Below the pieces are notes generated by a model. The model had not been told where the DNA came from, did not search any database, and saw only the letters and a program-made list of their open reading frames with translations. A stretch of 64,000 nucleotides of DNA from a bacterium (GTDB lineage: Bacteria > Zixibacteria > MSB-5A5 > GN15 > FEB-12), in the NCBI GenBank assembly GCA_016708025.1, contig JADJGQ010000002.1, positions 838,232 through 902,231 of the forward strand, written 5' to 3'. The position numbers and the translations under genes were made by a program. Of the stretch, positions 1 through 64,000 are shown one piece after another; the stretch's first letter is position 1, and the number at the start of each line of letters is the position of its first letter.

Positions 1-72
1 AAGCAGCGACTCGAGGGGAAAGAGTATATAATCCAGGACGGTGACGTTATCCTCTTCCGGTTCAACGTGTAA
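1..72 (+). CDS. ychF: YchF-type ATPase, last 23 codons only (gene begins left of the window)
   Basis: Frame +1 from base 1 reads KQRLEGKEYIIQDGDVILFRFNV, then TAA at 70-72. The GKxYxVxDGDVxxFRFNV ending is the conserved YchF C-terminus. Confidence 0.7.
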   Translation, partial: KQRLEGKEYIIQDGDVILFRFNV

Positions 73-110
73 CGGCGAAGGGAACCGTCTGTGACCTGGC
101 CGGTTCTATG

Positions 111-140
111 GAACATGCCCGGCCGGACTGTTCATTTTTT
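111..140 (+). terminator. Probable rho-independent terminator after ychF
   Basis: GAACA..CC/GG..TGTTC interrupted hairpin (111-133) followed by ATTTTTT (134-140). Confidence 0.45.
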
Positions 141-198
141 GCACTGCCCGCCGATAGTATAAGAGGTAACCAAGGACACTGAACAGCATGGAGATAGA

Positions 199-2586
199 GT
201 GTCGACAGTCATTGACAATATCGCTCGTGGAACCCAGGTAGATAACCAGACCTTGCCGATCCTTCCGCTTCGCGGGACGATCGTTTATCCGTATCTGGTA
301 GTGCCGCTCATGATCCAGCAGGTCGATCAGACCCGGCTGGTTGATGACGCATTGATGCGCGGGTCCCGTATCGGGCTATTCCTCCAGAAAGACGCCAAGA
401 TTGAAAACCCTGGTCCGGACGACCTGCATTCGGTCGGGACCTCAGGGAATATTCTCAAGATGCTTCGCTTCCCGGATGGGACGGTTCGTTTCCTGATGCA
501 GGGGATCAGCCGCATTAAGATCAAGCGATTCACTTCGACCCAGCCATATCTGATGGCCGAGATCGAAGAGATGCCGGAAAGCACGCGCGAAAATGTCCGG
601 ATGGAAGCGTTGCAGCGGAATATCATCGAGCGAGTGAAAACGCTGGTTGAACTGGCGCCGTATCTCAACGAAGAGTTCCATGTGACGGCGATCAATCAGG
701 ATACGCCATCCAAGCTGGTCGATTTCATCTCTTCCAATCTCAATATCGCAATCGAACAGAAACAGTCGTTGCTCGAAGAGCTGGATGTCTATCGCCGGAT
801 GCAGACTCTGCACCAGTCGATCAACAAAGAGATCGAGGTGCTGGAGCTGTCGCAAAAGATCCAGGCGCAGGCGGCAAGTGAATTGGGGAAATCGCAGCGC
901 GACTACATCCTGCGCGAGCAGATGAAGGCGATCCGCCGCGAACTGGGTGATCTCGATGAAAAAGGGGATGTTGAGGAGTTTGAGAAGAAGATAGTAGCAT
1001 CCGGCATGCCGCAACAGGCTGAACAGGCTGCGCGCAAAGAGCTGGAACGTCTGTCGCATATGTCGCCGTCGTCGGCGGAATACACGGTCTCGCGCACCTA
1101 TCTTGACTGGCTGGTCAGTTTGCCGTGGGTGAAGACGAGCAAAGATCTGCTCGACCTGAAGAAAGCGAAAAAGGTGCTCGACGAAGACCACTACAATCTG
1201 GTCAAAGTCAAAGAGCGCATTCTCGAACATCTGGCTGTCCGGAAACTGAAATCTGATATCAAGGGACCGATCCTCTGTTTCGTCGGCCCTCCCGGAGTCG
1301 GCAAGACCTCACTCGGCAAGTCGATCGCCCGTGCGATGGGACGTGAATTTGTTCGTGTGTCGCTCGGCGGCATGCGGGATGAAGCAGAGATTCGCGGACA
1401 TCGGCGAACCTATATCGGTTCACTGCCGGGACGGATAATCCAATCGCTCCGCCGCTGTGGCACCAATAACCCGGTGATCATGCTGGATGAGATAGACAAG
1501 CTCGGTTCAGATTTCCGTGGCGACCCAGCCTCTGCATTGCTCGAAGTGCTGGATCCGGAGCAGAATGATACCTTTACTGATCACTATCTGGATCTTCCGT
1601 TTGATCTCTCCAAGGTGATGTTTATCACCACAGCCAATATGCTGGAGCCGATCCCGCCGGTGTTGCTGGATCGTATGGAAGTGATCACTATTCCGGGGTA
1701 TACCGATCTCGAAAAGCTGATGATCGCACGGCAGCATCTGATTCGCAAGCAGGTTGAGAATCATGGATTGACGGCCGCCGAACTGGTATTCGAAGATAGC
1801 GCCATTCAGGCGTTGATAGATAATTACACGCGCGAGTCGGGTCTCCGCAATCTCGAGCGCGAGATCGCCTCGCTGACACGAAAAGTCGCGCGTAAAGTAG
1901 CATCGGGATACAAAGGGAAAACTACCCTGACCAAAACCGATGTACCAAAACTACTCGGACCGCGGCGTTTCACGCGTGAAGTACTCGCGCGGCATGGGCG
2001 GATCGGGGTTGTCCCGGGACTGGCCTATACTTCGGTGGGCGGCGATGTGTTGTTTATCGAAGCGACCGTCATGCAGGGAAAAAACTCGGTCGTCTTGACC
2101 GGGCATCTGGGGAATGTGATGAAAGAGTCTGCGCAGGCGGCGCTGTCATTCATCCGGACCAATGCGGCTGATCTCGGTTTGCCGCCCGAGGCGTTTGATG
2201 GACGGGATATTCATATCCATGTCCCGGCTGGCGCAACTCCCAAAGATGGACCCTCGGCCGGTATTACGATGGCGGTGGCGTTGGCCTCAATCTTTACTCG
2301 TCGACCGGTGAAAGCCCGTCTGGCGATGACCGGCGAGATCACGTTGCGCGGAGAATTGCTTCCGATCGGCGGCTTAAAAGAGAAGCTACTCGGGGCGGTA
2401 AGGGCCGGTATTGAGACCGTGATACTTCCGGAAGAAAATCGGAAGGATTTGACGGAGATTCCGCCGGATATTCGGAAGAAACTTGAGATAAAGTACTTTT
2501 CGGATGTCCTGGCTGCCATTAAGTTTGCGTTGGATAAGCCGGTAGTGGCTCACCCGAAGAAGCCAACGGCTGGTAAACGCAACTGA
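199..2586 (+). CDS. lon: ATP-dependent Lon protease (LonA)
   Basis: 795-aa ORF with a GTG start 4 nt after GGAGA. It has an N-terminal LON domain, Walker A GPPGVGKTS, Walker B VIMLDEIDK and the protease serine motif PKDGPSAG. Confidence 0.95.
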   Translation: MSTVIDNIARGTQVDNQTLPILPLRGTIVYPYLVVPLMIQQVDQTRLVDDALMRGSRIGLFLQKDAKIENPGPDDLHSVGTSGNILKMLRFPDGTVRFLMQGISRIKIKRFTSTQPYLMAEIEEMPESTRENVRMEALQRNIIERVKTLVELAPYLNEEFHVTAINQDTPSKLVDFISSNLNIAIEQKQSLLEELDVYRRMQTLHQSINKEIEVLELSQKIQAQAASELGKSQRDYILREQMKAIRRELGDLDEKGDVEEFEKKIVASGMPQQAEQAARKELERLSHMSPSSAEYTVSRTYLDWLVSLPWVKTSKDLLDLKKAKKVLDEDHYNLVKVKERILEHLAVRKLKSDIKGPILCFVGPPGVGKTSLGKSIARAMGREFVRVSLGGMRDEAEIRGHRRTYIGSLPGRIIQSLRRCGTNNPVIMLDEIDKLGSDFRGDPASALLEVLDPEQNDTFTDHYLDLPFDLSKVMFITTANMLEPIPPVLLDRMEVITIPGYTDLEKLMIARQHLIRKQVENHGLTAAELVFEDSAIQALIDNYTRESGLRNLEREIASLTRKVARKVASGYKGKTTLTKTDVPKLLGPRRFTREVLARHGRIGVVPGLAYTSVGGDVLFIEATVMQGKNSVVLTGHLGNVMKESAQAALSFIRTNAADLGLPPEAFDGRDIHIHVPAGATPKDGPSAGITMAVALASIFTRRPVKARLAMTGEITLRGELLPIGGLKEKLLGAVRAGIETVILPEENRKDLTEIPPDIRKKLEIKYFSDVLAAIKFALDKPVVAHPKKPTAGKRN

Positions 2587-2599
2587 TCAAGGACACAGC

Positions 2600-4162
2600 A
2601 TGAAATTGGTCACCGCGGCTCAGATGCGAGCCATCGACCGCGAGACGATCGATAAATACGGTATTCCCGGCGCGACTCTCATGGAGACCGCCGGCCGGGG
2701 AATCTCCGACTATATTCTCACCAATCTGATCACTGGCGATCATCATTCGGTCGCCATCTTCTGCGGTAAAGGGAATAATGGCGGCGATGGCCTGGTGGTC
2801 GCCCGGTATCTGCTTGAAGCAGAAATTCCCGTGACGGTCTACATGCTTGGCGCGACCGCCGCGATGACCGAAGATGCCCGTCTCAATTACGACCGTGCTC
2901 TCCGAGTCGGCGTGCCGATGCAGGAAGTCAGCTCGCTCGCCGAACTCCCGGAAACACTCTCTGCAGATATCATTGTCGATGCGATCTTCGGCACCGGATT
3001 CACCGGCACTCCGAATGGTGTGGCGGCGCTGGCGATAGATTATATCAATCGCCAGGGAGAAACCGGTCGCGAGGTAGTCGCAGTGGACCTTCCGTCCGGA
3101 CTCAATGCCGACACCGGGCTGTTTGAAGGCTCCGTCGTGCGAGCAACCCAAACCTGCACACTCGGACTTCCCAAATACGGACTTTATCTTTCGCCGGGCC
3201 GTGAACTGGCTGGCCGTCAGGTAGCGATCATTCCGATCGGAATTCCGGATGAACCGGTTGCGGCCATGGGGCTCCATCTGGATCTCACCACCGAAGATGA
3301 TGTCAAACGCTGGCTTCCCGAACGCAAGCCGGATGGGCATAAGGGAGATTTCGGAAAGCTTTTTGTGCTGGCTGGTTCGACCGGTCTGACTGGTGCGGCC
3401 TGTCTTGCGGCACAATCAGCCATGCGCACCGGCACGGGATTGGTGAAGATCGGTTGTCCCTCGTCGCTTCTACCTATCATCTCCCTCAAAACGACCGAGC
3501 CAACCTCGGTTGCACTTCCCGAAGTAAAACGATACGGTGCGCTGGCTCTCCGGTCGCTCGGTGAGATCAGGCGCTATATGACAGAGCATGACGCGATCGT
3601 GATCGGTCCCGGAATAGGCAAACACCACGAAACCCGCGAGCTGATCCGCCGACTGATAGACAAACTGGAGATCCCCGCGATTCTGGATGCAGACGGGCTG
3701 AACGCCTTTGAGGGGGTTGTTGAACTTCTGGAGATGCGGTCGGGTAACGGGCCATTGGTCATTACACCGCATCCGGGGGAATTCCAGAGGCTGACCAATA
3801 TGGTGGCGCCGCTGGATATCCATGCGAGATCACATATGGCGATCGAGTATGCCAAGCGGATGCGCGTGACACTTGTCCTCAAAGGGAGCCCCACTTTGGT
3901 GGCATCGGAAGAAGGCGCCTGTTATCTCAATCCGACCGGCAATTCAGGTATGGCGACCGGCGGGTCCGGCGATGTGCTGTCAGGAATGATCGGCGCATTG
4001 CTGGCGCAATCGGTAGAACCATTCAAGGCGGCAGTGACGGCTGTTTACCTGCATGGAGCGGCTGGTGATATTGCCGCGGATATGTTGACGGAACGTGCGA
4101 TGATCGCGGGAGACATGATCGACTGCCTCCCGGAAGCATTCATGGCGCTGGAGAAGCGCTAG
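2600..4162 (+). CDS. nnr: Bifunctional NAD(P)H-hydrate repair enzyme (epimerase/ADP-dependent dehydratase)
   Basis: 520-aa ORF with the YjeF_N motif GKGNNGGDG and the C-terminal kinase-fold motif GGSGDVLSG. Confidence 0.9.
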   Translation: MKLVTAAQMRAIDRETIDKYGIPGATLMETAGRGISDYILTNLITGDHHSVAIFCGKGNNGGDGLVVARYLLEAEIPVTVYMLGATAAMTEDARLNYDRALRVGVPMQEVSSLAELPETLSADIIVDAIFGTGFTGTPNGVAALAIDYINRQGETGREVVAVDLPSGLNADTGLFEGSVVRATQTCTLGLPKYGLYLSPGRELAGRQVAIIPIGIPDEPVAAMGLHLDLTTEDDVKRWLPERKPDGHKGDFGKLFVLAGSTGLTGAACLAAQSAMRTGTGLVKIGCPSSLLPIISLKTTEPTSVALPEVKRYGALALRSLGEIRRYMTEHDAIVIGPGIGKHHETRELIRRLIDKLEIPAILDADGLNAFEGVVELLEMRSGNGPLVITPHPGEFQRLTNMVAPLDIHARSHMAIEYAKRMRVTLVLKGSPTLVASEEGACYLNPTGNSGMATGGSGDVLSGMIGALLAQSVEPFKAAVTAVYLHGAAGDIAADMLTERAMIAGDMIDCLPEAFMALEKR

Positions 4163-4800
4163 ATATCGCTACGGTTCGCTCGCTGCCATCCGAAGAGGAA
4201 AGAGATCGAAATTCCAAACGTATTGTTTCCCTCTTTCGCCAGAGTCGCATTTGCTGAGAACGCCATTTTCGATTTTGGACCTGTCGGGTAAGCGACCGCA
4301 AAGTCGATCAGGCCAAATCCATAAGAGTATTCTCCCCGATAACCCATTCCATCGACCTTGGTCATACCGCCGCCGAATGAAGTGACGATCAGTGTTTCTT
4401 TGCCGACCGGGATCTGCAACGGAAGCACAACCCCGCCGGAATACGTCTTTATATCCGATGCGGCGCCGATCTGTCCGAAAAATCCCAGAGAGAGTTCTGA
4501 ATCACCTCTGCCTCGTTTGGCCGGCCAGAAGGTAACACCGAAGCCGCCAAAGAACTTGCCTTCGTCGTTAATTGTCTGAGATCCGGCGGTGATACCAATA
4601 TCGTAAATTCCATTCACCGAATATCCAAACGATGCACTTCCTCCCAGGATATCATCACTCCCCAGATAACCACCCATATTGAAGGCGGCGGCGCTTTCAT
4701 TGCCGAGAATGTACTCTCCCTGGGCAAAGGAGTTCGTTGGGATCACAAAGGCGGACAGAAGTACGAGAAAGGTCGTACGGATCATGATTGACGTTTTCAT
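4159..4800 (-). CDS. Small secreted beta-barrel-like protein, paralog 1 of 3
   Basis: The track ORF 4159..4962 is trimmed to the ATG at 4800 (AAGGA 8 nt upstream). This gives the signal peptide MKTSIMIRTTFLVLLSAFVIPTNSFA/QGEY. The sequence is Gly/aromatic-rich with alternating strand-like stretches. It is tightly packed with the two paralogs upstream. Confidence 0.7.
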   Translation of the reverse strand: MKTSIMIRTTFLVLLSAFVIPTNSFAQGEYILGNESAAAFNMGGYLGSDDILGGSASFGYSVNGIYDIGITAGSQTINDEGKFFGGFGVTFWPAKRGRGDSELSLGFFGQIGAASDIKTYSGGVVLPLQIPVGKETLIVTSFGGGMTKVDGMGYRGEYSYGFGLIDFAVAYPTGPKSKMAFSANATLAKEGNNTFGISISFLFGWQRANRSDI

Positions 4801-4804
4801 ATGG

Positions 4805-5431
4805 TCATTCCTTTCCAAATCGGCCGAAGACGATAGACACCATTCCGCCGGTAGCGCTGGCGTCCTCGACTGCGGTGTGTCCCACAGAAAAAACCAGACA
4901 ACTCCTGGGATGAAGCGGAATTGCCAGACCGAGCCCGAGTGAGAGACTATACAGACGATCACTCTCGCTGTAGTAATACCCGCCCTTCTCGATTCCCCAG
5001 ACAGATCCTAGCGAGAGAGAGGGGAGTAGGAAAGTTTTGCTTTCCGGGATGTTGATCCGTTTTGCCAAGCCGACGGAGACGGTCGATATTCCGTGACCGC
5101 TGGTACCTTCGAACGAACCGGAAAGACCAAGCGATAGCGGGTTGCCGCGACGACCTTCTTTCAACAGCCAGAAAGAGAGTTGGACACCTCCGACACCCTT
5201 ATTCCAGCCACTCTTGTCCTGCCGGCCGTAGTACACTGCCAGATCAGCAATGCCTTTTATAGACGTACCCAAGGCGCCGTAGTAGTTGGTGACCTCGTTT
5301 CCCCCTGCGATGCCGGCCCCTAGCTGCCATCCACTGTTACTTCCCCAGAGATACTCACCTTGGGCGAAGACTGCTCCGGGAATGGCCAGGAGTAGTATGG
5401 CCAGGCAAAGAAATACTCTTGAACGATACAT
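4805..5431 (-). CDS. Small secreted beta-barrel-like protein, paralog 2 of 3
   Basis: 208-aa ORF with AGGAGA 7 nt upstream. Signal peptide MYRSRVFLCLAILLLAIPGAVFA/QGEY. It shares the FAQGEY start and Gly-rich strand pattern with paralog 1. Confidence 0.7.
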   Translation of the reverse strand: MYRSRVFLCLAILLLAIPGAVFAQGEYLWGSNSGWQLGAGIAGGNEVTNYYGALGTSIKGIADLAVYYGRQDKSGWNKGVGGVQLSFWLLKEGRRGNPLSLGLSGSFEGTSGHGISTVSVGLAKRINIPESKTFLLPSLSLGSVWGIEKGGYYYSESDRLYSLSLGLGLAIPLHPRSCLVFSVGHTAVEDASATGGMVSIVFGRFGKE

Positions 5432-5448
5432 AGTCCGATCTCCTGGTA

Positions 5449-6087
5449 TTAGAACATGAAGCCAATGTTGAATCTGGCACTACCGGTTTCACCGTGCTTT
5501 TCCACCTGAGGGAAGATCATGAAATGCGCCTTTCCCGTGCTCGGGAAGAGAATAGCGAGTCCGGCGCGGATCGCAATCTTGGCCTCAACGTCGCTGGAAA
5601 TCGGCTTGGAGTAAAGAACTGTCAGGACCGGGGAGACCGGACTTGACCAATTGCCGATTGCATGGGAGATGGACAGTCCAACCCTGAAGATCCCATCCGG
5701 ATCTTCTGCTCGATCAAAGCTATATACGCCGGCATCGGGGAGCAGAATATCAAACTCTGTTCGGATGGAAAGCGAGATAGGGTCCTTCGATTCCCGATTC
5801 TGTTTGATCACGGAGTAGCCAAAGTAGGTGGTGATCACATGACAGTTGTGGACAGTGGGAGTCAGTCCACCGACAGCGCTGTAACGCCCGCCGGCATCCA
5901 GTCGTCCCTGATGGGAATAGCCGAACTCGACGGACAATCCTTGAACCGAGCCATCACTGCCGAATGCAAAGGCCGGACCGACTGTCACGAGCGAACCGCT
6001 GGAACCATCAGCGAGCGAAACGGATTGGGAATAGGCGGAAGAGGCTCCCACCAGGCAGAGCAGAAACAAGAGGGTTGGACATTTCAC
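5449..6087 (-). CDS. Small secreted beta-barrel-like protein, paralog 3 of 3
   Basis: 212-aa ORF with a GTG start 5 nt after GGGAGG. Signal peptide (M)KCPTLLFLLCLVGASSAYS/Q. It ends in ...NIGFMF, an OMP-type C-terminal aromatic signal. Confidence 0.7.
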   Translation of the reverse strand: MKCPTLLFLLCLVGASSAYSQSVSLADGSSGSLVTVGPAFAFGSDGSVQGLSVEFGYSHQGRLDAGGRYSAVGGLTPTVHNCHVITTYFGYSVIKQNRESKDPISLSIRTEFDILLPDAGVYSFDRAEDPDGIFRVGLSISHAIGNWSSPVSPVLTVLYSKPISSDVEAKIAIRAGLAILFPSTGKAHFMIFPQVEKHGETGSARFNIGFMF

Positions 6088-6096
6088 CGTTACCTC

Positions 6097-6163
6097 CCGG
6101 AAAGCAGTACGATATTTCAGATATCATACTGCTTGATCGGGGATAAGTCAATCCGCTTTCCGG
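6097..6163 (-). promoter_or_regulatory. Sigma-70-like promoter embedded in a 33-bp palindrome between rrf2 and the beta-barrel genes
   Basis: The minus strand reads TTGACT (6151-6146), a 17-nt spacer, then TATGAT (6128-6123). The -10 lies inside AAGCAGTATGATAT-ctgaa-ATATCGTACTGCTT (6134-6102, 13/14 symmetric). An outer 9-bp inverted repeat CCGGAAAGC (6163-6155) / GCTTTCCGG (6105-6097) abuts the GGGAGG Shine-Dalgarno. Confidence 0.55.
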
Positions 6164-6178
6164 AGTAAGAGGAAACGG

Positions 6179-6586
6179 TCAGTTGCGGGAGGCAGCCAGA
6201 TCCTTGAGGGAGAGCTTGCCATAGACCGCTTCGACTGCCACGCGGGCGTCGTTGAGGATGCCGATCGCACTGCGGCAGATCGGCTGCAGTTCGCCATTTT
6301 CAGAACGATCGCCGGTCTCCAACGGACCTTCGATCGCTTCAATGATCTTGAGGAAGCTGATCTCGTGTGAGGGGAGTCGAAGCGTGAAGCCACCCTTTGA
6401 GCCGCGATGGGCATTGACCAGTCGTGCCCGTGTCAATTGACGCATCACCTTCATCGTCGAATCATACGGCAGATTGCATTCACGACAGATCTCGCGAACC
6501 ATAACTGGTCGCTCTGAATTTGCCGCAGCGAGATAGCCAAGCGCAGAGAGTCCGTACATCAACGAGGTACTGAGTTTCAGATCCAT
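6179..6586 (-). CDS. Rrf2-family (IscR/NsrR-like) transcriptional regulator
   Basis: The track ORF is trimmed to MDLKLSTSLMYGLSALGYLA..., the typical Rrf2 N-terminal wHTH. The motif RGSKGGFTLRLP is present. No C-terminal Cys cluster triad is visible. Confidence 0.85.
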   Translation of the reverse strand: MDLKLSTSLMYGLSALGYLAAANSERPVMVREICRECNLPYDSTMKVMRQLTRARLVNAHRGSKGGFTLRLPSHEISFLKIIEAIEGPLETGDRSENGELQPICRSAIGILNDARVAVEAVYGKLSLKDLAASRN

Positions 6587-7168
6587 GCTGTCCGTCCAAT
6601 GTTGTAAATGGTGCCCGTTTTGTCCACCGGTGTTTTCCAACTAGCCCCCGGCCAGACATTGACAAATTCGATTGGATTGAATGTTCATGCCGCTTACCAC
6701 AGCTCTCGGGTGATGGTGATCGAGAAAATGGATATCCGCGGCCAAAAACTGACACATTAAACCATTTCTGTCGTCGCCCTGTCAATGCCTTTTTTGCCCA
6801 CGTTTCGATACAAGTGATAGCGGCACGAGTATTCTCTATACGCTAAAAGTTGGACAGCCAGATAATGTAATCGACATTACTTTATTTCAGATTTCGAAAT
6901 GTCGAGTGACGTGTTTGTGAAACCGATTGCGGCATTGACGTATAATGCAAGCGAGCGTGTACCAAGTTGACAATATAGGTATACGTACTCGCTGTTTTGT
7001 TTCGCGCTGATCATTTATGCGAAAATTATCGGTCGGTCGACTTTAGAGGTCCAATTTTTCACAGACGCAGGAATTGTTTCCACGGACAGGGCAAATCCCA
7101 GGAATTGAATCACTGGAATAGCGGATGATCACAGCTACGACAGGAGAATGTTGTTTGATTTACCGAAT

Positions 7169-7194
7169 AAAAAAAGGCGGCCAGTGGCCGCCTT
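7169..7194 (-). terminator. Rho-independent terminator of secA
   Basis: AAGGCGGCC-agt-GGCCGCCTT 9-bp stem (7174-7194) lies 6 nt past the secA stop. A U-run follows on the minus strand (plus-strand A-run 7169-7175). Confidence 0.8.
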
Positions 7195-7199
7195 TCAGA

Positions 7200-10184
7200 T
7201 CAGACTTCGTCAGCCCCGTGGCATTTTTTGTATTTTTTGCCGGAGCCGCAGGGACAGGGATCATTCCGTCCAACCCTGGCGAGATTGCGCTTGGCCGGTT
7301 GAGTTGATTGAGTCCCGGCCTGTGATGCGGCCGCCATCGGATTGGCGCCACCGGAAGCATCGGCTACCGCCGACTGGGCTTGCGAGGCAAGTCCCATGTT
7401 GGTGGAGTCGGCATGCGTGGCCACCATTGCCGGCTCGCGCCGGGTGGTTCGCGCCTGCTGTGGGACATTCACCTGCAGTTTGTAAACGAGGTTGACGATA
7501 TCGCGGTCGATCTCGACGATCATCTCTTCGAACGTCTTGAACGCTTCGCGTTTGTAGATATCGATCGGCTTTCCCATGCCGCCATGGTAAGCGCGCAGTC
7601 CGATACCGGTGCGAAGTTCATCCATCTCCGCCAGATGATCGCGCCAGTGGCGATCGATCGTCGACAGCACGGCAAACCGCTCAAGCTGTCGCATGATGTC
7701 GCTGCCGTAGGCGGATTCTTTCTGGCGATAGATCCCCATCACCGCATTTTTCAGATGTTCTTTCAGCGATTCACGGTCCAGCTTGACCAGTTCTTCCTGG
7801 CTGACCGTGAACTGCAACAGGAAGATCTTGCGAAGGTCTTCCTGTACTCCCGAGATATTCCAGTTTTCGGGGTATTCTTTCTCGGCGCAGTGGGTGTCGA
7901 TCAGGACATCCAGTACATTGTCGATCAATTCAAGAACTTCATCCTGGATCGACTCGCGTTCGAGCGCCGCGAGACGTCGTTCGTATATCCATTTGCGCTG
8001 GACATTCATGACGTCGTCATATTCCAGCGTATGTTTGCGGATAGCGAAGTTCTGGGTTTCCACTTTCTTCTGGGCCCGTTCGATCGCGCGCGTCACCATG
8101 GGGTGGGTGATCACTTCACCTTCCTTGACCCCGAGGCGATCCATGATGGAGCCAAGCCGGTCGCCGCCAAACAGCCGCATCAGATCGTCTTCAAGGGAGA
8201 GGTAGAAGATGGAAGATCCCGGGTCACCCTGACGTCCCGCACGACCGCGCAACTGCCGGTCGATCCGTCGGGACTCATGACGCTCTGTGCCGATGATATG
8301 GAGGCCGCCGACCTCAGTCACACCCTGGCCGAGCTTGATATCAGTACCGCGGCCGGCCATGTTGGTGGCGATGGTCACACCCTGGCGTCGGCCGGCATCG
8401 GCCACGATCTCCGCTTCTCGCTGGTGCTGTTTGGCGTTGAGGACATTGTGCGGGATCCCCTGGCGCTTGAGCATGCGCGACAAGGTTTCCGAGACCTCGA
8501 CCGAGATCGTACCGACCAGCACCGGCTGACCTTCCTTGTACTTTGCGGTGATCTCTTCGATAATGGCGTTATATTTCTCTCGGCGAGTGCGGAAGATCTG
8601 GTCGTCCTGATCATCGCGAATACACTCCTGATTAGTCGGAATAACGGCGACATCGAGCTTGTAGATCTCCCAGAATTCGCCGGCCTCAGTTTCTGCGGTA
8701 CCGGTCATACCGGCCAGCTTTTCGTACATGCGGAAATAGTTCTGGAGAGTGATCGTGGCGAGCGTCTGCGTCTCGGCCTCGATCCGAACTCCCTCTTTGG
8801 CCTCGATCGCCTGGTGCAGGCCGTCGGAGTACCGGCGTCCCGGAAGGATACGGCCGGTGAACTCATCGACGATCATCACCTTATCGTCCTGGATCACATA
8901 CTCGACATCTTTTTCATACAGGGAGTATGCCCGCAGGAGCTGGTTGATGGCGTGGACTTTCTCTGAACGCTCGGCATGCAGTCGATAGTACTCGTCGGTC
9001 TTGGTTTTTCGCTCTTCCGGAGTCAGCCCCTCGTTACCGTCAAGTTCCGACAACAGGGTAGAGAGATCGGGGATCTCGAACAGCTTCTGAACATCGGTAG
9101 GGAATTGCGCATTCCCTTTGTCGGTGAGGGCGATAGAGTGCTCGCGCTCATCGATAAAGAAATAAAGTCGGTCATCGATCTCATGCAGTTTTTTATCGCG
9201 CATGTAGGCCGACTCGACATCGGTGATCAGCCGCTTCATCCCCTGTTCTTTGACCAGTTTAAGCAGTCGCTTGTTTTTCGGCGCGCCGCGCTGGGCTGCT
9301 AATAGAAGGCTGCCCGCCTCGAACTCGTTTTCCGCCTTCCCTTCCTGGATCATCGTCTCCGCCTGGGCGATCATGTCGTTGATCAACTGCGTCTGCTTGC
9401 GGACCAGGGTATCGACGGTCGATTTCATTTCCCGGTAACGGTCATGGACATTGGATTCCTCGACGATTCCCGAGATGATGAGCGGTGTGCGGGCCTCATC
9501 AACCAGGATCGAGTCAACCTCGTCGATAATCGCATAGTTGAAGTTGCGATGGACACGGTCTTCGGCGCGTTGCGCCATATTGTCACGAAGGTAGTCGAAG
9601 CCGAATTCGTTGGCGGTGCCGAAGGTGATATCTTTAGCGTATTGTTCGCGCCGCTCGAGGTTGTTCATCTGGTTTTGGATGACGCCAACTGTCAGGCCGA
9701 GGAATTCGTAGATCTTACCCATCCACTCGCGGTCGCGCATCGCCAGGTAATCGTTAACGGTGACGATATGCACGCCTTTGCCGGAAAGGGCGTTGAGGTA
9801 GGTCGGCAGGGTCGCCACCAGCGTTTTACCTTCACCCGTCGCCATTTCGGCGATCTTCCCCTGATGCAGTACCATGCCACCCATTAACTGGACATCGAAA
9901 TGGACCATATTCCAGGTGGCGGATTGTCCGACCACGTTCCAGGCATGTCCGACATGCCGGCGGCATGCCTCTTTGACCAGGGCAAAGGCCTCGGTAGCGA
10001 TCTCATCGAGCGTTTCGCCAGCGGCTACGCGACTCCGGAATTCGTCGGTTTTCGCCCGCAACTCGTCGTCGGAGAGCTTCTCGTACTCGGCAAAAAAGTC
10101 ATTTATTTCATCCACGTAGGGGCGAAGTCGCTTGGCGTCCCGTTCGTGCTTGGTACCGAAAAGTTTGGTCAGAAAATTCTTCAT
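7200..10184 (-). CDS. secA: Preprotein translocase ATPase SecA
   Basis: 994-aa ORF with DEAD-motor motifs ([27 protein letters not shown]) and the C-terminal zinc finger [14 protein letters not shown]. Confidence 0.97.
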
Positions 10185-10441
10185 GTCGTTGATCTGTCCA
10201 TATTGCTGTTATAAACTGCCGGAAGGATAACATATCCAGTCGCGGAGTACAAATTATCTCTTCTGAAACCGGTCTGGGGACCGGAAGGTTGCATCCGGCC
10301 CAACTTTTTCAGGATCAAGGGATTATACACGACTCTGGGTGTGCGGCTCCAGTCATCAGATCAGATCGGAGCTATCAGGCTGTTGATAGTATGACACTTG
10401 CGGCAGTAATTGCTGTTACAGTATGACAGGAGGATTTTTCA

Positions 10442-10897
10442 ATGCGAGAGCACTTCGATAACCTCTTTCGCTATAACGAGTGGGCCAACCGGCGGCTGTT
10501 TGTCAGGCTCCCTGAGGTAGTGGACAAAGATCCATTCACCCTGACGCTTTTCAGTCATCTGGTGATTGTAGAAAAGGTCTGGCTGAGCCGGATACTTCGA
10601 ACCGGCGAAACTTTCGCTATCTGGGACCCGATTCCCCTGCCGGAATTGATCCGTCATCTCAATCAGGCGGCCCAGCAGTGGAGCCAGTATCTGTCCACGC
10701 TGACCGACCAGCAGTTCAAGCAACAGATTTCGTATGTGAACACCAAAGGGATAGCATTCCAGAACAGCCTGCAGGAGATTGCGACTCATACTATCAATCA
10801 CTCGACCCACCATCGCGGCCAGATCATCGTGCTGATGCGGCGGGCCGGGATCGAACCGCCCGTATTGGACTATATCGTGCATGCCCGGAACGAATAG
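10442..10897 (+). CDS. DinB-superfamily (DinB_2-like) metal-dependent protein
   Basis: 151-aa ORF with AGGAGG upstream. It begins ...FRYNEWANRRL and contains HxxNHSTHHRGQI, the DinB four-helix-bundle His signature. Confidence 0.75.
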   Translation: MREHFDNLFRYNEWANRRLFVRLPEVVDKDPFTLTLFSHLVIVEKVWLSRILRTGETFAIWDPIPLPELIRHLNQAAQQWSQYLSTLTDQQFKQQISYVNTKGIAFQNSLQEIATHTINHSTHHRGQIIVLMRRAGIEPPVLDYIVHARNE

Positions 10898-10962
10898 GCT
10901 CGGGACTCACCTATGCGCCTTTCTCCTTGCCGCAGTTCAGGCTGCCCCGTAGCTTAACCAGC

Positions 10963-11883
10963 ATGGGAAGTCCGGAACCAGGAGTAGTCATTGGCACACA
11001 GGGGAAGTCGTTCGAAGTACGACTTCCGGATGGGCAACATCTCTCTTGTGAGGTTCGCCAGCGCGTTAAATTCCACACCGATCATCAGTCGCCTGTTACC
11101 GTGGGTGATGATGTTCTGGTAACGCGAGTCGACGAGTCCAACGGCGTCATCGAGAAAGTGCTGGACCGCCGGACCTCGTTTTTCCGTCCCGCCAAGGGGA
11201 AAGAGGGGACCAAGCAAGTTATTGCGGCCAATCTCGACCAGTTGGCAATTGTCAGTTCTGTCATCGCTCCGCCTCTCAAAACAGGCTTGATCGATCGGTT
11301 CCTGATCGCCGCGGAACTGGGAACACTTACACCCCTGATTATCATCAACAAGATCGATCTGGGGGAACCCGATGATCTGGATGGAGTCGTAAAGGAGTAC
11401 CGCTCCCTGGGTTGCCAGATCGTGGCGACCTCGGCGCAATCCGGCCAGGGGATAGAGGAGTTGACCCGGCTGCTCACGGATCATCGAACGCTTTTTGTCG
11501 GCCATTCAGGGGTGGGGAAATCGACCCTCCTGAATTACCTGATTCCGGGACTCGACCTCAAGACCCGCCGACTTTCCGATCGAACCAACCGGGGTCAGCA
11601 CACGACCACTACGATCAAGCTATATGAACTTCCGACCGGCGGATTTGCGGTCGATTCTCCGGGGCTCAAAGTGATGGGGCTCTGGGAAGTGCGCAAAGAG
11701 GACTTGGCCGACTACTACCCGGATTTCCGGAAATATCATATCAACTGCAAATTTCAGCCGTGCAGCCACCTTCATGAGCCGGGGTGCGCTGTACAGCAGG
11801 CGGTTGAAAAAGGGGAGATACGGCGCTTTCGATATGACAATTTCATCGCCATAGCGAACTCCCTTGAGGAGGAACCGTGGTGA
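10963..11883 (+). CDS. rsgA: Ribosome small-subunit-dependent GTPase A
   Basis: The track ORF 10678..11883 is trimmed to the ATG at 10963, because the 5' extension overlaps the DinB gene. The G motifs are circularly permuted: NKIDL, then GHSGVGKSTLLN. The zinc knuckle CKFQPCSHLHEPGC is present. Confidence 0.9.
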   Translation: MGSPEPGVVIGTQGKSFEVRLPDGQHLSCEVRQRVKFHTDHQSPVTVGDDVLVTRVDESNGVIEKVLDRRTSFFRPAKGKEGTKQVIAANLDQLAIVSSVIAPPLKTGLIDRFLIAAELGTLTPLIIINKIDLGEPDDLDGVVKEYRSLGCQIVATSAQSGQGIEELTRLLTDHRTLFVGHSGVGKSTLLNYLIPGLDLKTRRLSDRTNRGQHTTTTIKLYELPTGGFAVDSPGLKVMGLWEVRKEDLADYYPDFRKYHINCKFQPCSHLHEPGCAVQQAVEKGEIRRFRYDNFIAIANSLEEEPW

Positions 11884-11919
11884 CTGTAGATTTGGGCTAA
11901 GTTACCGATATAGAAGAAG

Positions 11920-12825
11920 ATGGCTAAGACAAGTCACATCGAATTTCGTGTCGGGGTGATCACCCTGCTCGGGTTTGCCCTCCTGCTGGCATCCCTCTAT
12001 TGGCTGCAAGGCTACAAAATGGAGCGGAATGCCCAGCGGATAAAAGTCCTGTTTGGTGATGTCGGGACACTTTCCGCAGGCGACAGAGTAACTGTTTCCG
12101 GTGTCCACAAAGGGAAAGTGAACCAACTGCAGTTGACCGGCGAAGGGGTGATGGTGGAACTGCTGTTGTATCGCGATGTTGAACTGCACCGGGATGCCCA
12201 GTTCGTCATCAAAAACCTGGGTGTTATGGGCGAGCGATTTATCGCGATCCATCCGGGCGAAGCGATCGAACGATTTGACACTGCCATGGTGGCGATCGGC
12301 AAGGCAGAGGTCGGGATCCCCGAACTGATGGGGGTCGTGGGTGATATCGTGATCGAACTGCGCAACATGGTGAGTGGGATCCGTCAGACGGTCGCCTCAG
12401 ATACCTCGCTGGCAAGATTCGACCGGACTGTCGCTAATCTGGAATCGCTTTCGAAGTCGCTGGTCGGTTTTATGGATCGCAACGAAGCAAAGCTCGATCG
12501 AACCAGCGACAATGTCGTCAAGGCGTCGCAACAGATGTCGGATCTGGTGGCCCGCAATGCCCAGATCGTTGATTCGACCATCCGCCAATTCCATCAACTG
12601 TCATTTGGTGTTGATACCCTGGTCCAAAACCTGGATACGCTTTCGTCTGATCTTCGGTATTTCGCCGATCAATTGAATAACGGCGATGGGACACTGCAGC
12701 TCATGATGAAAGACCGCCGCCTGTATGACGACTTGCGCGGCACCGCCGACAATATCGATGAACTGATCAGCGACATTCGCGCCAACCCGCAGAAATATAT
12801 CAACCTGAAAGTAGAGATCTTTTAG
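11920..12825 (+). CDS. MCE/MlaD-domain protein with an N-terminal TM anchor
   Basis: 301-aa ORF with an N-terminal TM (VGVITLLGFALLLASLYWL) and an MCE core (KVLFGDVGTLSAGDRVTVSGVHKGKV). No mlaE or mlaF is adjacent. Confidence 0.8.
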   Translation: MAKTSHIEFRVGVITLLGFALLLASLYWLQGYKMERNAQRIKVLFGDVGTLSAGDRVTVSGVHKGKVNQLQLTGEGVMVELLLYRDVELHRDAQFVIKNLGVMGERFIAIHPGEAIERFDTAMVAIGKAEVGIPELMGVVGDIVIELRNMVSGIRQTVASDTSLARFDRTVANLESLSKSLVGFMDRNEAKLDRTSDNVVKASQQMSDLVARNAQIVDSTIRQFHQLSFGVDTLVQNLDTLSSDLRYFADQLNNGDGTLQLMMKDRRLYDDLRGTADNIDELISDIRANPQKYINLKVEIF

Positions 12826-12828
12826 CTT

Positions 12829-15003
12829 ATGACCAGATTCCGCCTGGCAATTGGACTGCACAACCATCAACCGGTGGGGAATTTTGATCATGTGTTTGAA
12901 GAGGCTCACCAGCAGGCCTACAAACCTTTCCTCGAACTGCTAGCGCAATACCCGAAAGTCTCGCTCTCATTGCACCAGTCCGGCATCCTCTGGGACTGGC
13001 AGGAGAAACACCATCCGGAATATCTGGAGCAGGTGAAGCGGCTGGTCGCTGATGGTCGGATCGAATTGATGACCGGCGGTTTTTATGAACCGATCCTGAC
13101 TTCCATCCCACAACGTGATCTGCGCGGTCAGATTGAAAAACTGACCGGGTTCCTGCGCAATCGGTTTAGTGCCGATATCTCCGGGCTTTGGCTCACCGAG
13201 CGAGTCTGGGAGCCGCATTTGCCGAAAGTTCTCGCCGAGTCCGGTGTCGGGTATCTGCCCGTTGATGATACGCATTTCCTCTTTGCCGGCATGGAGCGCT
13301 CCCAGTTGACCGGGCCGTTCGTGACCGAATTCGAAGGGGAGACTGTCACGCTACTTCCGATCCAGAAAAAGCTTCGCTACTTGATCCCGTTCGGCAAAGT
13401 AGAAGAGGTGATCAGCGAGCTAAAGCGTCAGGCGGAGATATCTCTCTCGGGTGTGGCGGTCTATGCCGATGATGGTGAGAAGTTCGGCGTCTGGCCCAAC
13501 ACGCACAAACATTGTTACGATGATCGCTGGCTGGCTGAGTTCTTTGAGGCTCTCGAACGAAACGCCGACTGGCTCGAAGTTGTCCCATTGAAGGTCGCGG
13601 CCGATATGACGCCGGTAGGGCGGGTATACCTTCCTTCGGCCTCTTACGAAGAGATGGGGCACTGGGCACTTCCAACTCCCGGATTCCTCAAGTACGAGGC
13701 ATTTGAGCATTGGCTGAAGACGATGCAGAAGGCCGAGGAGCACGAGCGATTCGTGCGCGCAGGGCATTGGCGCGGATTTTTGACAAAATACGAAGAATCC
13801 AATCTGATGCACAAGAAGATGCTGGCTGTTTCCGAGCGGCTAGCGACTTTTGATAAAGCACATCCTGAAATGAACGCGCAACTGGAGCCGGTGCGCGATC
13901 GATTGTATGCGGCGCAGTGCAACTGCGCATATTGGCATGGCGTATTCGGGGGACTCTACTTGCCGCACCTTCGCCAGGCGATCTATGCCGCACTGTTGGA
14001 AGCAGAGTCAAAACTGAGGGAGCTTGCGCATACCCGAGTCGTGACGATCGCAGCCAAAGATCATGATGCGGATCGTCGCGATGAGATCCTGGTTGAGTCT
14101 GCGGCCTTCTCCGCCGTCTTTAAGCCGGATCGCGGCGGAATGCTGGTCGACCTTGGACTTCTCAGACATGCGTTTGACCTGACAGATACACTCGCGCGAC
14201 GCAAGGAAGGGTACCACCGTAAACTGGCAGTGGCGCAGAGCGAGACCCCGCATGACGGGACCGCCTCTATCCATGACCTGGTAATTGCCAAGGAGCCGGG
14301 GCTCGAGAAGATACTTGTCGAGGACCAGTACTTGAAGCGCTGTTTTATCGATCATTTCCTCGCGGAGAAAACCTCGGTTGAGCTGTTCCAGTCGGCGCAG
14401 GTCGAAGAATTGGGAGACTTTGCCACCGGGGCATACGCGGCCGAGTTTGATGCAGATTCGGGACGGGTGACTCTGACGCGCGACGGAAAGGTTGGCTCCC
14501 ACGGACGACAGCACGCGGTAAGGCTGACCAAAAACTTCTACTTCCTCGAAGAAGCCGACCGACTGGAGATCACATACGAGCTTCGGACTACCGATGGCTC
14601 AACCGTGTCGACTCATTTCGCGATTGAAAACAGTTTCAGCTTCCAAGCCGGTCATGCCCATGACCGCTACCTCCTGATCGACAGCCAGCGTCCGAGCGAA
14701 TCATTCCTTGACTCTGTCGGTAGCCATCAGCAAGTCTCCAGTGTCGGCATGGTGGATGATTGGCGAGGTTTGGCGGTAGTGCTGCAATCGCAACGGGCCG
14801 GAGAGATCTGGCATCATCCTATACACACGGTCTCACTCTCCGAGGCTGGATTCGAGAAGGTCTATCAGGGAACCACGATTCTCAATTGCTTCCATATATC
14901 GATCTCACCCGAGCCGATGCAGATGAAATTCACCCTGCATGCCGGCAGTAAAGAGTCGGTTCTTCGTGAGATAGCCAGCTCAGCTCTGGCGGGCAATTTC
15001 TAG
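12829..15003 (+). CDS. Glycoside hydrolase family 57 enzyme (alpha-amylase / 4-alpha-glucanotransferase type)
   Basis: 724-aa ORF carrying the five GH57 conserved regions: HNHQP, GRIELM, WLTERVW (nucleophile Glu), ADDGEKFG (acid/base Asp) and AQCNCAYWHG. Confidence 0.9.
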   Translation: MTRFRLAIGLHNHQPVGNFDHVFEEAHQQAYKPFLELLAQYPKVSLSLHQSGILWDWQEKHHPEYLEQVKRLVADGRIELMTGGFYEPILTSIPQRDLRGQIEKLTGFLRNRFSADISGLWLTERVWEPHLPKVLAESGVGYLPVDDTHFLFAGMERSQLTGPFVTEFEGETVTLLPIQKKLRYLIPFGKVEEVISELKRQAEISLSGVAVYADDGEKFGVWPNTHKHCYDDRWLAEFFEALERNADWLEVVPLKVAADMTPVGRVYLPSASYEEMGHWALPTPGFLKYEAFEHWLKTMQKAEEHERFVRAGHWRGFLTKYEESNLMHKKMLAVSERLATFDKAHPEMNAQLEPVRDRLYAAQCNCAYWHGVFGGLYLPHLRQAIYAALLEAESKLRELAHTRVVTIAAKDHDADRRDEILVESAAFSAVFKPDRGGMLVDLGLLRHAFDLTDTLARRKEGYHRKLAVAQSETPHDGTASIHDLVIAKEPGLEKILVEDQYLKRCFIDHFLAEKTSVELFQSAQVEELGDFATGAYAAEFDADSGRVTLTRDGKVGSHGRQHAVRLTKNFYFLEEADRLEITYELRTTDGSTVSTHFAIENSFSFQAGHAHDRYLLIDSQRPSESFLDSVGSHQQVSSVGMVDDWRGLAVVLQSQRAGEIWHHPIHTVSLSEAGFEKVYQGTTILNCFHISISPEPMQMKFTLHAGSKESVLREIASSALAGNF

Positions 15004-15029
15004 GGTTCTGGGTCGCCCACTTTTCTTTT

Positions 15030-15806
15030 GTGGGGAGGGGGGAATTGCCGTATCTTCTTCTCGTGCTTGAAGAACTGGCCTCGATCATTCAGCAGAGCCG
15101 TGCCGGCGTTGTATTAACCGGTGCCGGAATGTCGGCCGAATCCGGTGTCCCAACTTTCCGCGGGAACGAAGGGCTTTGGGCCAAGTTTCGCCCCGAAGAC
15201 CTCGCCACCATGAACGCATTCATCGCCAACTCCAAGCTGGTCTGGGAATGGTACAACTGGCGCCGCGATCTTATTCGCCAGGTACAATCAAATGCGGGAC
15301 ATTATGCGCTGGTGGAACTAGCCGGTTGGTTCCCTTCGTTCACCCTGGTGACTCAGAATGTGGATAATCTGCATCGGATGGCCGGATCTGACCATGTGCT
15401 GGAGATCCATGGCAATATCCTGCGAAACAAGTGTGCGGACTGCAACCGTCCAATTGAGTTGGAGAACGAAATAGAGCCGTCAGCCATCCCAAAATGTCCA
15501 GCCTGCGGCGGGAAAATCCGCCCCGATGTTGTCTGGTTTGGCGAAATGCTCCCCGAAGAGACAATTCAGGCGGCCTTTGACGCCGCCGAGGCGGCGGATA
15601 TTTTCTTTTCGATCGGGACCTCAGCTCTGGTTCACCCGGCAGCGACCCTCCCGGTTGTGGCCAAGCGGCATGGGGCGATATTGGTGGAGATCAACCCGGA
15701 CGAAACGCCGCTTACCTCCCTGGCAGACTACTATTTTCCGGCGAAATCGGGTGAAATACTTCCCCAATTGGTGGAAAAGCTGTCGCAAGTCGGACGGGTT
15801 CAGTAA
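15030..15806 (+). CDS. cobB: NAD-dependent protein deacylase (sirtuin, CobB type)
   Basis: Motifs TGAGMSAESGVPTFRG, QNVDNLH and HG, plus the zinc ribbon CADC...CPACGG. The start is ambiguous: GTG 15030, TTG 15045 (after GGAGGGGGG) or GTG 15063. Confidence 0.88.
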   Translation: MGRGELPYLLLVLEELASIIQQSRAGVVLTGAGMSAESGVPTFRGNEGLWAKFRPEDLATMNAFIANSKLVWEWYNWRRDLIRQVQSNAGHYALVELAGWFPSFTLVTQNVDNLHRMAGSDHVLEIHGNILRNKCADCNRPIELENEIEPSAIPKCPACGGKIRPDVVWFGEMLPEETIQAAFDAAEAADIFFSIGTSALVHPAATLPVVAKRHGAILVEINPDETPLTSLADYYFPAKSGEILPQLVEKLSQVGRVQ

Positions 15807-15866
15807 ATTGGGGCATCCGGAACCGGTCCGGGGTGTACAACTGAGGAAGAAGCTACTTATAATCTC

Positions 15867-18692
15867 ATGATGCTGCGCCGAACTACTCTTTTCACTGCTC
15901 TCTCGCTCCTGCTCCTCTATGGGCTGACAGGTTGTGTGTATTACAACACCTTCTACAATGCCAAGAAGGAATTCAACACGGCGGAAAAGATGCGGAAGCA
16001 GTCCGGCACCGGCAGCCAGTCGAGCTACAAGAATGCGATCGAGAAGTCTCTCAAGGTGCTCGAAGATCACCCGAATTCCAAGTATTACGATGACGCGCTC
16101 TATGTTGTAGGGGCCTCGTACTATCATACCCAGCAGTACTCCAAGGCAGAACGCCGATTCCGCGAGCTGCTGGCTAACTTTCCGGAATCCGAGTTTGCCC
16201 GGCAGTCGATGGTCTATCTCGCGCAGTCCAAACTGAAGCTGAGCGACCATGATGCCGCGATCGAGCTGTTCGAAGAGATCTTCGCCGGAGACTATGACAA
16301 GTCCTACAAGGCGGATGCCGCCATGGAGTTGGGGCTGTATCATGCCGAAGAGAAGGACCCGGAACGGGCGCGCGGATTCTTTCTCTCTATCCGCGATTCT
16401 TTAGGCAACGATCAGCAGAAATTGACTGCCCAGAGCCACCTGGCGGACAGCTATTTCGATCAATTCGCTTTTTCCGACGCTCTCAAGGCATATCTGCAGA
16501 TCCTCGGGATGAAGCCGGACAAAAATCTGAAATATCGCGCATTGCACCGCTCGGCCGTCTGCTCGTATCGCCTCCAACGGATCAACACCGGTCTTGATTA
16601 TCTGGATGAATTAGCCAAGGATCAGATCTATTATGATTCGCTCGGCGCTATCAAGTTGACCAAAGCGACCGGATATGAATACCTGGGTGACCTTTCGATG
16701 GCTGAAGCGACCTACGAAGATGTCATCAGTACATCGGATAACAACAACTGGTCAACTATCGCCAACTATCAGCTTGGCCTGATCTACCAGTTTGATTACG
16801 ACGACCTGACGACAGCCAAAGAATATTATGACAAGGCGGTCAGGGGGAATCAGAGTCTCGATGCGGGGAAAGACGCGGTGCAGCGCTCGGCGGATATCGC
16901 CAAACTGCAGATGATCGAAGCGAAGCAGAAGGCGAATCGCGAGGCGGATGAAGAAGCCAGGAAAGAAGCTCTCAAGAAGAAAAGCGATTCCACGGCCGTA
17001 CCAAGCGCAACTCGCGATACAACACTGCCCGCAGACTCCACCGAACCTCTGACCGATTCGGTAACGGTCGACTCGCTGTTTGAGACGGTGGATGAGGTCG
17101 ACTCGATTGCCATCAACGCAGCTGCGGATTCGCTGGAAAACCTGACCAGGATGGCGGATTCGTTGGTTGCCGACAGTGTCAGTAATGCGGCGCGACTGGC
17201 GGACTCGTTGATTGCAGACAGTGTCAAAAATGCGGCGCGACTGGCGGATTCATTGATCGCAGACAGTATCAGGAATGCGGCTCAAGCGACTGACACCGTC
17301 AGCGCGGTTTCGGTTGATTCCCTGATCCGTATTGTGAATAATGCAGATACCGTTACTTCTGATTCTCTCGCTCCAGCGGTTGTGCCGACCGATTCCCTGA
17401 GCATTGACTCTCTGACGCCTGCGGTGATGCCGGATTCCGGGGCAGTCGATTCCACTCTTACAGATTCGACAAAAGCGACCAGCGATGCAGAAGAGATCGC
17501 GCAGCAGTCACAGCGAATGAAGGCAATGCAGCAGACTCCAACACTAGCCAAAGCAGCTCCCACGCCCGAACAGCAGGCAAGAGCGGATTCAATTGCCGCC
17601 GAGCGCAAGCGCGTCGCCAAACTGGAAGCGGATGCGGATATCATTTTCCAATTGGCCGAACTGTATTGGTTCCAGCTCAATAAGCCGGATTCGGCGATTG
17701 CGGAGCTGAAGGGGTTGATCAGCGACTACTCCACAACTTCATACGCCCCTCGCGCCATGCTGGCGCTCAGCACCATGTACCGGGAACATCTGACCGACAC
17801 ACTGGGTGCAGACTCGATCCTGCAGGAAGCATACCGGATCTATGCTAATACTGACTATGCGCCGGAAATTCTTGGATTGATGGGAAAAGTCGGGACCACT
17901 GAGGATAAGGGATATCCGGAATATTACTATCGTCTGGCCGAGAATTACCTGATCGATTCGAGCAATGCCGACTCGGCCCGCTACTACTATCAGTACATCA
18001 TCGACAGTTTCCCGAACTCGTCACTTGGCGTACAGGCGCGCTTCAACATCGCTTATATTCTGGAGAATTATCAATCTCCTGGTGATTCCTCAGTGATCTT
18101 TGCCTATGAAGCGATTATCGACTCGTTCCCGGGCACTCCGCAGGCGCAGGAGGCAGAAAAGCGGATCACCTATAAGGCGCCCGCCAAAAAGCAGTATATT
18201 CAGCCGGACAAGGTCAAAGAATCGGAACGGGATGATATCAAGCAAGGCGATCCGCAGGTTGCGACGCCGATCAAGACCGACGAGGCCGACACGACCGGGC
18301 GGTATATCGACCCCAAAGAGCGGATCTACAAGGGGCCGAAAGATGAGCAATTGATCCTACTCGATATCAAGCCTATCGAAACTCGCATCGAATTTGACTA
18401 TCCCGCTGAAGCTTCGAGCATCGAAGGTTACCAGTTTGAGGTCTATTTCCAGATCTTGCTTGATTTTTCGGGTAAGGTGATTGATTTTGAGCTAAAATCA
18501 CCGGCGCCTCACGACGAAATCAATCGTCGTGCGGAACTGACCGTCGGCTCCATGTCGTTTGACCCGCTGGAGGTCAACAAGGAGTTGACACGGAAGTCTG
18601 AGATGATCACTCTTCCGGAGGATCAGGAAGATCCGCGGGGACGCTGGTACGTGTACAAATACATCGTTGAAAAACCGGATTACTTGAAATGA
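15867..18692 (+). CDS. TPR-repeat lipoprotein with a D/S/T-rich repeat linker and a TonB_C-like C-terminal domain
   Basis: 941-aa ORF with lipobox LLYGLTG/C. N- and C-proximal TPR blocks flank an acidic low-complexity core. The last ~90 aa (EFDYPAEA...GYQFEVYFQILLDFSGKVIDFEL) resemble a TonB C-terminal fold. Confidence 0.75.
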   Translation: MMLRRTTLFTALSLLLLYGLTGCVYYNTFYNAKKEFNTAEKMRKQSGTGSQSSYKNAIEKSLKVLEDHPNSKYYDDALYVVGASYYHTQQYSKAERRFRELLANFPESEFARQSMVYLAQSKLKLSDHDAAIELFEEIFAGDYDKSYKADAAMELGLYHAEEKDPERARGFFLSIRDSLGNDQQKLTAQSHLADSYFDQFAFSDALKAYLQILGMKPDKNLKYRALHRSAVCSYRLQRINTGLDYLDELAKDQIYYDSLGAIKLTKATGYEYLGDLSMAEATYEDVISTSDNNNWSTIANYQLGLIYQFDYDDLTTAKEYYDKAVRGNQSLDAGKDAVQRSADIAKLQMIEAKQKANREADEEARKEALKKKSDSTAVPSATRDTTLPADSTEPLTDSVTVDSLFETVDEVDSIAINAAADSLENLTRMADSLVADSVSNAARLADSLIADSVKNAARLADSLIADSIRNAAQATDTVSAVSVDSLIRIVNNADTVTSDSLAPAVVPTDSLSIDSLTPAVMPDSGAVDSTLTDSTKATSDAEEIAQQSQRMKAMQQTPTLAKAAPTPEQQARADSIAAERKRVAKLEADADIIFQLAELYWFQLNKPDSAIAELKGLISDYSTTSYAPRAMLALSTMYREHLTDTLGADSILQEAYRIYANTDYAPEILGLMGKVGTTEDKGYPEYYYRLAENYLIDSSNADSARYYYQYIIDSFPNSSLGVQARFNIAYILENYQSPGDSSVIFAYEAIIDSFPGTPQAQEAEKRITYKAPAKKQYIQPDKVKESERDDIKQGDPQVATPIKTDEADTTGRYIDPKERIYKGPKDEQLILLDIKPIETRIEFDYPAEASSIEGYQFEVYFQILLDFSGKVIDFELKSPAPHDEINRRAELTVGSMSFDPLEVNKELTRKSEMITLPEDQEDPRGRWYVYKYIVEKPDYLK
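17154..17288 (+). repeat. Three tandem 45-nt coding repeats
   Basis: ADSLVADSVSNAARL / ADSLIADSVKNAARL / ADSLIADSIRNAAQA; copies at 17154-17198, 17199-17243 and 17244-17288. Confidence 0.85.
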
Positions 18693-19483
18693 TTCGACCA
18701 TCCTGTGAGGAAACCCGCCTACTCCGTCACCGTGATCTCTCACACAATTATTTCTCCCTGACTTTCGGACCATACACTCGCGCCAAAGAATGCCGCCCCG
18801 GCAGTTTCATCCATGTGCGCCTGCCGCACACCGATGTTTATTTCCGGCGCGCGATGTCGGTTGCTGCGATCGATCCGAAAAAGAAAGAAATAGAGATCAT
18901 CTTTAAGGTGTTCGGACGTGGGACGACACTGCTGTCGCAATTCAGCAAAGACCAGTCGATCGACATCCTCGGTCCGCTGGGAGTCCCTTTTGCTCTCCCC
19001 AAAAAGAATGAACGAGTGATCATGGTGGCAGGCGGCGTCGGCTTTCCGCCGCTGATGTATCTGGCCACCGACATGGTCGCCAGAGGATATGATCCGAAAA
19101 AGATCGAGTTCTTTTACGGTGGCCGCTCGGAGGGAGATATCATTGAGCGGACCCGTATCAAAAAACTTGGCGTCAATTTGCATGTCGCCACCGACGATGG
19201 ATCGGCCGGCGTCAAGGGGCTGGTGACCAAACCGGTCGAGAAGTTCCTGCAGGAGCATGGTGACGAAAACCTTCGCATGTACGGCTGCGGTCCGGAAGCG
19301 ATGCTGAAAGCGACCAATGACCTTGGGATCAAATACCAGACAGCCGGACAGCTTTCACTCGAAGCACCAATGCCGTGTGGTATCGGCGTCTGTCTCGGTT
19401 GCGTGGTGAAAACCACTGCCGGTGAATATGTCCGTGTTTGTGTCGAAGGACCCGTCTTTAATATCGGTGAGGTGCAGCTATGA
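18689..19483 (+). CDS. pyrK: Dihydroorotate dehydrogenase B electron-transfer subunit
   Basis: 264-aa ORF with an FNR-like FAD/NAD fold and the C-terminal 2Fe-2S motif CGIGVCLGC. ATGA overlaps occur at both ends of the gene. Confidence 0.9.
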   Translation: MIRPSCEETRLLRHRDLSHNYFSLTFGPYTRAKECRPGSFIHVRLPHTDVYFRRAMSVAAIDPKKKEIEIIFKVFGRGTTLLSQFSKDQSIDILGPLGVPFALPKKNERVIMVAGGVGFPPLMYLATDMVARGYDPKKIEFFYGGRSEGDIIERTRIKKLGVNLHVATDDGSAGVKGLVTKPVEKFLQEHGDENLRMYGCGPEAMLKATNDLGIKYQTAGQLSLEAPMPCGIGVCLGCVVKTTAGEYVRVCVEGPVFNIGEVQL

Positions 19484-20400
19484 CTCCCGATATTCGCGTC
19501 TCGATTGCCGGTGTTGATTTCGTCAATCCGCTCATGACCGCCTCCGGTTGCTGTGGATATGGCGAAGAACTGGCAAATGTCTTTCCGCTCTCAAAGTTGG
19601 GAGCACTGGTGACGAAGTCGATCACGCAGAAGCCACGCATGGGACACCGTCCGCCCCGCACAGCAGAAACCGCCTCGGGGATGCTCAACGCTATCGGCCT
19701 GGCAAATGTCGGGATCGATGCGTTTTTGACCGACAAACTCCCCTGGCTCGAAACGCAGCCAACCAAGGTGATCGTCAATGTCGCCGGATCATCTATCAAA
19801 GAGTATGTTGATGTTTCCGCGCGCCTGGCCGATTCACCGCGCGTCGATATGATCGAACTGAATATCTCCTGTCCGAATGTTGACAAAGGCGGGATCGAGT
19901 TCGGCGTTGATCCGGTGATGACCGAGAAATGTGTCTCAGAAGTTCGCGCCGTTTTCAAACGTCCGATCATCGCCAAGCTTGGCCCGAATGTCACCGATAT
20001 CACGGCGATCGCCCGGGCGGCCGAAGCTGGTGGCGCCAATGCACTGGCGATCATGAATTCGGCATTCGGAACCTCAGCCGATATCGAGACCTGGCGCCCA
20101 CGCTTGACCAATAATCGCGGCGGCCTGACCGGCCCGGCGATCAAGCCGATGGCCTTGTTGATGGTTGATGTCGTCTATCGCAGTGGAGTGAAACTCCCGA
20201 TCATCGGGATCGGCGGCATCGCCACCTGGCAGGATGTCGTCGAGTTCATGTTGTTCGGAGCGACCGCCGTGCAGATCGGGACACATCTGTTTGTCGAGCC
20301 CGATTCGCCGGTCAAGATCGCGACCGGGCTCAAAGCATATATGAAGCGCAGAAAACTGGCCACGGTCGCTGACCTGGTCGGTAAAGTACAGAGGTGGTAA
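19480..20400 (+). CDS. pyrD: Dihydroorotate dehydrogenase (class 1B) catalytic subunit
   Basis: 306-aa ORF with ASGCCGYG, the catalytic Cys in NISCPN, and GIGGI. Confidence 0.93.
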   Translation: MTPDIRVSIAGVDFVNPLMTASGCCGYGEELANVFPLSKLGALVTKSITQKPRMGHRPPRTAETASGMLNAIGLANVGIDAFLTDKLPWLETQPTKVIVNVAGSSIKEYVDVSARLADSPRVDMIELNISCPNVDKGGIEFGVDPVMTEKCVSEVRAVFKRPIIAKLGPNVTDITAIARAAEAGGANALAIMNSAFGTSADIETWRPRLTNNRGGLTGPAIKPMALLMVDVVYRSGVKLPIIGIGGIATWQDVVEFMLFGATAVQIGTHLFVEPDSPVKIATGLKAYMKRRKLATVADLVGKVQRW

Positions 20401-21341
20401 TGTCAGCCGTTCGCAATCTCCTCAAGATACAGCAGAAAAATCGTTCGATGATCTGTCTCGGGTTGGATCTCGACCCCAAGAAGATGCCATCGGAATACTC
20501 CGGTTCGGCCAAGGGGCTCTTTGATTTTGCACATCGAATCATCGATGCTACCGCAGATCTGGTCTGTGCCTACAAGCCGAACATGGCTTTTTATGAATCG
20601 CTTGGCCCGGATGGTTTGTCATTACTCAAGGTGATCCGCGATCGGATCCCGGAAGAGATCCCGGTCATCATGGATGGAAAACGTGGGGATATCGGCAACA
20701 CGGCGCAGTATTATGCCGAAGCGATGTATGATCGCTACCGCGCAGACTGGGTGACGCTGAACCCTTATATGGGGTATGATTCATTGCGGCCATTTCTGGA
20801 GTTCAAAGATAAGGGAGCGTTCATTCTCTGCCTGACCTCCAACCCCGGCTCTAAGGATTTTCAGTTGCTGGAGATCGACCAGAAACCGCTTTATCTGCAT
20901 GTCGCGGAAAAAGTGCTCTACTGGAACAAAGAAGGGAATTGCGGATTGGTGGTCGGCGCAACGCATCCGGATCAGCTCAAAGGGATTCGCGATGTTGCCG
21001 GTGAGATGCCGTTCCTGATCCCCGGAGTCGGAGCACAGGGAGGCTCGCTGGAAGAAGCCGCTATTTTAGGGAGCGACAATTTCCGCAAACCGGCGGTGAT
21101 CAATGTCTCGCGCTCGGTGTTGTATGCGTCGAGCGACAAGGATTTTGCCCAGCGGGCACGGGCGGAGCTGGAGCGTCTCAATGCGCAGGTGACACAACTT
21201 CGGGCGAAAGTCTTCCAGAACCAGCCGGCACCACCGCCACCGGTCGAACCAGCCGCCGAATCGACAGATGCCCCGCAAGCTGTTTCACCCGAACCGAATA
21301 CGGGCGAACAGCCTGAACGCAACAACCCGGCTCCGAATTGA
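20400..21341 (+). CDS. pyrF: Orotidine-5'-phosphate decarboxylase (type 2) with a Pro/Ala-rich C-terminal tail
   Basis: ATG at 20400 forms a TAATG overlap with the pyrD stop, and AGAGG lies 5 nt upstream. The motif DGKRGDIGNT is present. The last ~50 aa are QPAPPPPVEPAAE...NNPAPN. Confidence 0.88.
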   Translation: MSAVRNLLKIQQKNRSMICLGLDLDPKKMPSEYSGSAKGLFDFAHRIIDATADLVCAYKPNMAFYESLGPDGLSLLKVIRDRIPEEIPVIMDGKRGDIGNTAQYYAEAMYDRYRADWVTLNPYMGYDSLRPFLEFKDKGAFILCLTSNPGSKDFQLLEIDQKPLYLHVAEKVLYWNKEGNCGLVVGATHPDQLKGIRDVAGEMPFLIPGVGAQGGSLEEAAILGSDNFRKPAVINVSRSVLYASSDKDFAQRARAELERLNAQVTQLRAKVFQNQPAPPPPVEPAAESTDAPQAVSPEPNTGEQPERNNPAPN

Positions 21342-21504
21342 TCATAATAGCATACCGCGCGGCACCTTTGCGGCGCGGTCAGAGCCGGTCCGAATCAGCA
21401 CTTTTCCGGGTTCCATCCTCTTCTGATTATCGTATACTTATTATATCCATTATCCGCCCCGGGTATCGGGACGGAGTCTGTCAAGTCTGTTGCAGGAGGT
21501 TGTC

Positions 21505-22080
21505 ATGTTGATCGGTGATGAGCAGAAAGAGCTGAAGGCTGCCGAAGAGCAGTTTAAGGCAGCCCGGGAAAACCTACTCGCGGTCCGTCGCGCCCAACCA
21601 CCGCTTCCGGTCAAGGACTATGTGTTGACCAACACGCACGGCAAACCGGTTATGCTCTCCGATCTGTTCGCCGGCAAAGATGAGCTAATGGTGATCCATA
21701 ACATGGGACGAGGCTGCGCGTATTGCACACTCTGGGCCGACGGATTCAATGGTATCTGGCAACACCTGGCGAACCGTGCGCCGTTTGCGGTTGTCACGCC
21801 TGATTCGGCGGAGAAGGTCAAGGAGTTTTCGACCGGCCGCGGCTGGACTTTCCCGATCTACTCCTCCCACGGCACCAGCTTTTTTCCGGATCTCGGATTT
21901 GCGAATGAAAAGGGATCACCGTACCCCGGAGTTTCAACCTTCAAGCGGAATGCGGATGGTTCTATCGTGCGGGTCTGTCACGATTATTTCGGACCGGGAG
22001 ACCTCTACTGTTCGGTCTGGCATCTGCTGGATCTGATGCCGAAAGGGGTCAACGACTGGGAGCCGATGTACAAATACTAG
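21505..22080 (+). CDS. DUF899-type thioredoxin-fold protein
   Basis: ATG at 21505 lies 5 nt after AGGAGG. The layout DYVLTN..GKPVMLSDLFAGKDELMVIHNMG..CAYCTLWADGF is characteristic of DUF899. Confidence 0.7.
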   Translation: MLIGDEQKELKAAEEQFKAARENLLAVRRAQPPLPVKDYVLTNTHGKPVMLSDLFAGKDELMVIHNMGRGCAYCTLWADGFNGIWQHLANRAPFAVVTPDSAEKVKEFSTGRGWTFPIYSSHGTSFFPDLGFANEKGSPYPGVSTFKRNADGSIVRVCHDYFGPGDLYCSVWHLLDLMPKGVNDWEPMYKY

Positions 22081-22111
22081 GTCTTCAGTCGACTCAGATT
22101 TGAAATAGAGC

Positions 22112-22140
22112 GCGGAGCCGGATTCGGTTCCGCGTTTTGT
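22112..22140 (+). terminator. Rho-independent terminator
   Basis: GCGGAGCCG-gatt-CGGTTCCGC 9-bp stem (one G.U pair) followed by GTTTTGTTG. Confidence 0.7.
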
Positions 22141-22263
22141 TGAGAATAAGCCCATTCGATTTATATCCGAAGTGGCTGCGACTTTCCAAGCTAACGGACG
22201 GCGCCACTTGCCGCTTGCTTTCAACTCTCCTATATTCCGACGCAAAAAAGATGGGAGCAAATC

Positions 22264-22605
22264 ATGTCTGAGCGGGTAAAAGAATGGCAGGCAGAACGAG
22301 CACGCCTCAACGAGATCGTGCTCAATCGAGAAGACCTTAACATCAAGCGATTCTTCGGGATAGACTCAGCGGTCTACCGCAAGGGGGCGCTCGATGCCAA
22401 AACCAAGGAGATGCTTGGTCTGGTCGGCTCGCTGGTTCTTCGCTGTGATGACTGTATCACCTATCACGTCATCCAGGTCAAAGAAGCCGGATTGACCGAT
22501 GCTGAGTTTGATGAAGTGATGTCGATCGCATTGGTGGTCGGCGGATCGATCACAATCCCACACCTTCGCCGGGCCTATCGGACCTGGGAGGAATTAAAAG
22601 GATAA
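22264..22605 (+). CDS. Carboxymuconolactone decarboxylase / AhpD-like family protein
   Basis: 113-aa ORF with the CxxC-His motif RCDDCITYH in an AhpD-like helical context. Confidence 0.75.
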   Translation: MSERVKEWQAERARLNEIVLNREDLNIKRFFGIDSAVYRKGALDAKTKEMLGLVGSLVLRCDDCITYHVIQVKEAGLTDAEFDEVMSIALVVGGSITIPHLRRAYRTWEELKG

Positions 22606-23486
22606 TGCGCAAACTACTTTTGTTAACGCTGCTGTTGTTGATGGTTGGTTCGACCATCTGGTCGCAGACACCCAACAAAGTCTCTGAGGAAGAACTGAAC
22701 AAGTTTTTCAAGAATTACCCGTACGTCCTGTACAAAACCAAGATATTCAACGCGGAATCTGAGTTTGCCTGGCCTGACGGATTCAAGCGGATGCCTGATT
22801 CCAAGATGACCAAATATCAGGCCTGGGTTTCGCGGATGCCGCTCTGGCATTCCCTGAAAGGGGTGGCGACTCTGGGACAGGGACTGGCGTTTGAAGCGGA
22901 TGAGATATCCCGATGTGTCATGCTTCCCTGGCGGACCAGCAAGTTTTTCGACTATGTGATCCCGATGCAGATCCAACTCGAGTGGCTGTTGAAAGAACAG
23001 CGGGCCGACCGATGGCAGATCCTCCCGAAAGCGGGGGATACGATGAGTTATGCGCGCTGGCTCAATTCGACGCCGATCTATGACTCGCGGATGCGCCTGA
23101 TCCTGAAGCCATCCGAAGTGCGGATGCCGGACTCGCTCGAATACAATCGGTTTTTCAATCTGGTCGCCGACAACAGCAACTATCTCTCGCTGGAAACAAA
23201 CAGCGATTCGGTCAGCGAAGCGGACCTTCGACCCGGCGATATGCTGATCGCCCGAACCGAGATCGGGACAACCGGTCGTGTGTATGTGATCCTGACCATT
23301 CTGCAGAATGACCAGGGTGATAAGCGTTACCTGATCGCCACCGGTGGAAATCCGCCATGTGACTTTTATATCCCTCTTTTCCACGACAATCAGAACGATC
23401 CCTGGCTCACCCTCGATGAATTGAAGGGATTGCCGCCCCAAGAGTTCTCGTATAAAGGGTTCTATCGCCTGCGCATGCCGAAATGA
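22605..23486 (+). CDS. Secreted protein of unknown function
   Basis: 293-aa ORF with a TAATG overlap with the upstream gene. Signal peptide MRKLLLLTLLLLMVGSTIWS/Q. I recognise no motif. The antisense ORF 22623..23441 is rejected. Confidence 0.7.
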   Translation: MRKLLLLTLLLLMVGSTIWSQTPNKVSEEELNKFFKNYPYVLYKTKIFNAESEFAWPDGFKRMPDSKMTKYQAWVSRMPLWHSLKGVATLGQGLAFEADEISRCVMLPWRTSKFFDYVIPMQIQLEWLLKEQRADRWQILPKAGDTMSYARWLNSTPIYDSRMRLILKPSEVRMPDSLEYNRFFNLVADNSNYLSLETNSDSVSEADLRPGDMLIARTEIGTTGRVYVILTILQNDQGDKRYLIATGGNPPCDFYIPLFHDNQNDPWLTLDELKGLPPQEFSYKGFYRLRMPK

Positions 23487-23531
23487 TCCATTTTAGTTGA
23501 TTCACCTCGCCGCCATCGGTAGGATGGCGGC

Positions 23532-24728
23532 ATGCAAAGATACATCCCGCTCTTTCTCCTGATCGCGCTGGTTTCATCCGGCGCAGTAAACGCGCGGACA
23601 GTCCGCGTCAATACCGATCTGCAAACCGCTATCGACAAAGCCAAATCCGGTGATACACTGATCCTTTCTGCGGCAGAGTTCTCCGCCAAGCCGACCTCGT
23701 TTGTCGAGCCGCTTTGCGGCAACTGTCTCGATCCGCGCACGCCGGTCGCCGCGACCTATGGGTTTATCATCAAAGACAAATCGATCACTATCGTCGGGTC
23801 AGATCGTGCTGGAACACGCCTGATCACTAACGCCGGCTATGGGCTGTATATTGAGAATTCCCAAGAAACACTAATCCGCAATCTGACGATCACCGGCGGG
23901 GTCCGCGATACCAGCGGCAACGCCACCGATGCCGGCATAGTGATTCGTTCTTCAAAGGTTCGGATTGAGCAGGTCGATGTCCGTGATAACACTCACCGGC
24001 TGGATAGCGTGGTGGTGGGGATCGGCGGGATATTCAGCCGTGAGGCTTCCGAAGTGACGATCAGCCATTGTGGCATCATCAACAATGGGTGGGACGGAGT
24101 CGCGCTTTATCGAGGAGCCAATGTCACCGTCACAGATTGTGTCATCAAGGATGGTCGCGGCGCCGGGATCGGAGTGACCTGGGATGGAACCTGCACTGCT
24201 TATCGCAACGATGTTTCCGGTTTTTGGAAAGGAATCGGCGCGTTTGGAACGTCATGGGTGATCGCCCGGAATAATCTGGTGCATGACAATCTTGGCTGGG
24301 GGATGATCGCAACCGGTGAATCCTTCATGGACATGACTAATAACGTCGTTTATCACAACGGCAATTGCGGCGTGGCTCCCTGGTCGACCGATGCCCGCGG
24401 ACGGATCGTCAATAATATCATCGTCGACAACGGATGGCGCGATGAATGGGTATGCCCCTGTGTAGGTGTCTGGTTTTACGGAGATTGGTCTAAGTGGGTT
24501 TTCACGAATAATCTGGTCTTCAACAACAAGGCAGGTAATTACCAGGCGATCTGGGATCAGACCGATTACAACTTCAATCAAAGCAAAGACCCGATGTTTG
24601 TGGGGAATGGGGATTTCCATCTCAAGCCGGAATCACCGGCCATCAACAGTGGCGATTCGACCACGTATGATCCTGACGGGAGTATCTCCGATCTTGGAAT
24701 TTACGGTGGTTCGCAAAGGCGCAAATAA
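23532..24728 (+). CDS. Secreted right-handed parallel beta-helix repeat protein
   Basis: 398-aa ORF with a signal peptide ending GAVNA/R. It has periodic ~22-aa repeats (..I.N..I.GG.., N.V.DN..G) typical of pectate-lyase/NosD-type beta-helices. Confidence 0.75.
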   Translation: MQRYIPLFLLIALVSSGAVNARTVRVNTDLQTAIDKAKSGDTLILSAAEFSAKPTSFVEPLCGNCLDPRTPVAATYGFIIKDKSITIVGSDRAGTRLITNAGYGLYIENSQETLIRNLTITGGVRDTSGNATDAGIVIRSSKVRIEQVDVRDNTHRLDSVVVGIGGIFSREASEVTISHCGIINNGWDGVALYRGANVTVTDCVIKDGRGAGIGVTWDGTCTAYRNDVSGFWKGIGAFGTSWVIARNNLVHDNLGWGMIATGESFMDMTNNVVYHNGNCGVAPWSTDARGRIVNNIIVDNGWRDEWVCPCVGVWFYGDWSKWVFTNNLVFNNKAGNYQAIWDQTDYNFNQSKDPMFVGNGDFHLKPESPAINSGDSTTYDPDGSISDLGIYGGSQRRK

Positions 24729-24857
24729 TTCTGGATCAATAGGTTTCGTGGATCTATGAGGATTTGGTTACTCTACGATATTACGGTAACTTTGGCCAAC
24801 CAGACTGCCGATACTGTGTACAATCAGATACAGTGTCATTTCACCGGAGGAAATTGA

Positions 24858-25793
24858 ATGAACAGATCACGAATGATCCTCACGTCCGTATTGCTGACCA
24901 TGCTGGTCGGCCTGGTTGGATGCAGCAGTAATGGAACTGACCCGGTTGCCAAAACAGCAGGCGATACTACCGCCACTGAATACAAAGCGGCGGAACAGGT
25001 CTTTTCCGATGCCAATGAACTTGGGAGCGATGGTATCGGCGAAGCACTCGACATGGTCTCCGAAGTTGTCGGCTCACAGGCACAGGCGCCACTTGGCCGG
25101 ATTGATATCAGGTCGGCAAGCGCGGTCGCGGCCGATACACTGGAGTATCACTTTGACTCCGACTATTGGTATCGTGTCCATAGCCAGGTCGATACCGAAT
25201 ATGTCGATGGAAGCGACGCGATCAAATCGATCATCGCGTGGTATGTACGCGACTCTCTGCAATTCCGACACGGCAATGATGCCGTCGCAGTCCCTGACTC
25301 GGCGTTGCTGACAGAGCTTCGCTTTGGCAGGGTCGCCGAAGGATGGAATCAGGTTGACGCGGATTCGCTCTCGATCCATCAGGAAGCCAACATCGTCGGC
25401 GAAGCCGGGGAGATCGCCGGTTTGGGCGATGTGGTGATCAACAGCGGCGCCGCCCTGAATGGCTCGGCCAACCGACATGTCGAGAATCTGGAAACGAATT
25501 ACGAATGTTCGTTTGCGTTTGATCTGGATGGCTCATGGAATAATGTCGCCCTGAATATGTTCAACGTGATCGAACTGGGCGACTGTCCGTCGTCAGGCAG
25601 CATCAGGATGTCGGGTGGCTTAAATGCCGGCTGTTTCAGCGAAGCCGATTCCGTGCAGTTTAATGGCCAGTGGTCAGCCAGTCTCACCTATAACATGGGC
25701 ACGCAGACGGCGGTCTTTGAGAATGCCACCACTCGCTGGACTGAGACCTCTGAATGCGGTCTGACTCAGCCATTGAGTGTCAGAATTAGATAG
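24858..25793 (+). CDS. Lipoprotein of unknown function
   Basis: 311-aa ORF with GGAGGA 7 nt upstream and lipobox LVGLVG/CSS. Confidence 0.7.
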   Translation: MNRSRMILTSVLLTMLVGLVGCSSNGTDPVAKTAGDTTATEYKAAEQVFSDANELGSDGIGEALDMVSEVVGSQAQAPLGRIDIRSASAVAADTLEYHFDSDYWYRVHSQVDTEYVDGSDAIKSIIAWYVRDSLQFRHGNDAVAVPDSALLTELRFGRVAEGWNQVDADSLSIHQEANIVGEAGEIAGLGDVVINSGAALNGSANRHVENLETNYECSFAFDLDGSWNNVALNMFNVIELGDCPSSGSIRMSGGLNAGCFSEADSVQFNGQWSASLTYNMGTQTAVFENATTRWTETSECGLTQPLSVRIR

Positions 25794-25813
25794 ATTGGAA
25801 AGTTTTCTAAGTG

Positions 25814-25842
25814 AAGGCCCTGCGGTGCGGGGCCTTTTTTAT
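25814..25842 (+). terminator. Rho-independent terminator
   Basis: GGCCCTGC-ggt-GCGGGGCC 8-bp stem (one G.U pair), followed by the T-run 25835-25840. Confidence 0.8.
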
Positions 25843-25852
25843 TGCAGTCGAT

Positions 25853-27475
25853 TCAGCGGATGAATCTGGTTGGGTCGGTGATCGCTGCATGCAGCGCTGA
25901 TGCCGCCGCAGTCGCCGGCGAGCAGTAGAGGATCTCAGCTTTTGGCAATTTGACAAACGTCGGAAGATTCTGACACGTAGTGGAGAGACACCGTTCTCCC
26001 TGCGACAGCGTACCGCCAAAGGCGAGCATACCGGAGTTGCCGGAGGCGGTGATCACCGCGCCGGCCTCGACCAGTACTCTGACCAGACCTTTGTTGAGGG
26101 CTTCGAGATAGACCGATCGCGAGGCAGGCATGATCACCAGTCGACAGTCACCATGCACCTGTTTTCCCTTAAGAATTTCTGCGACAACCCGCAGGTCATC
26201 GAACCGCCCGGATGAGATGGAGCCGACAATGATCAGGCTGACCGAGGTTCCTTCCAGTTCGGCGACCGCTTTGATCCGCTCTGATTTGTTGGGAGTGAGG
26301 ATCAAGGGGCCGACATGGTCGATACTGACTTGCAGCAGTTCACTATATTCGGCGTTTTTGTCAGGGATGACCGGCTTGTAGGTCGTTGAGTGGCGACCCG
26401 TCAGATAACGGCGCGTCGTCGCATCATAGGGAAGAAGCGCTCCGGCGACCTCGAGTTCGGAGGAATAGGCGGCGATTGCCATGCGCTCACTCTGGGTCAT
26501 TTGTGAAATGACCGCGCCGCCATACTCAATTGTTTTTCCGGCAATTCCGTCGGAAGGCAGATCGCGATATAGTGCGAACATGATATCCCGAGCGGAAATA
26601 GCCTTGCCGCGGCGTCCATTGATCGATACACGCACTGAATCCGGCACGGTCAAACTTACATTCCCGTGTGCCCAGATCGGGGGGATCTCTGCAAGGGGAC
26701 ATCCTAGTCCAAGCGCTCCGACCGAACCAAACATGGTTGCCTGATGATCTGACCCGACCAGCAACTGGCCGGGAAGAACATGTCCTTTTTCAATCACAAC
26801 CTGGTGACAGAGGCCGTCGCGCAGATCATACAACTGCTTCACTCGTTGGCGACGGAAAAATTCGCGATTTCCGAGCGGCTGGCTATTCCCGTTTGTGCCG
26901 CTGTCGGAAATACCGTAATCAAGGGAGACTACTACTTTGTTGGGATTCCAGAAGTAGTCCGCGCCGGAATCACGAAACTGCTGAACGACTTTGCCAAGTT
27001 CAGTGTGCGTGATGACGGCATCGGGTTCAACCGTCACCGTCTCACCGATCTCGACTCGTTCACGATTGGCCAGGCGGGAGAGGATCTTCTGGGCGATGGT
27101 CTGTTTGCCGTACAACGATACTGAGTGCTGGCTGGTCTTGACGCCCGGGAAGTCGAGCTCCAACTGCTCCAGTTTCAGAAAGGCAGGCTTTTCCTTGATG
27201 GCGTAGCGTCGACGCCAGTTGTAAAAGGCCGCCTTGGAGAGGCCTAGTTCGAGCCCGGCCTTTTCATCATCGCCATACCGTTCCCAAAGATTGCGGACCT
27301 CGGGCTCGGAGAATTTGGGGAGTGAATGTTTGGGGATATTCTTTTTGCGGCGCCAGTAGGCAACCAGATACGCGGGGACGCCACCCAACCGCTCGCCGAT
27401 CTTTTCATCGGTCTTGTACAACTTCTGCAATTGCAGAAGTTCGGTTTTGGTGGGGGCGGTCCGCTTGCGACTCAT
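25853..27475 (-). CDS. Aconitase/LeuC-fold protein lacking the Fe-S cysteine ligands, with an N-terminal duplicated HTH-like extension
   Basis: 540-aa ORF. Residues ~120-540 align by eye to LeuC/HacA large subunits, but GSCTNGR is GSISSGR, PGCGPC is SGNSGM and DSHT is SDHQAT. Residues 1-110 carry two ~40-aa repeats ending WRRKKNI / WRRRYAI. Confidence 0.7.
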   Translation of the reverse strand: MSRKRTAPTKTELLQLQKLYKTDEKIGERLGGVPAYLVAYWRRKKNIPKHSLPKFSEPEVRNLWERYGDDEKAGLELGLSKAAFYNWRRRYAIKEKPAFLKLEQLELDFPGVKTSQHSVSLYGKQTIAQKILSRLANRERVEIGETVTVEPDAVITHTELGKVVQQFRDSGADYFWNPNKVVVSLDYGISDSGTNGNSQPLGNREFFRRQRVKQLYDLRDGLCHQVVIEKGHVLPGQLLVGSDHQATMFGSVGALGLGCPLAEIPPIWAHGNVSLTVPDSVRVSINGRRGKAISARDIMFALYRDLPSDGIAGKTIEYGGAVISQMTQSERMAIAAYSSELEVAGALLPYDATTRRYLTGRHSTTYKPVIPDKNAEYSELLQVSIDHVGPLILTPNKSERIKAVAELEGTSVSLIIVGSISSGRFDDLRVVAEILKGKQVHGDCRLVIMPASRSVYLEALNKGLVRVLVEAGAVITASGNSGMLAFGGTLSQGERCLSTTCQNLPTFVKLPKAEILYCSPATAAASALHAAITDPTRFIR

Positions 27476-27978
27476 ACTGCCCCGAACGCTTTTCGCATCC
27501 GCTCGTAGACCGGTTCGAGTGGCACTGACACGACATTGGTTTTCCCCAGAACCGGCATGAAGTTCGTATCGCCGCTCCAGCGAGGAACGATATGCATATG
27601 CAAATGTCCCGGTACGCCTGCTCCCGAGCCGCGCCCGAGATTCATTCCCAGATTCATCGACTGGGGTTTGAGCACCTTCTTGATCACTTTGATGGAGAGG
27701 CGGGTCAGCTCAAAAAACTCCGCCGCCTCTTCCGGCGTTAGTCGCTCGACATGTCCAACATGACGATTCGGGACCACCAGCGTATGTCCAGTGTTGTAGG
27801 GGAATTTGTTCAGGATGACAAAGACACGCTTGCCTCGATAGACAATCAGGTTTTCCACAGAGTCTTTCATCTTGTACCGCCGGCAAAAGACACACCCCTT
27901 CTCCTTCTTGTTGAGGACAAAGGCGGAGCGCCAGGGAGCCCATAAAATGTCATCTGTCATAGTGTCAGAAATATACAC
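27472..27978 (-). CDS. HIT-family nucleotide hydrolase/transferase
   Basis: 168-aa ORF with the histidine triad HLHMHIVPRW, an N-terminal CVFC and GDTNFMPV. An ATGA overlap couples it to the downstream aconitase-like gene. Confidence 0.85.
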   Translation of the reverse strand: MYISDTMTDDILWAPWRSAFVLNKKEKGCVFCRRYKMKDSVENLIVYRGKRVFVILNKFPYNTGHTLVVPNRHVGHVERLTPEEAAEFFELTRLSIKVIKKVLKPQSMNLGMNLGRGSGAGVPGHLHMHIVPRWSGDTNFMPVLGKTNVVSVPLEPVYERMRKAFGAV

Positions 27979-28212
27979 TGGGAGCGTGGTCGAAAAAAGT
28001 GAAATTGTGGAAATGTCTGGCTATCTGTTTGCCCTATAAGCTGTTGCGAGTAGGCTCAATGAAGAACTGGAAATGAAGACCTGCTTGCGCAAAGAAGCAG
28101 ACGATAACGATATGTCAGGCAAAGAATTAGCTGGGAAACGCCGGTGGCGGTCCAGACCGCCAGAATCTCAATTCAGATAATGACTTCGCACCAAATTCTC
28201 CCCGCCCTTTTT

Positions 28213-29967
28213 TCAGGGCTGAGGAGTCAACGGAGGAGTTAAATTCAACAACTCCCAAAGCAGAGCTGGCGGCACCGAGCCCTCGGCCAGAATCTGATCA
28301 TAAAATGTCTTCTCGGAGAAATTGGAGCCTTCTCGCATCTGCGCCGCCTGGAGCAGTCGCTCGATCTCGCGTTTCCCCATCAGATACGACATCTGCACGG
28401 TTGGGGTATGGGTGTAGCGAAGGACCTCGCGACGGATATACTCTTCCTCGGATTCCGTGTTGATATCCAGCGTGCGGGTCATCCAGTCGACACAGTCATC
28501 GTAGCTCCACTTGCCGGTATGGAGATTGACATCGGCCACGATCCTTGCGGCACGGAAGCGAATACCGCCAAGCACGCCGAGCCATTGCGCGGGATTTTCG
28601 GCGCCAAACAGGCCGGAGCGATAGGCCAACTCTTCGCTAAAGAGTGCCCATCCTTCGATCATCATATTATTGCGCTGCCATTTGCGGATCGGACTTTCGG
28701 CGCGTGCCGCGATCTGCATCTGTAGGTGGTGACCCGGATAGGCTTCATGCACCACTGAACCACGGAATCCCCGACGGTGGACATACCGATAGCGAGCATC
28801 AAGCTGCACCTGATCCATACTGTCAGGCAGCGGGCGGACATAAAAGTGGCCGACTTGCTCGGAATCGAACGGTCCGGCCGGTTGATAGGCGATGCCGCTG
28901 ATCATCGTGCGAAGCATTGGGGGTGTTTCCACCACTCGGCACGGGGCGATATCTTCCGGAACGCTGACGACATTGTTCATCTCAAGGAAAACACGGACCT
29001 GCTCGACCTCCCACTGGTAGTAATCGAGAATGTCGTCGCGAGTGAAGGTCGATGGAATGAACACAGAATCCTGTCCGGTCTGGTGATTTTTCTCGACCGT
29101 ACTCTCAAACTCACGGTAAACTCGGTCAGCCTGGACCAAGAGTGATTCACCTATCTTCAGCAACGAATCGGCGCCAAAATTGAGAAACTGCTCGTGCTGT
29201 AACATATAGTTGAAGTTGGTCTCGCCGATCGCAAACGACTTGTCATCGCCGACTTGAACGGATTCGAGATACCCCAGGAAGCTGTTCATTGCTTCGCGCG
29301 CGGAGGTGGTGATCGCCAGGATCGAGTCCGCCTGCTCAGGGAACTGAACCATCAGGTCCCCACCCACCTGTCGATAGAATTCAATTCCGGCGGCCAATGA
29401 TTCTCTGGCCGCCTGCACAAATACCTTGGGTGGATGTTGCAGGTTCGTGCGTGCGGTGGCGAAGAGTGACGGGATCTGCCGCATGCGTCCCAGTATCGCT
29501 TTGAGTCGCGCCGCAGTAGTACTATCTGCCGATAGCGTCAGGTAGTAGATCCCGTTGATCGCTTCATCAACGTACAATACCGGCGATTTCCGGTGCCAGC
29601 CGATCTTGTCCAGATTCAGCAGAGCAACATCGACGTTTGATTTGATCAGTTTGAGATCGACGCGAGTGTCGGCATCAAAGCTGGCGTTGTTCAGCTTGCC
29701 CAGACGGCTCTCGTATTGTTTGAGCCGGGAGATCATCTCTTTGACCGACTTTGCGGAATAATCCGCCAGACGGTGATCGTAAGCGTGTATTCCCATCTCT
29801 GTCGCGGTCACCGGATAGAAAGACTGCAGACCGGTCAGGATGTCGGCGCTCAGTTCGGCGAAGATCTGGGTTTGGGAGCGGGCATTCTTTTTGGGGGCGG
29901 CCTGGCCGAGTCCAACCAGTAATCCAACAAACGCGATCGCGTATATCAAAGTAATCTTGCGCATCAT
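28213..29967 (-). CDS. DUF885-family secreted metallopeptidase-like protein
   Basis: 584-aa ORF with signal peptide MMRKITLIYAIAFVGLLVGLGQA/A and the HEAYPGHH motif typical of DUF885. Confidence 0.8.
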   Translation of the reverse strand: MMRKITLIYAIAFVGLLVGLGQAAPKKNARSQTQIFAELSADILTGLQSFYPVTATEMGIHAYDHRLADYSAKSVKEMISRLKQYESRLGKLNNASFDADTRVDLKLIKSNVDVALLNLDKIGWHRKSPVLYVDEAINGIYYLTLSADSTTAARLKAILGRMRQIPSLFATARTNLQHPPKVFVQAARESLAAGIEFYRQVGGDLMVQFPEQADSILAITTSAREAMNSFLGYLESVQVGDDKSFAIGETNFNYMLQHEQFLNFGADSLLKIGESLLVQADRVYREFESTVEKNHQTGQDSVFIPSTFTRDDILDYYQWEVEQVRVFLEMNNVVSVPEDIAPCRVVETPPMLRTMISGIAYQPAGPFDSEQVGHFYVRPLPDSMDQVQLDARYRYVHRRGFRGSVVHEAYPGHHLQMQIAARAESPIRKWQRNNMMIEGWALFSEELAYRSGLFGAENPAQWLGVLGGIRFRAARIVADVNLHTGKWSYDDCVDWMTRTLDINTESEEEYIRREVLRYTHTPTVQMSYLMGKREIERLLQAAQMREGSNFSEKTFYDQILAEGSVPPALLWELLNLTPPLTPQP

Positions 29968-29992
29968 TCCTCCAGGTCGCTATCCAGAGCGC

Positions 29993-31349
29993 TCAGGCGC
30001 GGGTGAACATCCCAACTGTCTCTATATGCATCGTATGCGGAAACATGTCGACCGGCGTGACTTTCGGGAGCCGGTACCCTGCATCCACCAGATCCCTGGC
30101 ATCGCGAGCAAACGTCGCCGGGTTACAGGAGATATATAGGATACGCGGGGGAGCCAACTCTACTATTTTTTTCACCGCTTTGGGGTGCATACCGGCCCGG
30201 GGCGGATCGAGAATGAAAGGCTGAGAACTGCCGCAATTCTTCCGGGACTCCCTTCAGGAAATCGACGACATTTGCCTCAAAAAACGAAATGTTGCTGATT
30301 TGATTCAACTCAGCGTTTTCGATCGCCGAGCGGATCGCCGATGGAACCAGTTCAACTCCAACCACCTGTTCAACGTGAGGCGCGGCGAGGATCCCGATAG
30401 TGCCAGTCCCACAATAAAGGTCGAGCAAGCGGTCATCGGAGCGCGGCTCCAGCAGCTCAAAACCGGTCTGATACAAAAGCTCTGCCTGGAGCGAGTTGGT
30501 CTGAAAGAACGAGTTAGCACGAATGCGGAAGGTCGATCCGAAGATCTGCTCCTCGATATACCCTGGCCCGTAGATCACCGTCTCTATCTCGCCGGTCGCG
30601 ATGTTCGATTTCGAACCATTCTGGTTATGCACCAGTGTCGTCAGATCCGGGAAGGCCTCGCGCAATGACGAGACAAGCCGTTCCTGATCCGGCAGGCTCC
30701 CATAATTAGTTACGAGATTGAGCATCGTCTGGTTGGTCCGCTTGGTCTGGCGGATCACTACAAACCGGACGTATCCGGTGTGCGCGCGAACATCGTACAC
30801 CGGGATCTGATGTTCTTTGATATAGGCGCGAATCCAATGAACCAGGCGATTCGAGCTGTCCGAGGTCAGGTGACATTCGTTCAGGTCGAAGATCCGGTCG
30901 AAATGGCCCCGCTCATGCAGGCCGAGAGTGAAATCTCCCTCCTGGTCGACATGAAACGAAAACTCCATCTTATTTCGGTAATTGAACACTTCGCGTGAAC
31001 CAATACACTCGGTGACTTCGACCGATTCCAGTTTTCCCAGTCGCTCAATACAGTCCACCACCTGCTTGCGCTTGAAGGTGAGTTGCTGGTGATACTCAAG
31101 ATCCTGCCAGGTACACCCACCGCAGGCAGGAAAGTGTTCGCAGCGGGCGGGGACGCGGATATCCGACCGCTTGAGGATCTCGCGCAGTTTGGCTTCGTTG
31201 TAACGCGGTTTTGAGCGGGTGATCTCGGCCAGGATCGTCTCACCGGGGAGTCCTCCATTCACGAAGGTCACTTTGCCGTCGAGGTGGGCGACGGACTTGC
31301 CGTCGAAAGCGAGATCGGAGATTTCCAGTTCAACCAGTTTATCGTTCAC
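29993..31349 (-). pseudogene. rlmD: 23S rRNA (uracil-C5)-methyltransferase RlmD/RumA interrupted by a 1-nt frameshift (or an assembly error)
   Basis: ORF 30123..31349 carries the TRAM domain, Fe-S cysteines (CEHFPACGGCTWQ) and SAM motif LDLYCGTGTIG, then runs out of frame. The -1-offset frame reads PFILDPPRAGMHPKAV...YISCNPATFARD...VDMFPHTMHIE to 29993. The shift must lie within 30217-30253. Confidence 0.75.
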
Positions 31350-32275
31350 GCATCTCCCGGATGATCATGGCGGAAATGACAGAGGAGCTCGGCTCGGGCA
31401 CATTCCTGGGTTTCGATCTGGATAGTCCCGTGCCCGATCCCGAATCGATCATGCAACAGTTGGTTTATTTTGCCGATGAGGGTCGGTCCTTTGGGATAGT
31501 CGGAATCATCCACGCAGACATGGCAGGAGAGGGCGATCTCCTGCGACGACAGCGACCAGATATGCAAGTCGTGAACATCGCGCACCATCGGCAGTTCTGA
31601 AATCGCTTTGTGTACTTCGTCGAAATCGATCGAACCGGGGACCGCTTCAAACAGGATCAGGACCGCCTCTTTGATGACCGAATACGAGGACCAGAGGATC
31701 GCGATACCGATCAGCGCAGAGAGGATCGGGTCGATCAGGATCCAGTCGAAGCTGATAATGATAATTGCCCCGATGATGACCGCTACCGACGAAACGGCAT
31801 CAAACGCCATATGGAGAAACGCGGTCTTCATATTCAGTGAGAGATGCCGGTCGCCGGCCAATAGCCAGACTGAGAGGATATTGCCAACTAAGCCGAAAAT
31901 CGCTATCGAGAGAAACAGCGTGGGATGCGTTAATGCCTGCGGATGGAGATACCGTTCGTACGCCTCTTTGAAGATAAAGACCGCGATCACCACCAGCGAT
32001 GTGGCGGAGATCAGCGCGGTGATTACCTCGAGCCGTTTGTACCCGTAGGTAGAGCGTTTGGTCGCAGGCAGGGCCGCCCCTTTGGCGCCCAGCCAGGCAA
32101 GGATAAGAGCGGCAACATCGGAAAGATTGTGTACAGCGTCGGCCAGGAGTGCCAGGTAACCGGACATCAGCCCGCCGATGAATTCCGCCAGGGTGATCCC
32201 CAAATTCAGCAGGATCGTCCAGCCAAGCTTTTTCCCCGATGGGATCGGATGGTTATGAGAGTGAGAGCCGCTCAT
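31346..32275 (-). CDS. Cation diffusion facilitator (CzcD/ZitB-type) efflux transporter
   Basis: 309-aa ORF with six TM segments, metal-site motifs HNLSDVAA and HMAFDAVSS, and a His-rich N-terminus (SHSHNH). Confidence 0.88.
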   Translation of the reverse strand: MSGSHSHNHPIPSGKKLGWTILLNLGITLAEFIGGLMSGYLALLADAVHNLSDVAALILAWLGAKGAALPATKRSTYGYKRLEVITALISATSLVVIAVFIFKEAYERYLHPQALTHPTLFLSIAIFGLVGNILSVWLLAGDRHLSLNMKTAFLHMAFDAVSSVAVIIGAIIIISFDWILIDPILSALIGIAILWSSYSVIKEAVLILFEAVPGSIDFDEVHKAISELPMVRDVHDLHIWSLSSQEIALSCHVCVDDSDYPKGPTLIGKINQLLHDRFGIGHGTIQIETQECARAELLCHFRHDHPGDA

Positions 32276-32324
32276 ACGAGCAGTATAATGTCCGGCAGGT
32301 ATCTCTCTAAGCGAAAAATGACGC

Positions 32325-33644
32325 TTAGTCGAGGCCTTCGGGAGCGGGGGGGATTCGTTCGACCTTGAGGCGGATCACGCGATGTTGTTGCTTGGCCAGC
32401 ACCGTCAAGCGGGCATCGGACATTTCCAGTGCTTCATTCTTGGATGGCACATGCCCCACCGTGTCGATAAAGAGCCCAGCGAGCGTCTCCGACTGGTCTT
32501 CAGGTAGATGGGTTCCGATCAACTCGTTCACATCTCCTGGCCAGACTTCGCCGTTGGCGTATACCACGGTCTCGGAGTGTTTGATAACCGGTTTAGCTTC
32601 GGAATCGTATTCATCCTGGATCTCGCCGACCAACTCCTCGAGGATATCTTCCAGCGTGATGATCCCTGCCGTGCCGCCGTACTCATCGAGGACGATCGCG
32701 AGATGGTTCTTTCCCGACTGGAACTCACGGAGGAGGCGCGTGACCTGCATCGAGTCCGGGACAAAAAACGGTTCGCGCATCAATTTGCGGAGCTCGATCT
32801 GGTGAAGGTCCTGCTTATCCCGGATCAGATCCTTGACATACACCACTCCGACTATTTTGTCGATGCTGTCTTCGTAGATCGGGTAACGGCTATAGCCGGA
32901 CTCGGCAAGGATCGAAAGCACCATTTCGGAAGGCGTGTCAACTTCGATTGCCACTACATCGGGGCGCGGACGCATCGCTCGCCTGACCGGCGTATCCGTG
33001 AAATCAAACACCGAGCGAACGAATTCCTCTTCCGATACCTCGAAGAATCCTTTTTTGCGCCCTTCGATGATCATGTGCTGGATCTCGTCTTCAGAGACGA
33101 TCCCCTGCATATCATCGGTCCGGATGCCGAGCAGTCTGATGATCCCCTTGGCCAGACCGGAGAGGGAGCGCGTGAAGACAAATGCGATCTTCATGAAAAT
33201 GGTGATCGGACCGGAGACCCAGCGGGCCCAACGTTCCGGGAAGGAGAGCGCAATGTACTTGGGGACCAATTCGCCGAGAACCACGGAGAGGACGGTGATG
33301 AACACCACCACCGAGCCAACGGCGATAGGGGAGGCAAATTCGGCAACGAAGCCGATGGTGCTTTTCCCGAAATAAAGTTCCAATGCCTCCACCACCGTGG
33401 CGCCGGAGAACACGCCGACCAGCGAGCCGATCAGGGTGATGCCGACCTGGATGGAAGCGAGGAAATTCTCCGGATTGTCATGGAGTTTGAGAGCGGAGCC
33501 GGCGCCCCATTTCCGTTGCTGGCTCTTTTCAGCGAGGCGGGTCTTGCGACTGGCAATTACCGAAAACTCGGCGAGTGCAAAAAAGCCGTTGGCCAGGATA
33601 AGGAGGAAGATCGCCCCCAGCTCAAAATAGAGATGGCCGTCCAT
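32325..33644 (-). CDS. CNNM/CorC-type hemolysin-family protein (DUF21 TM, CBS pair, CorC_HlyC)
   Basis: 439-aa ORF with an N-terminal four-TM DUF21 domain, a tandem CBS region and a C-terminal transporter-associated domain. Confidence 0.85.
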   Translation of the reverse strand: MDGHLYFELGAIFLLILANGFFALAEFSVIASRKTRLAEKSQQRKWGAGSALKLHDNPENFLASIQVGITLIGSLVGVFSGATVVEALELYFGKSTIGFVAEFASPIAVGSVVVFITVLSVVLGELVPKYIALSFPERWARWVSGPITIFMKIAFVFTRSLSGLAKGIIRLLGIRTDDMQGIVSEDEIQHMIIEGRKKGFFEVSEEEFVRSVFDFTDTPVRRAMRPRPDVVAIEVDTPSEMVLSILAESGYSRYPIYEDSIDKIVGVVYVKDLIRDKQDLHQIELRKLMREPFFVPDSMQVTRLLREFQSGKNHLAIVLDEYGGTAGIITLEDILEELVGEIQDEYDSEAKPVIKHSETVVYANGEVWPGDVNELIGTHLPEDQSETLAGLFIDTVGHVPSKNEALEMSDARLTVLAKQQHRVIRLKVERIPPAPEGLD

Positions 33645-33697
33645 ATCAGACAGCCATCCTTAAACCAGAAGAAATTGAATTTCCGTCAGACAATTGA

Positions 33698-34582
33698 CTA
33701 TCCGGCATATCCAGTGTGCACAGGGTGCTGCGCCATTTCTCGCAACCGCTTGATCCGCTCCTCAACCGGAGGATGGGTGGAAAAGAGACTGACCAACCCA
33801 CGCCCGGAGAGCGGGTTTATGATCATCAAGTTAGCGGTTGCCGGACGGTCGTCAAGTTTCAATTGGACCGGCGAACGGTGCAGTTTTTCCAGAGCGGTGG
33901 CCAGGCCGTGGTATTTGCCGGTGATCCGGCCCCCCTCGGCATCAGCCTTGTATTCGCGCTGACGGGAGATCGCGGTCTGGATCAACATCGCCGCGATCGG
34001 GGCGACAATAGCCGCCACCAGTACGCCGATCATTCCACCACCACCGCCACCTTCGTCATCACTGCTTCGGCCGCCCATACCGCCAAAGATCGCGCTCCAT
34101 TGGGCCATGTGAGCGATATACCCGATCGCGCCCGCAAAGGTGGCGGCGATCGTGCCGATCAGCATGTCCCTATTCTGGATATGGGCCATCTCGTGTCCAA
34201 TGACCCCTTCGAGCTCATCATCGTTAAGCATTGCCAGTATCCCCTCGGTTGCGGCGACTGCGGAGTGCTCCGGGTTCCGCCCGGTGGCAAACGCATTCGG
34301 TCCCTGAGACGGGACGATATAGACCTTGGGCATTGGCAACATTGCCTTCTGGGCCACCGATTTCGTGATTCGGTACAGGCGCGGGTGATCCATTTCGGTG
34401 ACCTCGCGCGCACGGTACATCTTCAGCACGACTTTATCAGAGAACCAGTACATGCCGAAATTGATCAACGTGGCGAAAACCAGCGCAAACAACATCCCCG
34501 TGCTGCCGCCGAACATGTACCCAAGCCACATGAACAGCAGCATCAAAAAGACCATCAGCATGAATGTCTTCAGCGTATTCAT
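33698..34582 (-). CDS. htpX: Membrane zinc metalloprotease HtpX
   Basis: 294-aa ORF with two N-terminal TM segments, HEMAH (M48), a Gly-rich insert and C-terminal TM segments. Confidence 0.9.
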   Translation of the reverse strand: MNTLKTFMLMVFLMLLFMWLGYMFGGSTGMLFALVFATLINFGMYWFSDKVVLKMYRAREVTEMDHPRLYRITKSVAQKAMLPMPKVYIVPSQGPNAFATGRNPEHSAVAATEGILAMLNDDELEGVIGHEMAHIQNRDMLIGTIAATFAGAIGYIAHMAQWSAIFGGMGGRSSDDEGGGGGGMIGVLVAAIVAPIAAMLIQTAISRQREYKADAEGGRITGKYHGLATALEKLHRSPVQLKLDDRPATANLMIINPLSGRGLVSLFSTHPPVEERIKRLREMAQHPVHTGYAG

Positions 34583-34706
34583 TTTCCTATCCTTGTGTCG
34601 CTTCCTTTGGCCGGGCGATCTGGCCCGGCAGTTACCCTATATAGTGGGGAACGGTTCGAAAAGTTTCCTAAATCGGACCGCTCTCCAGCGACACTTCTAA
34701 TCCCTG

Positions 34707-36434
34707 CTACCGCCTATTCTTACGGCGACTGGCGCGTCCAAACTCGATACCCTCGGTCGAATAATGATCGATTGCTTTCGGTTCGTTATCGCTGGTTTCC
34801 GGTGCTGGACTTGGCGGGGTCGGCTTTGCGTTATCCGACTCCTGTCGCTCCGGTCGATTGCCGTGCCGTGAGCGTCCATAGACGATTTCCGGCTCGTTTT
34901 CAGGAGTACTCGGGGTCTCACCCGAATATTCATTATCGCCCTGTGGCTCCGGTCGGGAGCTGCGAATCGGCTGGTCATCGGTATTGTCGATCTCGGGGAC
35001 CGGATCGAAGATCCGGGAGAGATCTGACGGAGCATCAAAGTCGTTACTCTCGCCCTCCGCGGAGACTGACTCCGGTGCCGGCTGTCTGTCGCCTGAATCA
35101 TTTCTATCGAAGCGACGCGGTCCACGGCCACGATCACGGCCGCCACGTCCCTGGCGATCTCGTCCGCCGCCACCACCGCGACGGTCGCGGTCACGACGGT
35201 CGCGCGGACCACGATCATTTCGGTCATCCCGGTCACGACGCTGCATATCGCCGCTCGGACGCTGTTCTTCGCTGACTACCGGCGGAGTCTCTTCACCGGC
35301 GATCTCGGGAAGCGGCACAGCCTGGGACGGAGCTTCGGGATCAAAAACATGTGTGGACTTGCTCACTGCAAACGGAGAGTCTTCACGCGGCGTCTCAGTC
35401 CGCGGTCCCTCGTTGCGGTCGCGACGGAAGTCGCGGCGTCCTCTGTCTCGATCACCGCGGTCATCGCGGTCACCACGTTCGCCACGACTGCGGTCGTCAC
35501 GATCCCCACGTGGGCGGTCGCCACGGTCTCCGCGATCACGATCACGATCACGATCGCGATTGCGATCGAAGCGCGGATCACGGCCACGTCCACCGCGATC
35601 CTGCCCCATCGGGCGCTGACCCGGACGGCCACCCGCCATCATCGGCCGGTCATTGCGTCCGCGGTCACGGTCATCCCGTTGACCACGATTTTCCGGTACT
35701 TTGTGCCACCATTTGATAGCCAGGGGCAGGACAACTGCACAGTAAAGTACCAAAGCGATCACGAGGATTACCGGGTAAAGCAGGGACGAAAAGATGTCGC
35801 TGAACGACCCACCAGCCCGGGCGACGAGAACACCCGTCACCACGATCAGGCCGAGTGGGGCCAGAACGAACAGTAATTCGGATATCCGGATCATGGCTCC
35901 GGTGACATCCTCCAGAAACATCTGGAGCGTGCGACCACGTGTGCCAACACCGGGGAGAACCAGCCCAAGGATCAGGGCAAAGAGGACCCACCCAAGGTAG
36001 CTGGCGTTGAGCACTGCACGGAGCAGGCCCTCGGGAAGGAGCTGTCCGAGATAGTCACCAGACAGGTTAGCCTGAACCTGGAAGAAATCGGACATGATCG
36101 CGGCTGTGAAGCCGTGGGGGGAGATGGCTTGAGCGGCCACCAGACGGACCAACACAACACCGGCGGCGATAATTACCACGGCCGAGGTGACGGTCATAAT
36201 AAAGGCACCGGCAGATTTGTTGTCGAACCGGCGGAGGTCTCCGTAACGGGCAAGGGCCAGGGGGAAACCAACCAGAACCAAAATGATGGCGACGATCGCC
36301 AGGGCGTTTAGATACAGCTTGCCGACAATCGCGGTCGCAAGCATGGCGTCGGGGATAACCGCGCCGAGCATTCCGCCGAGGAGGACGCCCACGAGGACTC
36401 CCAGCAGAATCAGGTTGATGATTTTACCTGTCAT
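34707..36434 (-). CDS. Membrane protein: GltP/DAACS-like N-terminal half fused to a ~330-aa RD/RGG-rich low-complexity tail
   Basis: 575-aa ORF. Residues 1-245 are polytopic and resemble the first ~6 TM segments of dicarboxylate/amino-acid:cation symporters. The remainder is (RD)n, RGG and acidic/Pro-rich sequence ending RRKNRR. It is the only frame with membrane-protein character. Confidence 0.7.
   Translation of the reverse strand: MTGKIINLILLGVLVGVLLGGMLGAVIPDAMLATAIVGKLYLNALAIVAIILVLVGFPLALARYGDLRRFDNKSAGAFIMTVTSAVVIIAAGVVLVRLVAAQAISPHGFTAAIMSDFFQVQANLSGDYLGQLLPEGLLRAVLNASYLGWVLFALILGLVLPGVGTRGRTLQMFLEDVTGAMIRISELLFVLAPLGLIVVTGVLVARAGGSFSDIFSSLLYPVILVIALVLYCAVVLPLAIKWWHKVPENRGQRDDRDRGRNDRPMMAGGRPGQRPMGQDRGGRGRDPRFDRNRDRDRDRDRGDRGDRPRGDRDDRSRGERGDRDDRGDRDRGRRDFRRDRNEGPRTETPREDSPFAVSKSTHVFDPEAPSQAVPLPEIAGEETPPVVSEEQRPSGDMQRRDRDDRNDRGPRDRRDRDRRGGGGGRDRQGRGGRDRGRGPRRFDRNDSGDRQPAPESVSAEGESNDFDAPSDLSRIFDPVPEIDNTDDQPIRSSRPEPQGDNEYSGETPSTPENEPEIVYGRSRHGNRPERQESDNAKPTPPSPAPETSDNEPKAIDHYSTEGIEFGRASRRKNRR
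35534..35569 (-). repeat. Hexanucleotide tandem repeat (GATCRC)n encoding (DR)n
   Basis: gatcac x3, gatcgc, gattgc, gatcg on the plus strand. The minus-strand product is FDRNRDRDRDRDRGD. Confidence 0.85.
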
Positions 36435-36716
36435 TTCATACTACTCTGTTCGGTCCGGCCCGTAGTGCCTGACTCCAACCGTCGTGAAGCCGAACCATGG
36501 TTATAATGTACTGGATTGCTGGCCGCATTTGGCGGCAAGTGACATTCCCGGTTGGAGTATCCGAGCTTCCTGAGACGGGCGGCGCTTGGGGCTGCCGAGG
36601 GAAGCGAGACTACGTTTTCCAGTCTGCCGTTTGGCGTTACAATCAGCATAACAATAGGTTGCAACAAAGGTTCGCGCAAGTCATTTCTGGCCCCGGCGAG
36701 CCTGAGGAAGACCGGC

Positions 36717-37742
36717 TTACCCCTTGAGTTCTCGACTAAGCCGTTCCAGTCTGGACCCTTCGCCAATCACCACCAGGACATCCCCTCCTCGCAACTCAGT
36801 GGCCGGGTCAGGGTTGACCAGCATCTCCCGGTTCTGCTTTTTGATCCCGACGATATTGGCGCCATACTTCTGCTTGATTTCAGAGTTGGCCAAAGTCCGG
36901 TTGGCCAACCAAGAACCCTCGGGTACGAGCAATTCCTCAACGACCAGCCCCTCGGTAGAGCCACCCACGGTCATCCGCATGAAATCAAGGACATTGGGTT
37001 GAAGCGACGCCATCGCCATGCGGGTCCCGCCCAGAATGTGGGGAACGACGACATGGTTTGCTCCCGCAATAGTCAGCTTTTTCTCTCCTTCCTCGTAATC
37101 TGCGCGAGCGATAATGGTCAGTTGGGGATTCATGTACCTGGCGGTCAGGGTCAGGTAGACATTCTGGGCTTCTTCCGGAAGAGTGGAAATGAGGGTTTTG
37201 GCGCGGCTGATCCCCACGTGATGGAGTACTTCCTCGTTGGTTGCATCTCCTTCATAGTACAGATACCCCAACTCTGTCAGCAACTCGTGAGATTCGGCGC
37301 GACGTTCCAGCACGACGAACGGAACATTCCGTCGCGAAAATTCCAGCGCGACCTGACGTCCGACTCGCCCGAAACCGGCGATGATGCTGTGGTTTTCCAA
37401 CTTCGCGATTGAAGATTCCATCTTGCGCCTCGCCACTAGTTCGGTGAATTGCCCTTCGAATATGACCTCTCCCACAACAGTGGCAAACAGGGTGACGGTT
37501 GCCACGCCGAACGTGATCACTACCATTACGAAGATCCGGCCGGCATCATGCAGCGGCTGAACCTCGCCATAGCCGACTGTTGAGAGAGTGATGACGACCA
37601 TATAGAGCGCGTCAAGAAAGCGCATATCCTCGATCACCATCATTCCGGATGTTCCGCCAACCAGAACGAGGGCAAGCCCCAGGAAGGCCAGCCGTAGCCG
37701 TCCGGCCTTGGACAATGTCAGGGATCCGATTTGAGCCGCCAT
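36717..37742 (-). CDS. MthK-like potassium channel (2-TM pore plus RCK/TrkA-N and TrkA-C)
   Basis: Selectivity filter TLSTVGYGE, Rossmann motif IIAGFGRVGRQVA and a C-terminal TrkA-C domain. The start is set at ATG 37742; the track start at 37850 would overlap the divergent vanZ-like gene. Confidence 0.85.
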   Translation of the reverse strand: MAAQIGSLTLSKAGRLRLAFLGLALVLVGGTSGMMVIEDMRFLDALYMVVITLSTVGYGEVQPLHDAGRIFVMVVITFGVATVTLFATVVGEVIFEGQFTELVARRKMESSIAKLENHSIIAGFGRVGRQVALEFSRRNVPFVVLERRAESHELLTELGYLYYEGDATNEEVLHHVGISRAKTLISTLPEEAQNVYLTLTARYMNPQLTIIARADYEEGEKKLTIAGANHVVVPHILGGTRMAMASLQPNVLDFMRMTVGGSTEGLVVEELLVPEGSWLANRTLANSEIKQKYGANIVGIKKQNREMLVNPDPATELRGGDVLVVIGEGSRLERLSRELKG

Positions 37743-37834
37743 GCTGCTATCAGCTAACGGATTGAGCACACCAAAAGCAATTAAAACTCCATTCTTGCTT
37801 GTGTCGGGCCGGGAATTTGCGTAATCAGACCGGA

Positions 37835-38233
37835 ATGGCACTAACCGCACCAGCCCAAAGTCTTGGCCGACGACTCCTCTGGTATCACCTCCCGGTGGTA
37901 CTTTATGCGGCAGCGATCGCCTCGCTTTCTGCGATTCCCAACCTGAGCGGCCCGAAACTGTCTGATTTTGGGGGAGATAAGCTGATTCATTGCCTTGAGT
38001 ATGGGATCTTCACCTGGCTGATCCTGCGATCCCTGGAGAGCATGCCTACCGGGGTTGGGAGAACCGGGCTAATTCTGTTCGCCATTGGGCTAGCAGCGGC
38101 ATATGCCGGTTTGGACGAATATTTGCAATCTTTTGTCCCGGGGCGGGACTCTTCGGTCGCAGACTTTGCGGCCGACACGGTCGGATCGGTGCTGGTAGCG
38201 CTGGTTTGGCGATCAAAAAAAGGGCAGGTTTAG
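37835..38233 (+). CDS. VanZ-family membrane protein
   Basis: Four TM segments with DKLIHCLEYG and LDEYLQSFVPGRDSSVADFAADTVG, the VanZ signature region. The start is taken as ATG 37835 (the track gives TTG 37799). Confidence 0.75.
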   Translation: MALTAPAQSLGRRLLWYHLPVVLYAAAIASLSAIPNLSGPKLSDFGGDKLIHCLEYGIFTWLILRSLESMPTGVGRTGLILFAIGLAAAYAGLDEYLQSFVPGRDSSVADFAADTVGSVLVALVWRSKKGQV

Positions 38234-38279
38234 GTGGAGAAACGGGTGTATCTTTTTTGGGCAACCTGCTTATAGTCTA

Positions 38280-38307
38280 TTGACATATGTATTCCAACGG
38301 GTATATT
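38280..38307 (+). promoter_or_regulatory. Sigma-70-like promoter upstream of the giant T9SS-island gene
   Basis: TTGACA (38280-38285), 16-nt spacer, TATATT (38302-38307). This would give a ~310-nt leader before ATG 38626. Confidence 0.45.
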
Positions 38308-38625
38308 TTGGGCGGTCGACTATATTTGAAAAGGGCGCCTTGTACTCCTCACGGCACCGCCTTTTCGTCTTCACATGGTCTAACAGCATTGACTCGTAGG
38401 AATATCTAACGGGTACTTTTGTGCTTTGGCAGCTACCCTCGGACGATAGTCTGTTTGTCCGATGCGTCCTGCCGGGCTAAGGTTGACTAATTACATACCC
38501 TAAGAGGGAGCCGAGCGACCTGCTCCGGCATTACGCCGGGACAGGATCATACTGGGGCGGAAAATTACTACATGTATCATACAGCTTCGACATTGATTCG
38601 AAACCTGTCATATAGGAGAAACACC

Positions 38626-41600
38626 ATGAAGCGCATGTCACTTATGATTGCGTTCTTGTGTGCGTTGCTGGTTGGCTTTACGGCTGATCAGGCTCTGGCT
38701 CAGAGCGGCATCGTCCAGCTGGACCATGTCGACGGTCTGGTCAGTGGAACGACCGTGGCGAACAATACGCCAATTCGCTTTGTATTGCGACTGAACAACG
38801 ACTCAGGGCAGAAAGCCGACATCTCTATGGGATGGCGCCTGTCTTCACCCGATGGAGCCGTGTGGGACAGTACCACGCTTGATTCAACCGGCCTGATCAA
38901 TGTTGACGGCGAGCATACCCTGCTCCGTCGCTTCAATATCGTTATGGCCTTCACGCGGTTCAGTACTGATGGTCAGTCTCCCGACACTGTCGGTATTCTG
39001 GCCGCAGGTACGCCGACCTCAGCCACCCGCCAGATGCCGGTTGGCTACAATGACACCGCACTCGCGGTGATGGCGTGGGTCTCCAATGACGCAAACGCCG
39101 GCAAGCATATCTGTATCGACTCTTCCTGGTGGGAACCGGGTGGTGTCTGGAAATGGGTATACAACACGGGCGTCGGTGTGGAAGATCTCTTCCCGCAGTG
39201 GCGCGGGATCAACGGCGAAGCACCCGTCCCCGGTCAGGGATTCTGCTTCCAGTTTGAAGGCGGCGCTGCGCCGATCGTGCTCGAAGCTGCCCCGGCGGCT
39301 TTGACATTTAATGCAACCGAAGGGGGCGCCAATCCGGCGGCCCAGCCGTTTAATATCACCGAGCAGACCGGTCAGGTAGTGGCCGTCTCTCTCTCCGGTT
39401 ATGCCGGATGGATCATCCCGAATCCGGCAAGTGGCACCACTCCGCAGGCCGTTTCGGTCGGCGTGAATATTGCCGGTCTGGCTCCGGGAACCTATGTTGA
39501 TACGATCAATGTGGCCGGTGAAGGCTCCACCAACTCCCCGTTCGTAGTTGTGACGCTCAATGTCGCGGCTCGTCCGAAGGTGCTTGCGGTCACACCGGAT
39601 ACTCTGTTCTTCACCGTTCAGGAACAGGGCTCATTGCCTGTTTTCCAGAACTTTGCCATTTCTGAGACTGGTGGCGCAGTGATTCCTTTCACCGCCTCCG
39701 AGATCTCCGATTTCTTTGGTCTGACCAACCCGTCCGGGAATACTCCCGCCAATGTACGGGTTGATATCACGACCTCAAATCTGGCTCCTGGCGATTATTT
39801 CGGCACAGTGACCTTCACTTCAGCCGGAGCGACAAACTCTCCGATTCTTAAGACCGTCAAATTGACGGTGACCACCGCTCCCAAGACGCTGTCAGTGAAT
39901 CCGACAGTCCTCAATTTCTCAGCGATCGAGGGTGGCTCCAATCCGGCTCCGCAGTCTGTTGCGGTAACGGAACTCGGTTCTTTCCCCATCACCTTCACGG
40001 CGACTGAAAATGCCAGTTGGATCTCAACTGCCAATGCCGTTCTGACCACCCCCGGTGGATTTGATGTCAATATCGACATCACCGGCGTGGGCGAAGGCGC
40101 TTATACCGACACGATCTTGATCGAAGCTGCTGGTGTGACCAACAGCCCGATCAAAGTTGCGATCAACCTGACCGTGACCGGTGCCCAGTCAGTTCTTCTG
40201 GATACTCATCCGGATACGCTGTACTTCTTCTCGACTGAAAACGGCGCCGCTCCGGATCCGGAGATCATGGTGATCCGTGAAGTCGGCGGCACCGCGATAT
40301 CATATATCGCCTCCACCGAATCCCCGTGGATCTTCCTCTCTAAGAATGCGGGAACGACCCCGGACAGCCTTATCGTGCTGGCCGATATCGTTGATATGCC
40401 GGCAGGCGTTTATCTCGACTCCATTATGGTCGAGGCGACTGCTGCGGAAAACTCTCCGCAGTACGTGTACGTGAAACTGGAACTTGCTCCATTCCTCTGC
40501 CCGACCCTGGTAATTTCTGATACGTTCTATCAGGTCGCTGGTGGCGTGGACGAGATGGTGATGTTCTCCGACACGATCTCGCTGACCAGCACTGGACAGG
40601 ATATGGTCTGGATGATCAGCAATCCGTCGAGCGCGTTTACTATCGTACCGATGCTTGGCGCGACTCCCGATCAGTTTGTCTTTAGTTACATGGCAACCAA
40701 GAGCGAGCCGGGGACCTATACCGACTGCTTTACGCTTATCAGCGGCATTTCAGTACCCGAGGGTGAAACTCAGGGTCACCTGATCTGCTCAACTGCAGTA
40801 AGCGTCTGTGTGCAGTTGACCGTTGCCGGCACCCAGTGTGCCGACTTGTTGATGACTGATTCAGTCGTCAGCTTCACGGCGATGGTTGGTGAAGCGCCGA
40901 CCCCGGCGTTCCGCACGATGACGATCTATGCCAGCGATTCAAGCGCTGTCCAGGTGATGGTCTCCCGTCCGATGGACGCCAACTGGATCGACTTCGAGAA
41001 CGAATTCGGCGACACGGTGACTACCGTTGCCGGAATGACACCGTTGACGGTGAAGATCCTGGCGAATTCGACCGGCTTGTCTGCCGACAACTATTTTGCG
41101 GTCGGCGTCATTACTACGTCGGACGAACATATTTGTGAGCCGCGAGCCAAGACGTTTGTGTTCCATCTCAATGTTGAGGAAAACAATGTCTCCCTCACCG
41201 ATTCGATTTTGGTAGGAACCGCGGCCGGTACTCCGGGTGGCAAGGCAGTGGTGCCGGTCAACCTGGTTACCGAGTGCAACACGATCTCCGGATCAGTTCC
41301 GCTTCGCTATAACGGTCTCTATCTTTCAATCGACTCCATCTCGATTGTTGGATCGCGCTTCCCCGAAGGCGTAGTCTTTATGGAGACCTACGACCTGGAT
41401 GGTTCCGGCGTGACGATGTCGTTTACCGCTCCTGATATGGACCATGCGGTCCCCGCAGGTTCCGGTCTCTGGGCGACGATCTTCTTCTCGATAAGCGACG
41501 AGACTCCGCTCGGCTCAACCCTGGCGGTTGAAGTCGGCGAACTTGGTCCGTCACTCCTCCGCAATTGCGGCGAATTGATAGAGAACGTTATCCCCTGGCT

Positions 41601-41628
41601 TCGCCGAGGGATACCTGGTCATCGATGA
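38626..41628 (+). CDS. Large secreted Ig-like-repeat protein (probable N-terminal part of a frameshifted T9SS cargo)
   Basis: The start is trimmed to ATG 38626 (AGGAGA 6 nt upstream), giving signal peptide MKRMSLMIAFLCALLVGFTADQALA/Q. At least four clear ~100-aa repeats end in ..TNSP(x)..V.L.V. The last ~130 aa look cohesin-like. No sorting domain is present in this frame. Confidence 0.8.
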   Translation: MKRMSLMIAFLCALLVGFTADQALAQSGIVQLDHVDGLVSGTTVANNTPIRFVLRLNNDSGQKADISMGWRLSSPDGAVWDSTTLDSTGLINVDGEHTLLRRFNIVMAFTRFSTDGQSPDTVGILAAGTPTSATRQMPVGYNDTALAVMAWVSNDANAGKHICIDSSWWEPGGVWKWVYNTGVGVEDLFPQWRGINGEAPVPGQGFCFQFEGGAAPIVLEAAPAALTFNATEGGANPAAQPFNITEQTGQVVAVSLSGYAGWIIPNPASGTTPQAVSVGVNIAGLAPGTYVDTINVAGEGSTNSPFVVVTLNVAARPKVLAVTPDTLFFTVQEQGSLPVFQNFAISETGGAVIPFTASEISDFFGLTNPSGNTPANVRVDITTSNLAPGDYFGTVTFTSAGATNSPILKTVKLTVTTAPKTLSVNPTVLNFSAIEGGSNPAPQSVAVTELGSFPITFTATENASWISTANAVLTTPGGFDVNIDITGVGEGAYTDTILIEAAGVTNSPIKVAINLTVTGAQSVLLDTHPDTLYFFSTENGAAPDPEIMVIREVGGTAISYIASTESPWIFLSKNAGTTPDSLIVLADIVDMPAGVYLDSIMVEATAAENSPQYVYVKLELAPFLCPTLVISDTFYQVAGGVDEMVMFSDTISLTSTGQDMVWMISNPSSAFTIVPMLGATPDQFVFSYMATKSEPGTYTDCFTLISGISVPEGETQGHLICSTAVSVCVQLTVAGTQCADLLMTDSVVSFTAMVGEAPTPAFRTMTIYASDSSAVQVMVSRPMDANWIDFENEFGDTVTTVAGMTPLTVKILANSTGLSADNYFAVGVITTSDEHICEPRAKTFVFHLNVEENNVSLTDSILVGTAAGTPGGKAVVPVNLVTECNTISGSVPLRYNGLYLSIDSISIVGSRFPEGVVFMETYDLDGSGVTMSFTAPDMDHAVPAGSGLWATIFFSISDETPLGSTLAVEVGELGPSLLRNCGELIENVIPWLRRGIPGHR

Positions 41629-41632
41629 GATC

Positions 41633-43405
41633 ATGACCGACACTATTTGCGGCTACGTGACCGACGAAGAAGGCATGTCGATCGCCGGCGCGACGGTTGA
41701 ACTCTGGGCGAACTGGCCATACGGCAGCCCAGTGGCGACCACAACCACCAACGAAAACGGTGCGTTCTTCTTCGGTGGTGAGCATCCGACTCCGTACGAT
41801 CTTTATGCGTACGCGTCCGGATACTATCCGAACTGGAAGCTCGAAAACTACGGCACGCAGTGCGGTACGATCGAACTGCGCCAGCTGCAGGAGCTGATCC
41901 CGGTTGATCGCTGGGTTGACTACTACTGCGGTTTTGCCACGCTCGATGATTCGATCGCTCTGCCGATCGGAACGGTCGTCGAAGTGAAAGATGCCGATGG
42001 TACCCTGGCTGGTCGCCAGATCGTCACCGAACCGGGTGTCATTCGGTTCATGCCGGTCTATCGTGACTCTGCCGGTTCTGATATTGATGAAGGCGCCGAG
42101 ACCGGCGACATGCTCTGGTTCTACGTGAACGGTATGATCGCTGAAACCTCGCCCTCCGAAGTGATATATCCTGCCGACTACGCGCAGGTTGAAGTCTGTG
42201 TCAATGGTTCGCTCCGTGGCGGCAAGGTTTGCCAGTTGATGGAAGGCTGGAACCTGGTTTCCTGGAATGTCGATACGCCGACTGATTCGATTGAAGCAGT
42301 TCTCGGCGAGATCATGGAATGTGTGGAAGTCGTGCTCGGATTCGAGGGTGGCGGACTCACCTATGATCCGGAACTCGAGCAGTTCTCGACTCTCTGGCAG
42401 ACCGACCATATGAGCGGCTACTGGATCAAGGTCAAGACCGGTTGCTCACCTGAATTGAGACTGGCTGGTTCCGTGGTCCCGGCGAATACGCCGATCCCGG
42501 TCTACCGCGGCTGGAACCTCGTGAGCTATCTGCCCGAAATGACCATGATCCCCGAAGATGCATTGGTCAGCGTGAATGACCACCTGTTGATCGCTTATGG
42601 ATACGATAACGGTATCCAGGTCCATCAGCCGGGCATGGGCGACTTCAATACTCTCGAAGAGATGATGACTTGCCACGGCTACTGGATGAAGCTCTCGACA
42701 GACGATGTCCTGATCTATCCGGGTGGCGAGACACCGGTCCTGACGACCGCCATTGAGTCTCCGTATGCAGCGGCGGCCCGCGTCTCCGCGGCGACCGACG
42801 TCAATACCACGATCGCCTGGGTGAACCTCTACTCGCGTGATCTGACAGTTGATGGTCGGACAGTGAAGGCTGGTTCTTCGATCGAAGCGTACAGCCTGTC
42901 CGGAACAAAGATCGGTTCATTCAGAATGCAGCGCGACGGACAGTTCGGCTTTATGCCGGTCTACTCCGATGCCGGCCTGAATGAGAATATTACCGGTCTG
43001 AAGCCGGGTGAGAAGTTCACGCTCCGCGTGAATGGCGAAGATGTCAACGAGACCATCGTCTGGACCACCACTGGTGACCGGATCGAACTGGGTCGTTTGA
43101 CCACGGCGACGGGCGGTACTCTGCCGGGCAGCTTCTCGCTGGCGCAGAACTATCCGAACCCGTTCAACCCGACGACGACTATCTCCTTCAGCCTCCCGTC
43201 CAAGGGTACGGCGAAGATTGAGATCTATAACGTTCTTGGTAAGCTGGTGGCTGTGCCGTTTAACGGCTCGGTCGAAGCTGGTGAGCATCAGGTGGTCTGG
43301 AATGGTAAGAACGAAACTGGCGAAGCGGTTGCTTCGGGAGTGTACTTCTACCGACTGACTGCCGATAACTATACCGATACCAAGAAGATGATGCTGCTGA
43401 AGTAA
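41633..43405 (+). CDS. T9SS C-terminal-domain protein (probable C-terminal part of the upstream gene)
   Basis: 590-aa ORF without a signal peptide. It has a CarboxypepD_reg-like start (CGYVTDEEGMSIAGATVELW), two FGFMPVY modules, and the T9SS type-A CTD NYPNPFNPTTTISFSLP...GVYFYRLTA...KKMMLLK. The frame stays open upstream to 41582. Confidence 0.8.
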   Translation: MTDTICGYVTDEEGMSIAGATVELWANWPYGSPVATTTTNENGAFFFGGEHPTPYDLYAYASGYYPNWKLENYGTQCGTIELRQLQELIPVDRWVDYYCGFATLDDSIALPIGTVVEVKDADGTLAGRQIVTEPGVIRFMPVYRDSAGSDIDEGAETGDMLWFYVNGMIAETSPSEVIYPADYAQVEVCVNGSLRGGKVCQLMEGWNLVSWNVDTPTDSIEAVLGEIMECVEVVLGFEGGGLTYDPELEQFSTLWQTDHMSGYWIKVKTGCSPELRLAGSVVPANTPIPVYRGWNLVSYLPEMTMIPEDALVSVNDHLLIAYGYDNGIQVHQPGMGDFNTLEEMMTCHGYWMKLSTDDVLIYPGGETPVLTTAIESPYAAAARVSAATDVNTTIAWVNLYSRDLTVDGRTVKAGSSIEAYSLSGTKIGSFRMQRDGQFGFMPVYSDAGLNENITGLKPGEKFTLRVNGEDVNETIVWTTTGDRIELGRLTTATGGTLPGSFSLAQNYPNPFNPTTTISFSLPSKGTAKIEIYNVLGKLVAVPFNGSVEAGEHQVVWNGKNETGEAVASGVYFYRLTADNYTDTKKMMLLK

Positions 43406-43422
43406 GCATCGTTGCAAGACGT

Positions 43423-43450
43423 TCCGGCCGGCTGGCTTAAGCCGGCCGGA
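43423..43450 (+). other. GC-rich perfect hairpin between two T9SS cargo genes
   Basis: TCCGGCCGGC-tggcttaa-GCCGGCCGGA, a 10-bp perfect stem with no downstream T-tract. Confidence 0.6.
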
Positions 43451-43470
43451 CACTAACTGGCGGTGAAGAA

Positions 43471-44505
43471 GTGAAAAGACGTATTACGTTACATCTGACT
43501 GTCATACTGGCGATGACGATGCTGGCAACCCTGGCCTCGGCACAGCCGTATCCTGGACCGTTTTTTGTCAATTTCTACAGCTCGGCGAGTCTGTACAACG
43601 GTGTACCAGTCCCAGTCGGATCGATCATCCGGGCCTATGATCCTGACGGAGTACTCTCCGGTATGGACACGGTGGGGATCGGACCATCCAACGCGGCCGG
43701 ATTCTTTGGCTTTATGAACGTGTATGGTGACCAGCCCAGCACGGCGGGCCTTGATGAAGGACCGATCAACGGCGACAGCCTCAGTTTCACGATCAATGGT
43801 CGTCCGGCGACCGTTGTTTCCGGCGATCCCACGTATACTGAATCAGCTCAAAAGGAACTGGTCCTTTCCGCGACTGCGGCAAGCGTGGCGATGACTGTGA
43901 TCGAGATCCCGGGCGACGACGCGGCGACGTTTAATCGGACAATCCGCTTCACGGTGAAAGTTCGCAATGACGGCACGGGCGAGGATTTCTATCATATCTC
44001 GACCAGCCACAGCGATACGAGTTTCCACTCGATCGTGCTTGATTCGTTCGTGTACGCTCAGCCGGGTGATACGGTCTCGGTGGAATTTGAAGTTCGTACG
44101 CCGATCTTCGCCTCCTCCCTCGACACGGTTGACGTGATCTCCTACACCGTTAATTCCGGGATCGACCCGTCGCAGACCTACTCCGATGACGTGAATTTGT
44201 ATCTGTCGATCACCGATGTACCGGATGGCGGCAATCTGCCGCGCGGTTTTGCGCTGAACCAGAACTATCCGAACCCGTTCAACCCGACAACGACGATCTC
44301 GTTCACGTTGCCGCGGTCGAGCGAAGTTCGCCTTGAGGTCTTTGATATTCTCGGGCGCTCGGTTGAGAGCCGCGATCTGGGGTATCGATCGGTTGGTGAT
44401 CATGCAGTTGAGTACGATGCTTCAGCGTTAAGCAGCGGCGTCTATTTCTACCGTCTGGTGACCGACTATGCCCAGCAATCCAGAAAGATGTTGCTGGTCA
44501 AATAG
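43471..44505 (+). CDS. Secreted T9SS C-terminal-domain protein with one FGFM-type module
   Basis: 344-aa ORF with a GTG start and signal peptide ...MLATLASA/QP. The CTD reads NYPNPFNPTTTISFTLP...GVYFYRLVT...RKMLLVK. Confidence 0.85.
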   Translation: MKRRITLHLTVILAMTMLATLASAQPYPGPFFVNFYSSASLYNGVPVPVGSIIRAYDPDGVLSGMDTVGIGPSNAAGFFGFMNVYGDQPSTAGLDEGPINGDSLSFTINGRPATVVSGDPTYTESAQKELVLSATAASVAMTVIEIPGDDAATFNRTIRFTVKVRNDGTGEDFYHISTSHSDTSFHSIVLDSFVYAQPGDTVSVEFEVRTPIFASSLDTVDVISYTVNSGIDPSQTYSDDVNLYLSITDVPDGGNLPRGFALNQNYPNPFNPTTTISFTLPRSSEVRLEVFDILGRSVESRDLGYRSVGDHAVEYDASALSSGVYFYRLVTDYAQQSRKMLLVK

Positions 44506-44526
44506 GGAACAGCCCAAGTAGAGAAG

Positions 44527-44558
44527 AGCCCCGAGAGCGATCTTGGGGCTTTTTCTTT
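44527..44558 (+). terminator. Rho-independent terminator
   Basis: AGCCCCGAGA-gcga-TCTTGGGGCT 10-bp stem (one G.U pair) followed by TTTTCTTT. Confidence 0.8.
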
Positions 44559-44621
44559 GTCTGCAGACCCCGGAAAACCGGCTAAGAAAAACTATTGCCC
44601 GCATCTGAAAAGGCCGATATT

Positions 44622-45647
44622 ATGGAGACTGCCGATAACCTGCAGTATCAAGGGAAAATTGTGCCATTACGATTGAAAGTAGCCGGCAAAACCGACAAGG
44701 GTCTGGTCAGGCCGGGGAACGAAGATCATCTCCATCTCGATCTGAAAAACAACGTCTTTGCCATTTGTGATGGTATGGGCGGTGCTCAGGCGGGCGAGGT
44801 TGCCTCTTATCTCGCCGGTGAGGTGCTGCATCGTTCGTTCAACCAATTTTCCAATCAGTTATTGGATGATCCTGCGCTCAATTTTGACGCCCCGGTCCCG
44901 GCGACCGGCGGTCTGTTGCTCAGAGCGATCAGGTTGGCCAACAGAGCCATCTTCCGCAAATCTGCCGCTGATTCCGCGCTGTCGGGGATGGGGACGACGA
45001 TCGTTGCCCTGGCCTTCGAGGCGGACCATATTACTATCGCCCACGTTGGCGACAGCCGGGCCTACCGCCTCGAGCAGAAGGCGCTGATTCCGCTGACCAT
45101 CGACCATAGCTGGCTGAACGAAATTCAGCGTTCGCAGCAGATCACGATCGAGGAAGCCAGCAATATCGTCGGCAAGAATATCATCACCCGTGCCCTGGGG
45201 GTTCGGGAATGGGTGGATGTAGATTATCGCGCGCTCAAGGTCCAGGCGGGGGAGATATTCATCCTCTGTTCCGACGGCCTCTGCGGCTATTCCGATGATG
45301 ACGAGATCCAAAAAGTGGCGGTCAAGTATCGCGAAAACGTTGACGATATTGTAGATAACCTGGTTCGATTGGCGCTGGATCGCGGCGCGCCAGATAACGT
45401 CACCGTTGTGGCTGTTCAGGTTGTAGAGACCACCTCCACCGGCTTGCCGACCAGTGAAACAGCAACTCTGGCTCATGAATCGGATAGTACGCTGGGGGCG
45501 GAAGACCGATGGCTGGAGAAGTTTGAAGCCACTCCGCAGCCGGCTGTAGAGTCAACTCATAAGCCCAACAAGGCATTCCTGATCGGAATGTTCGCCCTCT
45601 TTGCCGTTATCTCCGTGCTGATCATCGTCTTCGGACAAGGGAAATGA
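44622..45647 (+). CDS. PPM/PP2C-family Ser/Thr phosphatase with a C-terminal TM anchor
   Basis: Motifs RPGNEDH, ICDGMGG, HVGDSRAY, LCSDGL and GAPDNVTVV, plus the C-terminal TM AFLIGMFALFAVISVLIIVFG. The start is ATG 44622 (the track gives TTG 44595). Confidence 0.88.
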   Translation: METADNLQYQGKIVPLRLKVAGKTDKGLVRPGNEDHLHLDLKNNVFAICDGMGGAQAGEVASYLAGEVLHRSFNQFSNQLLDDPALNFDAPVPATGGLLLRAIRLANRAIFRKSAADSALSGMGTTIVALAFEADHITIAHVGDSRAYRLEQKALIPLTIDHSWLNEIQRSQQITIEEASNIVGKNIITRALGVREWVDVDYRALKVQAGEIFILCSDGLCGYSDDDEIQKVAVKYRENVDDIVDNLVRLALDRGAPDNVTVVAVQVVETTSTGLPTSETATLAHESDSTLGAEDRWLEKFEATPQPAVESTHKPNKAFLIGMFALFAVISVLIIVFGQGK

Positions 45648-45660
45648 CCCCGAAAATCGG

Positions 45661-45690
45661 TTGACAACCCTACCTCTTGTTTGCTAAGTT
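45661..45690 (+). promoter_or_regulatory. Sigma-70-like promoter for tRNA-Arg
   Basis: TTGACA (45661-45666), 18-nt spacer, TAAGTT (45685-45690), ~24 nt before the tRNA 5' end. Confidence 0.45.
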
Positions 45691-45713
45691 GGTCCTTCCA
45701 ACGACACAAACAT

Positions 45714-45787
45714 GCGCCCGTAGCTCAACTGGATAGAGCGTCTGGCTACGGACCAGAAGGTTTCGGGTTCAAATCCTGACGGGCGTA
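45714..45787 (+). tRNA. tRNA-Arg (anticodon ACG)
   Basis: 74-nt cloverleaf folded by hand: acceptor GCGCCCG/CGGGCGT (G1.U72), D-arm GCTC-AACTGGATA-GAGC, anticodon arm TCTGG-CTACGGA-CCAGA, T-arm TCGGG-TTCAAAT-CCTGA, discriminator A. No CCA is encoded. Confidence 0.92.
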
Positions 45788-45817
45788 CTTTTTTCTTCCA
45801 CCTGGGAGGGTGTCGTC

Positions 45818-46552
45818 ATGGAACACCAAGCGTTTTCTCCAAAACAACGGCTCCTTGATCTCAAACCACTAGGTACGTTAACTAACGTGGTGATTCTTGC
45901 CCTCATCGTTTGTGCGGTCCTCTCCGTCCTGCAGGGCCTCAACATTGTCTCCGAAATTGAATTGCTCAGTCGGATCAAGGCAGGGGACGAGGTCCTTGAG
46001 GCAGAGGCTGTCACGATTGAAGAGAGAATTGATCAACTGGTCTGGCTTCAGCTTGGGGCTTTCCTTTTCAGCGGAATACTTTTCATAACATGGTTCCATC
46101 GCGCTTATGCAAACGTCGCTCAGTGGTCTCCCGACGGCACAGCATACGCTACGAAATGGGCGGTGATTGGATGGCTCATTCCGATCCTCCACGTCGTACG
46201 CCCATATCAGATCGCTAAGGAGATCTGGACCAAATGCTGTGTCCGTCAATCTCCTAACGTATTCGCGGTGGCTGCACCGTCAGGTACCAGTCTCATTGGT
46301 TATTGGTGGGGGGCGGCCTTGCTCATGGGGGCATTGGACAGGATTGGATTCCAGTGGTCGCAACATGCTGAGACAATCGAACAGGCCTTAGTGGCCGGCT
46401 ACATCATAGTCGCATCCGAAAGCATGACCGTCATCGCCGCATTCATTGCCATGTCCTTTGTGCGCGAACTCTCGGCCAGACATGAACGGGCGATCCGCTC
46501 CTATCAGTCGCCGATCGCGATCGATGGACTCATGCAAACACGGATGTCATAA
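45818..46552 (+). CDS. Polytopic membrane protein, DUF4328-like
   Basis: 244-aa ORF with GGGAGGG upstream and four TM segments. The motif WAVIGWLIPILHVVRPYQIAKEIW resembles the DUF4328 signature; this family call is from memory and is tentative. Confidence 0.6.
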   Translation: MEHQAFSPKQRLLDLKPLGTLTNVVILALIVCAVLSVLQGLNIVSEIELLSRIKAGDEVLEAEAVTIEERIDQLVWLQLGAFLFSGILFITWFHRAYANVAQWSPDGTAYATKWAVIGWLIPILHVVRPYQIAKEIWTKCCVRQSPNVFAVAAPSGTSLIGYWWGAALLMGALDRIGFQWSQHAETIEQALVAGYIIVASESMTVIAAFIAMSFVRELSARHERAIRSYQSPIAIDGLMQTRMS

Positions 46553-46580
46553 CTCTGACTTCTGAGCAAAAGGATGCACC

Positions 46581-46961
46581 ATGACCGCTAATGGCCTCTT
46601 CCGGAAAGTAGATACCGTCATGCTCCGCGTCGCTGATCTGGAAAAGTCGCGCGCCTGGTATCGTGAAAAACTGGGTGTGAAAGAGCTGTTCGGCGAAAAG
46701 AAAGAGAACCTGGTGGTCATCTCATTTGGCGGAGATACCTCCATAACGCTCTGGCAACTCAAAGAGGGTCAATCGTTGACTCCGGGGGCCAAAACCGGTT
46801 GCTTCCCTATCCTGATGTCCGATGATGTTCGCAGGGCACACCGAACCCTGTCCGAACGCGGCGTGCAGACCGAACCGGTGCAGTCCGGCGGATCAGTTCA
46901 GTGGTTCGCGTTTTACGATCTGGATGGGAATCGGATCGAGGTGTGCGAAGTGTTCGCCTAG
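46581..46961 (+). CDS. VOC/glyoxalase-family protein
   Basis: 126-aa ORF with a betaalphabetabetabeta module pattern (VDTVMLRVADLEKSRAWY...FYDLDGNRIEV). Confidence 0.8.
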   Translation: MTANGLFRKVDTVMLRVADLEKSRAWYREKLGVKELFGEKKENLVVISFGGDTSITLWQLKEGQSLTPGAKTGCFPILMSDDVRRAHRTLSERGVQTEPVQSGGSVQWFAFYDLDGNRIEVCEVFA

Positions 46962-46985
46962 TCCACAAGAAATTTTCGATTCAAT

Positions 46986-47017
46986 AAAAAAGCCCGGCAA
47001 TCAGCCGGGCTTTTTTT
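46986..47017. terminator. Bidirectional rho-independent terminator between convergent genes
   Basis: AAAAAA-GCCCGGC-aatca-GCCGGGC-TTTTTTT; the 7-bp GC stem is flanked by an A-run and a T-run. Confidence 0.85.
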
Positions 47018-47039
47018 GTCAGATTGACTCTGAATCAGA

Positions 47040-49370
47040 TCACTTCAACAGCATCATCTTCTTCGTCATCACCTGATCACCCGTGACCAAGCGATAGAAG
47101 TAGACACCGGATGAGACCGATGCGCCGCCATCTGTCGTCGAATTCCAGACGACTGAATGACGACCCGCTGCAAGCGAACCATTCACCAGAGTTGCGACTC
47201 TCGATCCGAGGATATTGTACACCTCGAGTGTCACCGGCCCGGCGGTCGGCAGACTGAATTCGATTGTGGTGCTCGGGTTGAACGGGTTCGGGTAGTTCTG
47301 GTCGAGCGTAAACTCCTCAGGCAACGAATTGCCAAACGCGGAGATCTCTCCAGTCGTCCCGCCGCCAAAAGCGGCAGAGGTCGTGCCACGGAAGATGATC
47401 TCATCTATGTACACATCATCCTGATCATTGCTGGCATCACACATGAAGCGGATCTTTGCGTTGGTCGGGAAGTTGTACGTGGTGCGCGGGATTGATACAA
47501 CCGCATGGTAATACGCGTTATTTACGTAGGTAGTGCCAAATATGAAGTTACCGACGGTTAGCCAGGAAGTACCATTAAAGTACTGGACCCAGAAATTCTC
47601 TCCGGACTCCATACTCACACCCTTGAACCAGAAATCAACTTCAAGCCGCTGATACGCTGTCACGTTGTAGCTCGCCGTATGGTAGAATGACGATGCGGTG
47701 CTGCTGTTGTCCTGAATATCAGCAGAATACGAACCCTGATGTGAATTCGTGGTCGTCAGCGCACGCGACATGTCAGAACCACCGTCCGTATAGGACCCCA
47801 TTCCGGTTTCGAAATTGTCCGAGGTGATGGTAGTCCAGGTGGAAGGCGTCGTGGCAGTTATATAGTTGGTCTTGATTTCGCCATCGGAACCGTACGCGTT
47901 GGTGGCGGTCAAAGTCACTGTGTAGGTGCCAGCGGCCGCATAGACGTGAGACGGATTCTTAGTTGTCGACGTACCACCATCACCAAAGTTCCAGGCCCAA
48001 CTGGTCGGGCTGTTGCTTGACAGGTCCGTGAAGTTGACTGTCAACGGCGCATTGCCTGAGGTCGGCGTGCCGCTGAAGTTGGCGACCGGCGGGTTATTGG
48101 TCGAAATGGAGTTCAATGCCGCCGCGGCATTGATCAGACCATAGCCATAATACTGATCCCAGCCCGCTGTACCTTTGTCGGTGGCGGTATTCTGGATAGC
48201 TGCGCGAACCGCGGCGGGAGACATCGTGCCGCCGTTCTTGGCGATCAAGAGAGCCGCAACACCGGCTACATGCGGACAGGCCATCGACGTTCCTTCGTAG
48301 AAGTAATAGCCGAAGGTTCCGTAGTTCGTCCCGTCGTGCGTCTGCTGCAGTACGCCATCAGGGTAGGTGTCGCCATTTTGGTCAACCGCAACGTCGCCAC
48401 CCGGGGCGCAGATATCAATGGTCGAACCAAAACAGGTGTACCAAGTATAGGTCTGGTCATAACGGACCGCAGAGACAGAGATACACTGCGTGTACGCCGC
48501 GGGATACTGCGGCGCAGAGGTACCTTCGTTGCCGGCCGCGCAAACGATCGTAACGCCGAGATTGTAGGCGTACGTGATCGCGTCCTGCAAAGCGGTCGAG
48601 GTGGAGGGTCCGCCAAGGCTCATGTTGATCACTTTAGCGCCATTGTTGGCCGCGAAGGTGATGCCGTTGATGATGGCGGTATAGGTACCGTTTCCGGAAG
48701 CATCCAGAACCTTGACCGGCATGATGCTGCAATTGTAGGCGACACCCGCCACGCCGAGGCTGTTGTTGGTGGTCTGGGCGATCGTGCCCGCCACGTGCGT
48801 GCCATGGGCGCAGTCATCGTTCGGATGAGTGTCATTGTTCACGTAGTCATAGCCCGGCACGAAGGAAGTACCTGCCAAGTCTGGCGCCTGTGTAAAGGCT
48901 CCATAGGTCTCATAAGCAACGCCGCAGTCGATAACGGCCACGACAACACCTGAACCGGTAGACTGATCCCAGGCGGCCGGCATGCTGATCATCGGCATAT
49001 GCCACTGGTAGCTGTAATACGGGTCGTTTGGCGTCATGAAGGCCTGAGCGATGTAGTTCGGCTCGGCGTATTCGACGTCCGGTCGGCTGCTGAATGCGGC
49101 AACCATCTCTTCGACTGTCTTGTCAGCGGGGATATTCAAAAGATTGATGCCGATCGACGAATTGGTTTCTGCAAGAGTAGTGCCCAGAGCGGCTTGAGCG
49201 GCGGTGATCGCCTGTCTGCCGACGTCGGCTTTAAATTTCACAATTACCTGGCCCGGCGCATAGGTTGCACCAGTTTCGACCACGCAGGATTTCCCAACTT
49301 TAAAATCCTCGGCTGCGGATGCGAAGCTGAAAAGGGCAAGAACCAGAACTAGTGTGAGAAAAGTTCTCAT
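47040..49370 (-). CDS. Secreted subtilisin-family (S8) protease with a PKD domain and T9SS C-terminal domain
   Basis: The start is trimmed to MRTFLTLVLVLALFSFASA/AE. It has an I9-like propeptide and the catalytic triad motifs VAVIDCG, HGTHVAGT and GTSMACPHVAG. A PKD repeat (WNFGDGGTS...GTYTVTLTATN) and the CTD NYPNPFNPSTTIEFSLP...YFYRLVT..KKMMLLK follow. Confidence 0.92.
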   Translation of the reverse strand: MRTFLTLVLVLALFSFASAAEDFKVGKSCVVETGATYAPGQVIVKFKADVGRQAITAAQAALGTTLAETNSSIGINLLNIPADKTVEEMVAAFSSRPDVEYAEPNYIAQAFMTPNDPYYSYQWHMPMISMPAAWDQSTGSGVVVAVIDCGVAYETYGAFTQAPDLAGTSFVPGYDYVNNDTHPNDDCAHGTHVAGTIAQTTNNSLGVAGVAYNCSIMPVKVLDASGNGTYTAIINGITFAANNGAKVINMSLGGPSTSTALQDAITYAYNLGVTIVCAAGNEGTSAPQYPAAYTQCISVSAVRYDQTYTWYTCFGSTIDICAPGGDVAVDQNGDTYPDGVLQQTHDGTNYGTFGYYFYEGTSMACPHVAGVAALLIAKNGGTMSPAAVRAAIQNTATDKGTAGWDQYYGYGLINAAAALNSISTNNPPVANFSGTPTSGNAPLTVNFTDLSSNSPTSWAWNFGDGGTSTTKNPSHVYAAAGTYTVTLTATNAYGSDGEIKTNYITATTPSTWTTITSDNFETGMGSYTDGGSDMSRALTTTNSHQGSYSADIQDNSSTASSFYHTASYNVTAYQRLEVDFWFKGVSMESGENFWVQYFNGTSWLTVGNFIFGTTYVNNAYYHAVVSIPRTTYNFPTNAKIRFMCDASNDQDDVYIDEIIFRGTTSAAFGGGTTGEISAFGNSLPEEFTLDQNYPNPFNPSTTIEFSLPTAGPVTLEVYNILGSRVATLVNGSLAAGRHSVVWNSTTDGGASVSSGVYFYRLVTGDQVMTKKMMLLK

Positions 49371-49757
49371 TTGCCTATCCTTCCGTACAACTGTGAGGGT
49401 TGTGCATGTGAGCCTGCCGGTCACGTTTCCATAGAACTGGAGTGTCGCATTGCGGCGCTCACCTGCAATTGAAGTTAGTTAATCAGCAATAACAAGAACC
49501 GCGGAATTATTTGATCAGAGATTCTCTGGCGAGTTCACCCCCCTTCGTTCGACGCACACCCACACCACAGCATCACGCATTAGAGAATCACCTGTGAGGA
49601 CCGCGACATAAATGTGACCGGTTTTTGTCTTTAATTGTTGGTGTTGAGATCATCAACGATGATGTAATAAGGGAGAGGGGAATCGATTATGCAAGAAAAA
49701 ACCTCACACGCAACAATGTCCCTGTTGGCATTTTCGTGGACACTTCAGTAAAGAATC

Positions 49758-49787
49758 AGGCGCATGTGAAGGATTACACATGCGCCT
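49758..49787 (-). terminator. Terminator hairpin after the kinase gene
   Basis: AGGCGCATGTG-aaggatta-CACATGCGCCT 11-bp perfect stem, 41 nt past the kinase stop. On the minus strand GATTCTTTAC follows. Confidence 0.7.
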
Positions 49788-49827
49788 GTTACAATTGGAA
49801 ACACTCGTGAGAGCTAGCCCATGAGGC

Positions 49828-52809
49828 TCAACTCGTTAACTTCGCCAGTCGGGCTTTCGCATCTTTGATCTCATCGATCTGTATGTCCGCATTTCCCCAA
49901 AACTTAAGCATCTCACTAAAGTACTTGGTCGCCTCGGCCTTGTTTCCCAGACCTTCGTAACCGATCCCGATATAGTACAGAGCCATCGGATAGCCGATCC
50001 CGCCGGAACTCTCTTCTTCACCGGAAACGAATCGCTTGAGTATGTCGATCCCCTCCTGGTAAGAGCCACGGCTGATCAGAATATACGCCATCTCCCGATC
50101 GTTGCCGCTGTTGCCCTGTTGCTGCGTTTTGATCAGATCGCGATATCCTTCGAGCAACAACACGGTATCGGGTCTTGCCAGACCTTCGAAAATCTTCTCC
50201 AGCCCATCTGTGATCCCCCAGAGCTCGGACGGAATGCGTGATTTGAATTGAGCGATATCCTCACGAATCATCTTTCGCGCCTGATCAGCTTTGGAATGAT
50301 CATGCTCCACTAAAACCAGCGCATAGTTGCTGAACATGTTCGCGGTGCGATACCGATAGGATTCTTCATACAACTTGAGTCCGGTGTCGGTGATACCGCA
50401 GTGAAGATAGCCGCGAGCCACTGTCTGGAGTGTATTGGCGAGAATGCCGCTATCGCCAAGTTGCTTGGCGGCATCAGCCATGCGATCGTACTGCTGCAGC
50501 GCTTCTCTGAACTTGCCGTTCCAGATCGCCAGCGTGGCCATCTGCTCATAATAGTCGACCATGTCATACAGATTGCCGGGGTCGAGTTGCTTGTAGTTCT
50601 CGGTTAGCGCGGTGGCTTTGGCAAAGTCGCGACGATAGATAGCCAGACGGATCAGATTGGCCAATGCGCCGCGATGTTTCGGGAAGCGCGCCAGGATAGC
50701 GTCAAATTCTTTTTCCGCCAGATCTCTCTTCCCCTGCTGCAGGTAAGCGCTAGCCAACAAGGCATACGGATTAGGCGAATCCGGGTGCTCCCGTTTCGTT
50801 TTCTCCGCGATCCGGATCGCCTCGTCATACTTGTCAAAGCTGATGTATATTTCCGAACGGAAATCCTGCGGAAGCTGATAAGTCGGGTTTATGGCGAGCG
50901 CGGAATCAAACTGCGCGAACGCCTTGGTCGTATCCTTGGTGAACTCGTAAACCAGGATCCCATAGATGGTGCGCGCTTCGATGTCGTCAGGATAGTTGCT
51001 CACCATGGAACGCATCTTAGCGAAGGCGTCATCGAACTTCTTGTTCATCCAGATATCGGCGTAGACATCCAATAGACTCCGTTCGCGGACGGGCAGTTTC
51101 GACTGATATTGCAGAGCCTTGGCTATATACCCGGCGGCTTTTTGCGGCCGTCCCTGAAAGGCATTGATCATCCCCAGGCGCATATAGGGGAGAGCGAACG
51201 TCGAATCGAACGAGAGTGCCCGCTCAAAATTGACGATCGCTTCTTCGTTCAGTCCTTTCAGGAAATTCTCCAGCCCCAAAACGTAGTTTTTGAAGGCTTC
51301 GGGAGAGGCCGAGGTCAATTTGCGAATATCCTGATCGCCCGTGGCAGTGGCAATATTCATCGAACTGGCGATCTTGTCGGTCAGGCTGTCGACCAGCACA
51401 AACGGGTCTTCGCCGACAACTTTTTCACCCATCAGTACGCGACCGCTGGAGGCTTCCTCCAAACGAGCATCGATCCTGATCTGCTTCCCGACCTTGAAGA
51501 GTGTACCGGTCAGGACATTGGTGGCACCAAGCTTTGAGGCGATCGCCCGACTGGCATCGCTGGAGATCTCGCCGCCATTGGCTTTGCTCGGTTCCAGCAT
51601 ATCCAAAATGCGCTGGCGACTGATCAAGTTCATTTCCTTATTCTGCGCCAGGTCGGTCAGCAGCATCTCCGGAAGGCCGGACTCCATCCAGTCGTATTCC
51701 GGATCGCCGGTTTTATTGGCAAAGTCCAAGACAGCCAGGCTGTTCGGCTTTGCCTGCAGGTCAACACTGAAACTCAGATTGGAGCCTTCAGAAAAGAACA
51801 CTTTCCAGACAATTCCGATCACCGCGATCGCGATCACGGCGGTTTTCCAGTCGATGATCCATGACTTGGATTTCTTGACCGTCTGTGGTGCCGCGCGCAA
51901 TGCAGAGATGGAATCCGACGTACCGCTTTCGTAGAGACGGCGGAGATTGCGAAGGTCCACTACCAGATCGCGTGTATCCTGGTAGCGGTCGTTCGGGTCC
52001 TTGTGCAGGCACTTGTCAACGATCCGTTCCAGCTCCATGGGAATCGTCTCGTTGCGCATCCGAATAGAGTCGTGGCGCGCTTCGAGGATCTTGGCCAGAG
52101 TGGAGACCTCGGTCGGTCCAGTGAAGGGAAACTCGCCGGTCGCCATCCGATAGAGCAACACACCGAACGAGAAGATATCGGATCGAATATCCACTACCTC
52201 GCCGCGGATCTGTTCGGGTGACATATAAGAAACCGTGCCGACTATCTTACCGGCGCGGGTCAGCTCTTTGGAAACAGTGCGTGTGGAATCACCCTCGGAG
52301 AATTGTACCGGCTGCACCGGCTTCGCCAATCCAAAGTCGAGGATCTTTGGCTGGTCATCCTCGTTCACGATGATATTGTCCGCCTTGATATCCCGGTGTA
52401 CCACATTGATCTTGTGGGCCGCCGCCAATCCCGAGGCGATCTTTTCCGCCAACTTAACCACGGTGGAAATATCGGAGGACCGTGCTTTCATGTAGTCGGA
52501 AAGGGATTTTCCCTTGACGTACTCCATGACGATGAAAGTTACGTCGCTGCCGGCGGCATCCTTGGTGGTGTCAATGTCATAGATCGCCATCACGTTCGGA
52601 TGTGAGACCTGCGCGGCGGTCTTGGCTTCCCGCTGGAACCGGGCAAGACGATCATCATCATCTCCCGGTTTGAAAGAGAGGATCTTGAGGGCGACCTCGC
52701 GATGTAGTTTCTGGTCTTCCGCGAGATAGACCTGTCCCATTCCTCCTTCTCCCAGGAGTTTGATGATCTTGAAATGGGCGAAACTCTGGCCTGGCTCAAG
52801 CATGGTCAT
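49828..52809 (-). CDS. Hanks-type Ser/Thr protein kinase with TM, TolB-N-like domain and a long TPR array
   Basis: 993-aa ORF with GEGGMGQVY, ALK, HRDIKADNI, DFGLAK and SYMSPEQ. A TM segment (AVIAIAVIGIVWKVFF) is followed by LAVLDFANKTGDPEYDW... (TolB-N-like) and ~450 aa of TPR. Confidence 0.92.
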   Translation of the reverse strand: MTMLEPGQSFAHFKIIKLLGEGGMGQVYLAEDQKLHREVALKILSFKPGDDDDRLARFQREAKTAAQVSHPNVMAIYDIDTTKDAAGSDVTFIVMEYVKGKSLSDYMKARSSDISTVVKLAEKIASGLAAAHKINVVHRDIKADNIIVNEDDQPKILDFGLAKPVQPVQFSEGDSTRTVSKELTRAGKIVGTVSYMSPEQIRGEVVDIRSDIFSFGVLLYRMATGEFPFTGPTEVSTLAKILEARHDSIRMRNETIPMELERIVDKCLHKDPNDRYQDTRDLVVDLRNLRRLYESGTSDSISALRAAPQTVKKSKSWIIDWKTAVIAIAVIGIVWKVFFSEGSNLSFSVDLQAKPNSLAVLDFANKTGDPEYDWMESGLPEMLLTDLAQNKEMNLISRQRILDMLEPSKANGGEISSDASRAIASKLGATNVLTGTLFKVGKQIRIDARLEEASSGRVLMGEKVVGEDPFVLVDSLTDKIASSMNIATATGDQDIRKLTSASPEAFKNYVLGLENFLKGLNEEAIVNFERALSFDSTFALPYMRLGMINAFQGRPQKAAGYIAKALQYQSKLPVRERSLLDVYADIWMNKKFDDAFAKMRSMVSNYPDDIEARTIYGILVYEFTKDTTKAFAQFDSALAINPTYQLPQDFRSEIYISFDKYDEAIRIAEKTKREHPDSPNPYALLASAYLQQGKRDLAEKEFDAILARFPKHRGALANLIRLAIYRRDFAKATALTENYKQLDPGNLYDMVDYYEQMATLAIWNGKFREALQQYDRMADAAKQLGDSGILANTLQTVARGYLHCGITDTGLKLYEESYRYRTANMFSNYALVLVEHDHSKADQARKMIREDIAQFKSRIPSELWGITDGLEKIFEGLARPDTVLLLEGYRDLIKTQQQGNSGNDREMAYILISRGSYQEGIDILKRFVSGEEESSGGIGYPMALYYIGIGYEGLGNKAEATKYFSEMLKFWGNADIQIDEIKDAKARLAKLTS

Positions 52810-54458
52810 TTCCTTCTGACGAGCAGCATAGTTATATCGTCCGAGCGGGGGCCGTCCCCGACATACGCTTCAATATCTTCCGTCAGGCGACGGGCTATTA
52901 CGTCGATCGACTCAGCGCGGTTGGCAACGACAAGTTTTTCCATGCGCAGATCGGTGTATGGTTCTTCGCCGCGCATCGCTTCGGTGACACCGTCGCTGAA
53001 TACAAAAATGAACTCCCCGGAAGATAAGTGAATGGTTGACTCCTGCCACGTTGAAAAATCAAACGCCCCAATCATAGTTCCGGAAGGTTGCAGATACTCA
53101 AGCGAACCATTCGCACGAACCACCAGCGGCGGATTGTGGCCGGCATTGACAAATGTGACCGTTTCGCTGTCCGGAGTGATCAATCCCATGAAGAGGGTGG
53201 CAAAATCTTCCGGCGCGCTATAGCGGTGCAACTGTGTGGAAACCGATTTGACCGCCCGCTCGAGCGTGAAAGTCGGGTCGTTATAAAAGATTCGGAACGA
53301 GGCAAGAATATTCGACATCAATAATGCCGCGCCGAGTCCTTTACCGGATACATCGGCCACCAGAAAGACGAGCCGACCATCGGGGAGCGCCGCGACATCA
53401 TACAGGTCACCGCCCACCAGTCGTGACTGGCGCTGAAAAGCGTGGACATCAAATCCACTTATCCGCGGCGGTATTTTGATAAGCAAATTGCTTTGGATCG
53501 AAGCGGCCCGGTGCAGCTCGGCATCGATTAACTGCTTTTCCTGTCGCGCCTGCAACAACTGGTAGTTCATCAGCCGGGCGGCTATAATATTACCGAAGGT
53601 CGCCAGCAATCGAAGGTATTCGTCGCTGTACCGGTGGAGAGGATTGGTGGTGTCGACATACAGTATCCCAAGCACCTTGTCTTCGTCCATCATCGGTACC
53701 GCCATAGCCGATTTCATCGCCGACATAATGACGGACTGCTGAGAGGCGAAGCGGGGATCGCTGGTTGGATCGCCGATCAGGATCGCGCTTTTATTGGTCA
53801 GGATCTCTCGAACGATCGTCCGCGAGAGAGTAAAGGTCCCCAGATCACGGCCATTCGGCAGAAGAGTCGCCGCGGCGAAAATCTCGTTCTGGTCGGAAGA
53901 TGTAAAAAGCACCGCCAGTCGTTCCGATGGGATCACCTTTGCGACCAGGGAGAGGGCGCGTCGAAGCATCTCTTCCTGCGGCTCCGGCAGGACGAGGGTT
54001 TTAGCCATATCGAACAGAGTCGGCAGCAGTTCGGGAAGGTCGGTCACTCGGGTTGGGAGCGGTTTGAGCGCTTCATTCATCGACAGGAAAACCGAGTGCT
54101 CGGCAATATTCTCGGGAAGTATCGCGCGGGGAAAACTGGTCGAATCGTTGGCCGGGGCAGTGCCGGAGGAGAGCTTGAATTGCGCCTGTCCAAAGGTCAG
54201 ATGGTCGCCCGCTTTGACCTGAATCCGGCCGCTAAGTTTCTTGCCGTTAACGAATGTGCCGTTGTGACTCTCAAGGTCCGTGAGAAAGATGACCAGAGGA
54301 TCGGGCCCTATCTCAAACTGAGCATGTTTGCGTGAAACGGTTTTGTCCGGGACCACCAGATCGGCCTCAGAACTTCGTCCGATCACATAGTTTCCGCTAT
54401 CCAGCATCCAGGAGTAGTATTGAGAGCCATCCGATCCAATGAGTTGAATCACGTACAT
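52806..54458 (-). CDS. FHA-GAF-SpoIIE/PP2C phosphatase
   Basis: FHA domain (YVIGRSSEADLVVPDKTVSRKHAQF...HNGTFVNG), a GAF core, and a RsbU-type PP2C (GGDLYD, VADVSGKG, NAGHNPP, FSDGVTE). The start is ambiguous: ATG 54458, GTG 54452 or TTG 54482. An ATGA overlap links it to the kinase gene. Confidence 0.88.
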   Translation of the reverse strand: MYVIQLIGSDGSQYYSWMLDSGNYVIGRSSEADLVVPDKTVSRKHAQFEIGPDPLVIFLTDLESHNGTFVNGKKLSGRIQVKAGDHLTFGQAQFKLSSGTAPANDSTSFPRAILPENIAEHSVFLSMNEALKPLPTRVTDLPELLPTLFDMAKTLVLPEPQEEMLRRALSLVAKVIPSERLAVLFTSSDQNEIFAAATLLPNGRDLGTFTLSRTIVREILTNKSAILIGDPTSDPRFASQQSVIMSAMKSAMAVPMMDEDKVLGILYVDTTNPLHRYSDEYLRLLATFGNIIAARLMNYQLLQARQEKQLIDAELHRAASIQSNLLIKIPPRISGFDVHAFQRQSRLVGGDLYDVAALPDGRLVFLVADVSGKGLGAALLMSNILASFRIFYNDPTFTLERAVKSVSTQLHRYSAPEDFATLFMGLITPDSETVTFVNAGHNPPLVVRANGSLEYLQPSGTMIGAFDFSTWQESTIHLSSGEFIFVFSDGVTEAMRGEEPYTDLRMEKLVVANRAESIDVIARRLTEDIEAYVGDGPRSDDITMLLVRRK

Positions 54459-54782
54459 ATCCTCTTTAGGTGGTGGGGCCAAAACACGGGCAACCCCTCA
54501 AGTCATCAGATGGGGAGCGTGTCGGCAACTGGTTAGTCAATGTAACCGGAAGGGAGTTAAAGAGAAATAGGAAAGAGTGGGGTGAGCAAGGCGGAGATAA
54601 AAAGACACCCAGCAACCAAACTCGCCATGGCTGCCGGGTGGTTTAACCCTCTGTTGCACATGAGGGCATTTTTCCCCGTTTGCGATGTCCCGCTCCCGGG
54701 AGACAACTTTTTGCCGGGGTCGTGAGAGCTTGCCGCATAGGGCAACCGTCTCCCTGACTGACTCCAGCTTCGCAATTAATAC

Positions 54783-54797
54783 GCAATATGAATGCCA
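54783..54797 (-). promoter_or_regulatory. Sigma-54 (-24/-12) promoter
   Basis: The minus strand reads TGGCAT-TCATA-TTGC, against the consensus TGGCAC-N5-TTGC, with correct GG-to-GC spacing. It sits in the gap directly downstream of a sigma-54 activator gene and points at the FHA-phosphatase gene. Confidence 0.65.
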
Positions 54798-54921
54798 ACT
54801 AACTTATCTACTTTAGATGACGTATGCTGTTGTTGAATAGTGCAATACGGATAGCACTCAACCTGATTAGTGATGATATGGTGGTATGCACCTCAAATCA
54901 GGCCTAAGCAATCGGGTAATT

Positions 54922-56280
54922 TTAACCCAATGAGATACCGAGGTTGTCAATTTGCTTCCGCATATTGGCTGGGTCCTTGCCGAACTCTCTCGCCACTTTG
55001 CTGACATTCCCTTTGTGCCGATCCAGCGCCTTGACTATCAGGATCCGCTTGAAATCCTTGACCGCCTCATCAAAATCGTTCGGGATACCGGCAGCCTTGT
55101 CGCCTATTTCGAGCTGGTTCAGGACATCCCGGCGGGAGATGAAGTATGAAGGGGTATCGGCCAGGAGTGCTTTGATTTTCTCATACAGTTCGCGGACATT
55201 GCCTCGCCAGTTATGCTCGATCAACAGATCGCGTCCCTCCTGGTCGAAATATTTGGGATCGATCCTGGCCTCATCGCAGTACTTCTCAACGAAGTAGTCT
55301 ATTAAGGCCGGAATGTCTTCTCTTCGTTCGCGCAACGAGGGAAGCGAGATCACTGTCCCGCGTATGCGAAAATAGAGATCTGACCGAAATTTCCCCTGAT
55401 CTACCATTCCGGCGAGATCGGCATTGGTCGCGCAGATCAAGCGGACATCGACCTGTTCAGTCTCGATCGCGCCGAGGCGGAGTATTTCTCCGCTTTCCAG
55501 AACTCGCAGGAGTTTGACCTGCGTGTTGTGATCGAGTTCTCCTATCTCGTCGAGAAAGACCGTTCCTTTGTTTGCATGCTGCAAAAGTCCGACCTTATCA
55601 CTATTCGCGCCGGTAAAGGCCCCCTTGAAATGCCCAAACAACTCATCCGCGACCAGATCCGGCGCCTTCTGACCGCAGTTGTAGGCGACGATCGGTTGTC
55701 CAAAGCGGGGGCTGAGGCGGTGAATCGCTTTTGCCACCAGTTCTTTCCCCGTACCGGTTTCACCGAGGATCAGCACTTTCTGGTCCTTGGGACCGATTTC
55801 GTCGATCTGGCGGTATATCTCCAGCATCTGGCGCGACTGTCCGACCATTTCGAACATCTCACGGGCATAGGCGATGAGCGTTTCCGGATGTGTTTTGAAC
55901 AGCGAACTGCGAACCGCATTGCGCACGGCCGTTTCCAGTCGCTCGGGGTTCTCGTTCTTCCCAATATAGTCGTATTGCTGCTCTGCATCCCGCTGCTTGT
56001 GCGAGTATTCCCCCGGATAGCCAGTGTGAAAAATGATCGGGATGTCGAGCGGGATAGCCCGGATCCGTCGGGCCGTCTGAAAGCCATCCATCTTGGCCAT
56101 GCGAATATCAAGAATGATCGCCGCGGTATCGGTGTGAGATCGAAGCTGATCGAGTGCTTCCTGACCGGAGGTCGCCACGACCACCTCGTATCGGTCCAGA
56201 AAAATTTCGCGAAGCGCTTCCAGCACCAGCGGATCATCATCGACGATAAGTATTTTTCCGCGAATCTTACTCAGTGGCAC
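54922..56280 (-). CDS. Sigma-54-dependent response regulator (NtrC family)
   Basis: The track ORF is trimmed to GTG 56280 (GGGAGG 5 nt upstream), giving (M)PLSKIRGKILIVDDD. It has a receiver Asp in ILDIRMAKMDG, an AAA+ domain (GETGTGKE, GAFTGA) and a C-terminal Fis-type HTH. Confidence 0.92.
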   Translation of the reverse strand: MPLSKIRGKILIVDDDPLVLEALREIFLDRYEVVVATSGQEALDQLRSHTDTAAIILDIRMAKMDGFQTARRIRAIPLDIPIIFHTGYPGEYSHKQRDAEQQYDYIGKNENPERLETAVRNAVRSSLFKTHPETLIAYAREMFEMVGQSRQMLEIYRQIDEIGPKDQKVLILGETGTGKELVAKAIHRLSPRFGQPIVAYNCGQKAPDLVADELFGHFKGAFTGANSDKVGLLQHANKGTVFLDEIGELDHNTQVKLLRVLESGEILRLGAIETEQVDVRLICATNADLAGMVDQGKFRSDLYFRIRGTVISLPSLRERREDIPALIDYFVEKYCDEARIDPKYFDQEGRDLLIEHNWRGNVRELYEKIKALLADTPSYFISRRDVLNQLEIGDKAAGIPNDFDEAVKDFKRILIVKALDRHKGNVSKVAREFGKDPANMRKQIDNLGISLG

Positions 56281-59200
56281 GTGTACCTCCCGCTTCCGCG
56301 TTAAAGCGCGGAAGCATGATGTCAAAACTTGTTCCATGTCCATGTCCGGAAGTGACCTTGATCGAGCCTCCGTACATCTCAGCAATTTTCTTTGCCATCG
56401 CCAATCCAATACCGGTTCCGCTGCGCGGTTTGGTGCTGAAAAAGGCGTTAAATATCCGGGGTAGGTTCTCGGCAGGGATCCCGGGACCATTGTCTGCAAC
56501 CCGGATCGATACCTGATCCCGAGTGGTCCGCGCCGTGATCGAGATGAGCGGTTGTTCCGTTTCGTGCAGCGCATCGATCGCGTTGACCACCAGGTTATTC
56601 AGCAGGCTGTTGAAATGCGGCACGCTGCAGGCAACCACAGCGTCCGGGGAGATATTCGAGTCGACGCGAACTCCGTGTCTTTCACAGCGAGCTCGATTTT
56701 GCTCAATGATCTCTGTGACCAGATTGCCGACAGAGACTTCTTCGATCTTTCGATTCGCTTCCAGCCGCGAGTAATGGGTCACCGATTCGGTCATATGGAT
56801 CGCCCGGGCGATCGCCTGTTCGGCCAGTCCCAGAAGCTTGAGGTCTCGCTCGGCCTCTTCGCCAGAGCCTGATCTTCCTTCCAGCCGCTCACGCATTTTG
56901 TAGAGGCAGGTAGTGGCAGGGAAGAGGGAGTTGTAGATCTCGTGCGAAACACCTCCCGCGATCTCACGGACCTGCTGGTAACGCTCCTGGTAGATCCGCT
57001 GGAGCTCGGCTTCCGCATGAACTCGATCAGTGATGTCGATGGTCGTTCCCAACACACAGGTCTGGCCCATGAACTGGATCACTTTTGCGGAGTAATCAAC
57101 CCACCGATACTCACCATCTTTGCGAACTATCTTGACCTCGTAACGTGGGGGGACCTCGTTCCCAGCCAGCCGGTCCCGGCCGCGCTGAGTCACCAATTGC
57201 CTGAAGTCGGGGTGGATGACTTCCCAGAAACTCATTTTCAGCAATTCATCGAGACTGTACCCCGTGATACGCGTTGACGCGGGGTTGCAGTAGAGAAGGC
57301 GGTCGGCTCCAAAGATAGTGATTCCTGCGGTCACGGACTCAGCAACAGCTCGGAATTTCGCTTCACTCTCGCGCAGACTGAGTTCGATCTGGTGTCGGGC
57401 CGTGATATCCAGCCAGGTCGCCTGGATAAGGACCCGATCAGGCGCCTGGATCCGCCGAGCCAGTGCCTCGAGCCGCTTGGGAGTCCCCTTGAAAGTCGTG
57501 ATTTCGGATTCAAATTGGGCCGGTGCGTCACCACCCGTGAGGCGGCGGCGGATTCTATCCATCCATGCCACGACATTCTCTTCTCCGACCAGAGCCTTGA
57601 GAAAGGCCGGCATCGGCATAGATATAAGTTCGTGTACATCGATCTCCAGCATACGGGCGAGTTGCTCGTTGGCATACAGCACCTGAACATCGTCGTACTG
57701 CAGTATCCCCAGATTGGAGTGCTCGGTCAAACCGCGGAATTTTTCCTCACTCTCCCGGAGTGCTTCTTCGGCGCGCATTCGTTCGGTAATGTCCTGATAT
57801 GTGCCCAGCACACCCACCACGGTACCATCGGGATCTCGAAGCGGCACTTTGCTGGTCAGGAGGTGAATGATCTCACCAGTTGGCGTAGTCTGCGGTTCTT
57901 CGATCAGCAGCTTCGGCTCTCCACTCTCGATCACCGCACGGTCGTCGGCCCGATAAAGATCAGCTTGTGCCCGCCAGACCATGCTATAATCATCTTTGCC
58001 GATGATCTCTTCCGGGGTGTTGAATCCCGCATCTCGCGCAAACTGTGAATTGCATCCCAGGTAAAGCCCTCGCTTGTCTTTCCAGAATACCCGCGCCGGG
58101 ATCGAGTCGAGCACGATACCAAGGAACTCACGTGAGGCCCTCAATTCTTCCGTGGCGATTTTCTTCTCCGTAATATCGATCATAACTGTCAGAAAGAACT
58201 CTGTTTCCTGACTTCGGATAACTTCCCCGCTGAAGAGGCCGTGGAGTATCACTCCGTCTTTGCGGCGGACTCGCATTTCAATATCTGTGATCCGGCCGGT
58301 CTGTCTCAAGCGCCGACCGGCGGCAGATTGCTGATCAATATCAACGAAGATAGACAACTCACTCGGTGTGTGGCCGATCACTTCATCCCGATCATGGCCG
58401 ATCGTTTGCAGGAACGAATCGTTGACATCGACAAAACGCCCATGTGTAGTGTCCGTCAGTGCCATGAGAGCCGGATTGAATTGAAAAAGCTGCTGGAACA
58501 GCATTTTGGCTTCCTGTTCGGCACTCAAGTCCTTACTGAGGCCAAAGAGACACTCGGAACCATACCATCTGCCGAACCAGAGGCGAGTCTCGACTGAGAC
58601 CAACGATCCATTCTTTTTCAGCAAGGGGAGTGGGCAGTCATTGCGCTTTCCCCGCAGGATAGCATCGATCAGACTCAGTGCCTCCTCCCGACGATCCGCG
58701 GGATGCAGGTCGACCAGCTTCATCGTCGTGAGCTCTTCACTTGAATAGCCAAGCTTGGTCCGGAGTGCCCTATTGGTCAGAAGGATGCGACCAGCTCTAT
58801 CGGCCACGATCAGCATATCGCCGATCGTCTCAAAAAACGCTCTGAAATTGGACTCACTATCCCGAAGGGCCTGCTCGGAGCGTTTTCGATCTGAGATGTT
58901 GCGGACGATCGCCAGGACTTCCGAAGGTCCGCTAGCCACGATGCGTGCTTCGTAGTCCTCGAAACGATTTCCCACCGGCAACTGGTATTCAAGGTACTGA
59001 GTCTCTCCGTTACTTAGCACCTTAACGATCGCTCCATGCACCATCTCGGCCAGCGGCGGAGGCAGAACGTCCCGTGCAGGTTTTCCGAGGAACTGATCAC
59101 CGGGAGAAAAGAGCTCGGATTGTCGACTCGCCTGATAATCAAGGAATATGCCGTCAGCCGTCATCCTGAACATCAGGTCCGGTGTGGCATTAAGCATCGC

Positions 59201-60703
59201 GTCATTGCGGGCTTCAGCCTTTTTCAGCGCATTGATCGCATGTCGGCGCCGGATATTCACCACAACCAATTGAATTGACACCAGGAAGAGGGCAATGACA
59301 AACCAGGTGCGATAACGCCAGAGCAACGCAACCAATCGCTGCGACCATGGTTTCGCCTGCAGATTGCCGACCAGGAATCCGTTTCCGGCATTGGTGACAA
59401 ACATGGTGACGCCGCCGGTTGAATCGAGCGCGGCCGGAAGCAGTTCGCTGGCAATGCCTGGAAGGTACCCGCGGCATTCCCATCCCTTGCTGTACAAAAC
59501 AGACCCGCCCTCCACGACAAACTGCAGGACCGTCTCCCCGGATTTTGGGAGTTGGAACTGAGTGAGGTACTGCCCCAGGTTTGCCCCGGTGATGCGGGCG
59601 AGCGGTTGGAGTGACAGATCGAAAATCGACGCGTCTCCTCCGGTGCCGATCAAAAGGATCTCCGGTCGTTCGTCGCCTATCAGGTCGACCAACTCAAGGA
59701 AGGCGGTCCTCTCTTGAACTGCTATGGACTGTCGGAGAGTCCCATCTGCGTCAATGATAGAGAGCCAGTCATTGGAAGAATCGCCTGACTGACCGGGAAA
59801 CTCAAATTGGTGAATGAGCGCATACAGCGTGTCACCGGGGAGGGTGCGAATAGATACGCTGGCGAATTTCGGGGCGAGACGATAATTAAAGATGATCTCG
59901 CCGCGTTGATTGAGGCGTGTCAGATAACCATACTGGTCATCGAAATTCGGATCCGTGACGCCGTTCTCCGGGCCATAGGCGCAAACAAGTATCCCCGGAT
60001 CGATCGAATCAAAACAGCTAACTGTATTGCCGGGGGTAGCCGAGGCCGCCATCGGCATGGACCACTCCACCACCATCCGCTCGATATCAATGCAGTAATA
60101 GACCCGCGGTCGTTTGTCGCGGCCAACCATCAGGTAGAAAAACAGCTCGGTCGTACCGTCGTAATCATAATCAAAGCTGGCGATATGATAGGGGGATGGT
60201 ATCCATTTGCCATTGCCGGTCTGATCGACTCCGGTAGTCAGAAAGAGCATATCGAACTTGTTGGAGCCGGGGAAATTGCGGGCAATGAACGCGGAATCAT
60301 TGCGAAACCCTATCAATGCGACACCATCACGCCGATTTACGGAGTCACGGAAGAGGCAATAATCACTGATCGTCAGGAAAACCGGGTCCTGGGAGAGCGT
60401 GCGGTTGTCGGGGAGCGAATTCACAAAAATCGAGGCGGCATCATCCTGATTGATGGCACAGTTTGAGACAAAGATGTACGCGATGGAATCTGATGCGGTA
60501 CGGCGCGTGGTGAGAAGTCGAGCGGGGCGATTGACCGACATCTGATTTTCGGTATGGCTGGACTCGATGAAGTGAGTGACACCATACGGCAATAGAGTGG
60601 TATCGCCGATCGGATCGGGCTCGATCACTTGTTGGGCGGATGTCATGCCAGCCGTCAGCGAGTAGACAAGCCAGACAATCAGAAGACGCGCCAAAGAAAC
60701 CAT
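56267..60703 (-). CDS. Sensor histidine kinase with a large periplasmic domain and six PAS-like domains
   Basis: 1478-aa ORF with a signal/TM segment, ~450 periplasmic residues and a second TM (WFVIALFLVSIQLVVV). Six PAS-like segments each follow a coiled ...LRESE... linker. H-box GVSHEIYNSL and HATPase motifs NAIDAL, DNGPGI and GTGIGL are present. Confidence 0.9.
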   Translation of the reverse strand: MVSLARLLIVWLVYSLTAGMTSAQQVIEPDPIGDTTLLPYGVTHFIESSHTENQMSVNRPARLLTTRRTASDSIAYIFVSNCAINQDDAASIFVNSLPDNRTLSQDPVFLTISDYCLFRDSVNRRDGVALIGFRNDSAFIARNFPGSNKFDMLFLTTGVDQTGNGKWIPSPYHIASFDYDYDGTTELFFYLMVGRDKRPRVYYCIDIERMVVEWSMPMAASATPGNTVSCFDSIDPGILVCAYGPENGVTDPNFDDQYGYLTRLNQRGEIIFNYRLAPKFASVSIRTLPGDTLYALIHQFEFPGQSGDSSNDWLSIIDADGTLRQSIAVQERTAFLELVDLIGDERPEILLIGTGGDASIFDLSLQPLARITGANLGQYLTQFQLPKSGETVLQFVVEGGSVLYSKGWECRGYLPGIASELLPAALDSTGGVTMFVTNAGNGFLVGNLQAKPWSQRLVALLWRYRTWFVIALFLVSIQLVVVNIRRRHAINALKKAEARNDAMLNATPDLMFRMTADGIFLDYQASRQSELFSPGDQFLGKPARDVLPPPLAEMVHGAIVKVLSNGETQYLEYQLPVGNRFEDYEARIVASGPSEVLAIVRNISDRKRSEQALRDSESNFRAFFETIGDMLIVADRAGRILLTNRALRTKLGYSSEELTTMKLVDLHPADRREEALSLIDAILRGKRNDCPLPLLKKNGSLVSVETRLWFGRWYGSECLFGLSKDLSAEQEAKMLFQQLFQFNPALMALTDTTHGRFVDVNDSFLQTIGHDRDEVIGHTPSELSIFVDIDQQSAAGRRLRQTGRITDIEMRVRRKDGVILHGLFSGEVIRSQETEFFLTVMIDITEKKIATEELRASREFLGIVLDSIPARVFWKDKRGLYLGCNSQFARDAGFNTPEEIIGKDDYSMVWRAQADLYRADDRAVIESGEPKLLIEEPQTTPTGEIIHLLTSKVPLRDPDGTVVGVLGTYQDITERMRAEEALRESEEKFRGLTEHSNLGILQYDDVQVLYANEQLARMLEIDVHELISMPMPAFLKALVGEENVVAWMDRIRRRLTGGDAPAQFESEITTFKGTPKRLEALARRIQAPDRVLIQATWLDITARHQIELSLRESEAKFRAVAESVTAGITIFGADRLLYCNPASTRITGYSLDELLKMSFWEVIHPDFRQLVTQRGRDRLAGNEVPPRYEVKIVRKDGEYRWVDYSAKVIQFMGQTCVLGTTIDITDRVHAEAELQRIYQERYQQVREIAGGVSHEIYNSLFPATTCLYKMRERLEGRSGSGEEAERDLKLLGLAEQAIARAIHMTESVTHYSRLEANRKIEEVSVGNLVTEIIEQNRARCERHGVRVDSNISPDAVVACSVPHFNSLLNNLVVNAIDALHETEQPLISITARTTRDQVSIRVADNGPGIPAENLPRIFNAFFSTKPRSGTGIGLAMAKKIAEMYGGSIKVTSGHGHGTSFDIMLPRFNAEAGGTRATE

Positions 60704-60759
60704 GTCCCCTACTCGTTTTCCCCTCAGCCCCGTTGCAGACAGGTTACGTTCGCCGACGG

Positions 60760-62067
60760 TTAGATTCGTTCATATGGATAGACTATGAACAATATAAGGG
60801 ATAACAGGAACAAAATCCAGATGCCTGCGTGAAGTTCTCGCGCTCGACCGGAGAATAGCTTGCAGACGACATAGAGGACAAAACCGGACGCAATCCCAAA
60901 GCCGATATTGTAGGTGAAGGTCATTAGCGCGATCGTCGCCACCGCTGGAAAAAGCTCGGTATAGTCGTCATACGGGAGGTGGCGAAGGGGGGCCATCATC
61001 AGGAATCCAACTATGACCAGCGCGGCTCCATAGGCAACTGCCGGAACGGCCATGTAGATCGGTGCCAGAAAGAGCGAAACCAGGAAAAGCCCGGCCGTTA
61101 TCAGGGAGGCAAAGCCGGTCCGCGCTCCGGACTCGATACCGGCGGCCGATTCAATGTACGCCCCGGAAGTGGAGGTGCCGACCAGAGCGGCGGCAGTAGT
61201 GGCCATCGCGTCAGCCATCATCGGCTTTTCGATCTCAGGCAGATTATTGTGGGCATCCAGAAGTCCCGCCCGAGCAGAGAGGCCGATCAGAGTCCCCATG
61301 GTGTCCACAAATGCCAGGATAAACAAGACGAGAATGATAGGGAAGAATTCAGGGGTTAATGCCCCCGCGATATCCAATTTACCAATGATCGGCGCCAGTG
61401 AGGGAGGGGCGGATAGAATGCTCTCCGGAAATGGGGAGACGTTAAATGCGAATGCAAGCAGAGTGGTAACCAGCATGCCGATCAGGATCGCACCTGGAAT
61501 GCGGCGGATGATCAGGACCGCGATCAGCAAAACTGCTGTGAGTGCCAGCAGTGGCCCGACGGCGGAAAGATCACCGATCTTGACTGGCGCACCGGGGACA
61601 CCGAGTCGAACCAGGCCAGCCTCGTTCAGTCCGATAAACATGATGAAAAAGCCGATTCCGGCGGCAAAAGCTCGTTTGAGATTCTCAGGAATGGCGCCTG
61701 CGATCCACCCCCTAATCCCAAAGAGAGTGATGACGATAAAGATCACGCCACTCAGAAAGAGAGCACCCAGCGCGGTCTGCCAGGCGAACCCCATCCCCAG
61801 ACAGACAGTATAGGCTATGAACGCGTTTTCTCCCATATATGGCGCAATGGCAAACGGACGGCGCGCGTAGAGTGCCATCAAAAGCGTGCCAAAGGCGGCG
61901 ATCAGGATTGTCGCTGTCGTACCGGCCTCGCGCGGGATCCCGCCGGCACTGAGGATCGCCGGATTGACGATGACGATATACGCCATCGCAAAAAACGTGG
62001 TGATGCCACCAAGGGTCTCTTGTCGGAATGAGGTCTGATGTTCAGCGAAGCGAAAGAAGCGTTTCAT
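60760..62067 (-). CDS. NCS2-family nucleobase permease (AzgA/PbuG-like)
   Basis: 435-aa polytopic ORF. The N-terminus FRFAEHQTSFRQETLGGITTFFAMAYIVIVNPAIL matches the AzgA-type signature. Confidence 0.88.
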   Translation of the reverse strand: MKRFFRFAEHQTSFRQETLGGITTFFAMAYIVIVNPAILSAGGIPREAGTTATILIAAFGTLLMALYARRPFAIAPYMGENAFIAYTVCLGMGFAWQTALGALFLSGVIFIVITLFGIRGWIAGAIPENLKRAFAAGIGFFIMFIGLNEAGLVRLGVPGAPVKIGDLSAVGPLLALTAVLLIAVLIIRRIPGAILIGMLVTTLLAFAFNVSPFPESILSAPPSLAPIIGKLDIAGALTPEFFPIILVLFILAFVDTMGTLIGLSARAGLLDAHNNLPEIEKPMMADAMATTAAALVGTSTSGAYIESAAGIESGARTGFASLITAGLFLVSLFLAPIYMAVPAVAYGAALVIVGFLMMAPLRHLPYDDYTELFPAVATIALMTFTYNIGFGIASGFVLYVVCKLFSGRARELHAGIWILFLLSLILFIVYPYERI

Positions 62068-62174
62068 CGAAACGTCCCAGACTGGTCAATTTCAGTTTGT
62101 GATAAAGCTAGGGCGATGGAACGGTTGTGACAAGCCTTTTTCGGGAGTTGATCAGGCGTCATACCGAAAAGAAA

Positions 62175-62196
62175 AAGGCGGCCCAATGGCCGCCTT
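62175..62196 (-). terminator. Rho-independent terminator of the PilX-like gene
   Basis: AAGGCGGCC-caat-GGCCGCCTT 9-bp stem. TTTTTCTTTTC follows on the minus strand. Confidence 0.8.
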
Positions 62197-62221
62197 CTCC
62201 GAAAATAATGTGATCATAGGG

Positions 62222-63922
62222 TCACTGTATATCTTCATTCCGATAGGCAATATGTTCCTGCTTCCAGCCGATACGGCGGAATACCAGAATGCAGGGTGAC
62301 TGCGGCGGCTGATTAGCCGGGTCATTCAGATCGGTATCGAAGGCCCAATCGCGCCGCGGCGGTTCGTAGTAATCGAGCGACCAGTCACCGTCGGCCTGCT
62401 CAGATTGCCAGAGGTTGATCATTGAACCGCGGATAGTGGCAGTTCGCGTACCACCCCAATACTCAAGGAAACGCGGGAGGTTTTCCAGCCCGCCGCCATA
62501 GTTGGAACTGGTCGGTTCCGTGTCACCGGTGATCATACAGACATTGACGGTGGTTGCCACGGCCGTGCGGCTGCTCGTGGAGAGATTCCCTTTGGTATCG
62601 TCCCAGTTGCCGGAGAGAATGGTATAGGCATCGGCAATGATCGCGGCAGGCTTCTTATTCACCGTATTGTAGTGCCCAAACGTGTAAACCGGATTGTTAC
62701 TGGCGACCGTCAGCGCGGCTCCGAGCGTTGTCGCGTTTTTCAGGCGAAGCGCCGGCCACTTGCTGGCAGTCAGTGAATCCGAGAAGTAGAGCACGCCGTT
62801 GGACGGGCCGTAGCCATTAGCATACAACGCGGCCACGTCGAGATCCGTTACGTCGACGTTCTTACCTTCCCGCTTGTCATAGAACTTGTCGCTGACCTGG
62901 GTGATGATCCCCTTGGTGGTCATATCGGCGGTGACATCGGTCCAGGTGGAGCCGGAGAGTTTATACGCTTTGCCGTTGATGAATTTCAACGTCGCTTTGA
63001 GCTCATACGAATCATCGTTGCCCGATGCCGGTTCGATCATCTTTCGAAGGTCGCTGCTATTGGTGAGCGGTAGTCTCAATTCTTCCTGACCAAAGGCCTG
63101 GTCCTGGACTTTCCCTCCCCAGCGCGATTGAGCCTGATCGTGCCAGTCGGAAACTCGGGCATCCAGCCAGCCGCTTCCGGATTTCATATTCTGGTAAAGT
63201 CCGACTCGATCCTTGATGAATACATTGCCGCTGCTCGACCCTGAGTACAGACCGCTCTTGAGACCATGGTAGATACTCCCGGAGGCCGACACCCAACTAT
63301 CAAAGCGAAGGTTGGTCAATGCCTGGATATACATGCTGCCGTTCACATGGACGCGACCGTTGATGATCATGTCATACATCGGCGTGGTCTGGAAGTCATC
63401 GTTGTAAAAAACCGCGAATTGGAAGATCGGAACTTGTGCGGCTTCAAACTCCTGAACGACATCTTCGCGGGTGCCGTCTTGTGCATACATTGCCGTGGAG
63501 CGGATCGTATACGTCTTTACCAGCGCATGTAATCCAACCAGATTTCCGTCAGACAATCGCTCCTGGGTAGTCCCTTCATCGATCGTTTCGTACGTCACTT
63601 CGCAGTCATTCAGACTTTCAGAGCCTTCGGGAAGGTTCACGGGCGGAAGTCCGGTATCTTCGTACTCGGCCTGGATCTGGGCAACCGCGATCTCCAGCCC
63701 GGCCTCAGCCGCGTAAAACGCCTTGCTGTCATGGAGCTGGTTGCCGGCGACCTTGACTTCATCATCGGAGGTCGACAGCGCGGCAAGCCCGATCAGGGTG
63801 AGCATGCCAACCATGATCAGGGCGACCAAGGTTGCCATCCCCGCCTGATTTTCGGTGTACCGAACGACAGACAAGCGCAAGCCGCGAGGGATCAGTGATG
63901 AGATTCTCATAACTTTTACCAA
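62222..63922 (-). CDS. Large PilX-N-terminal-domain protein (putative type IV pilus/pseudopilus-associated)
   Basis: 566-aa ORF. The N-terminus ...ENQAGMATLVALIMVGMLTLIGLAALSTSDDEVKVAGNQLHDSKAFYAAEAGLE matches the PilX_N pattern (hydrophobic helix, then AGN and AxxAAEAG). The remainder is unassigned, and the start is ambiguous (63922 or 63910). Confidence 0.7.
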   Translation of the reverse strand: MVKVMRISSLIPRGLRLSVVRYTENQAGMATLVALIMVGMLTLIGLAALSTSDDEVKVAGNQLHDSKAFYAAEAGLEIAVAQIQAEYEDTGLPPVNLPEGSESLNDCEVTYETIDEGTTQERLSDGNLVGLHALVKTYTIRSTAMYAQDGTREDVVQEFEAAQVPIFQFAVFYNDDFQTTPMYDMIINGRVHVNGSMYIQALTNLRFDSWVSASGSIYHGLKSGLYSGSSSGNVFIKDRVGLYQNMKSGSGWLDARVSDWHDQAQSRWGGKVQDQAFGQEELRLPLTNSSDLRKMIEPASGNDDSYELKATLKFINGKAYKLSGSTWTDVTADMTTKGIITQVSDKFYDKREGKNVDVTDLDVAALYANGYGPSNGVLYFSDSLTASKWPALRLKNATTLGAALTVASNNPVYTFGHYNTVNKKPAAIIADAYTILSGNWDDTKGNLSTSSRTAVATTVNVCMITGDTEPTSSNYGGGLENLPRFLEYWGGTRTATIRGSMINLWQSEQADGDWSLDYYEPPRRDWAFDTDLNDPANQPPQSPCILVFRRIGWKQEHIAYRNEDIQ

Positions 63923-64000
63923 TGTTAAGTGTTCGGATTACGGGCGATCCGCCGGTATTATTCAGCACCGGATCCAGCGGCTCCTCTGCATTATATCGGA

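Follow-up and report, generated by a model that had tools for sequence, protein, structure and literature searches.

A sigma-54-type promoter beside a two-component system of Zixibacteria most likely yields a previously unannotated small RNA

What does a sigma-54-type promoter transcribe when it lies between the gene of its likely activator and the gene of a phosphatase? We addressed this question in a 64-kb stretch of Zixibacteria DNA (64,000 nucleotides, hereafter the window), in which four co-directional genes on the minus strand encode, in the order of transcription, a histidine kinase, an NtrC-type activator, a phosphatase and a Ser/Thr kinase. An earlier note on this DNA had read the four genes as one system, where a His-Asp relay gates the transcription of the phosphatase/kinase pair via sigma-54. 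Our analyses point to another product: inside the activator-phosphatase gap there is a conserved structured RNA with a strong terminator of its own, which that reading had overlooked. The features are listed in Table 1.

Table 1. Features of the locus, in positions of the window
Feature	Position	Strand	Description and basis
NCS2 xanthine/uracil permease gene	60760..62067	-	Pfam Xan_ur_permease, E 2e-40
Sensor histidine kinase	56267..60703	-	1478 aa; ORF list and Pfam
NtrC-type enhancer-binding response regulator (activator)	54922..56280	-	452 aa; Pfam
Candidate activator binding region (UAS)	54880..54920	-	TnACCyG / CrGGTnA half-sites
Sigma-54-type -24/-12 promoter	54783..54797	-	TGGCAT-N5-TTGC = TGGCATTCATATTGC; predicted start near 54771
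Predicted sigma-54-dependent sRNA	54597..54771	-	~175 nt; conservation, pairing, terminator
Conserved CU-rich non-coding block between sRNA terminator and phosphatase gene	54520..54577	-	~58 nt; alignment
FHA-GAF-SpoIIE (PPM-type) phosphatase	52806..54458	-	Pfam
Hanks-type Ser/Thr kinase	49828..52809	-	993 aa; Pkinase, TM segment, TPR array
Terminator-like hairpin after Ser/Thr kinase gene	49757..49788	-	12-bp stem, -22.4 kcal/mol, weak T tract

The ORF list and Pfam agreed with the architecture described earlier for the histidine kinase. A signal peptide is followed by an extracytoplasmic region of ~450 aa, to which no Pfam family matched, one TM segment and six PAS segments, five of them scoring higher than the Pfam cut-off and segment five being marginal (25.9 versus 27 bits). 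The HATPase_c domain scored 85.8 bits; HisKA gave no Pfam match in this protein, and the H-box, SHEIYNSL, was spotted by eye. The activator also turned out as described. It has Response_reg (71 bits), Sigma54_activat (207.8 bits) and AAA lid domains, an intact GAFTGA loop and the visible REC residues DD...D...T...K, and thereby combines a receiver with an acceptor Asp, an AAA+ sigma-54 activation domain and a Fis-type HTH, the last being marginal as HTH_8 (21.4 versus 22 bits). The overlap of its start with the kinase stop was real and extends beyond the stop codon alone: the actual start is GTG 56280, preceded by GGAGG, and shares 14 nt with the 3' end of the kinase gene. The same overlap was seen in orthologues, which are 450-452 aa long, and the two genes look translationally coupled. 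A spacer of 56 nt separates the permease gene from the histidine kinase gene that follows it. No terminator was found in this spacer, one was found upstream of the permease gene (62200..62171), and the same permease-kinase order occurs at two other loci (L081 and L091). It is likely that the kinase/activator operon begins with the permease gene.

For the second pair of genes, Pfam recovered the proposed FHA-GAF-SpoIIE order of the phosphatase (FHA, 69 bits; SpoIIE, 145 bits; GAF in between). The protein shows the metal-binding Asp and the GR...SxxH...NG residues of a PPM/SpoIIE phosphatase with an FHA reader, and 20 orthologues (alignment A1) show no change at the FHA and metal-binding positions. 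Its start codon is more likely GTG 54452 (548 aa) than ATG 54458, judging from orthologues, which are 548 aa long and begin at the aligned GTG. The Ser/Thr kinase has a Pkinase domain of 172.5 bits with visible VALK, HRDIKADN, DFG and SPE motifs, as expected for the Hanks type. The kinase domain, TM segment and TPR array attributed to it were recovered, while the TolB-N-like middle domain was backed by a sub-threshold FlgO match only (E 0.0018). The ATGA overlap of the two genes was confirmed from their coordinates (52809/52806), and they look translationally coupled as well. A hairpin does follow the Ser/Thr kinase gene; its stem has 12 pairs and not the 11 first counted.

How firmly are the two pairs tied together? 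We counted synteny among orthologous phosphatase loci at ≥50% identity whose contigs reached far enough. The Ser/Thr kinase was directly downstream of the phosphatase at every Zixibacteria locus that extended far enough, and the pair is conserved throughout the phylum without the kinase/activator pair. The activator was upstream of the phosphatase at just one of the 13 species-representative loci; it was absent from the other 12 and from L088. The four-gene order was therefore not upheld as a conserved cassette and, on this comparison of sequences, is a clade-specific juxtaposition, confined to a clade with at least 67% phosphatase identity and 61-73% activator identity.

The activator-phosphatase gap (54921..54459) measures 463 bp, close to the ~440-460 bp given before, and holds the near-consensus -24/-12 element that had been reported. 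This element has GG at -24, GC at -12 and the 10-nt spacing of the consensus TGGCAC-N5-TTGC, and a GAFTGA-bearing cognate activator is at hand, as the activator gene ends 125 nt upstream. In alignments the element was kept in all eight distinct close relatives as an island amid variable spacer DNA, so that the earlier prediction of its conservation at orthologous loci held. Its form in these relatives is TGGCAY-N5-TTG[C/T/A], with ACGC in L089. Of four activator loci that are more distant, three had it as well, 122-127 nt past the activator stop. We infer that the promoter at 54797..54783 depends on sigma-54. Neither the window nor the 1.48 Mb of fetched loci showed an RpoN-box (rpoN), and we found no literature linking Zixibacteria with sigma-54. 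The half-sites of the candidate activator binding region start directly after the activator stop, ~85-125 nt upstream of the -24 element, and their positions are conserved in 10 loci (alignment A6); their position and dyad symmetry make them candidate binding sites of the activator.

Downstream of the promoter, we observed an RNA with a variable 5' half and a conserved 3' domain, the latter nearly invariant in alignments A2-A5 and A8 and carrying the motif GGGCGGGAC. The 3' domain contains hairpin 1 (54666..54647; CCCUC-AUGUGCAACA-GAGGG) and a terminator hairpin (54640..54606) followed by a U tract (54605..54597). The terminator has the GC-rich stem-loop and U tract of an intrinsic (Rho-independent) terminator: the stem is 13-14 bp, with -23.2 kcal/mol, and is followed by UCUUUUUAU. 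Across loci the corresponding terminators range from -15 to -23 kcal/mol. In the RNA alignment 95% of cells pair, against ~42% in slid controls, and compensatory changes occur at four pairs of the structure, terminator included. The whole fold has z = -2.95. The distance from promoter to terminator stays at 173-183 nt in the eight distinct close relatives despite their differing 5' halves. No Rfam family was matched by the RNA at the gathering threshold or at E<=10; the search returned only a tRNA at another place and a mir-221 hairpin match that is spurious. From these data the RNA would run from 54771 to 54597 and terminate efficiently, and the product of the promoter is most likely a previously unannotated sRNA of ~175 nt that belongs to the kinase/activator pair.

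The surroundings of activator orthologues bear on this assignment, as it is the activator gene that the promoter, RNA and terminator accompany. At L092 and L097 the activator-promoter-RNA-terminator unit stands ahead of operons of hypothetical genes. At L098 there are two tandem promoter-RNA-terminator units followed by a cbb3-oxidase cluster in convergent orientation; since the downstream gene is convergent, a leader role is impossible there. An activator orthologue locus with an rRNA operon (L093/L094) lacks the unit. The RNAs of the more distant activator loci were missed by a covariance model built on the close clade (R1), so their homology is argued from position and shared terminator-loop motifs only. 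In a separate gapped exact-pattern scan of metagenome contigs for the two RNA loops, one locus (L087) was rejected as a chance match inside a glycoside-hydrolase gene.

We consider it probable that the locus consists of two separate modules, which are neighbours in one clade only, and that the sigma-54 promoter mainly makes the ~175-nt sRNA. The best-surviving alternative, although an unlikely one, is that of the earlier note: the promoter would serve the phosphatase/kinase operon through a 5' UTR of ~313 nt, with the hairpin and terminator perhaps acting as a conditional attenuator. The co-direction of the four genes and the persistence of their order down to the identities given above are in its favour. 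So is the CU-rich block, a further conserved stretch past the sRNA terminator and ahead of the phosphatase gene, which was conserved in seven of eight close relatives, had no nhmmer match outside the four-gene clade, and may be a promoter/operator or 5'-UTR element of the phosphatase/kinase operon. Moreover, a search of the gap gave no sigma-70-like promoter on its minus strand, so that read-through could be a source of phosphatase transcription, and partial read-through of the terminator into the pair is possible. However, the strong, conserved U-tract terminator stands ~140 nt ahead of the phosphatase start codon, and the unit that it closes tracks the activator, occurring before hypothetical genes and a convergent gene, while orthologous phosphatase loci mostly lack the activator. 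Riboswitch and attenuator leaders are conserved in their sensor part. In this RNA, contrary to such leaders, it is the 5' half that varies, and no alternative (antiterminator) pairing was found. The proposed gating of the pair by the His-Asp relay is thus not supported, in view of the intervening terminator, the recurrence of the unit with unrelated downstream genes and the conservation of the pair without the activator.

A more far-reaching version of our own reading takes the kinase/activator pair as a phylum-wide Zixibacteria regulator with a new family of sigma-54-dependent sRNAs as its one conserved direct target, and lets terminator read-through, or an action of the RNA on the CU-rich block, couple His-Asp to Ser/Thr signalling in the clade; we regard this combination as rather improbable.

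It would be a considerable surprise if the -24/-12 match and the hairpins were accidental, with the gap holding no more than a terminator of the kinase/activator operon and an ordinary phosphatase promoter. TGGCATTCATATTGC is the sole match to TGGCAY-N5-TTGC in the window, where chance alone would give 0.26 matches; 23 of 100 shuffles of the window had at least one strict match, hence a lone match in 64 kb is in itself nothing unusual. The C at -12 also varies, being replaced by T or A in most relatives and departing there from the canonical TTGC. A strict pattern with GC at -12 misses these TTGT and TTGA variants, which were taken from alignments. Against accident, 11 distinct loci keep the promoter at a constant distance from the activator stop, although the activators there are only 52-73% identical; the background rate of the pattern is 4.7e-5 per nt, or ~3e-4 per locus at that distance. 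The terminator, furthermore, is ~325 nt past the activator stop, after the promoter and not directly after the gene. That the conserved element encodes a small protein is scarcely credible: gene callers call a 65-aa ORF in L084-L086 and several ORFs of 40-72 aa exist in the window gap, but the L084 ORF begins upstream of the promoter, conservation of the 65-aa translation is limited to its overlap with the RNA hairpin, the indels that set relatives apart there are not multiples of three, conservation tracks base pairing, and no conserved ORF was found in the activator-phosphatase gap.

According to the two-module reading, the multi-PAS histidine kinase would phosphorylate the NtrC-type activator, both forming a first module that is possibly co-transcribed with the upstream NCS2 permease gene. 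The activator would bind the dyad sites that lie immediately behind the end of its own gene, and would switch on the sigma-54 promoter, whose main product would be the discrete non-coding RNA ending at the strong intrinsic terminator. This RNA may act post-transcriptionally, by base pairing or by titration of a protein; every downstream function named for it here is conjectural. The second module would be the phosphatase with the TPR Ser/Thr kinase, a phylum-wide unit with its own conserved element upstream.

Our searches for targets and protein partners of the sRNA identified none. RNAduplex runs against the phosphatase translation start at eight loci gave long, loop-filled duplexes and no shared site. 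Perfect complementarities of at least 10 nt elsewhere in the window were at chance level and away from gene starts, and pairing with the CU-rich block was no better than with shuffled blocks. A role as a CsrA-type sponge was rejected, GGA motifs not being enriched in the RNAs (4-8 observed versus 3-6 expected). As a weak lead, SD-like purine 4-mers were about 2-fold enriched in nine of ten RNAs.

For Pseudomonas, PMC8871633 documents how cbrA, cbrB and crcZ are laid out and that crcZ depends on sigma-N. The CbrA-CbrB-CrcZ system of Pseudomonadaceae resembles the present locus in that genes for a kinase and an NtrC-type activator are followed by a separate, activator-switched sigma-54 sRNA gene, directly downstream of the activator gene and, in our case, predicted. 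Both have extra RNA copies in some genomes (CrcY/CrcX there, the two tandem units of L098 here), and both tie a transporter to the kinase, as an SLC5 domain fused in CbrA and as a separate upstream NCS2 gene here; Pfam found no SLC5 domain in our histidine kinase. Unlike CrcZ and CrcY, with which it shares no sequence homology or Rfam relationship, the ~175-nt RNA lacks obvious A-rich Hfq/Crc motifs. The kinase differs too, with its large extracytoplasmic domain and six PAS segments, and the host belongs to another, uncultured phylum. The locus thus appears analogous to CbrAB-CrcZ in its workings and not a member of that family.

Vibrio LuxO-Qrr and enterobacterial GlrK/GlrR-GlmY likewise combine an NtrC-family regulator, a sigma-54 promoter and a terminated sRNA gene beside the gene of the regulator. 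An activator-dependent, terminated sigma-54 sRNA adjoining the regulator gene is what they share with the present locus as predicted here; there is no sequence similarity, and gene orientation and sensing inputs differ. The second module can be compared with the actinobacterial pknB-type clusters, in which a Hanks kinase, a PP2C phosphatase (PstP) and FHA proteins are encoded together. Here also a Ser/Thr kinase, a PPM-family phosphatase and an FHA phosphothreonine reader are co-encoded, which by analogy suggests a writer/eraser/reader unit. In contrast to those clusters, a single protein here unites FHA, GAF and a SpoIIE/RsbU-type PPM domain, the kinase has a TPR array and a putative FlgO/TolB-N-like domain outside the cytoplasm, and only Zixibacteria and close FCB relatives possess the pair.

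The above results correct an inference at the operon level: a sigma-54 promoter that lies beside the gene of an activator may drive something other than the protein-coding gene that follows. The phosphatase/kinase pair, as a conserved unit of the whole phylum, merits study by itself. On our best reading, the gap encodes an sRNA without an Rfam family in a two-component/sigma-54/sRNA module analogous to CbrA-CbrB-CrcZ. It is a candidate for the first regulatory sRNA in Zixibacteria, an uncultured phylum of the FCB group, and comes with a likely activator and sensor. If this is true, the CbrAB-CrcZ style of two-component/sigma-54/sRNA layout would extend beyond the Proteobacteria.

We observed that the four minus-strand ORFs (49828-60703) lie at the coordinates of the earlier note, and their domain make-up was borne out with small corrections (ORF coordinates, Pfam). 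The 1478-aa histidine kinase gave several PAS matches and HATPase_c, and all six of its ~120-aa segments matched PAS families when scanned singly, the fifth marginally. An H-box is visible in its DHp region, without a Pfam match, and no Pfam family was found for the ~450-aa N-terminal extracytoplasmic region. Pfam matches in the activator are REC, Sigma54_activat (208 bits), an AAA lid and, marginally, HTH_8; its GAFTGA is intact and the sole such motif within the window. Its start does overlap the kinase gene as claimed, by 14 nt, the true start being GTG 56280 with GGAGG ahead. The phosphatase (FHA, GAF and SpoIIE) probably starts at the GTG listed in the table rather than at the ATG, because its orthologues are 548 aa long and begin at the aligned GTG. 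It is joined by the expected ATGA overlap to the 993-aa Ser/Thr kinase gene, and in both proteins the catalytic and pThr-binding motifs are intact. The latter protein has Pkinase, a TM segment and TPRs, but a sub-threshold FlgO match was the only one for the "TolB-N-like" middle domain. The terminal hairpin is present, with a stem of 12 bp instead of 11 (-22.4 kcal/mol).

At a distance of ~4 kb from the gene for the Ser/Thr kinase is the stand-alone classical PP2C gene, which is conserved in this neighbourhood in two relative loci (L081 and L091) and in a contig of 65% identity; its product could be the ordinary partner phosphatase of this kinase. Among the members of the secreted-protein cluster are an S8 peptidase with PKD domains and proteins with CarboxypepD_reg and BACON_2 domains; the type IX secretion tails encoded there are consistent with an organism of the FCB group.

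The near-consensus -24/-12 element claimed for the gap between the activator and phosphatase genes is indeed present, as the sole TGGCAY-N5-TTGC match within the window (chance expectation, 0.26 per 64 kb). When we aligned these spacers from the close relatives having the four-gene order, the element stood out from its surroundings by its conservation, reading TGGCAY-N5-TTG and then C, T or A (an ACGC variant in L089). Directly after the activator stop codon, dyad half-sites, TnACCyG ... CrGGTnA, are kept in ten loci and may constitute an activator binding region. For the phosphatase gene, a promoter search gave no match of the sigma-70 type in the gap.

Downstream of the element, ~80 variable nt are followed by a nearly invariant ~100-nt block containing GGGCGGGAC, the hairpin CCCUC-AUGUGCAACA-GAGGG, a 13-14-bp GC-rich hairpin (-23.2 kcal/mol for the RNA terminator) and a U tract. 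Counted from the predicted start through the U tract, the stretch spans 173-183 nt in each of the eight distinct sequences. Both hairpins were recovered by RNAalifold, with compensatory changes in four pairs; 95% of cells pair in the named structure versus ~42% with partners slid, and the folding z of the whole predicted RNA is -2.95. An Rfam search returned no family for it, and no conserved ORF was found in the gap; a 65-aa ORF called in L084-86 was rejected, as its start lies ahead of the promoter and its similarity is confined to the overlap with the hairpin. A covariance model built on the 3' domain of the close clade recovered all clade members (83-114 bits) and did not match the RNAs at distant activator loci, whose relationship to the clade RNA would rest on position, architecture and a shared GUGC(U/G)(C/A)G terminator-loop motif. 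The CU-rich block, TTCCyCTTTCTCTTTAGCT..CTTCCAGTTACATTG..CCAGAAG, is conserved in seven of eight close relatives and nowhere else in the fetched loci.

Coordinates of features in the window and in fetched relative loci (L numbers, each with its own coordinates)
Feature	Location	Strand	Remarks
Sigma-54-type -24/-12 element TGGCATTCATATTGC	54797..54783	-	Match to TGGCAY-N5-TTGC
CU-rich non-coding block	54520-54577	-	58 nt, between small-RNA terminator and phosphatase gene
Phosphatase start, likelier	GTG 54452, not ATG 54458	-	548 aa; 8 nt past AAGAGG
NCS2 xanthine/uracil permease gene	60760-62067	-	56 nt upstream of histidine kinase gene
Stand-alone classical PP2C phosphatase	44595-45647	+	PP2C_2/PP2C, 350 aa
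tRNA gene	45714-45787	+	Only Rfam gathering-level match in window
Secreted-protein cluster	38572-49424		Type IX secretion C-terminal sorting domains; flanks block
~400-aa no-Pfam protein	L004 8733-9971; L008 8758-9960; L009 2743-3933; L012 6894-8096; L010 825-2087; L006 1-369		
Tandem promoter-RNA-terminator units	L098 8476-8937		Past activator orthologue
Activator orthologue followed by 16S rRNA operon	L093 9348-9870		Strain RBG-1; directly after activator orthologue
Broken kinase genes	L091 3550-8026, 11499-14511		Histidine kinase and Ser/Thr kinase

We surveyed synteny with a phosphatase profile against one genome per species (80 loci). Phosphatase orthologues form more than 120 clusters at 55-92% identity, and those bearing a source name carry Zixibacteria labels, with one exception ("FCB group bacterium"). 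A TPR Ser/Thr kinase lies directly 3' in every orthologous locus of at least 50% identity with a sufficiently long contig, while just 1 of 13 such loci (one genome per species) has an activator or histidine kinase upstream. Elsewhere the upstream gene differs: a SET-domain protein, a QueF homologue, a dockerin protein or, in six other Zixibacteria, a co-directional ~400-aa no-Pfam protein immediately 5' of the pair, which is absent from the window. Thus the expected synteny of a four-gene cassette did not hold beyond close relatives: L081 (phosphatase identity to the window, 92%), L084-86 (90%), L096 (87%), L001 (84%), L089/90 (67%), L091 and L095. We concluded that the phosphatase and TPR kinase are an independent, phylum-wide and apparently translationally coupled pair. 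In L091 both kinase genes are broken into several ORFs, which could reflect assembly indel errors or pseudogenisation. In three Acidobacteriota loci (L042, at -60 nt, L058 and L060), a sigma-54 activator gene lies just 5' of a distant FHA-GAF-SpoIIE homologue (29-32% identity), which may be coincidence.

Activator orthologues of other Zixibacteria (52-55% identity) each have a multi-PAS histidine kinase upstream. In L092, L097 and L098, GGCAT-N5-TTG[T/A] occurs 122-127 nt past the activator stop (~125 nt in the window), followed by a 128-226-nt stretch closed by a strong terminator. The relaxed pattern has a frequency of 4.7e-5 per nt across Zixibacteria DNA, giving a chance of ~3e-4 per locus for a match at this offset. 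In L092 and L097 the unit is followed by hyp (hydrogenase maturation) operons. L098 has two tandem sigma-54-type units, whose terminators share the loop CCGUGCUCA, and the next gene is convergent, in a cbb3 oxidase/FixG cluster; therefore, a leader role is impossible there. No such unit was found at the RBG-1 activator orthologue (L093/94). The rRNA operon that follows it has two canonical promoters ahead, TTGACA-N17-TATAGT/TGTATT, and therefore standard sigma-70 boxes are in use in Zixibacteria. The earlier proposal that a His-Asp relay gates the phosphatase/kinase pair through sigma-54 is thus unsupported as stated, since a predicted, terminated RNA precedes the phosphatase gene and the unit recurs after activators with other neighbours. 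Read-through into the pair is possible.

The cbrA-cbrB-crcZ locus has the same layout, crcZ being a separate sigma-N-dependent unit downstream of cbrAB that is directly activated by CbrB (PMC8871633). The RNA predicted here is unrelated to CrcZ in sequence, and by analogy the present locus would be like cbrA-cbrB-crcZ in its working without being a member. No terminator was found in the interval between the NCS2 permease and histidine kinase genes, an order seen also in L081 and L091; this separate permease gene is reminiscent of the transporter domain that forms part of CbrA.

We propose that the sensor kinase would phosphorylate the activator, which would then turn on the sigma-54 promoter that lies shortly after the activator gene; this promoter would mainly yield the predicted, terminated ~175-nt small RNA. 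As to the action of this RNA, we looked for GGA enrichment, for pairing with the start region of the phosphatase gene or with the CU-rich block, and for complementarity to the rest of the window, with negative or uninformative results; SD-like purine 4-mers are in ~2-fold excess in nine of ten RNAs, a weak lead. Judged from sequence, the new feature of the locus is a candidate family of sigma-54-dependent small RNAs that goes with a conserved two-component system of this uncultured phylum.

Follow-up and report, generated by a model that had tools for sequence, protein, structure and literature searches.

The sigma-54 promoter-like sequence at positions 54797-54783 of the minus strand is probably the core promoter of a self-contained cassette, in which a sensor kinase and a sigma-54 activator are joined to a small RNA. 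The FHA-PP2C gene farther downstream could be a target of read-through, rather than the primary product of the promoter. The window, that is, the whole 64-kb stretch of DNA analysed here, contains the following features around the site:

56267 to 60703, minus strand: multi-PAS sensor histidine kinase of 1478 aa, with Pfam matches to PAS_4, PAS_9, PAS, PAS_3 and HATPase_c
54922 to 56280, minus strand: NtrC-family response regulator/bacterial enhancer-binding protein, with REC, AAA+ (containing GAFTGA) and Fis-type HTH domains
54783 to 54797, minus strand: putative sigma-54 promoter TGGCAT-TCATA-TTGC, recognised from its sequence, its one exact match in the window and its conservation
52806 to 54458, minus strand: FHA-GAF-PP2C (SpoIIE) phosphatase, the next gene downstream (Pfam), with ATG at 54458 and the ribosome-binding site AAAGAGG at 54467-54461
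49828 to 52809: Ser/Thr kinase-TPR gene (Pfam), after the FHA-PP2C gene

The activator gene starts at a GTG (56280) with the ribosome-binding site GGAGG and ends at 54922. Its product matches Sigma54_activat (PF00158, 1e-61), Response_reg (PF00072, 1e-19) and AAA_lid_14 (PF25601) in Pfam, with a borderline match to HTH_8 (PF02954; 21.4 bits against a cut-off of 22), and the GAFTGA loop, read from the translation, is intact at the codons around 55623. At cut-off, no NCBIfam equivalog (NtrC, AtoC, ZraR, GlrR, NtrX or LuxO) was matched by the activator and no specific NCBIfam name by the kinase; the closest homologues of the activator bear Zixibacteria names. This protein is the only one with GAFTGA in the window and is encoded directly upstream of the promoter, which lies inside the 463-nt gap between the activator stop (54922) and the next ATG (54458). 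The Pfam matches and the translation thus agree with the preliminary description, which had placed the promoter in the gap following a GAFTGA activator. The kinase stop overlaps the activator GTG start by 14 nt (56267-56280), and the FHA-PP2C stop overlaps the start of the Ser/Thr kinase gene by 4 nt (52806-52809), which suggests translational coupling within each of these two pairs. The window also carries a tRNA gene at 45714-45787 on the plus strand (64 bits).

A sigma-54 promoter is defined by a -24 GG and a -12 GC separated by exactly one helical turn (TGGCAC-N5-TTGC). The site, read on the minus strand, is made up of TGGCAT (54797-54792), TCATA (54791-54787) and TTGC (54786-54783), with the -24 GG (54796/95) and the -12 GC (54784/83) 12 nt apart and a departure from TGGCAC-N5-TTGC at the sixth base only; motif, strand, spacing and departure were all found on re-reading to be as originally described. 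TGGCAY-N5-TTGC has one exact match in the 64-kb window, against 0.26 expected, and the site is also the sole match in 64 kb to the relaxed TGGCAY-N5-TTG. When one mismatch was tolerated, 7 motif matches were observed in the window against 8.3 expected. In a scan with a canonical sigma-54 position weight matrix (PWM), the weights of which are approximate and follow the published consensus, with absolute values being indicative only, the site ranked 2nd among 127,970 window positions with 13.68 bits. The top scorer is intragenic (49170-49185, 13.80 bits), and two further sites reach 12.1-13.1 bits. Three of the four best PWM matches (47373-49185, minus strand) are located inside an S8 peptidase/PKD/T9SS-tail ORF (47040-49424) and are probably due to composition or chance. 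As an intragenic site scores as high, the match is good, but its score alone is neither unique nor proof of function. The original claim that a match of this quality is rare by chance was therefore overstated, as by the PWM the site is not clearly above the intragenic background. A chance match without function would fit both this equally good intragenic score and the occurrence of TGGCAY-N5-TTGC at least once in 23 of 100 shuffled windows, but it is extremely improbable, given that 12 loci, each retrieved independently, all have invariant boxes at a fixed position. It is because of this conservation in orthologous loci, and not because of its score, that the site stands above chance.

The orthologous loci were fetched via the activator protein only, and 12 non-redundant regions were aligned with MAFFT. 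By activator identity, the fetched loci comprise L001, L003, L004, L005 and L112 (61-97%), L006, L007, L008, L108 and L109 (51-54%), and L111 and L011 (47-48%). Twenty-one columns of the 12-region alignment are invariant, 4 in the coding end of the activator and 17 in non-coding DNA. All 17 invariant non-coding columns fall inside the 42 columns of two enhancer palindromes (UAS1 and UAS2, described below) and the -24/-12 boxes, whereas the remaining 128 non-coding columns contain none (Fisher p = 2.5e-12; 12 loci), the surrounding non-coding DNA being about 50% conserved. Compared with L112, whose activator is 97% identical, the window shows 28 differences over 495 nt, with none in the half-sites or promoter boxes.

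Within the promoter, the pattern GGCA...T.G is invariant in all 12 loci and is found at a fixed distance from the activator stop codon. The GG-to-TTG spacing is exactly canonical in 10 of the 12, and the other two (L111 and L011) read GGCAY-N5-TCG. After the -12 G, 2 loci have C, 4 have T and 6 have A; with the -12 C not conserved, the orthologous promoters depart from the textbook definition. The near-consensus -12 element pointed out at first is thus real in the window, which has GC, but shared by few of its orthologues, and the alignment of intergenic regions that had been suggested as a check upheld the invariance of GGCA and T-G but not that of the -12 C. Two related loci, L013 (TGGCATGCCAGTTGT) and L012 (TGGCATGGAATGTGT), are also without the -12 C. 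The -12 element may have undergone a lineage-specific relaxation, and the sigma-54 of this lineage possibly reads a relaxed -12 (TTG-A/T, not TTGC). A variable -12 C within a strictly conserved promoter represents a natural data set on the needs of the -12 element.

The same variability of the -12 C would also fit if TGGCAY-N5-TTG were the binding site of another protein or part of a different type of promoter, and the canonical promoter rules may not be those of this uncultured phylum. Such an identity is quite improbable, however, in view of the canonical GG/TTG spacing in 10 of 12 loci, with GGCAY-N5-TCG in two, and of the position of the site, which is 80-125 bp downstream of two palindromes, adjoins the GAFTGA activator and is 12 nt upstream of a predicted RNA, a classical enhancer-dependent layout. 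Moreover, the site is without the dyad symmetry that the site of a dimeric repressor should have. A sigma-54 promoter served by the adjacent activator is therefore the preferred reading, and the elements upstream of it are as follows:

54915 to 54927, minus strand: UAS1, GGTTAAAATTACC, GGT-N7-ACC, overlapping the last Gly codon and the stop codon of the activator
54880 to 54892, minus strand: UAS2, GGTGCATACCACC, GGT-N7-ACC, the conserved GGTG-N5-CACC palindrome
54822 to 54836, minus strand: semi-conserved CAAC-N4-(T)TA element, situated about 35 nt before -24, between enhancer and promoter

The GGTG-N5-CACC palindrome (54892-54880) had already been put forward as a possible activator site, and its conservation as GGT-N7-ACC makes this plausible; the TGCA/AGCA half-sites proposed alongside it (54841-54911) lie in non-conserved columns and were rejected because they are not conserved. 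A second GGT-N7-ACC site (54927-54915), 35 bp upstream of the first, had been missed, and both palindromes are plausible activator sites. In UAS1, the pattern GGTT.A....AC is invariant in 12/12 protein-fetched loci and in 17/17 aligned loci; its 5' half is also under coding constraint (Gly and stop), and its 3' half, AC(C), is non-coding. In UAS2, GT.......AC is invariant, and 10 or more of the 12 loci also have the outer G and C. The centres of UAS1 and UAS2 are 35 bp apart, about 125 bp and about 90 bp upstream of -24, respectively, which agrees with the distance of about 80-150 bp expected for the activator sites of a sigma-54 promoter, and such a tandem GGT-N7-ACC pair occurs once in the 64-kb window. 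Spacing is fixed within 1-4 bp in the eight loci measured (the window, L001 and L003-L008), with 34-35 bp between UAS1 and UAS2 and a gap of 81-84 bp between UAS2 and the promoter. Between enhancer and promoter, 10 or more of the 12 loci agree in columns C54832, A54831, C54829 and A54823. The relatives' consensus there, AACAACGGCTTAC, resembles the IHF consensus, quoted as WATCARXXXXTTR for the glmY promoter (PMC3045617), and the window copy is weaker, having ATA for TTA. An IHF-assisted promoter should have a WATCARNNNNTTR site between enhancer and promoter, where the semi-conserved CAAC-N4-TTA is present; this element is possibly an IHF-like bending site.

Downstream of the promoter, the gap was found to contain the signals of a short, structured and terminated transcript:

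54599 to 54771, minus strand: predicted small RNA of about 173 nt (fold, conservation, terminator)
54646 to 54667, minus strand: hairpin SL-A, GCCCUC-AUGUGCAACA-GAGGGU (RNAalifold pairs 122-143; loop invariant)
54599 to 54640, minus strand: intrinsic terminator, a 13-bp stem followed by UCUUUUU (-24.3 kcal/mol)

The transcript would start near 54771, which is 12 nt past the -12 C, and end in the U-tract at 54605-54599. The fold energy of the ~173-nt region is -73.1 kcal/mol (z = -2.84). Among the six close sequences (activators 61-97% identical), the 5' half of the RNA is variable and the 3' 104 nt are nearly invariant, far better conserved in the close relatives than the flanking proteins. 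In SL-A, all bases from CCCTC through GAGGGT are identical in 6/6 sequences. The terminator stem, in which CACCCGGCAGCC(A) pairs with (U)GGUUGCUGGGUG around the invariant loop UGGCGAGUU, has three pairs with compensatory double changes and five more with one-sided changes to or from G-U wobble. A simple terminator scan of the region did not detect this terminator because its loop is longer than 8 nt. When a covariance model was built from the 3' domain of the window type, its six training sequences (window included) scored 112-123 bits, by construction; the window contained no further copy, and none of 32 other loci gave a significant match (best E = 0.25). Rfam 15 includes Qrr, CrcZ, Pxr, GlmY/GlmZ and riboswitches, and a search at its gathering thresholds gave no match in the window region or across 12 whole related loci including their RNA regions. 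With E up to 10, the region gave only a spurious mir-221 match on the terminator.

A 72-aa ORF with a TTG start (54775-54557) appears in the ORF list and a 31-codon ATG ORF follows GGGAGA, so that the transcript might be taken for a small mRNA encoding the 72-aa product or that of a shorter ORF within it. We give this almost no credence. The 72-aa ORF begins before the predicted start and continues across the terminator, the 5' domain has indels whose lengths are not divisible by three, and no Pfam match was obtained. The small-ORF readings were rejected in view of the differences in the 72-aa frame, which affect 0 synonymous versus 23 non-synonymous codons, and of the 31-aa ORF being missing from L001 and L003-L005.

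A non-coding RNA is consistent with what is found at the same position in more distant loci. A stable hairpin with a U-tract is present 67-272 nt past the predicted start in 17 of 19 related loci, one of the two exceptions being truncated and the other ambiguous. The RNA sequence differs in the distant relatives, where the terminator follows the predicted start by 141-272 nt (67 nt in L012, a short variant). The 3' hairpin of these relatives carries a conserved GUGCUCG loop, with double changes at 6 of 12 pairs; 97.5% of cells are paired, compared with 37-52% in slid controls, and 0 of 500 shuffles reach the score. Against the window-type covariance model, none of the distant relatives' RNAs is significant, the best being L092 (E = 0.27), and this search does not show that the RNA types descend from one ancestor. 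With no detectable cross-homology of the 3' domains, the claim of a phylum-wide RNA family is therefore one of shared position and architecture rather than of sequence. Just before the 3' hairpin, every sRNA variant (window, L006-L008, L095, L099, L108, L109, L111, L011 and L012) has purine-rich, Shine-Dalgarno-like motifs (ACAGAGGG, GGGAGGGAGGA and GAGGGGGGA). The recurrence of these motifs in all variants, together with the invariance of the loops, suggests a trans-acting regulator, and the RNA most probably acts by base-pairing or protein titration. A local base-pairing search for targets of the two invariant loops returned only self-matches and coding-sequence coincidences.

The preliminary description had the promoter facing the next operon, a view that is not supported, as a predicted ~173-nt RNA would come first and end 140 nt before the ATG, and unrelated or convergent genes follow in relatives. 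Only the close relatives (L001, L003-L005 and L112) keep the FHA-PP2C neighbour, which is on the same strand in each of them. Elsewhere, the next gene after the RNA is hycI (L006) or a DsbD-like gene (L008), both convergent on the opposite strand, hypA (L007, L108 and L109) or a peptidase M14 gene (L111). The kinase, activator, enhancer, promoter and RNA persist, with the kinase and activator missing only where a contig ends before them. Wherever a related locus reaches far enough upstream, a HATPase_c sensor kinase is encoded ahead of the activator; this kinase is of the multi-PAS type in L001, L003, L006-L008 and L108-L110, and in L111 it has HATPase_c and a faint FG-GAP_3 match, with no PAS family. 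That promoter and terminator are retained next to changing or convergent neighbours indicates an independent gene, not a leader.

Alternatively, the promoter would serve the FHA-GAF-PP2C/Ser-Thr kinase operon through a 325-nt cis leader, which is the distance from the promoter to the next ATG, with a conditional terminator of the attenuator or riboswitch-like kind. Leader and operon are co-oriented, all six close relatives retain the neighbour, and the terminator is followed by a conserved CU-rich block; in addition, a simple scan found no same-strand sigma-70-like promoter between the terminator and the ATG at 54458. Nevertheless, this arrangement is unlikely, because the orthologous units of L006 and L008 end before convergent genes and unrelated genes follow elsewhere, the terminator is very stable and conserved in sequence, and no Rfam riboswitch was matched. 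Nor is there a conserved upstream segment to compete with the terminator, since the 5' domain is the variable part. The 140-165 nt separating terminator and start codon likewise speak against it. Partial read-through may nevertheless accompany production of the sRNA, and given the same-strand next gene and the lack of a sigma-70-like promoter in the scan, some read-through into the FHA-PP2C operon is possible in the close group.

The CU-rich block is located at 54529-54576 on the minus strand, about 25 nt past the terminator (TCTTTCCTATTTCTCTTTAACTCCCTTCCGGTTACATTGACTAACCAG). Its consensus, TTTCCYCTTTCTCTTTAGCTnnCTTCCAGTTACATT..CCAG, is found only in relatives keeping the FHA-PP2C gene and has no sigma-70 match. 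The block could serve as the FHA-PP2C promoter or as an element of the 5' UTR; it could also act as an anti-Shine-Dalgarno sequence or be targeted by the G-rich sRNA. Pairing of the block with the ribosome-binding site is present in the window's fold and missing from the relatives' folds, and was discarded; nothing informative came from predicting duplexes, without constraints, between the RNA and the 5' region downstream.

In distant Zixibacteria, the cassette is found beside hydrogenase maturation genes (hycI, hypA, hypB-like, hypF, hypC, hypD and hypE) in four loci and beside a cbb3 oxidase/FixGH cluster in one. These neighbours occupy 7707-8502 of L006, 7844-13356 of L007, 4918-7353 of L108, 4947-7353 of L109 and 7721-13356 of L008. 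This hints at a redox or H2-related signal for the cassette, though the window's neighbour differs. The Ser/Thr kinase-TPR gene of L003 (9499-12511) and hypA of L109 (4947-5294) are split into short called genes, likely by assembly-error frameshifts or as pseudogenes. L006 also carries a TPP riboswitch at 929-1023 (minus strand), upstream of a TonB-dependent receptor gene.

Metagenomes were scanned for both palindromes together with the promoter pattern, and 5 of the 18 matches were found to have the C-terminus of the activator upstream and were accepted as true loci; the 13 matches without it were discarded as chance. When genome contigs were searched with the activator alignment, the back-translated patterns were generic AAA+ motifs and therefore picked up mainly paralogous loci of the NtrC family, near-orthologues being obtained only at L010-L013. 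The cassette occurs in the complete genomes CP070756, CP070777 and CP070674. The enhancer/promoter/sRNA module was absent from L110, L010 and L013, whose activators are 46-51% identical, so that not all of the nearest homologues are accompanied by the cassette; L013 instead has TGGCATGCCAGTTGT immediately before a protein gene. A broader proposal is a lineage-wide kinase/activator/sRNA cassette shared by Zixibacteria and relatives binned as Ignavibacteria, whose RNA output comes in at least three sequence types, all with purine-rich, Shine-Dalgarno-like motifs before the 3' hairpin. Taken as a whole, this proposal is tentative and rather doubtful. The cassette RNAs could be global post-transcriptional regulators, acting by protein titration or by pairing with CU-rich mRNA (for example 54576-54529).

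Based on these results, a mechanism is proposed for the cassette. The multi-PAS histidine kinase would phosphorylate the NtrC-type response regulator, which would assemble on the tandem GGT-N7-ACC palindromes (54927-54915 and 54892-54880), beginning at its own stop codon. DNA looping, possibly helped by a bend at the CAAC-N4-TTA element, would bring the regulator to the promoter, where ATP hydrolysis by its GAFTGA AAA+ domain would open the sigma-54 holoenzyme complex at 54797-54783. Transcription would then proceed from about 54771, stop at the terminator at 54640-54599 and yield a non-coding RNA of about 173 nt. This RNA would consist of a variable 5' domain and a near-invariant 3' domain formed by SL-A and the terminator hairpin with their conserved loops.

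A sigma-54 promoter beside the gene of its own activator is ordinary, and the added value of this analysis lies in the corrected target. The predicted RNA is the first candidate two-component-controlled sRNA for this uncultured phylum, and the cassette offers, as predictions, a core promoter, the ends of the RNA and an enhancer motif that occurs twice (GGT-N7-ACC). In annotation, the seemingly empty 463-nt gap should carry an ncRNA gene, not a 5' region of the FHA-phosphatase operon. A full-text literature search for Zixibacteria and sigma-54 returned no paper.

Several known systems resemble the cassette in layout. In Myxococcus xanthus and related myxobacteria, pxr is found downstream of nla19 and apparently has its own sigma-54 promoter and enhancer site (PMC5568312). 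Pxr is described as folding into several stem-loops including a terminator, some of them conserved and another variable (PMC5568312; PMC5684412). As with pxr and nla19, the sRNA gene here lies in the gap directly downstream of a sigma-54-dependent response-regulator gene. The two differ in phylum and in length (108 nt for pxr versus about 173 nt for the Zixibacteria RNA) and share no sequence or Rfam similarity; moreover, the Zixibacteria enhancer begins within the stop codon of the regulator gene and is some 125 bp away from -24. In Pseudomonas, the crcZ promoter is RpoN-dependent and CrcZ is about 400 nt in length. There too, the sRNA gene adjoins the gene of its own NtrC-family activator, crcZ always being immediately downstream of cbrB with its own promoter in the gap (PMC5113210). 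CrcZ sequesters Hfq/Crc via A-rich motifs, whereas the Zixibacteria RNA is purine/G-rich and unrelated in sequence, and co-transcription of cbrB and crcZ is a demonstrated feature of the Pseudomonas system.

The GlmY/GlmZ-GlrK/GlrR (QseE/QseF) system of Enterobacteriaceae has the same layout of response-regulator palindromes and sigma-54 promoter, and possibly shares an IHF-like site between them. The glmY gene adjoins two-component genes and has a sigma-54 promoter with GlrR sites (TGTC-N10-GACA) upstream and IHF-like sites between (PMC3045617). In contrast to the Zixibacteria RNA, which is encoded downstream of its two-component genes, glmY is located upstream of them. It has three activator sites versus two here, where the half-sites are GGT/ACC, and in E. 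coli an overlapping sigma-70 promoter, of which none was seen here. The Qrr sRNAs are induced by phosphorylated LuxO, and both Qrr and NrsZ are sigma-54/RpoN-dependent. NrsZ is described as induced by NtrB/C under nitrogen limitation (PMC4253122). Qrr and NrsZ resemble the predicted RNA in being sRNAs under a phosphorylated NtrC-family regulator but have no sequence relation to it, Qrr being about 100 nt and Hfq-dependent and NrsZ being processed from repeats. By sequence and structure, the Zixibacteria RNA belongs to none of the Pxr, CrcZ, GlmY and NrsZ families. The order of activator, enhancer, sigma-54 promoter and sRNA known in Pseudomonas and myxobacteria appears to recur far outside Proteobacteria.
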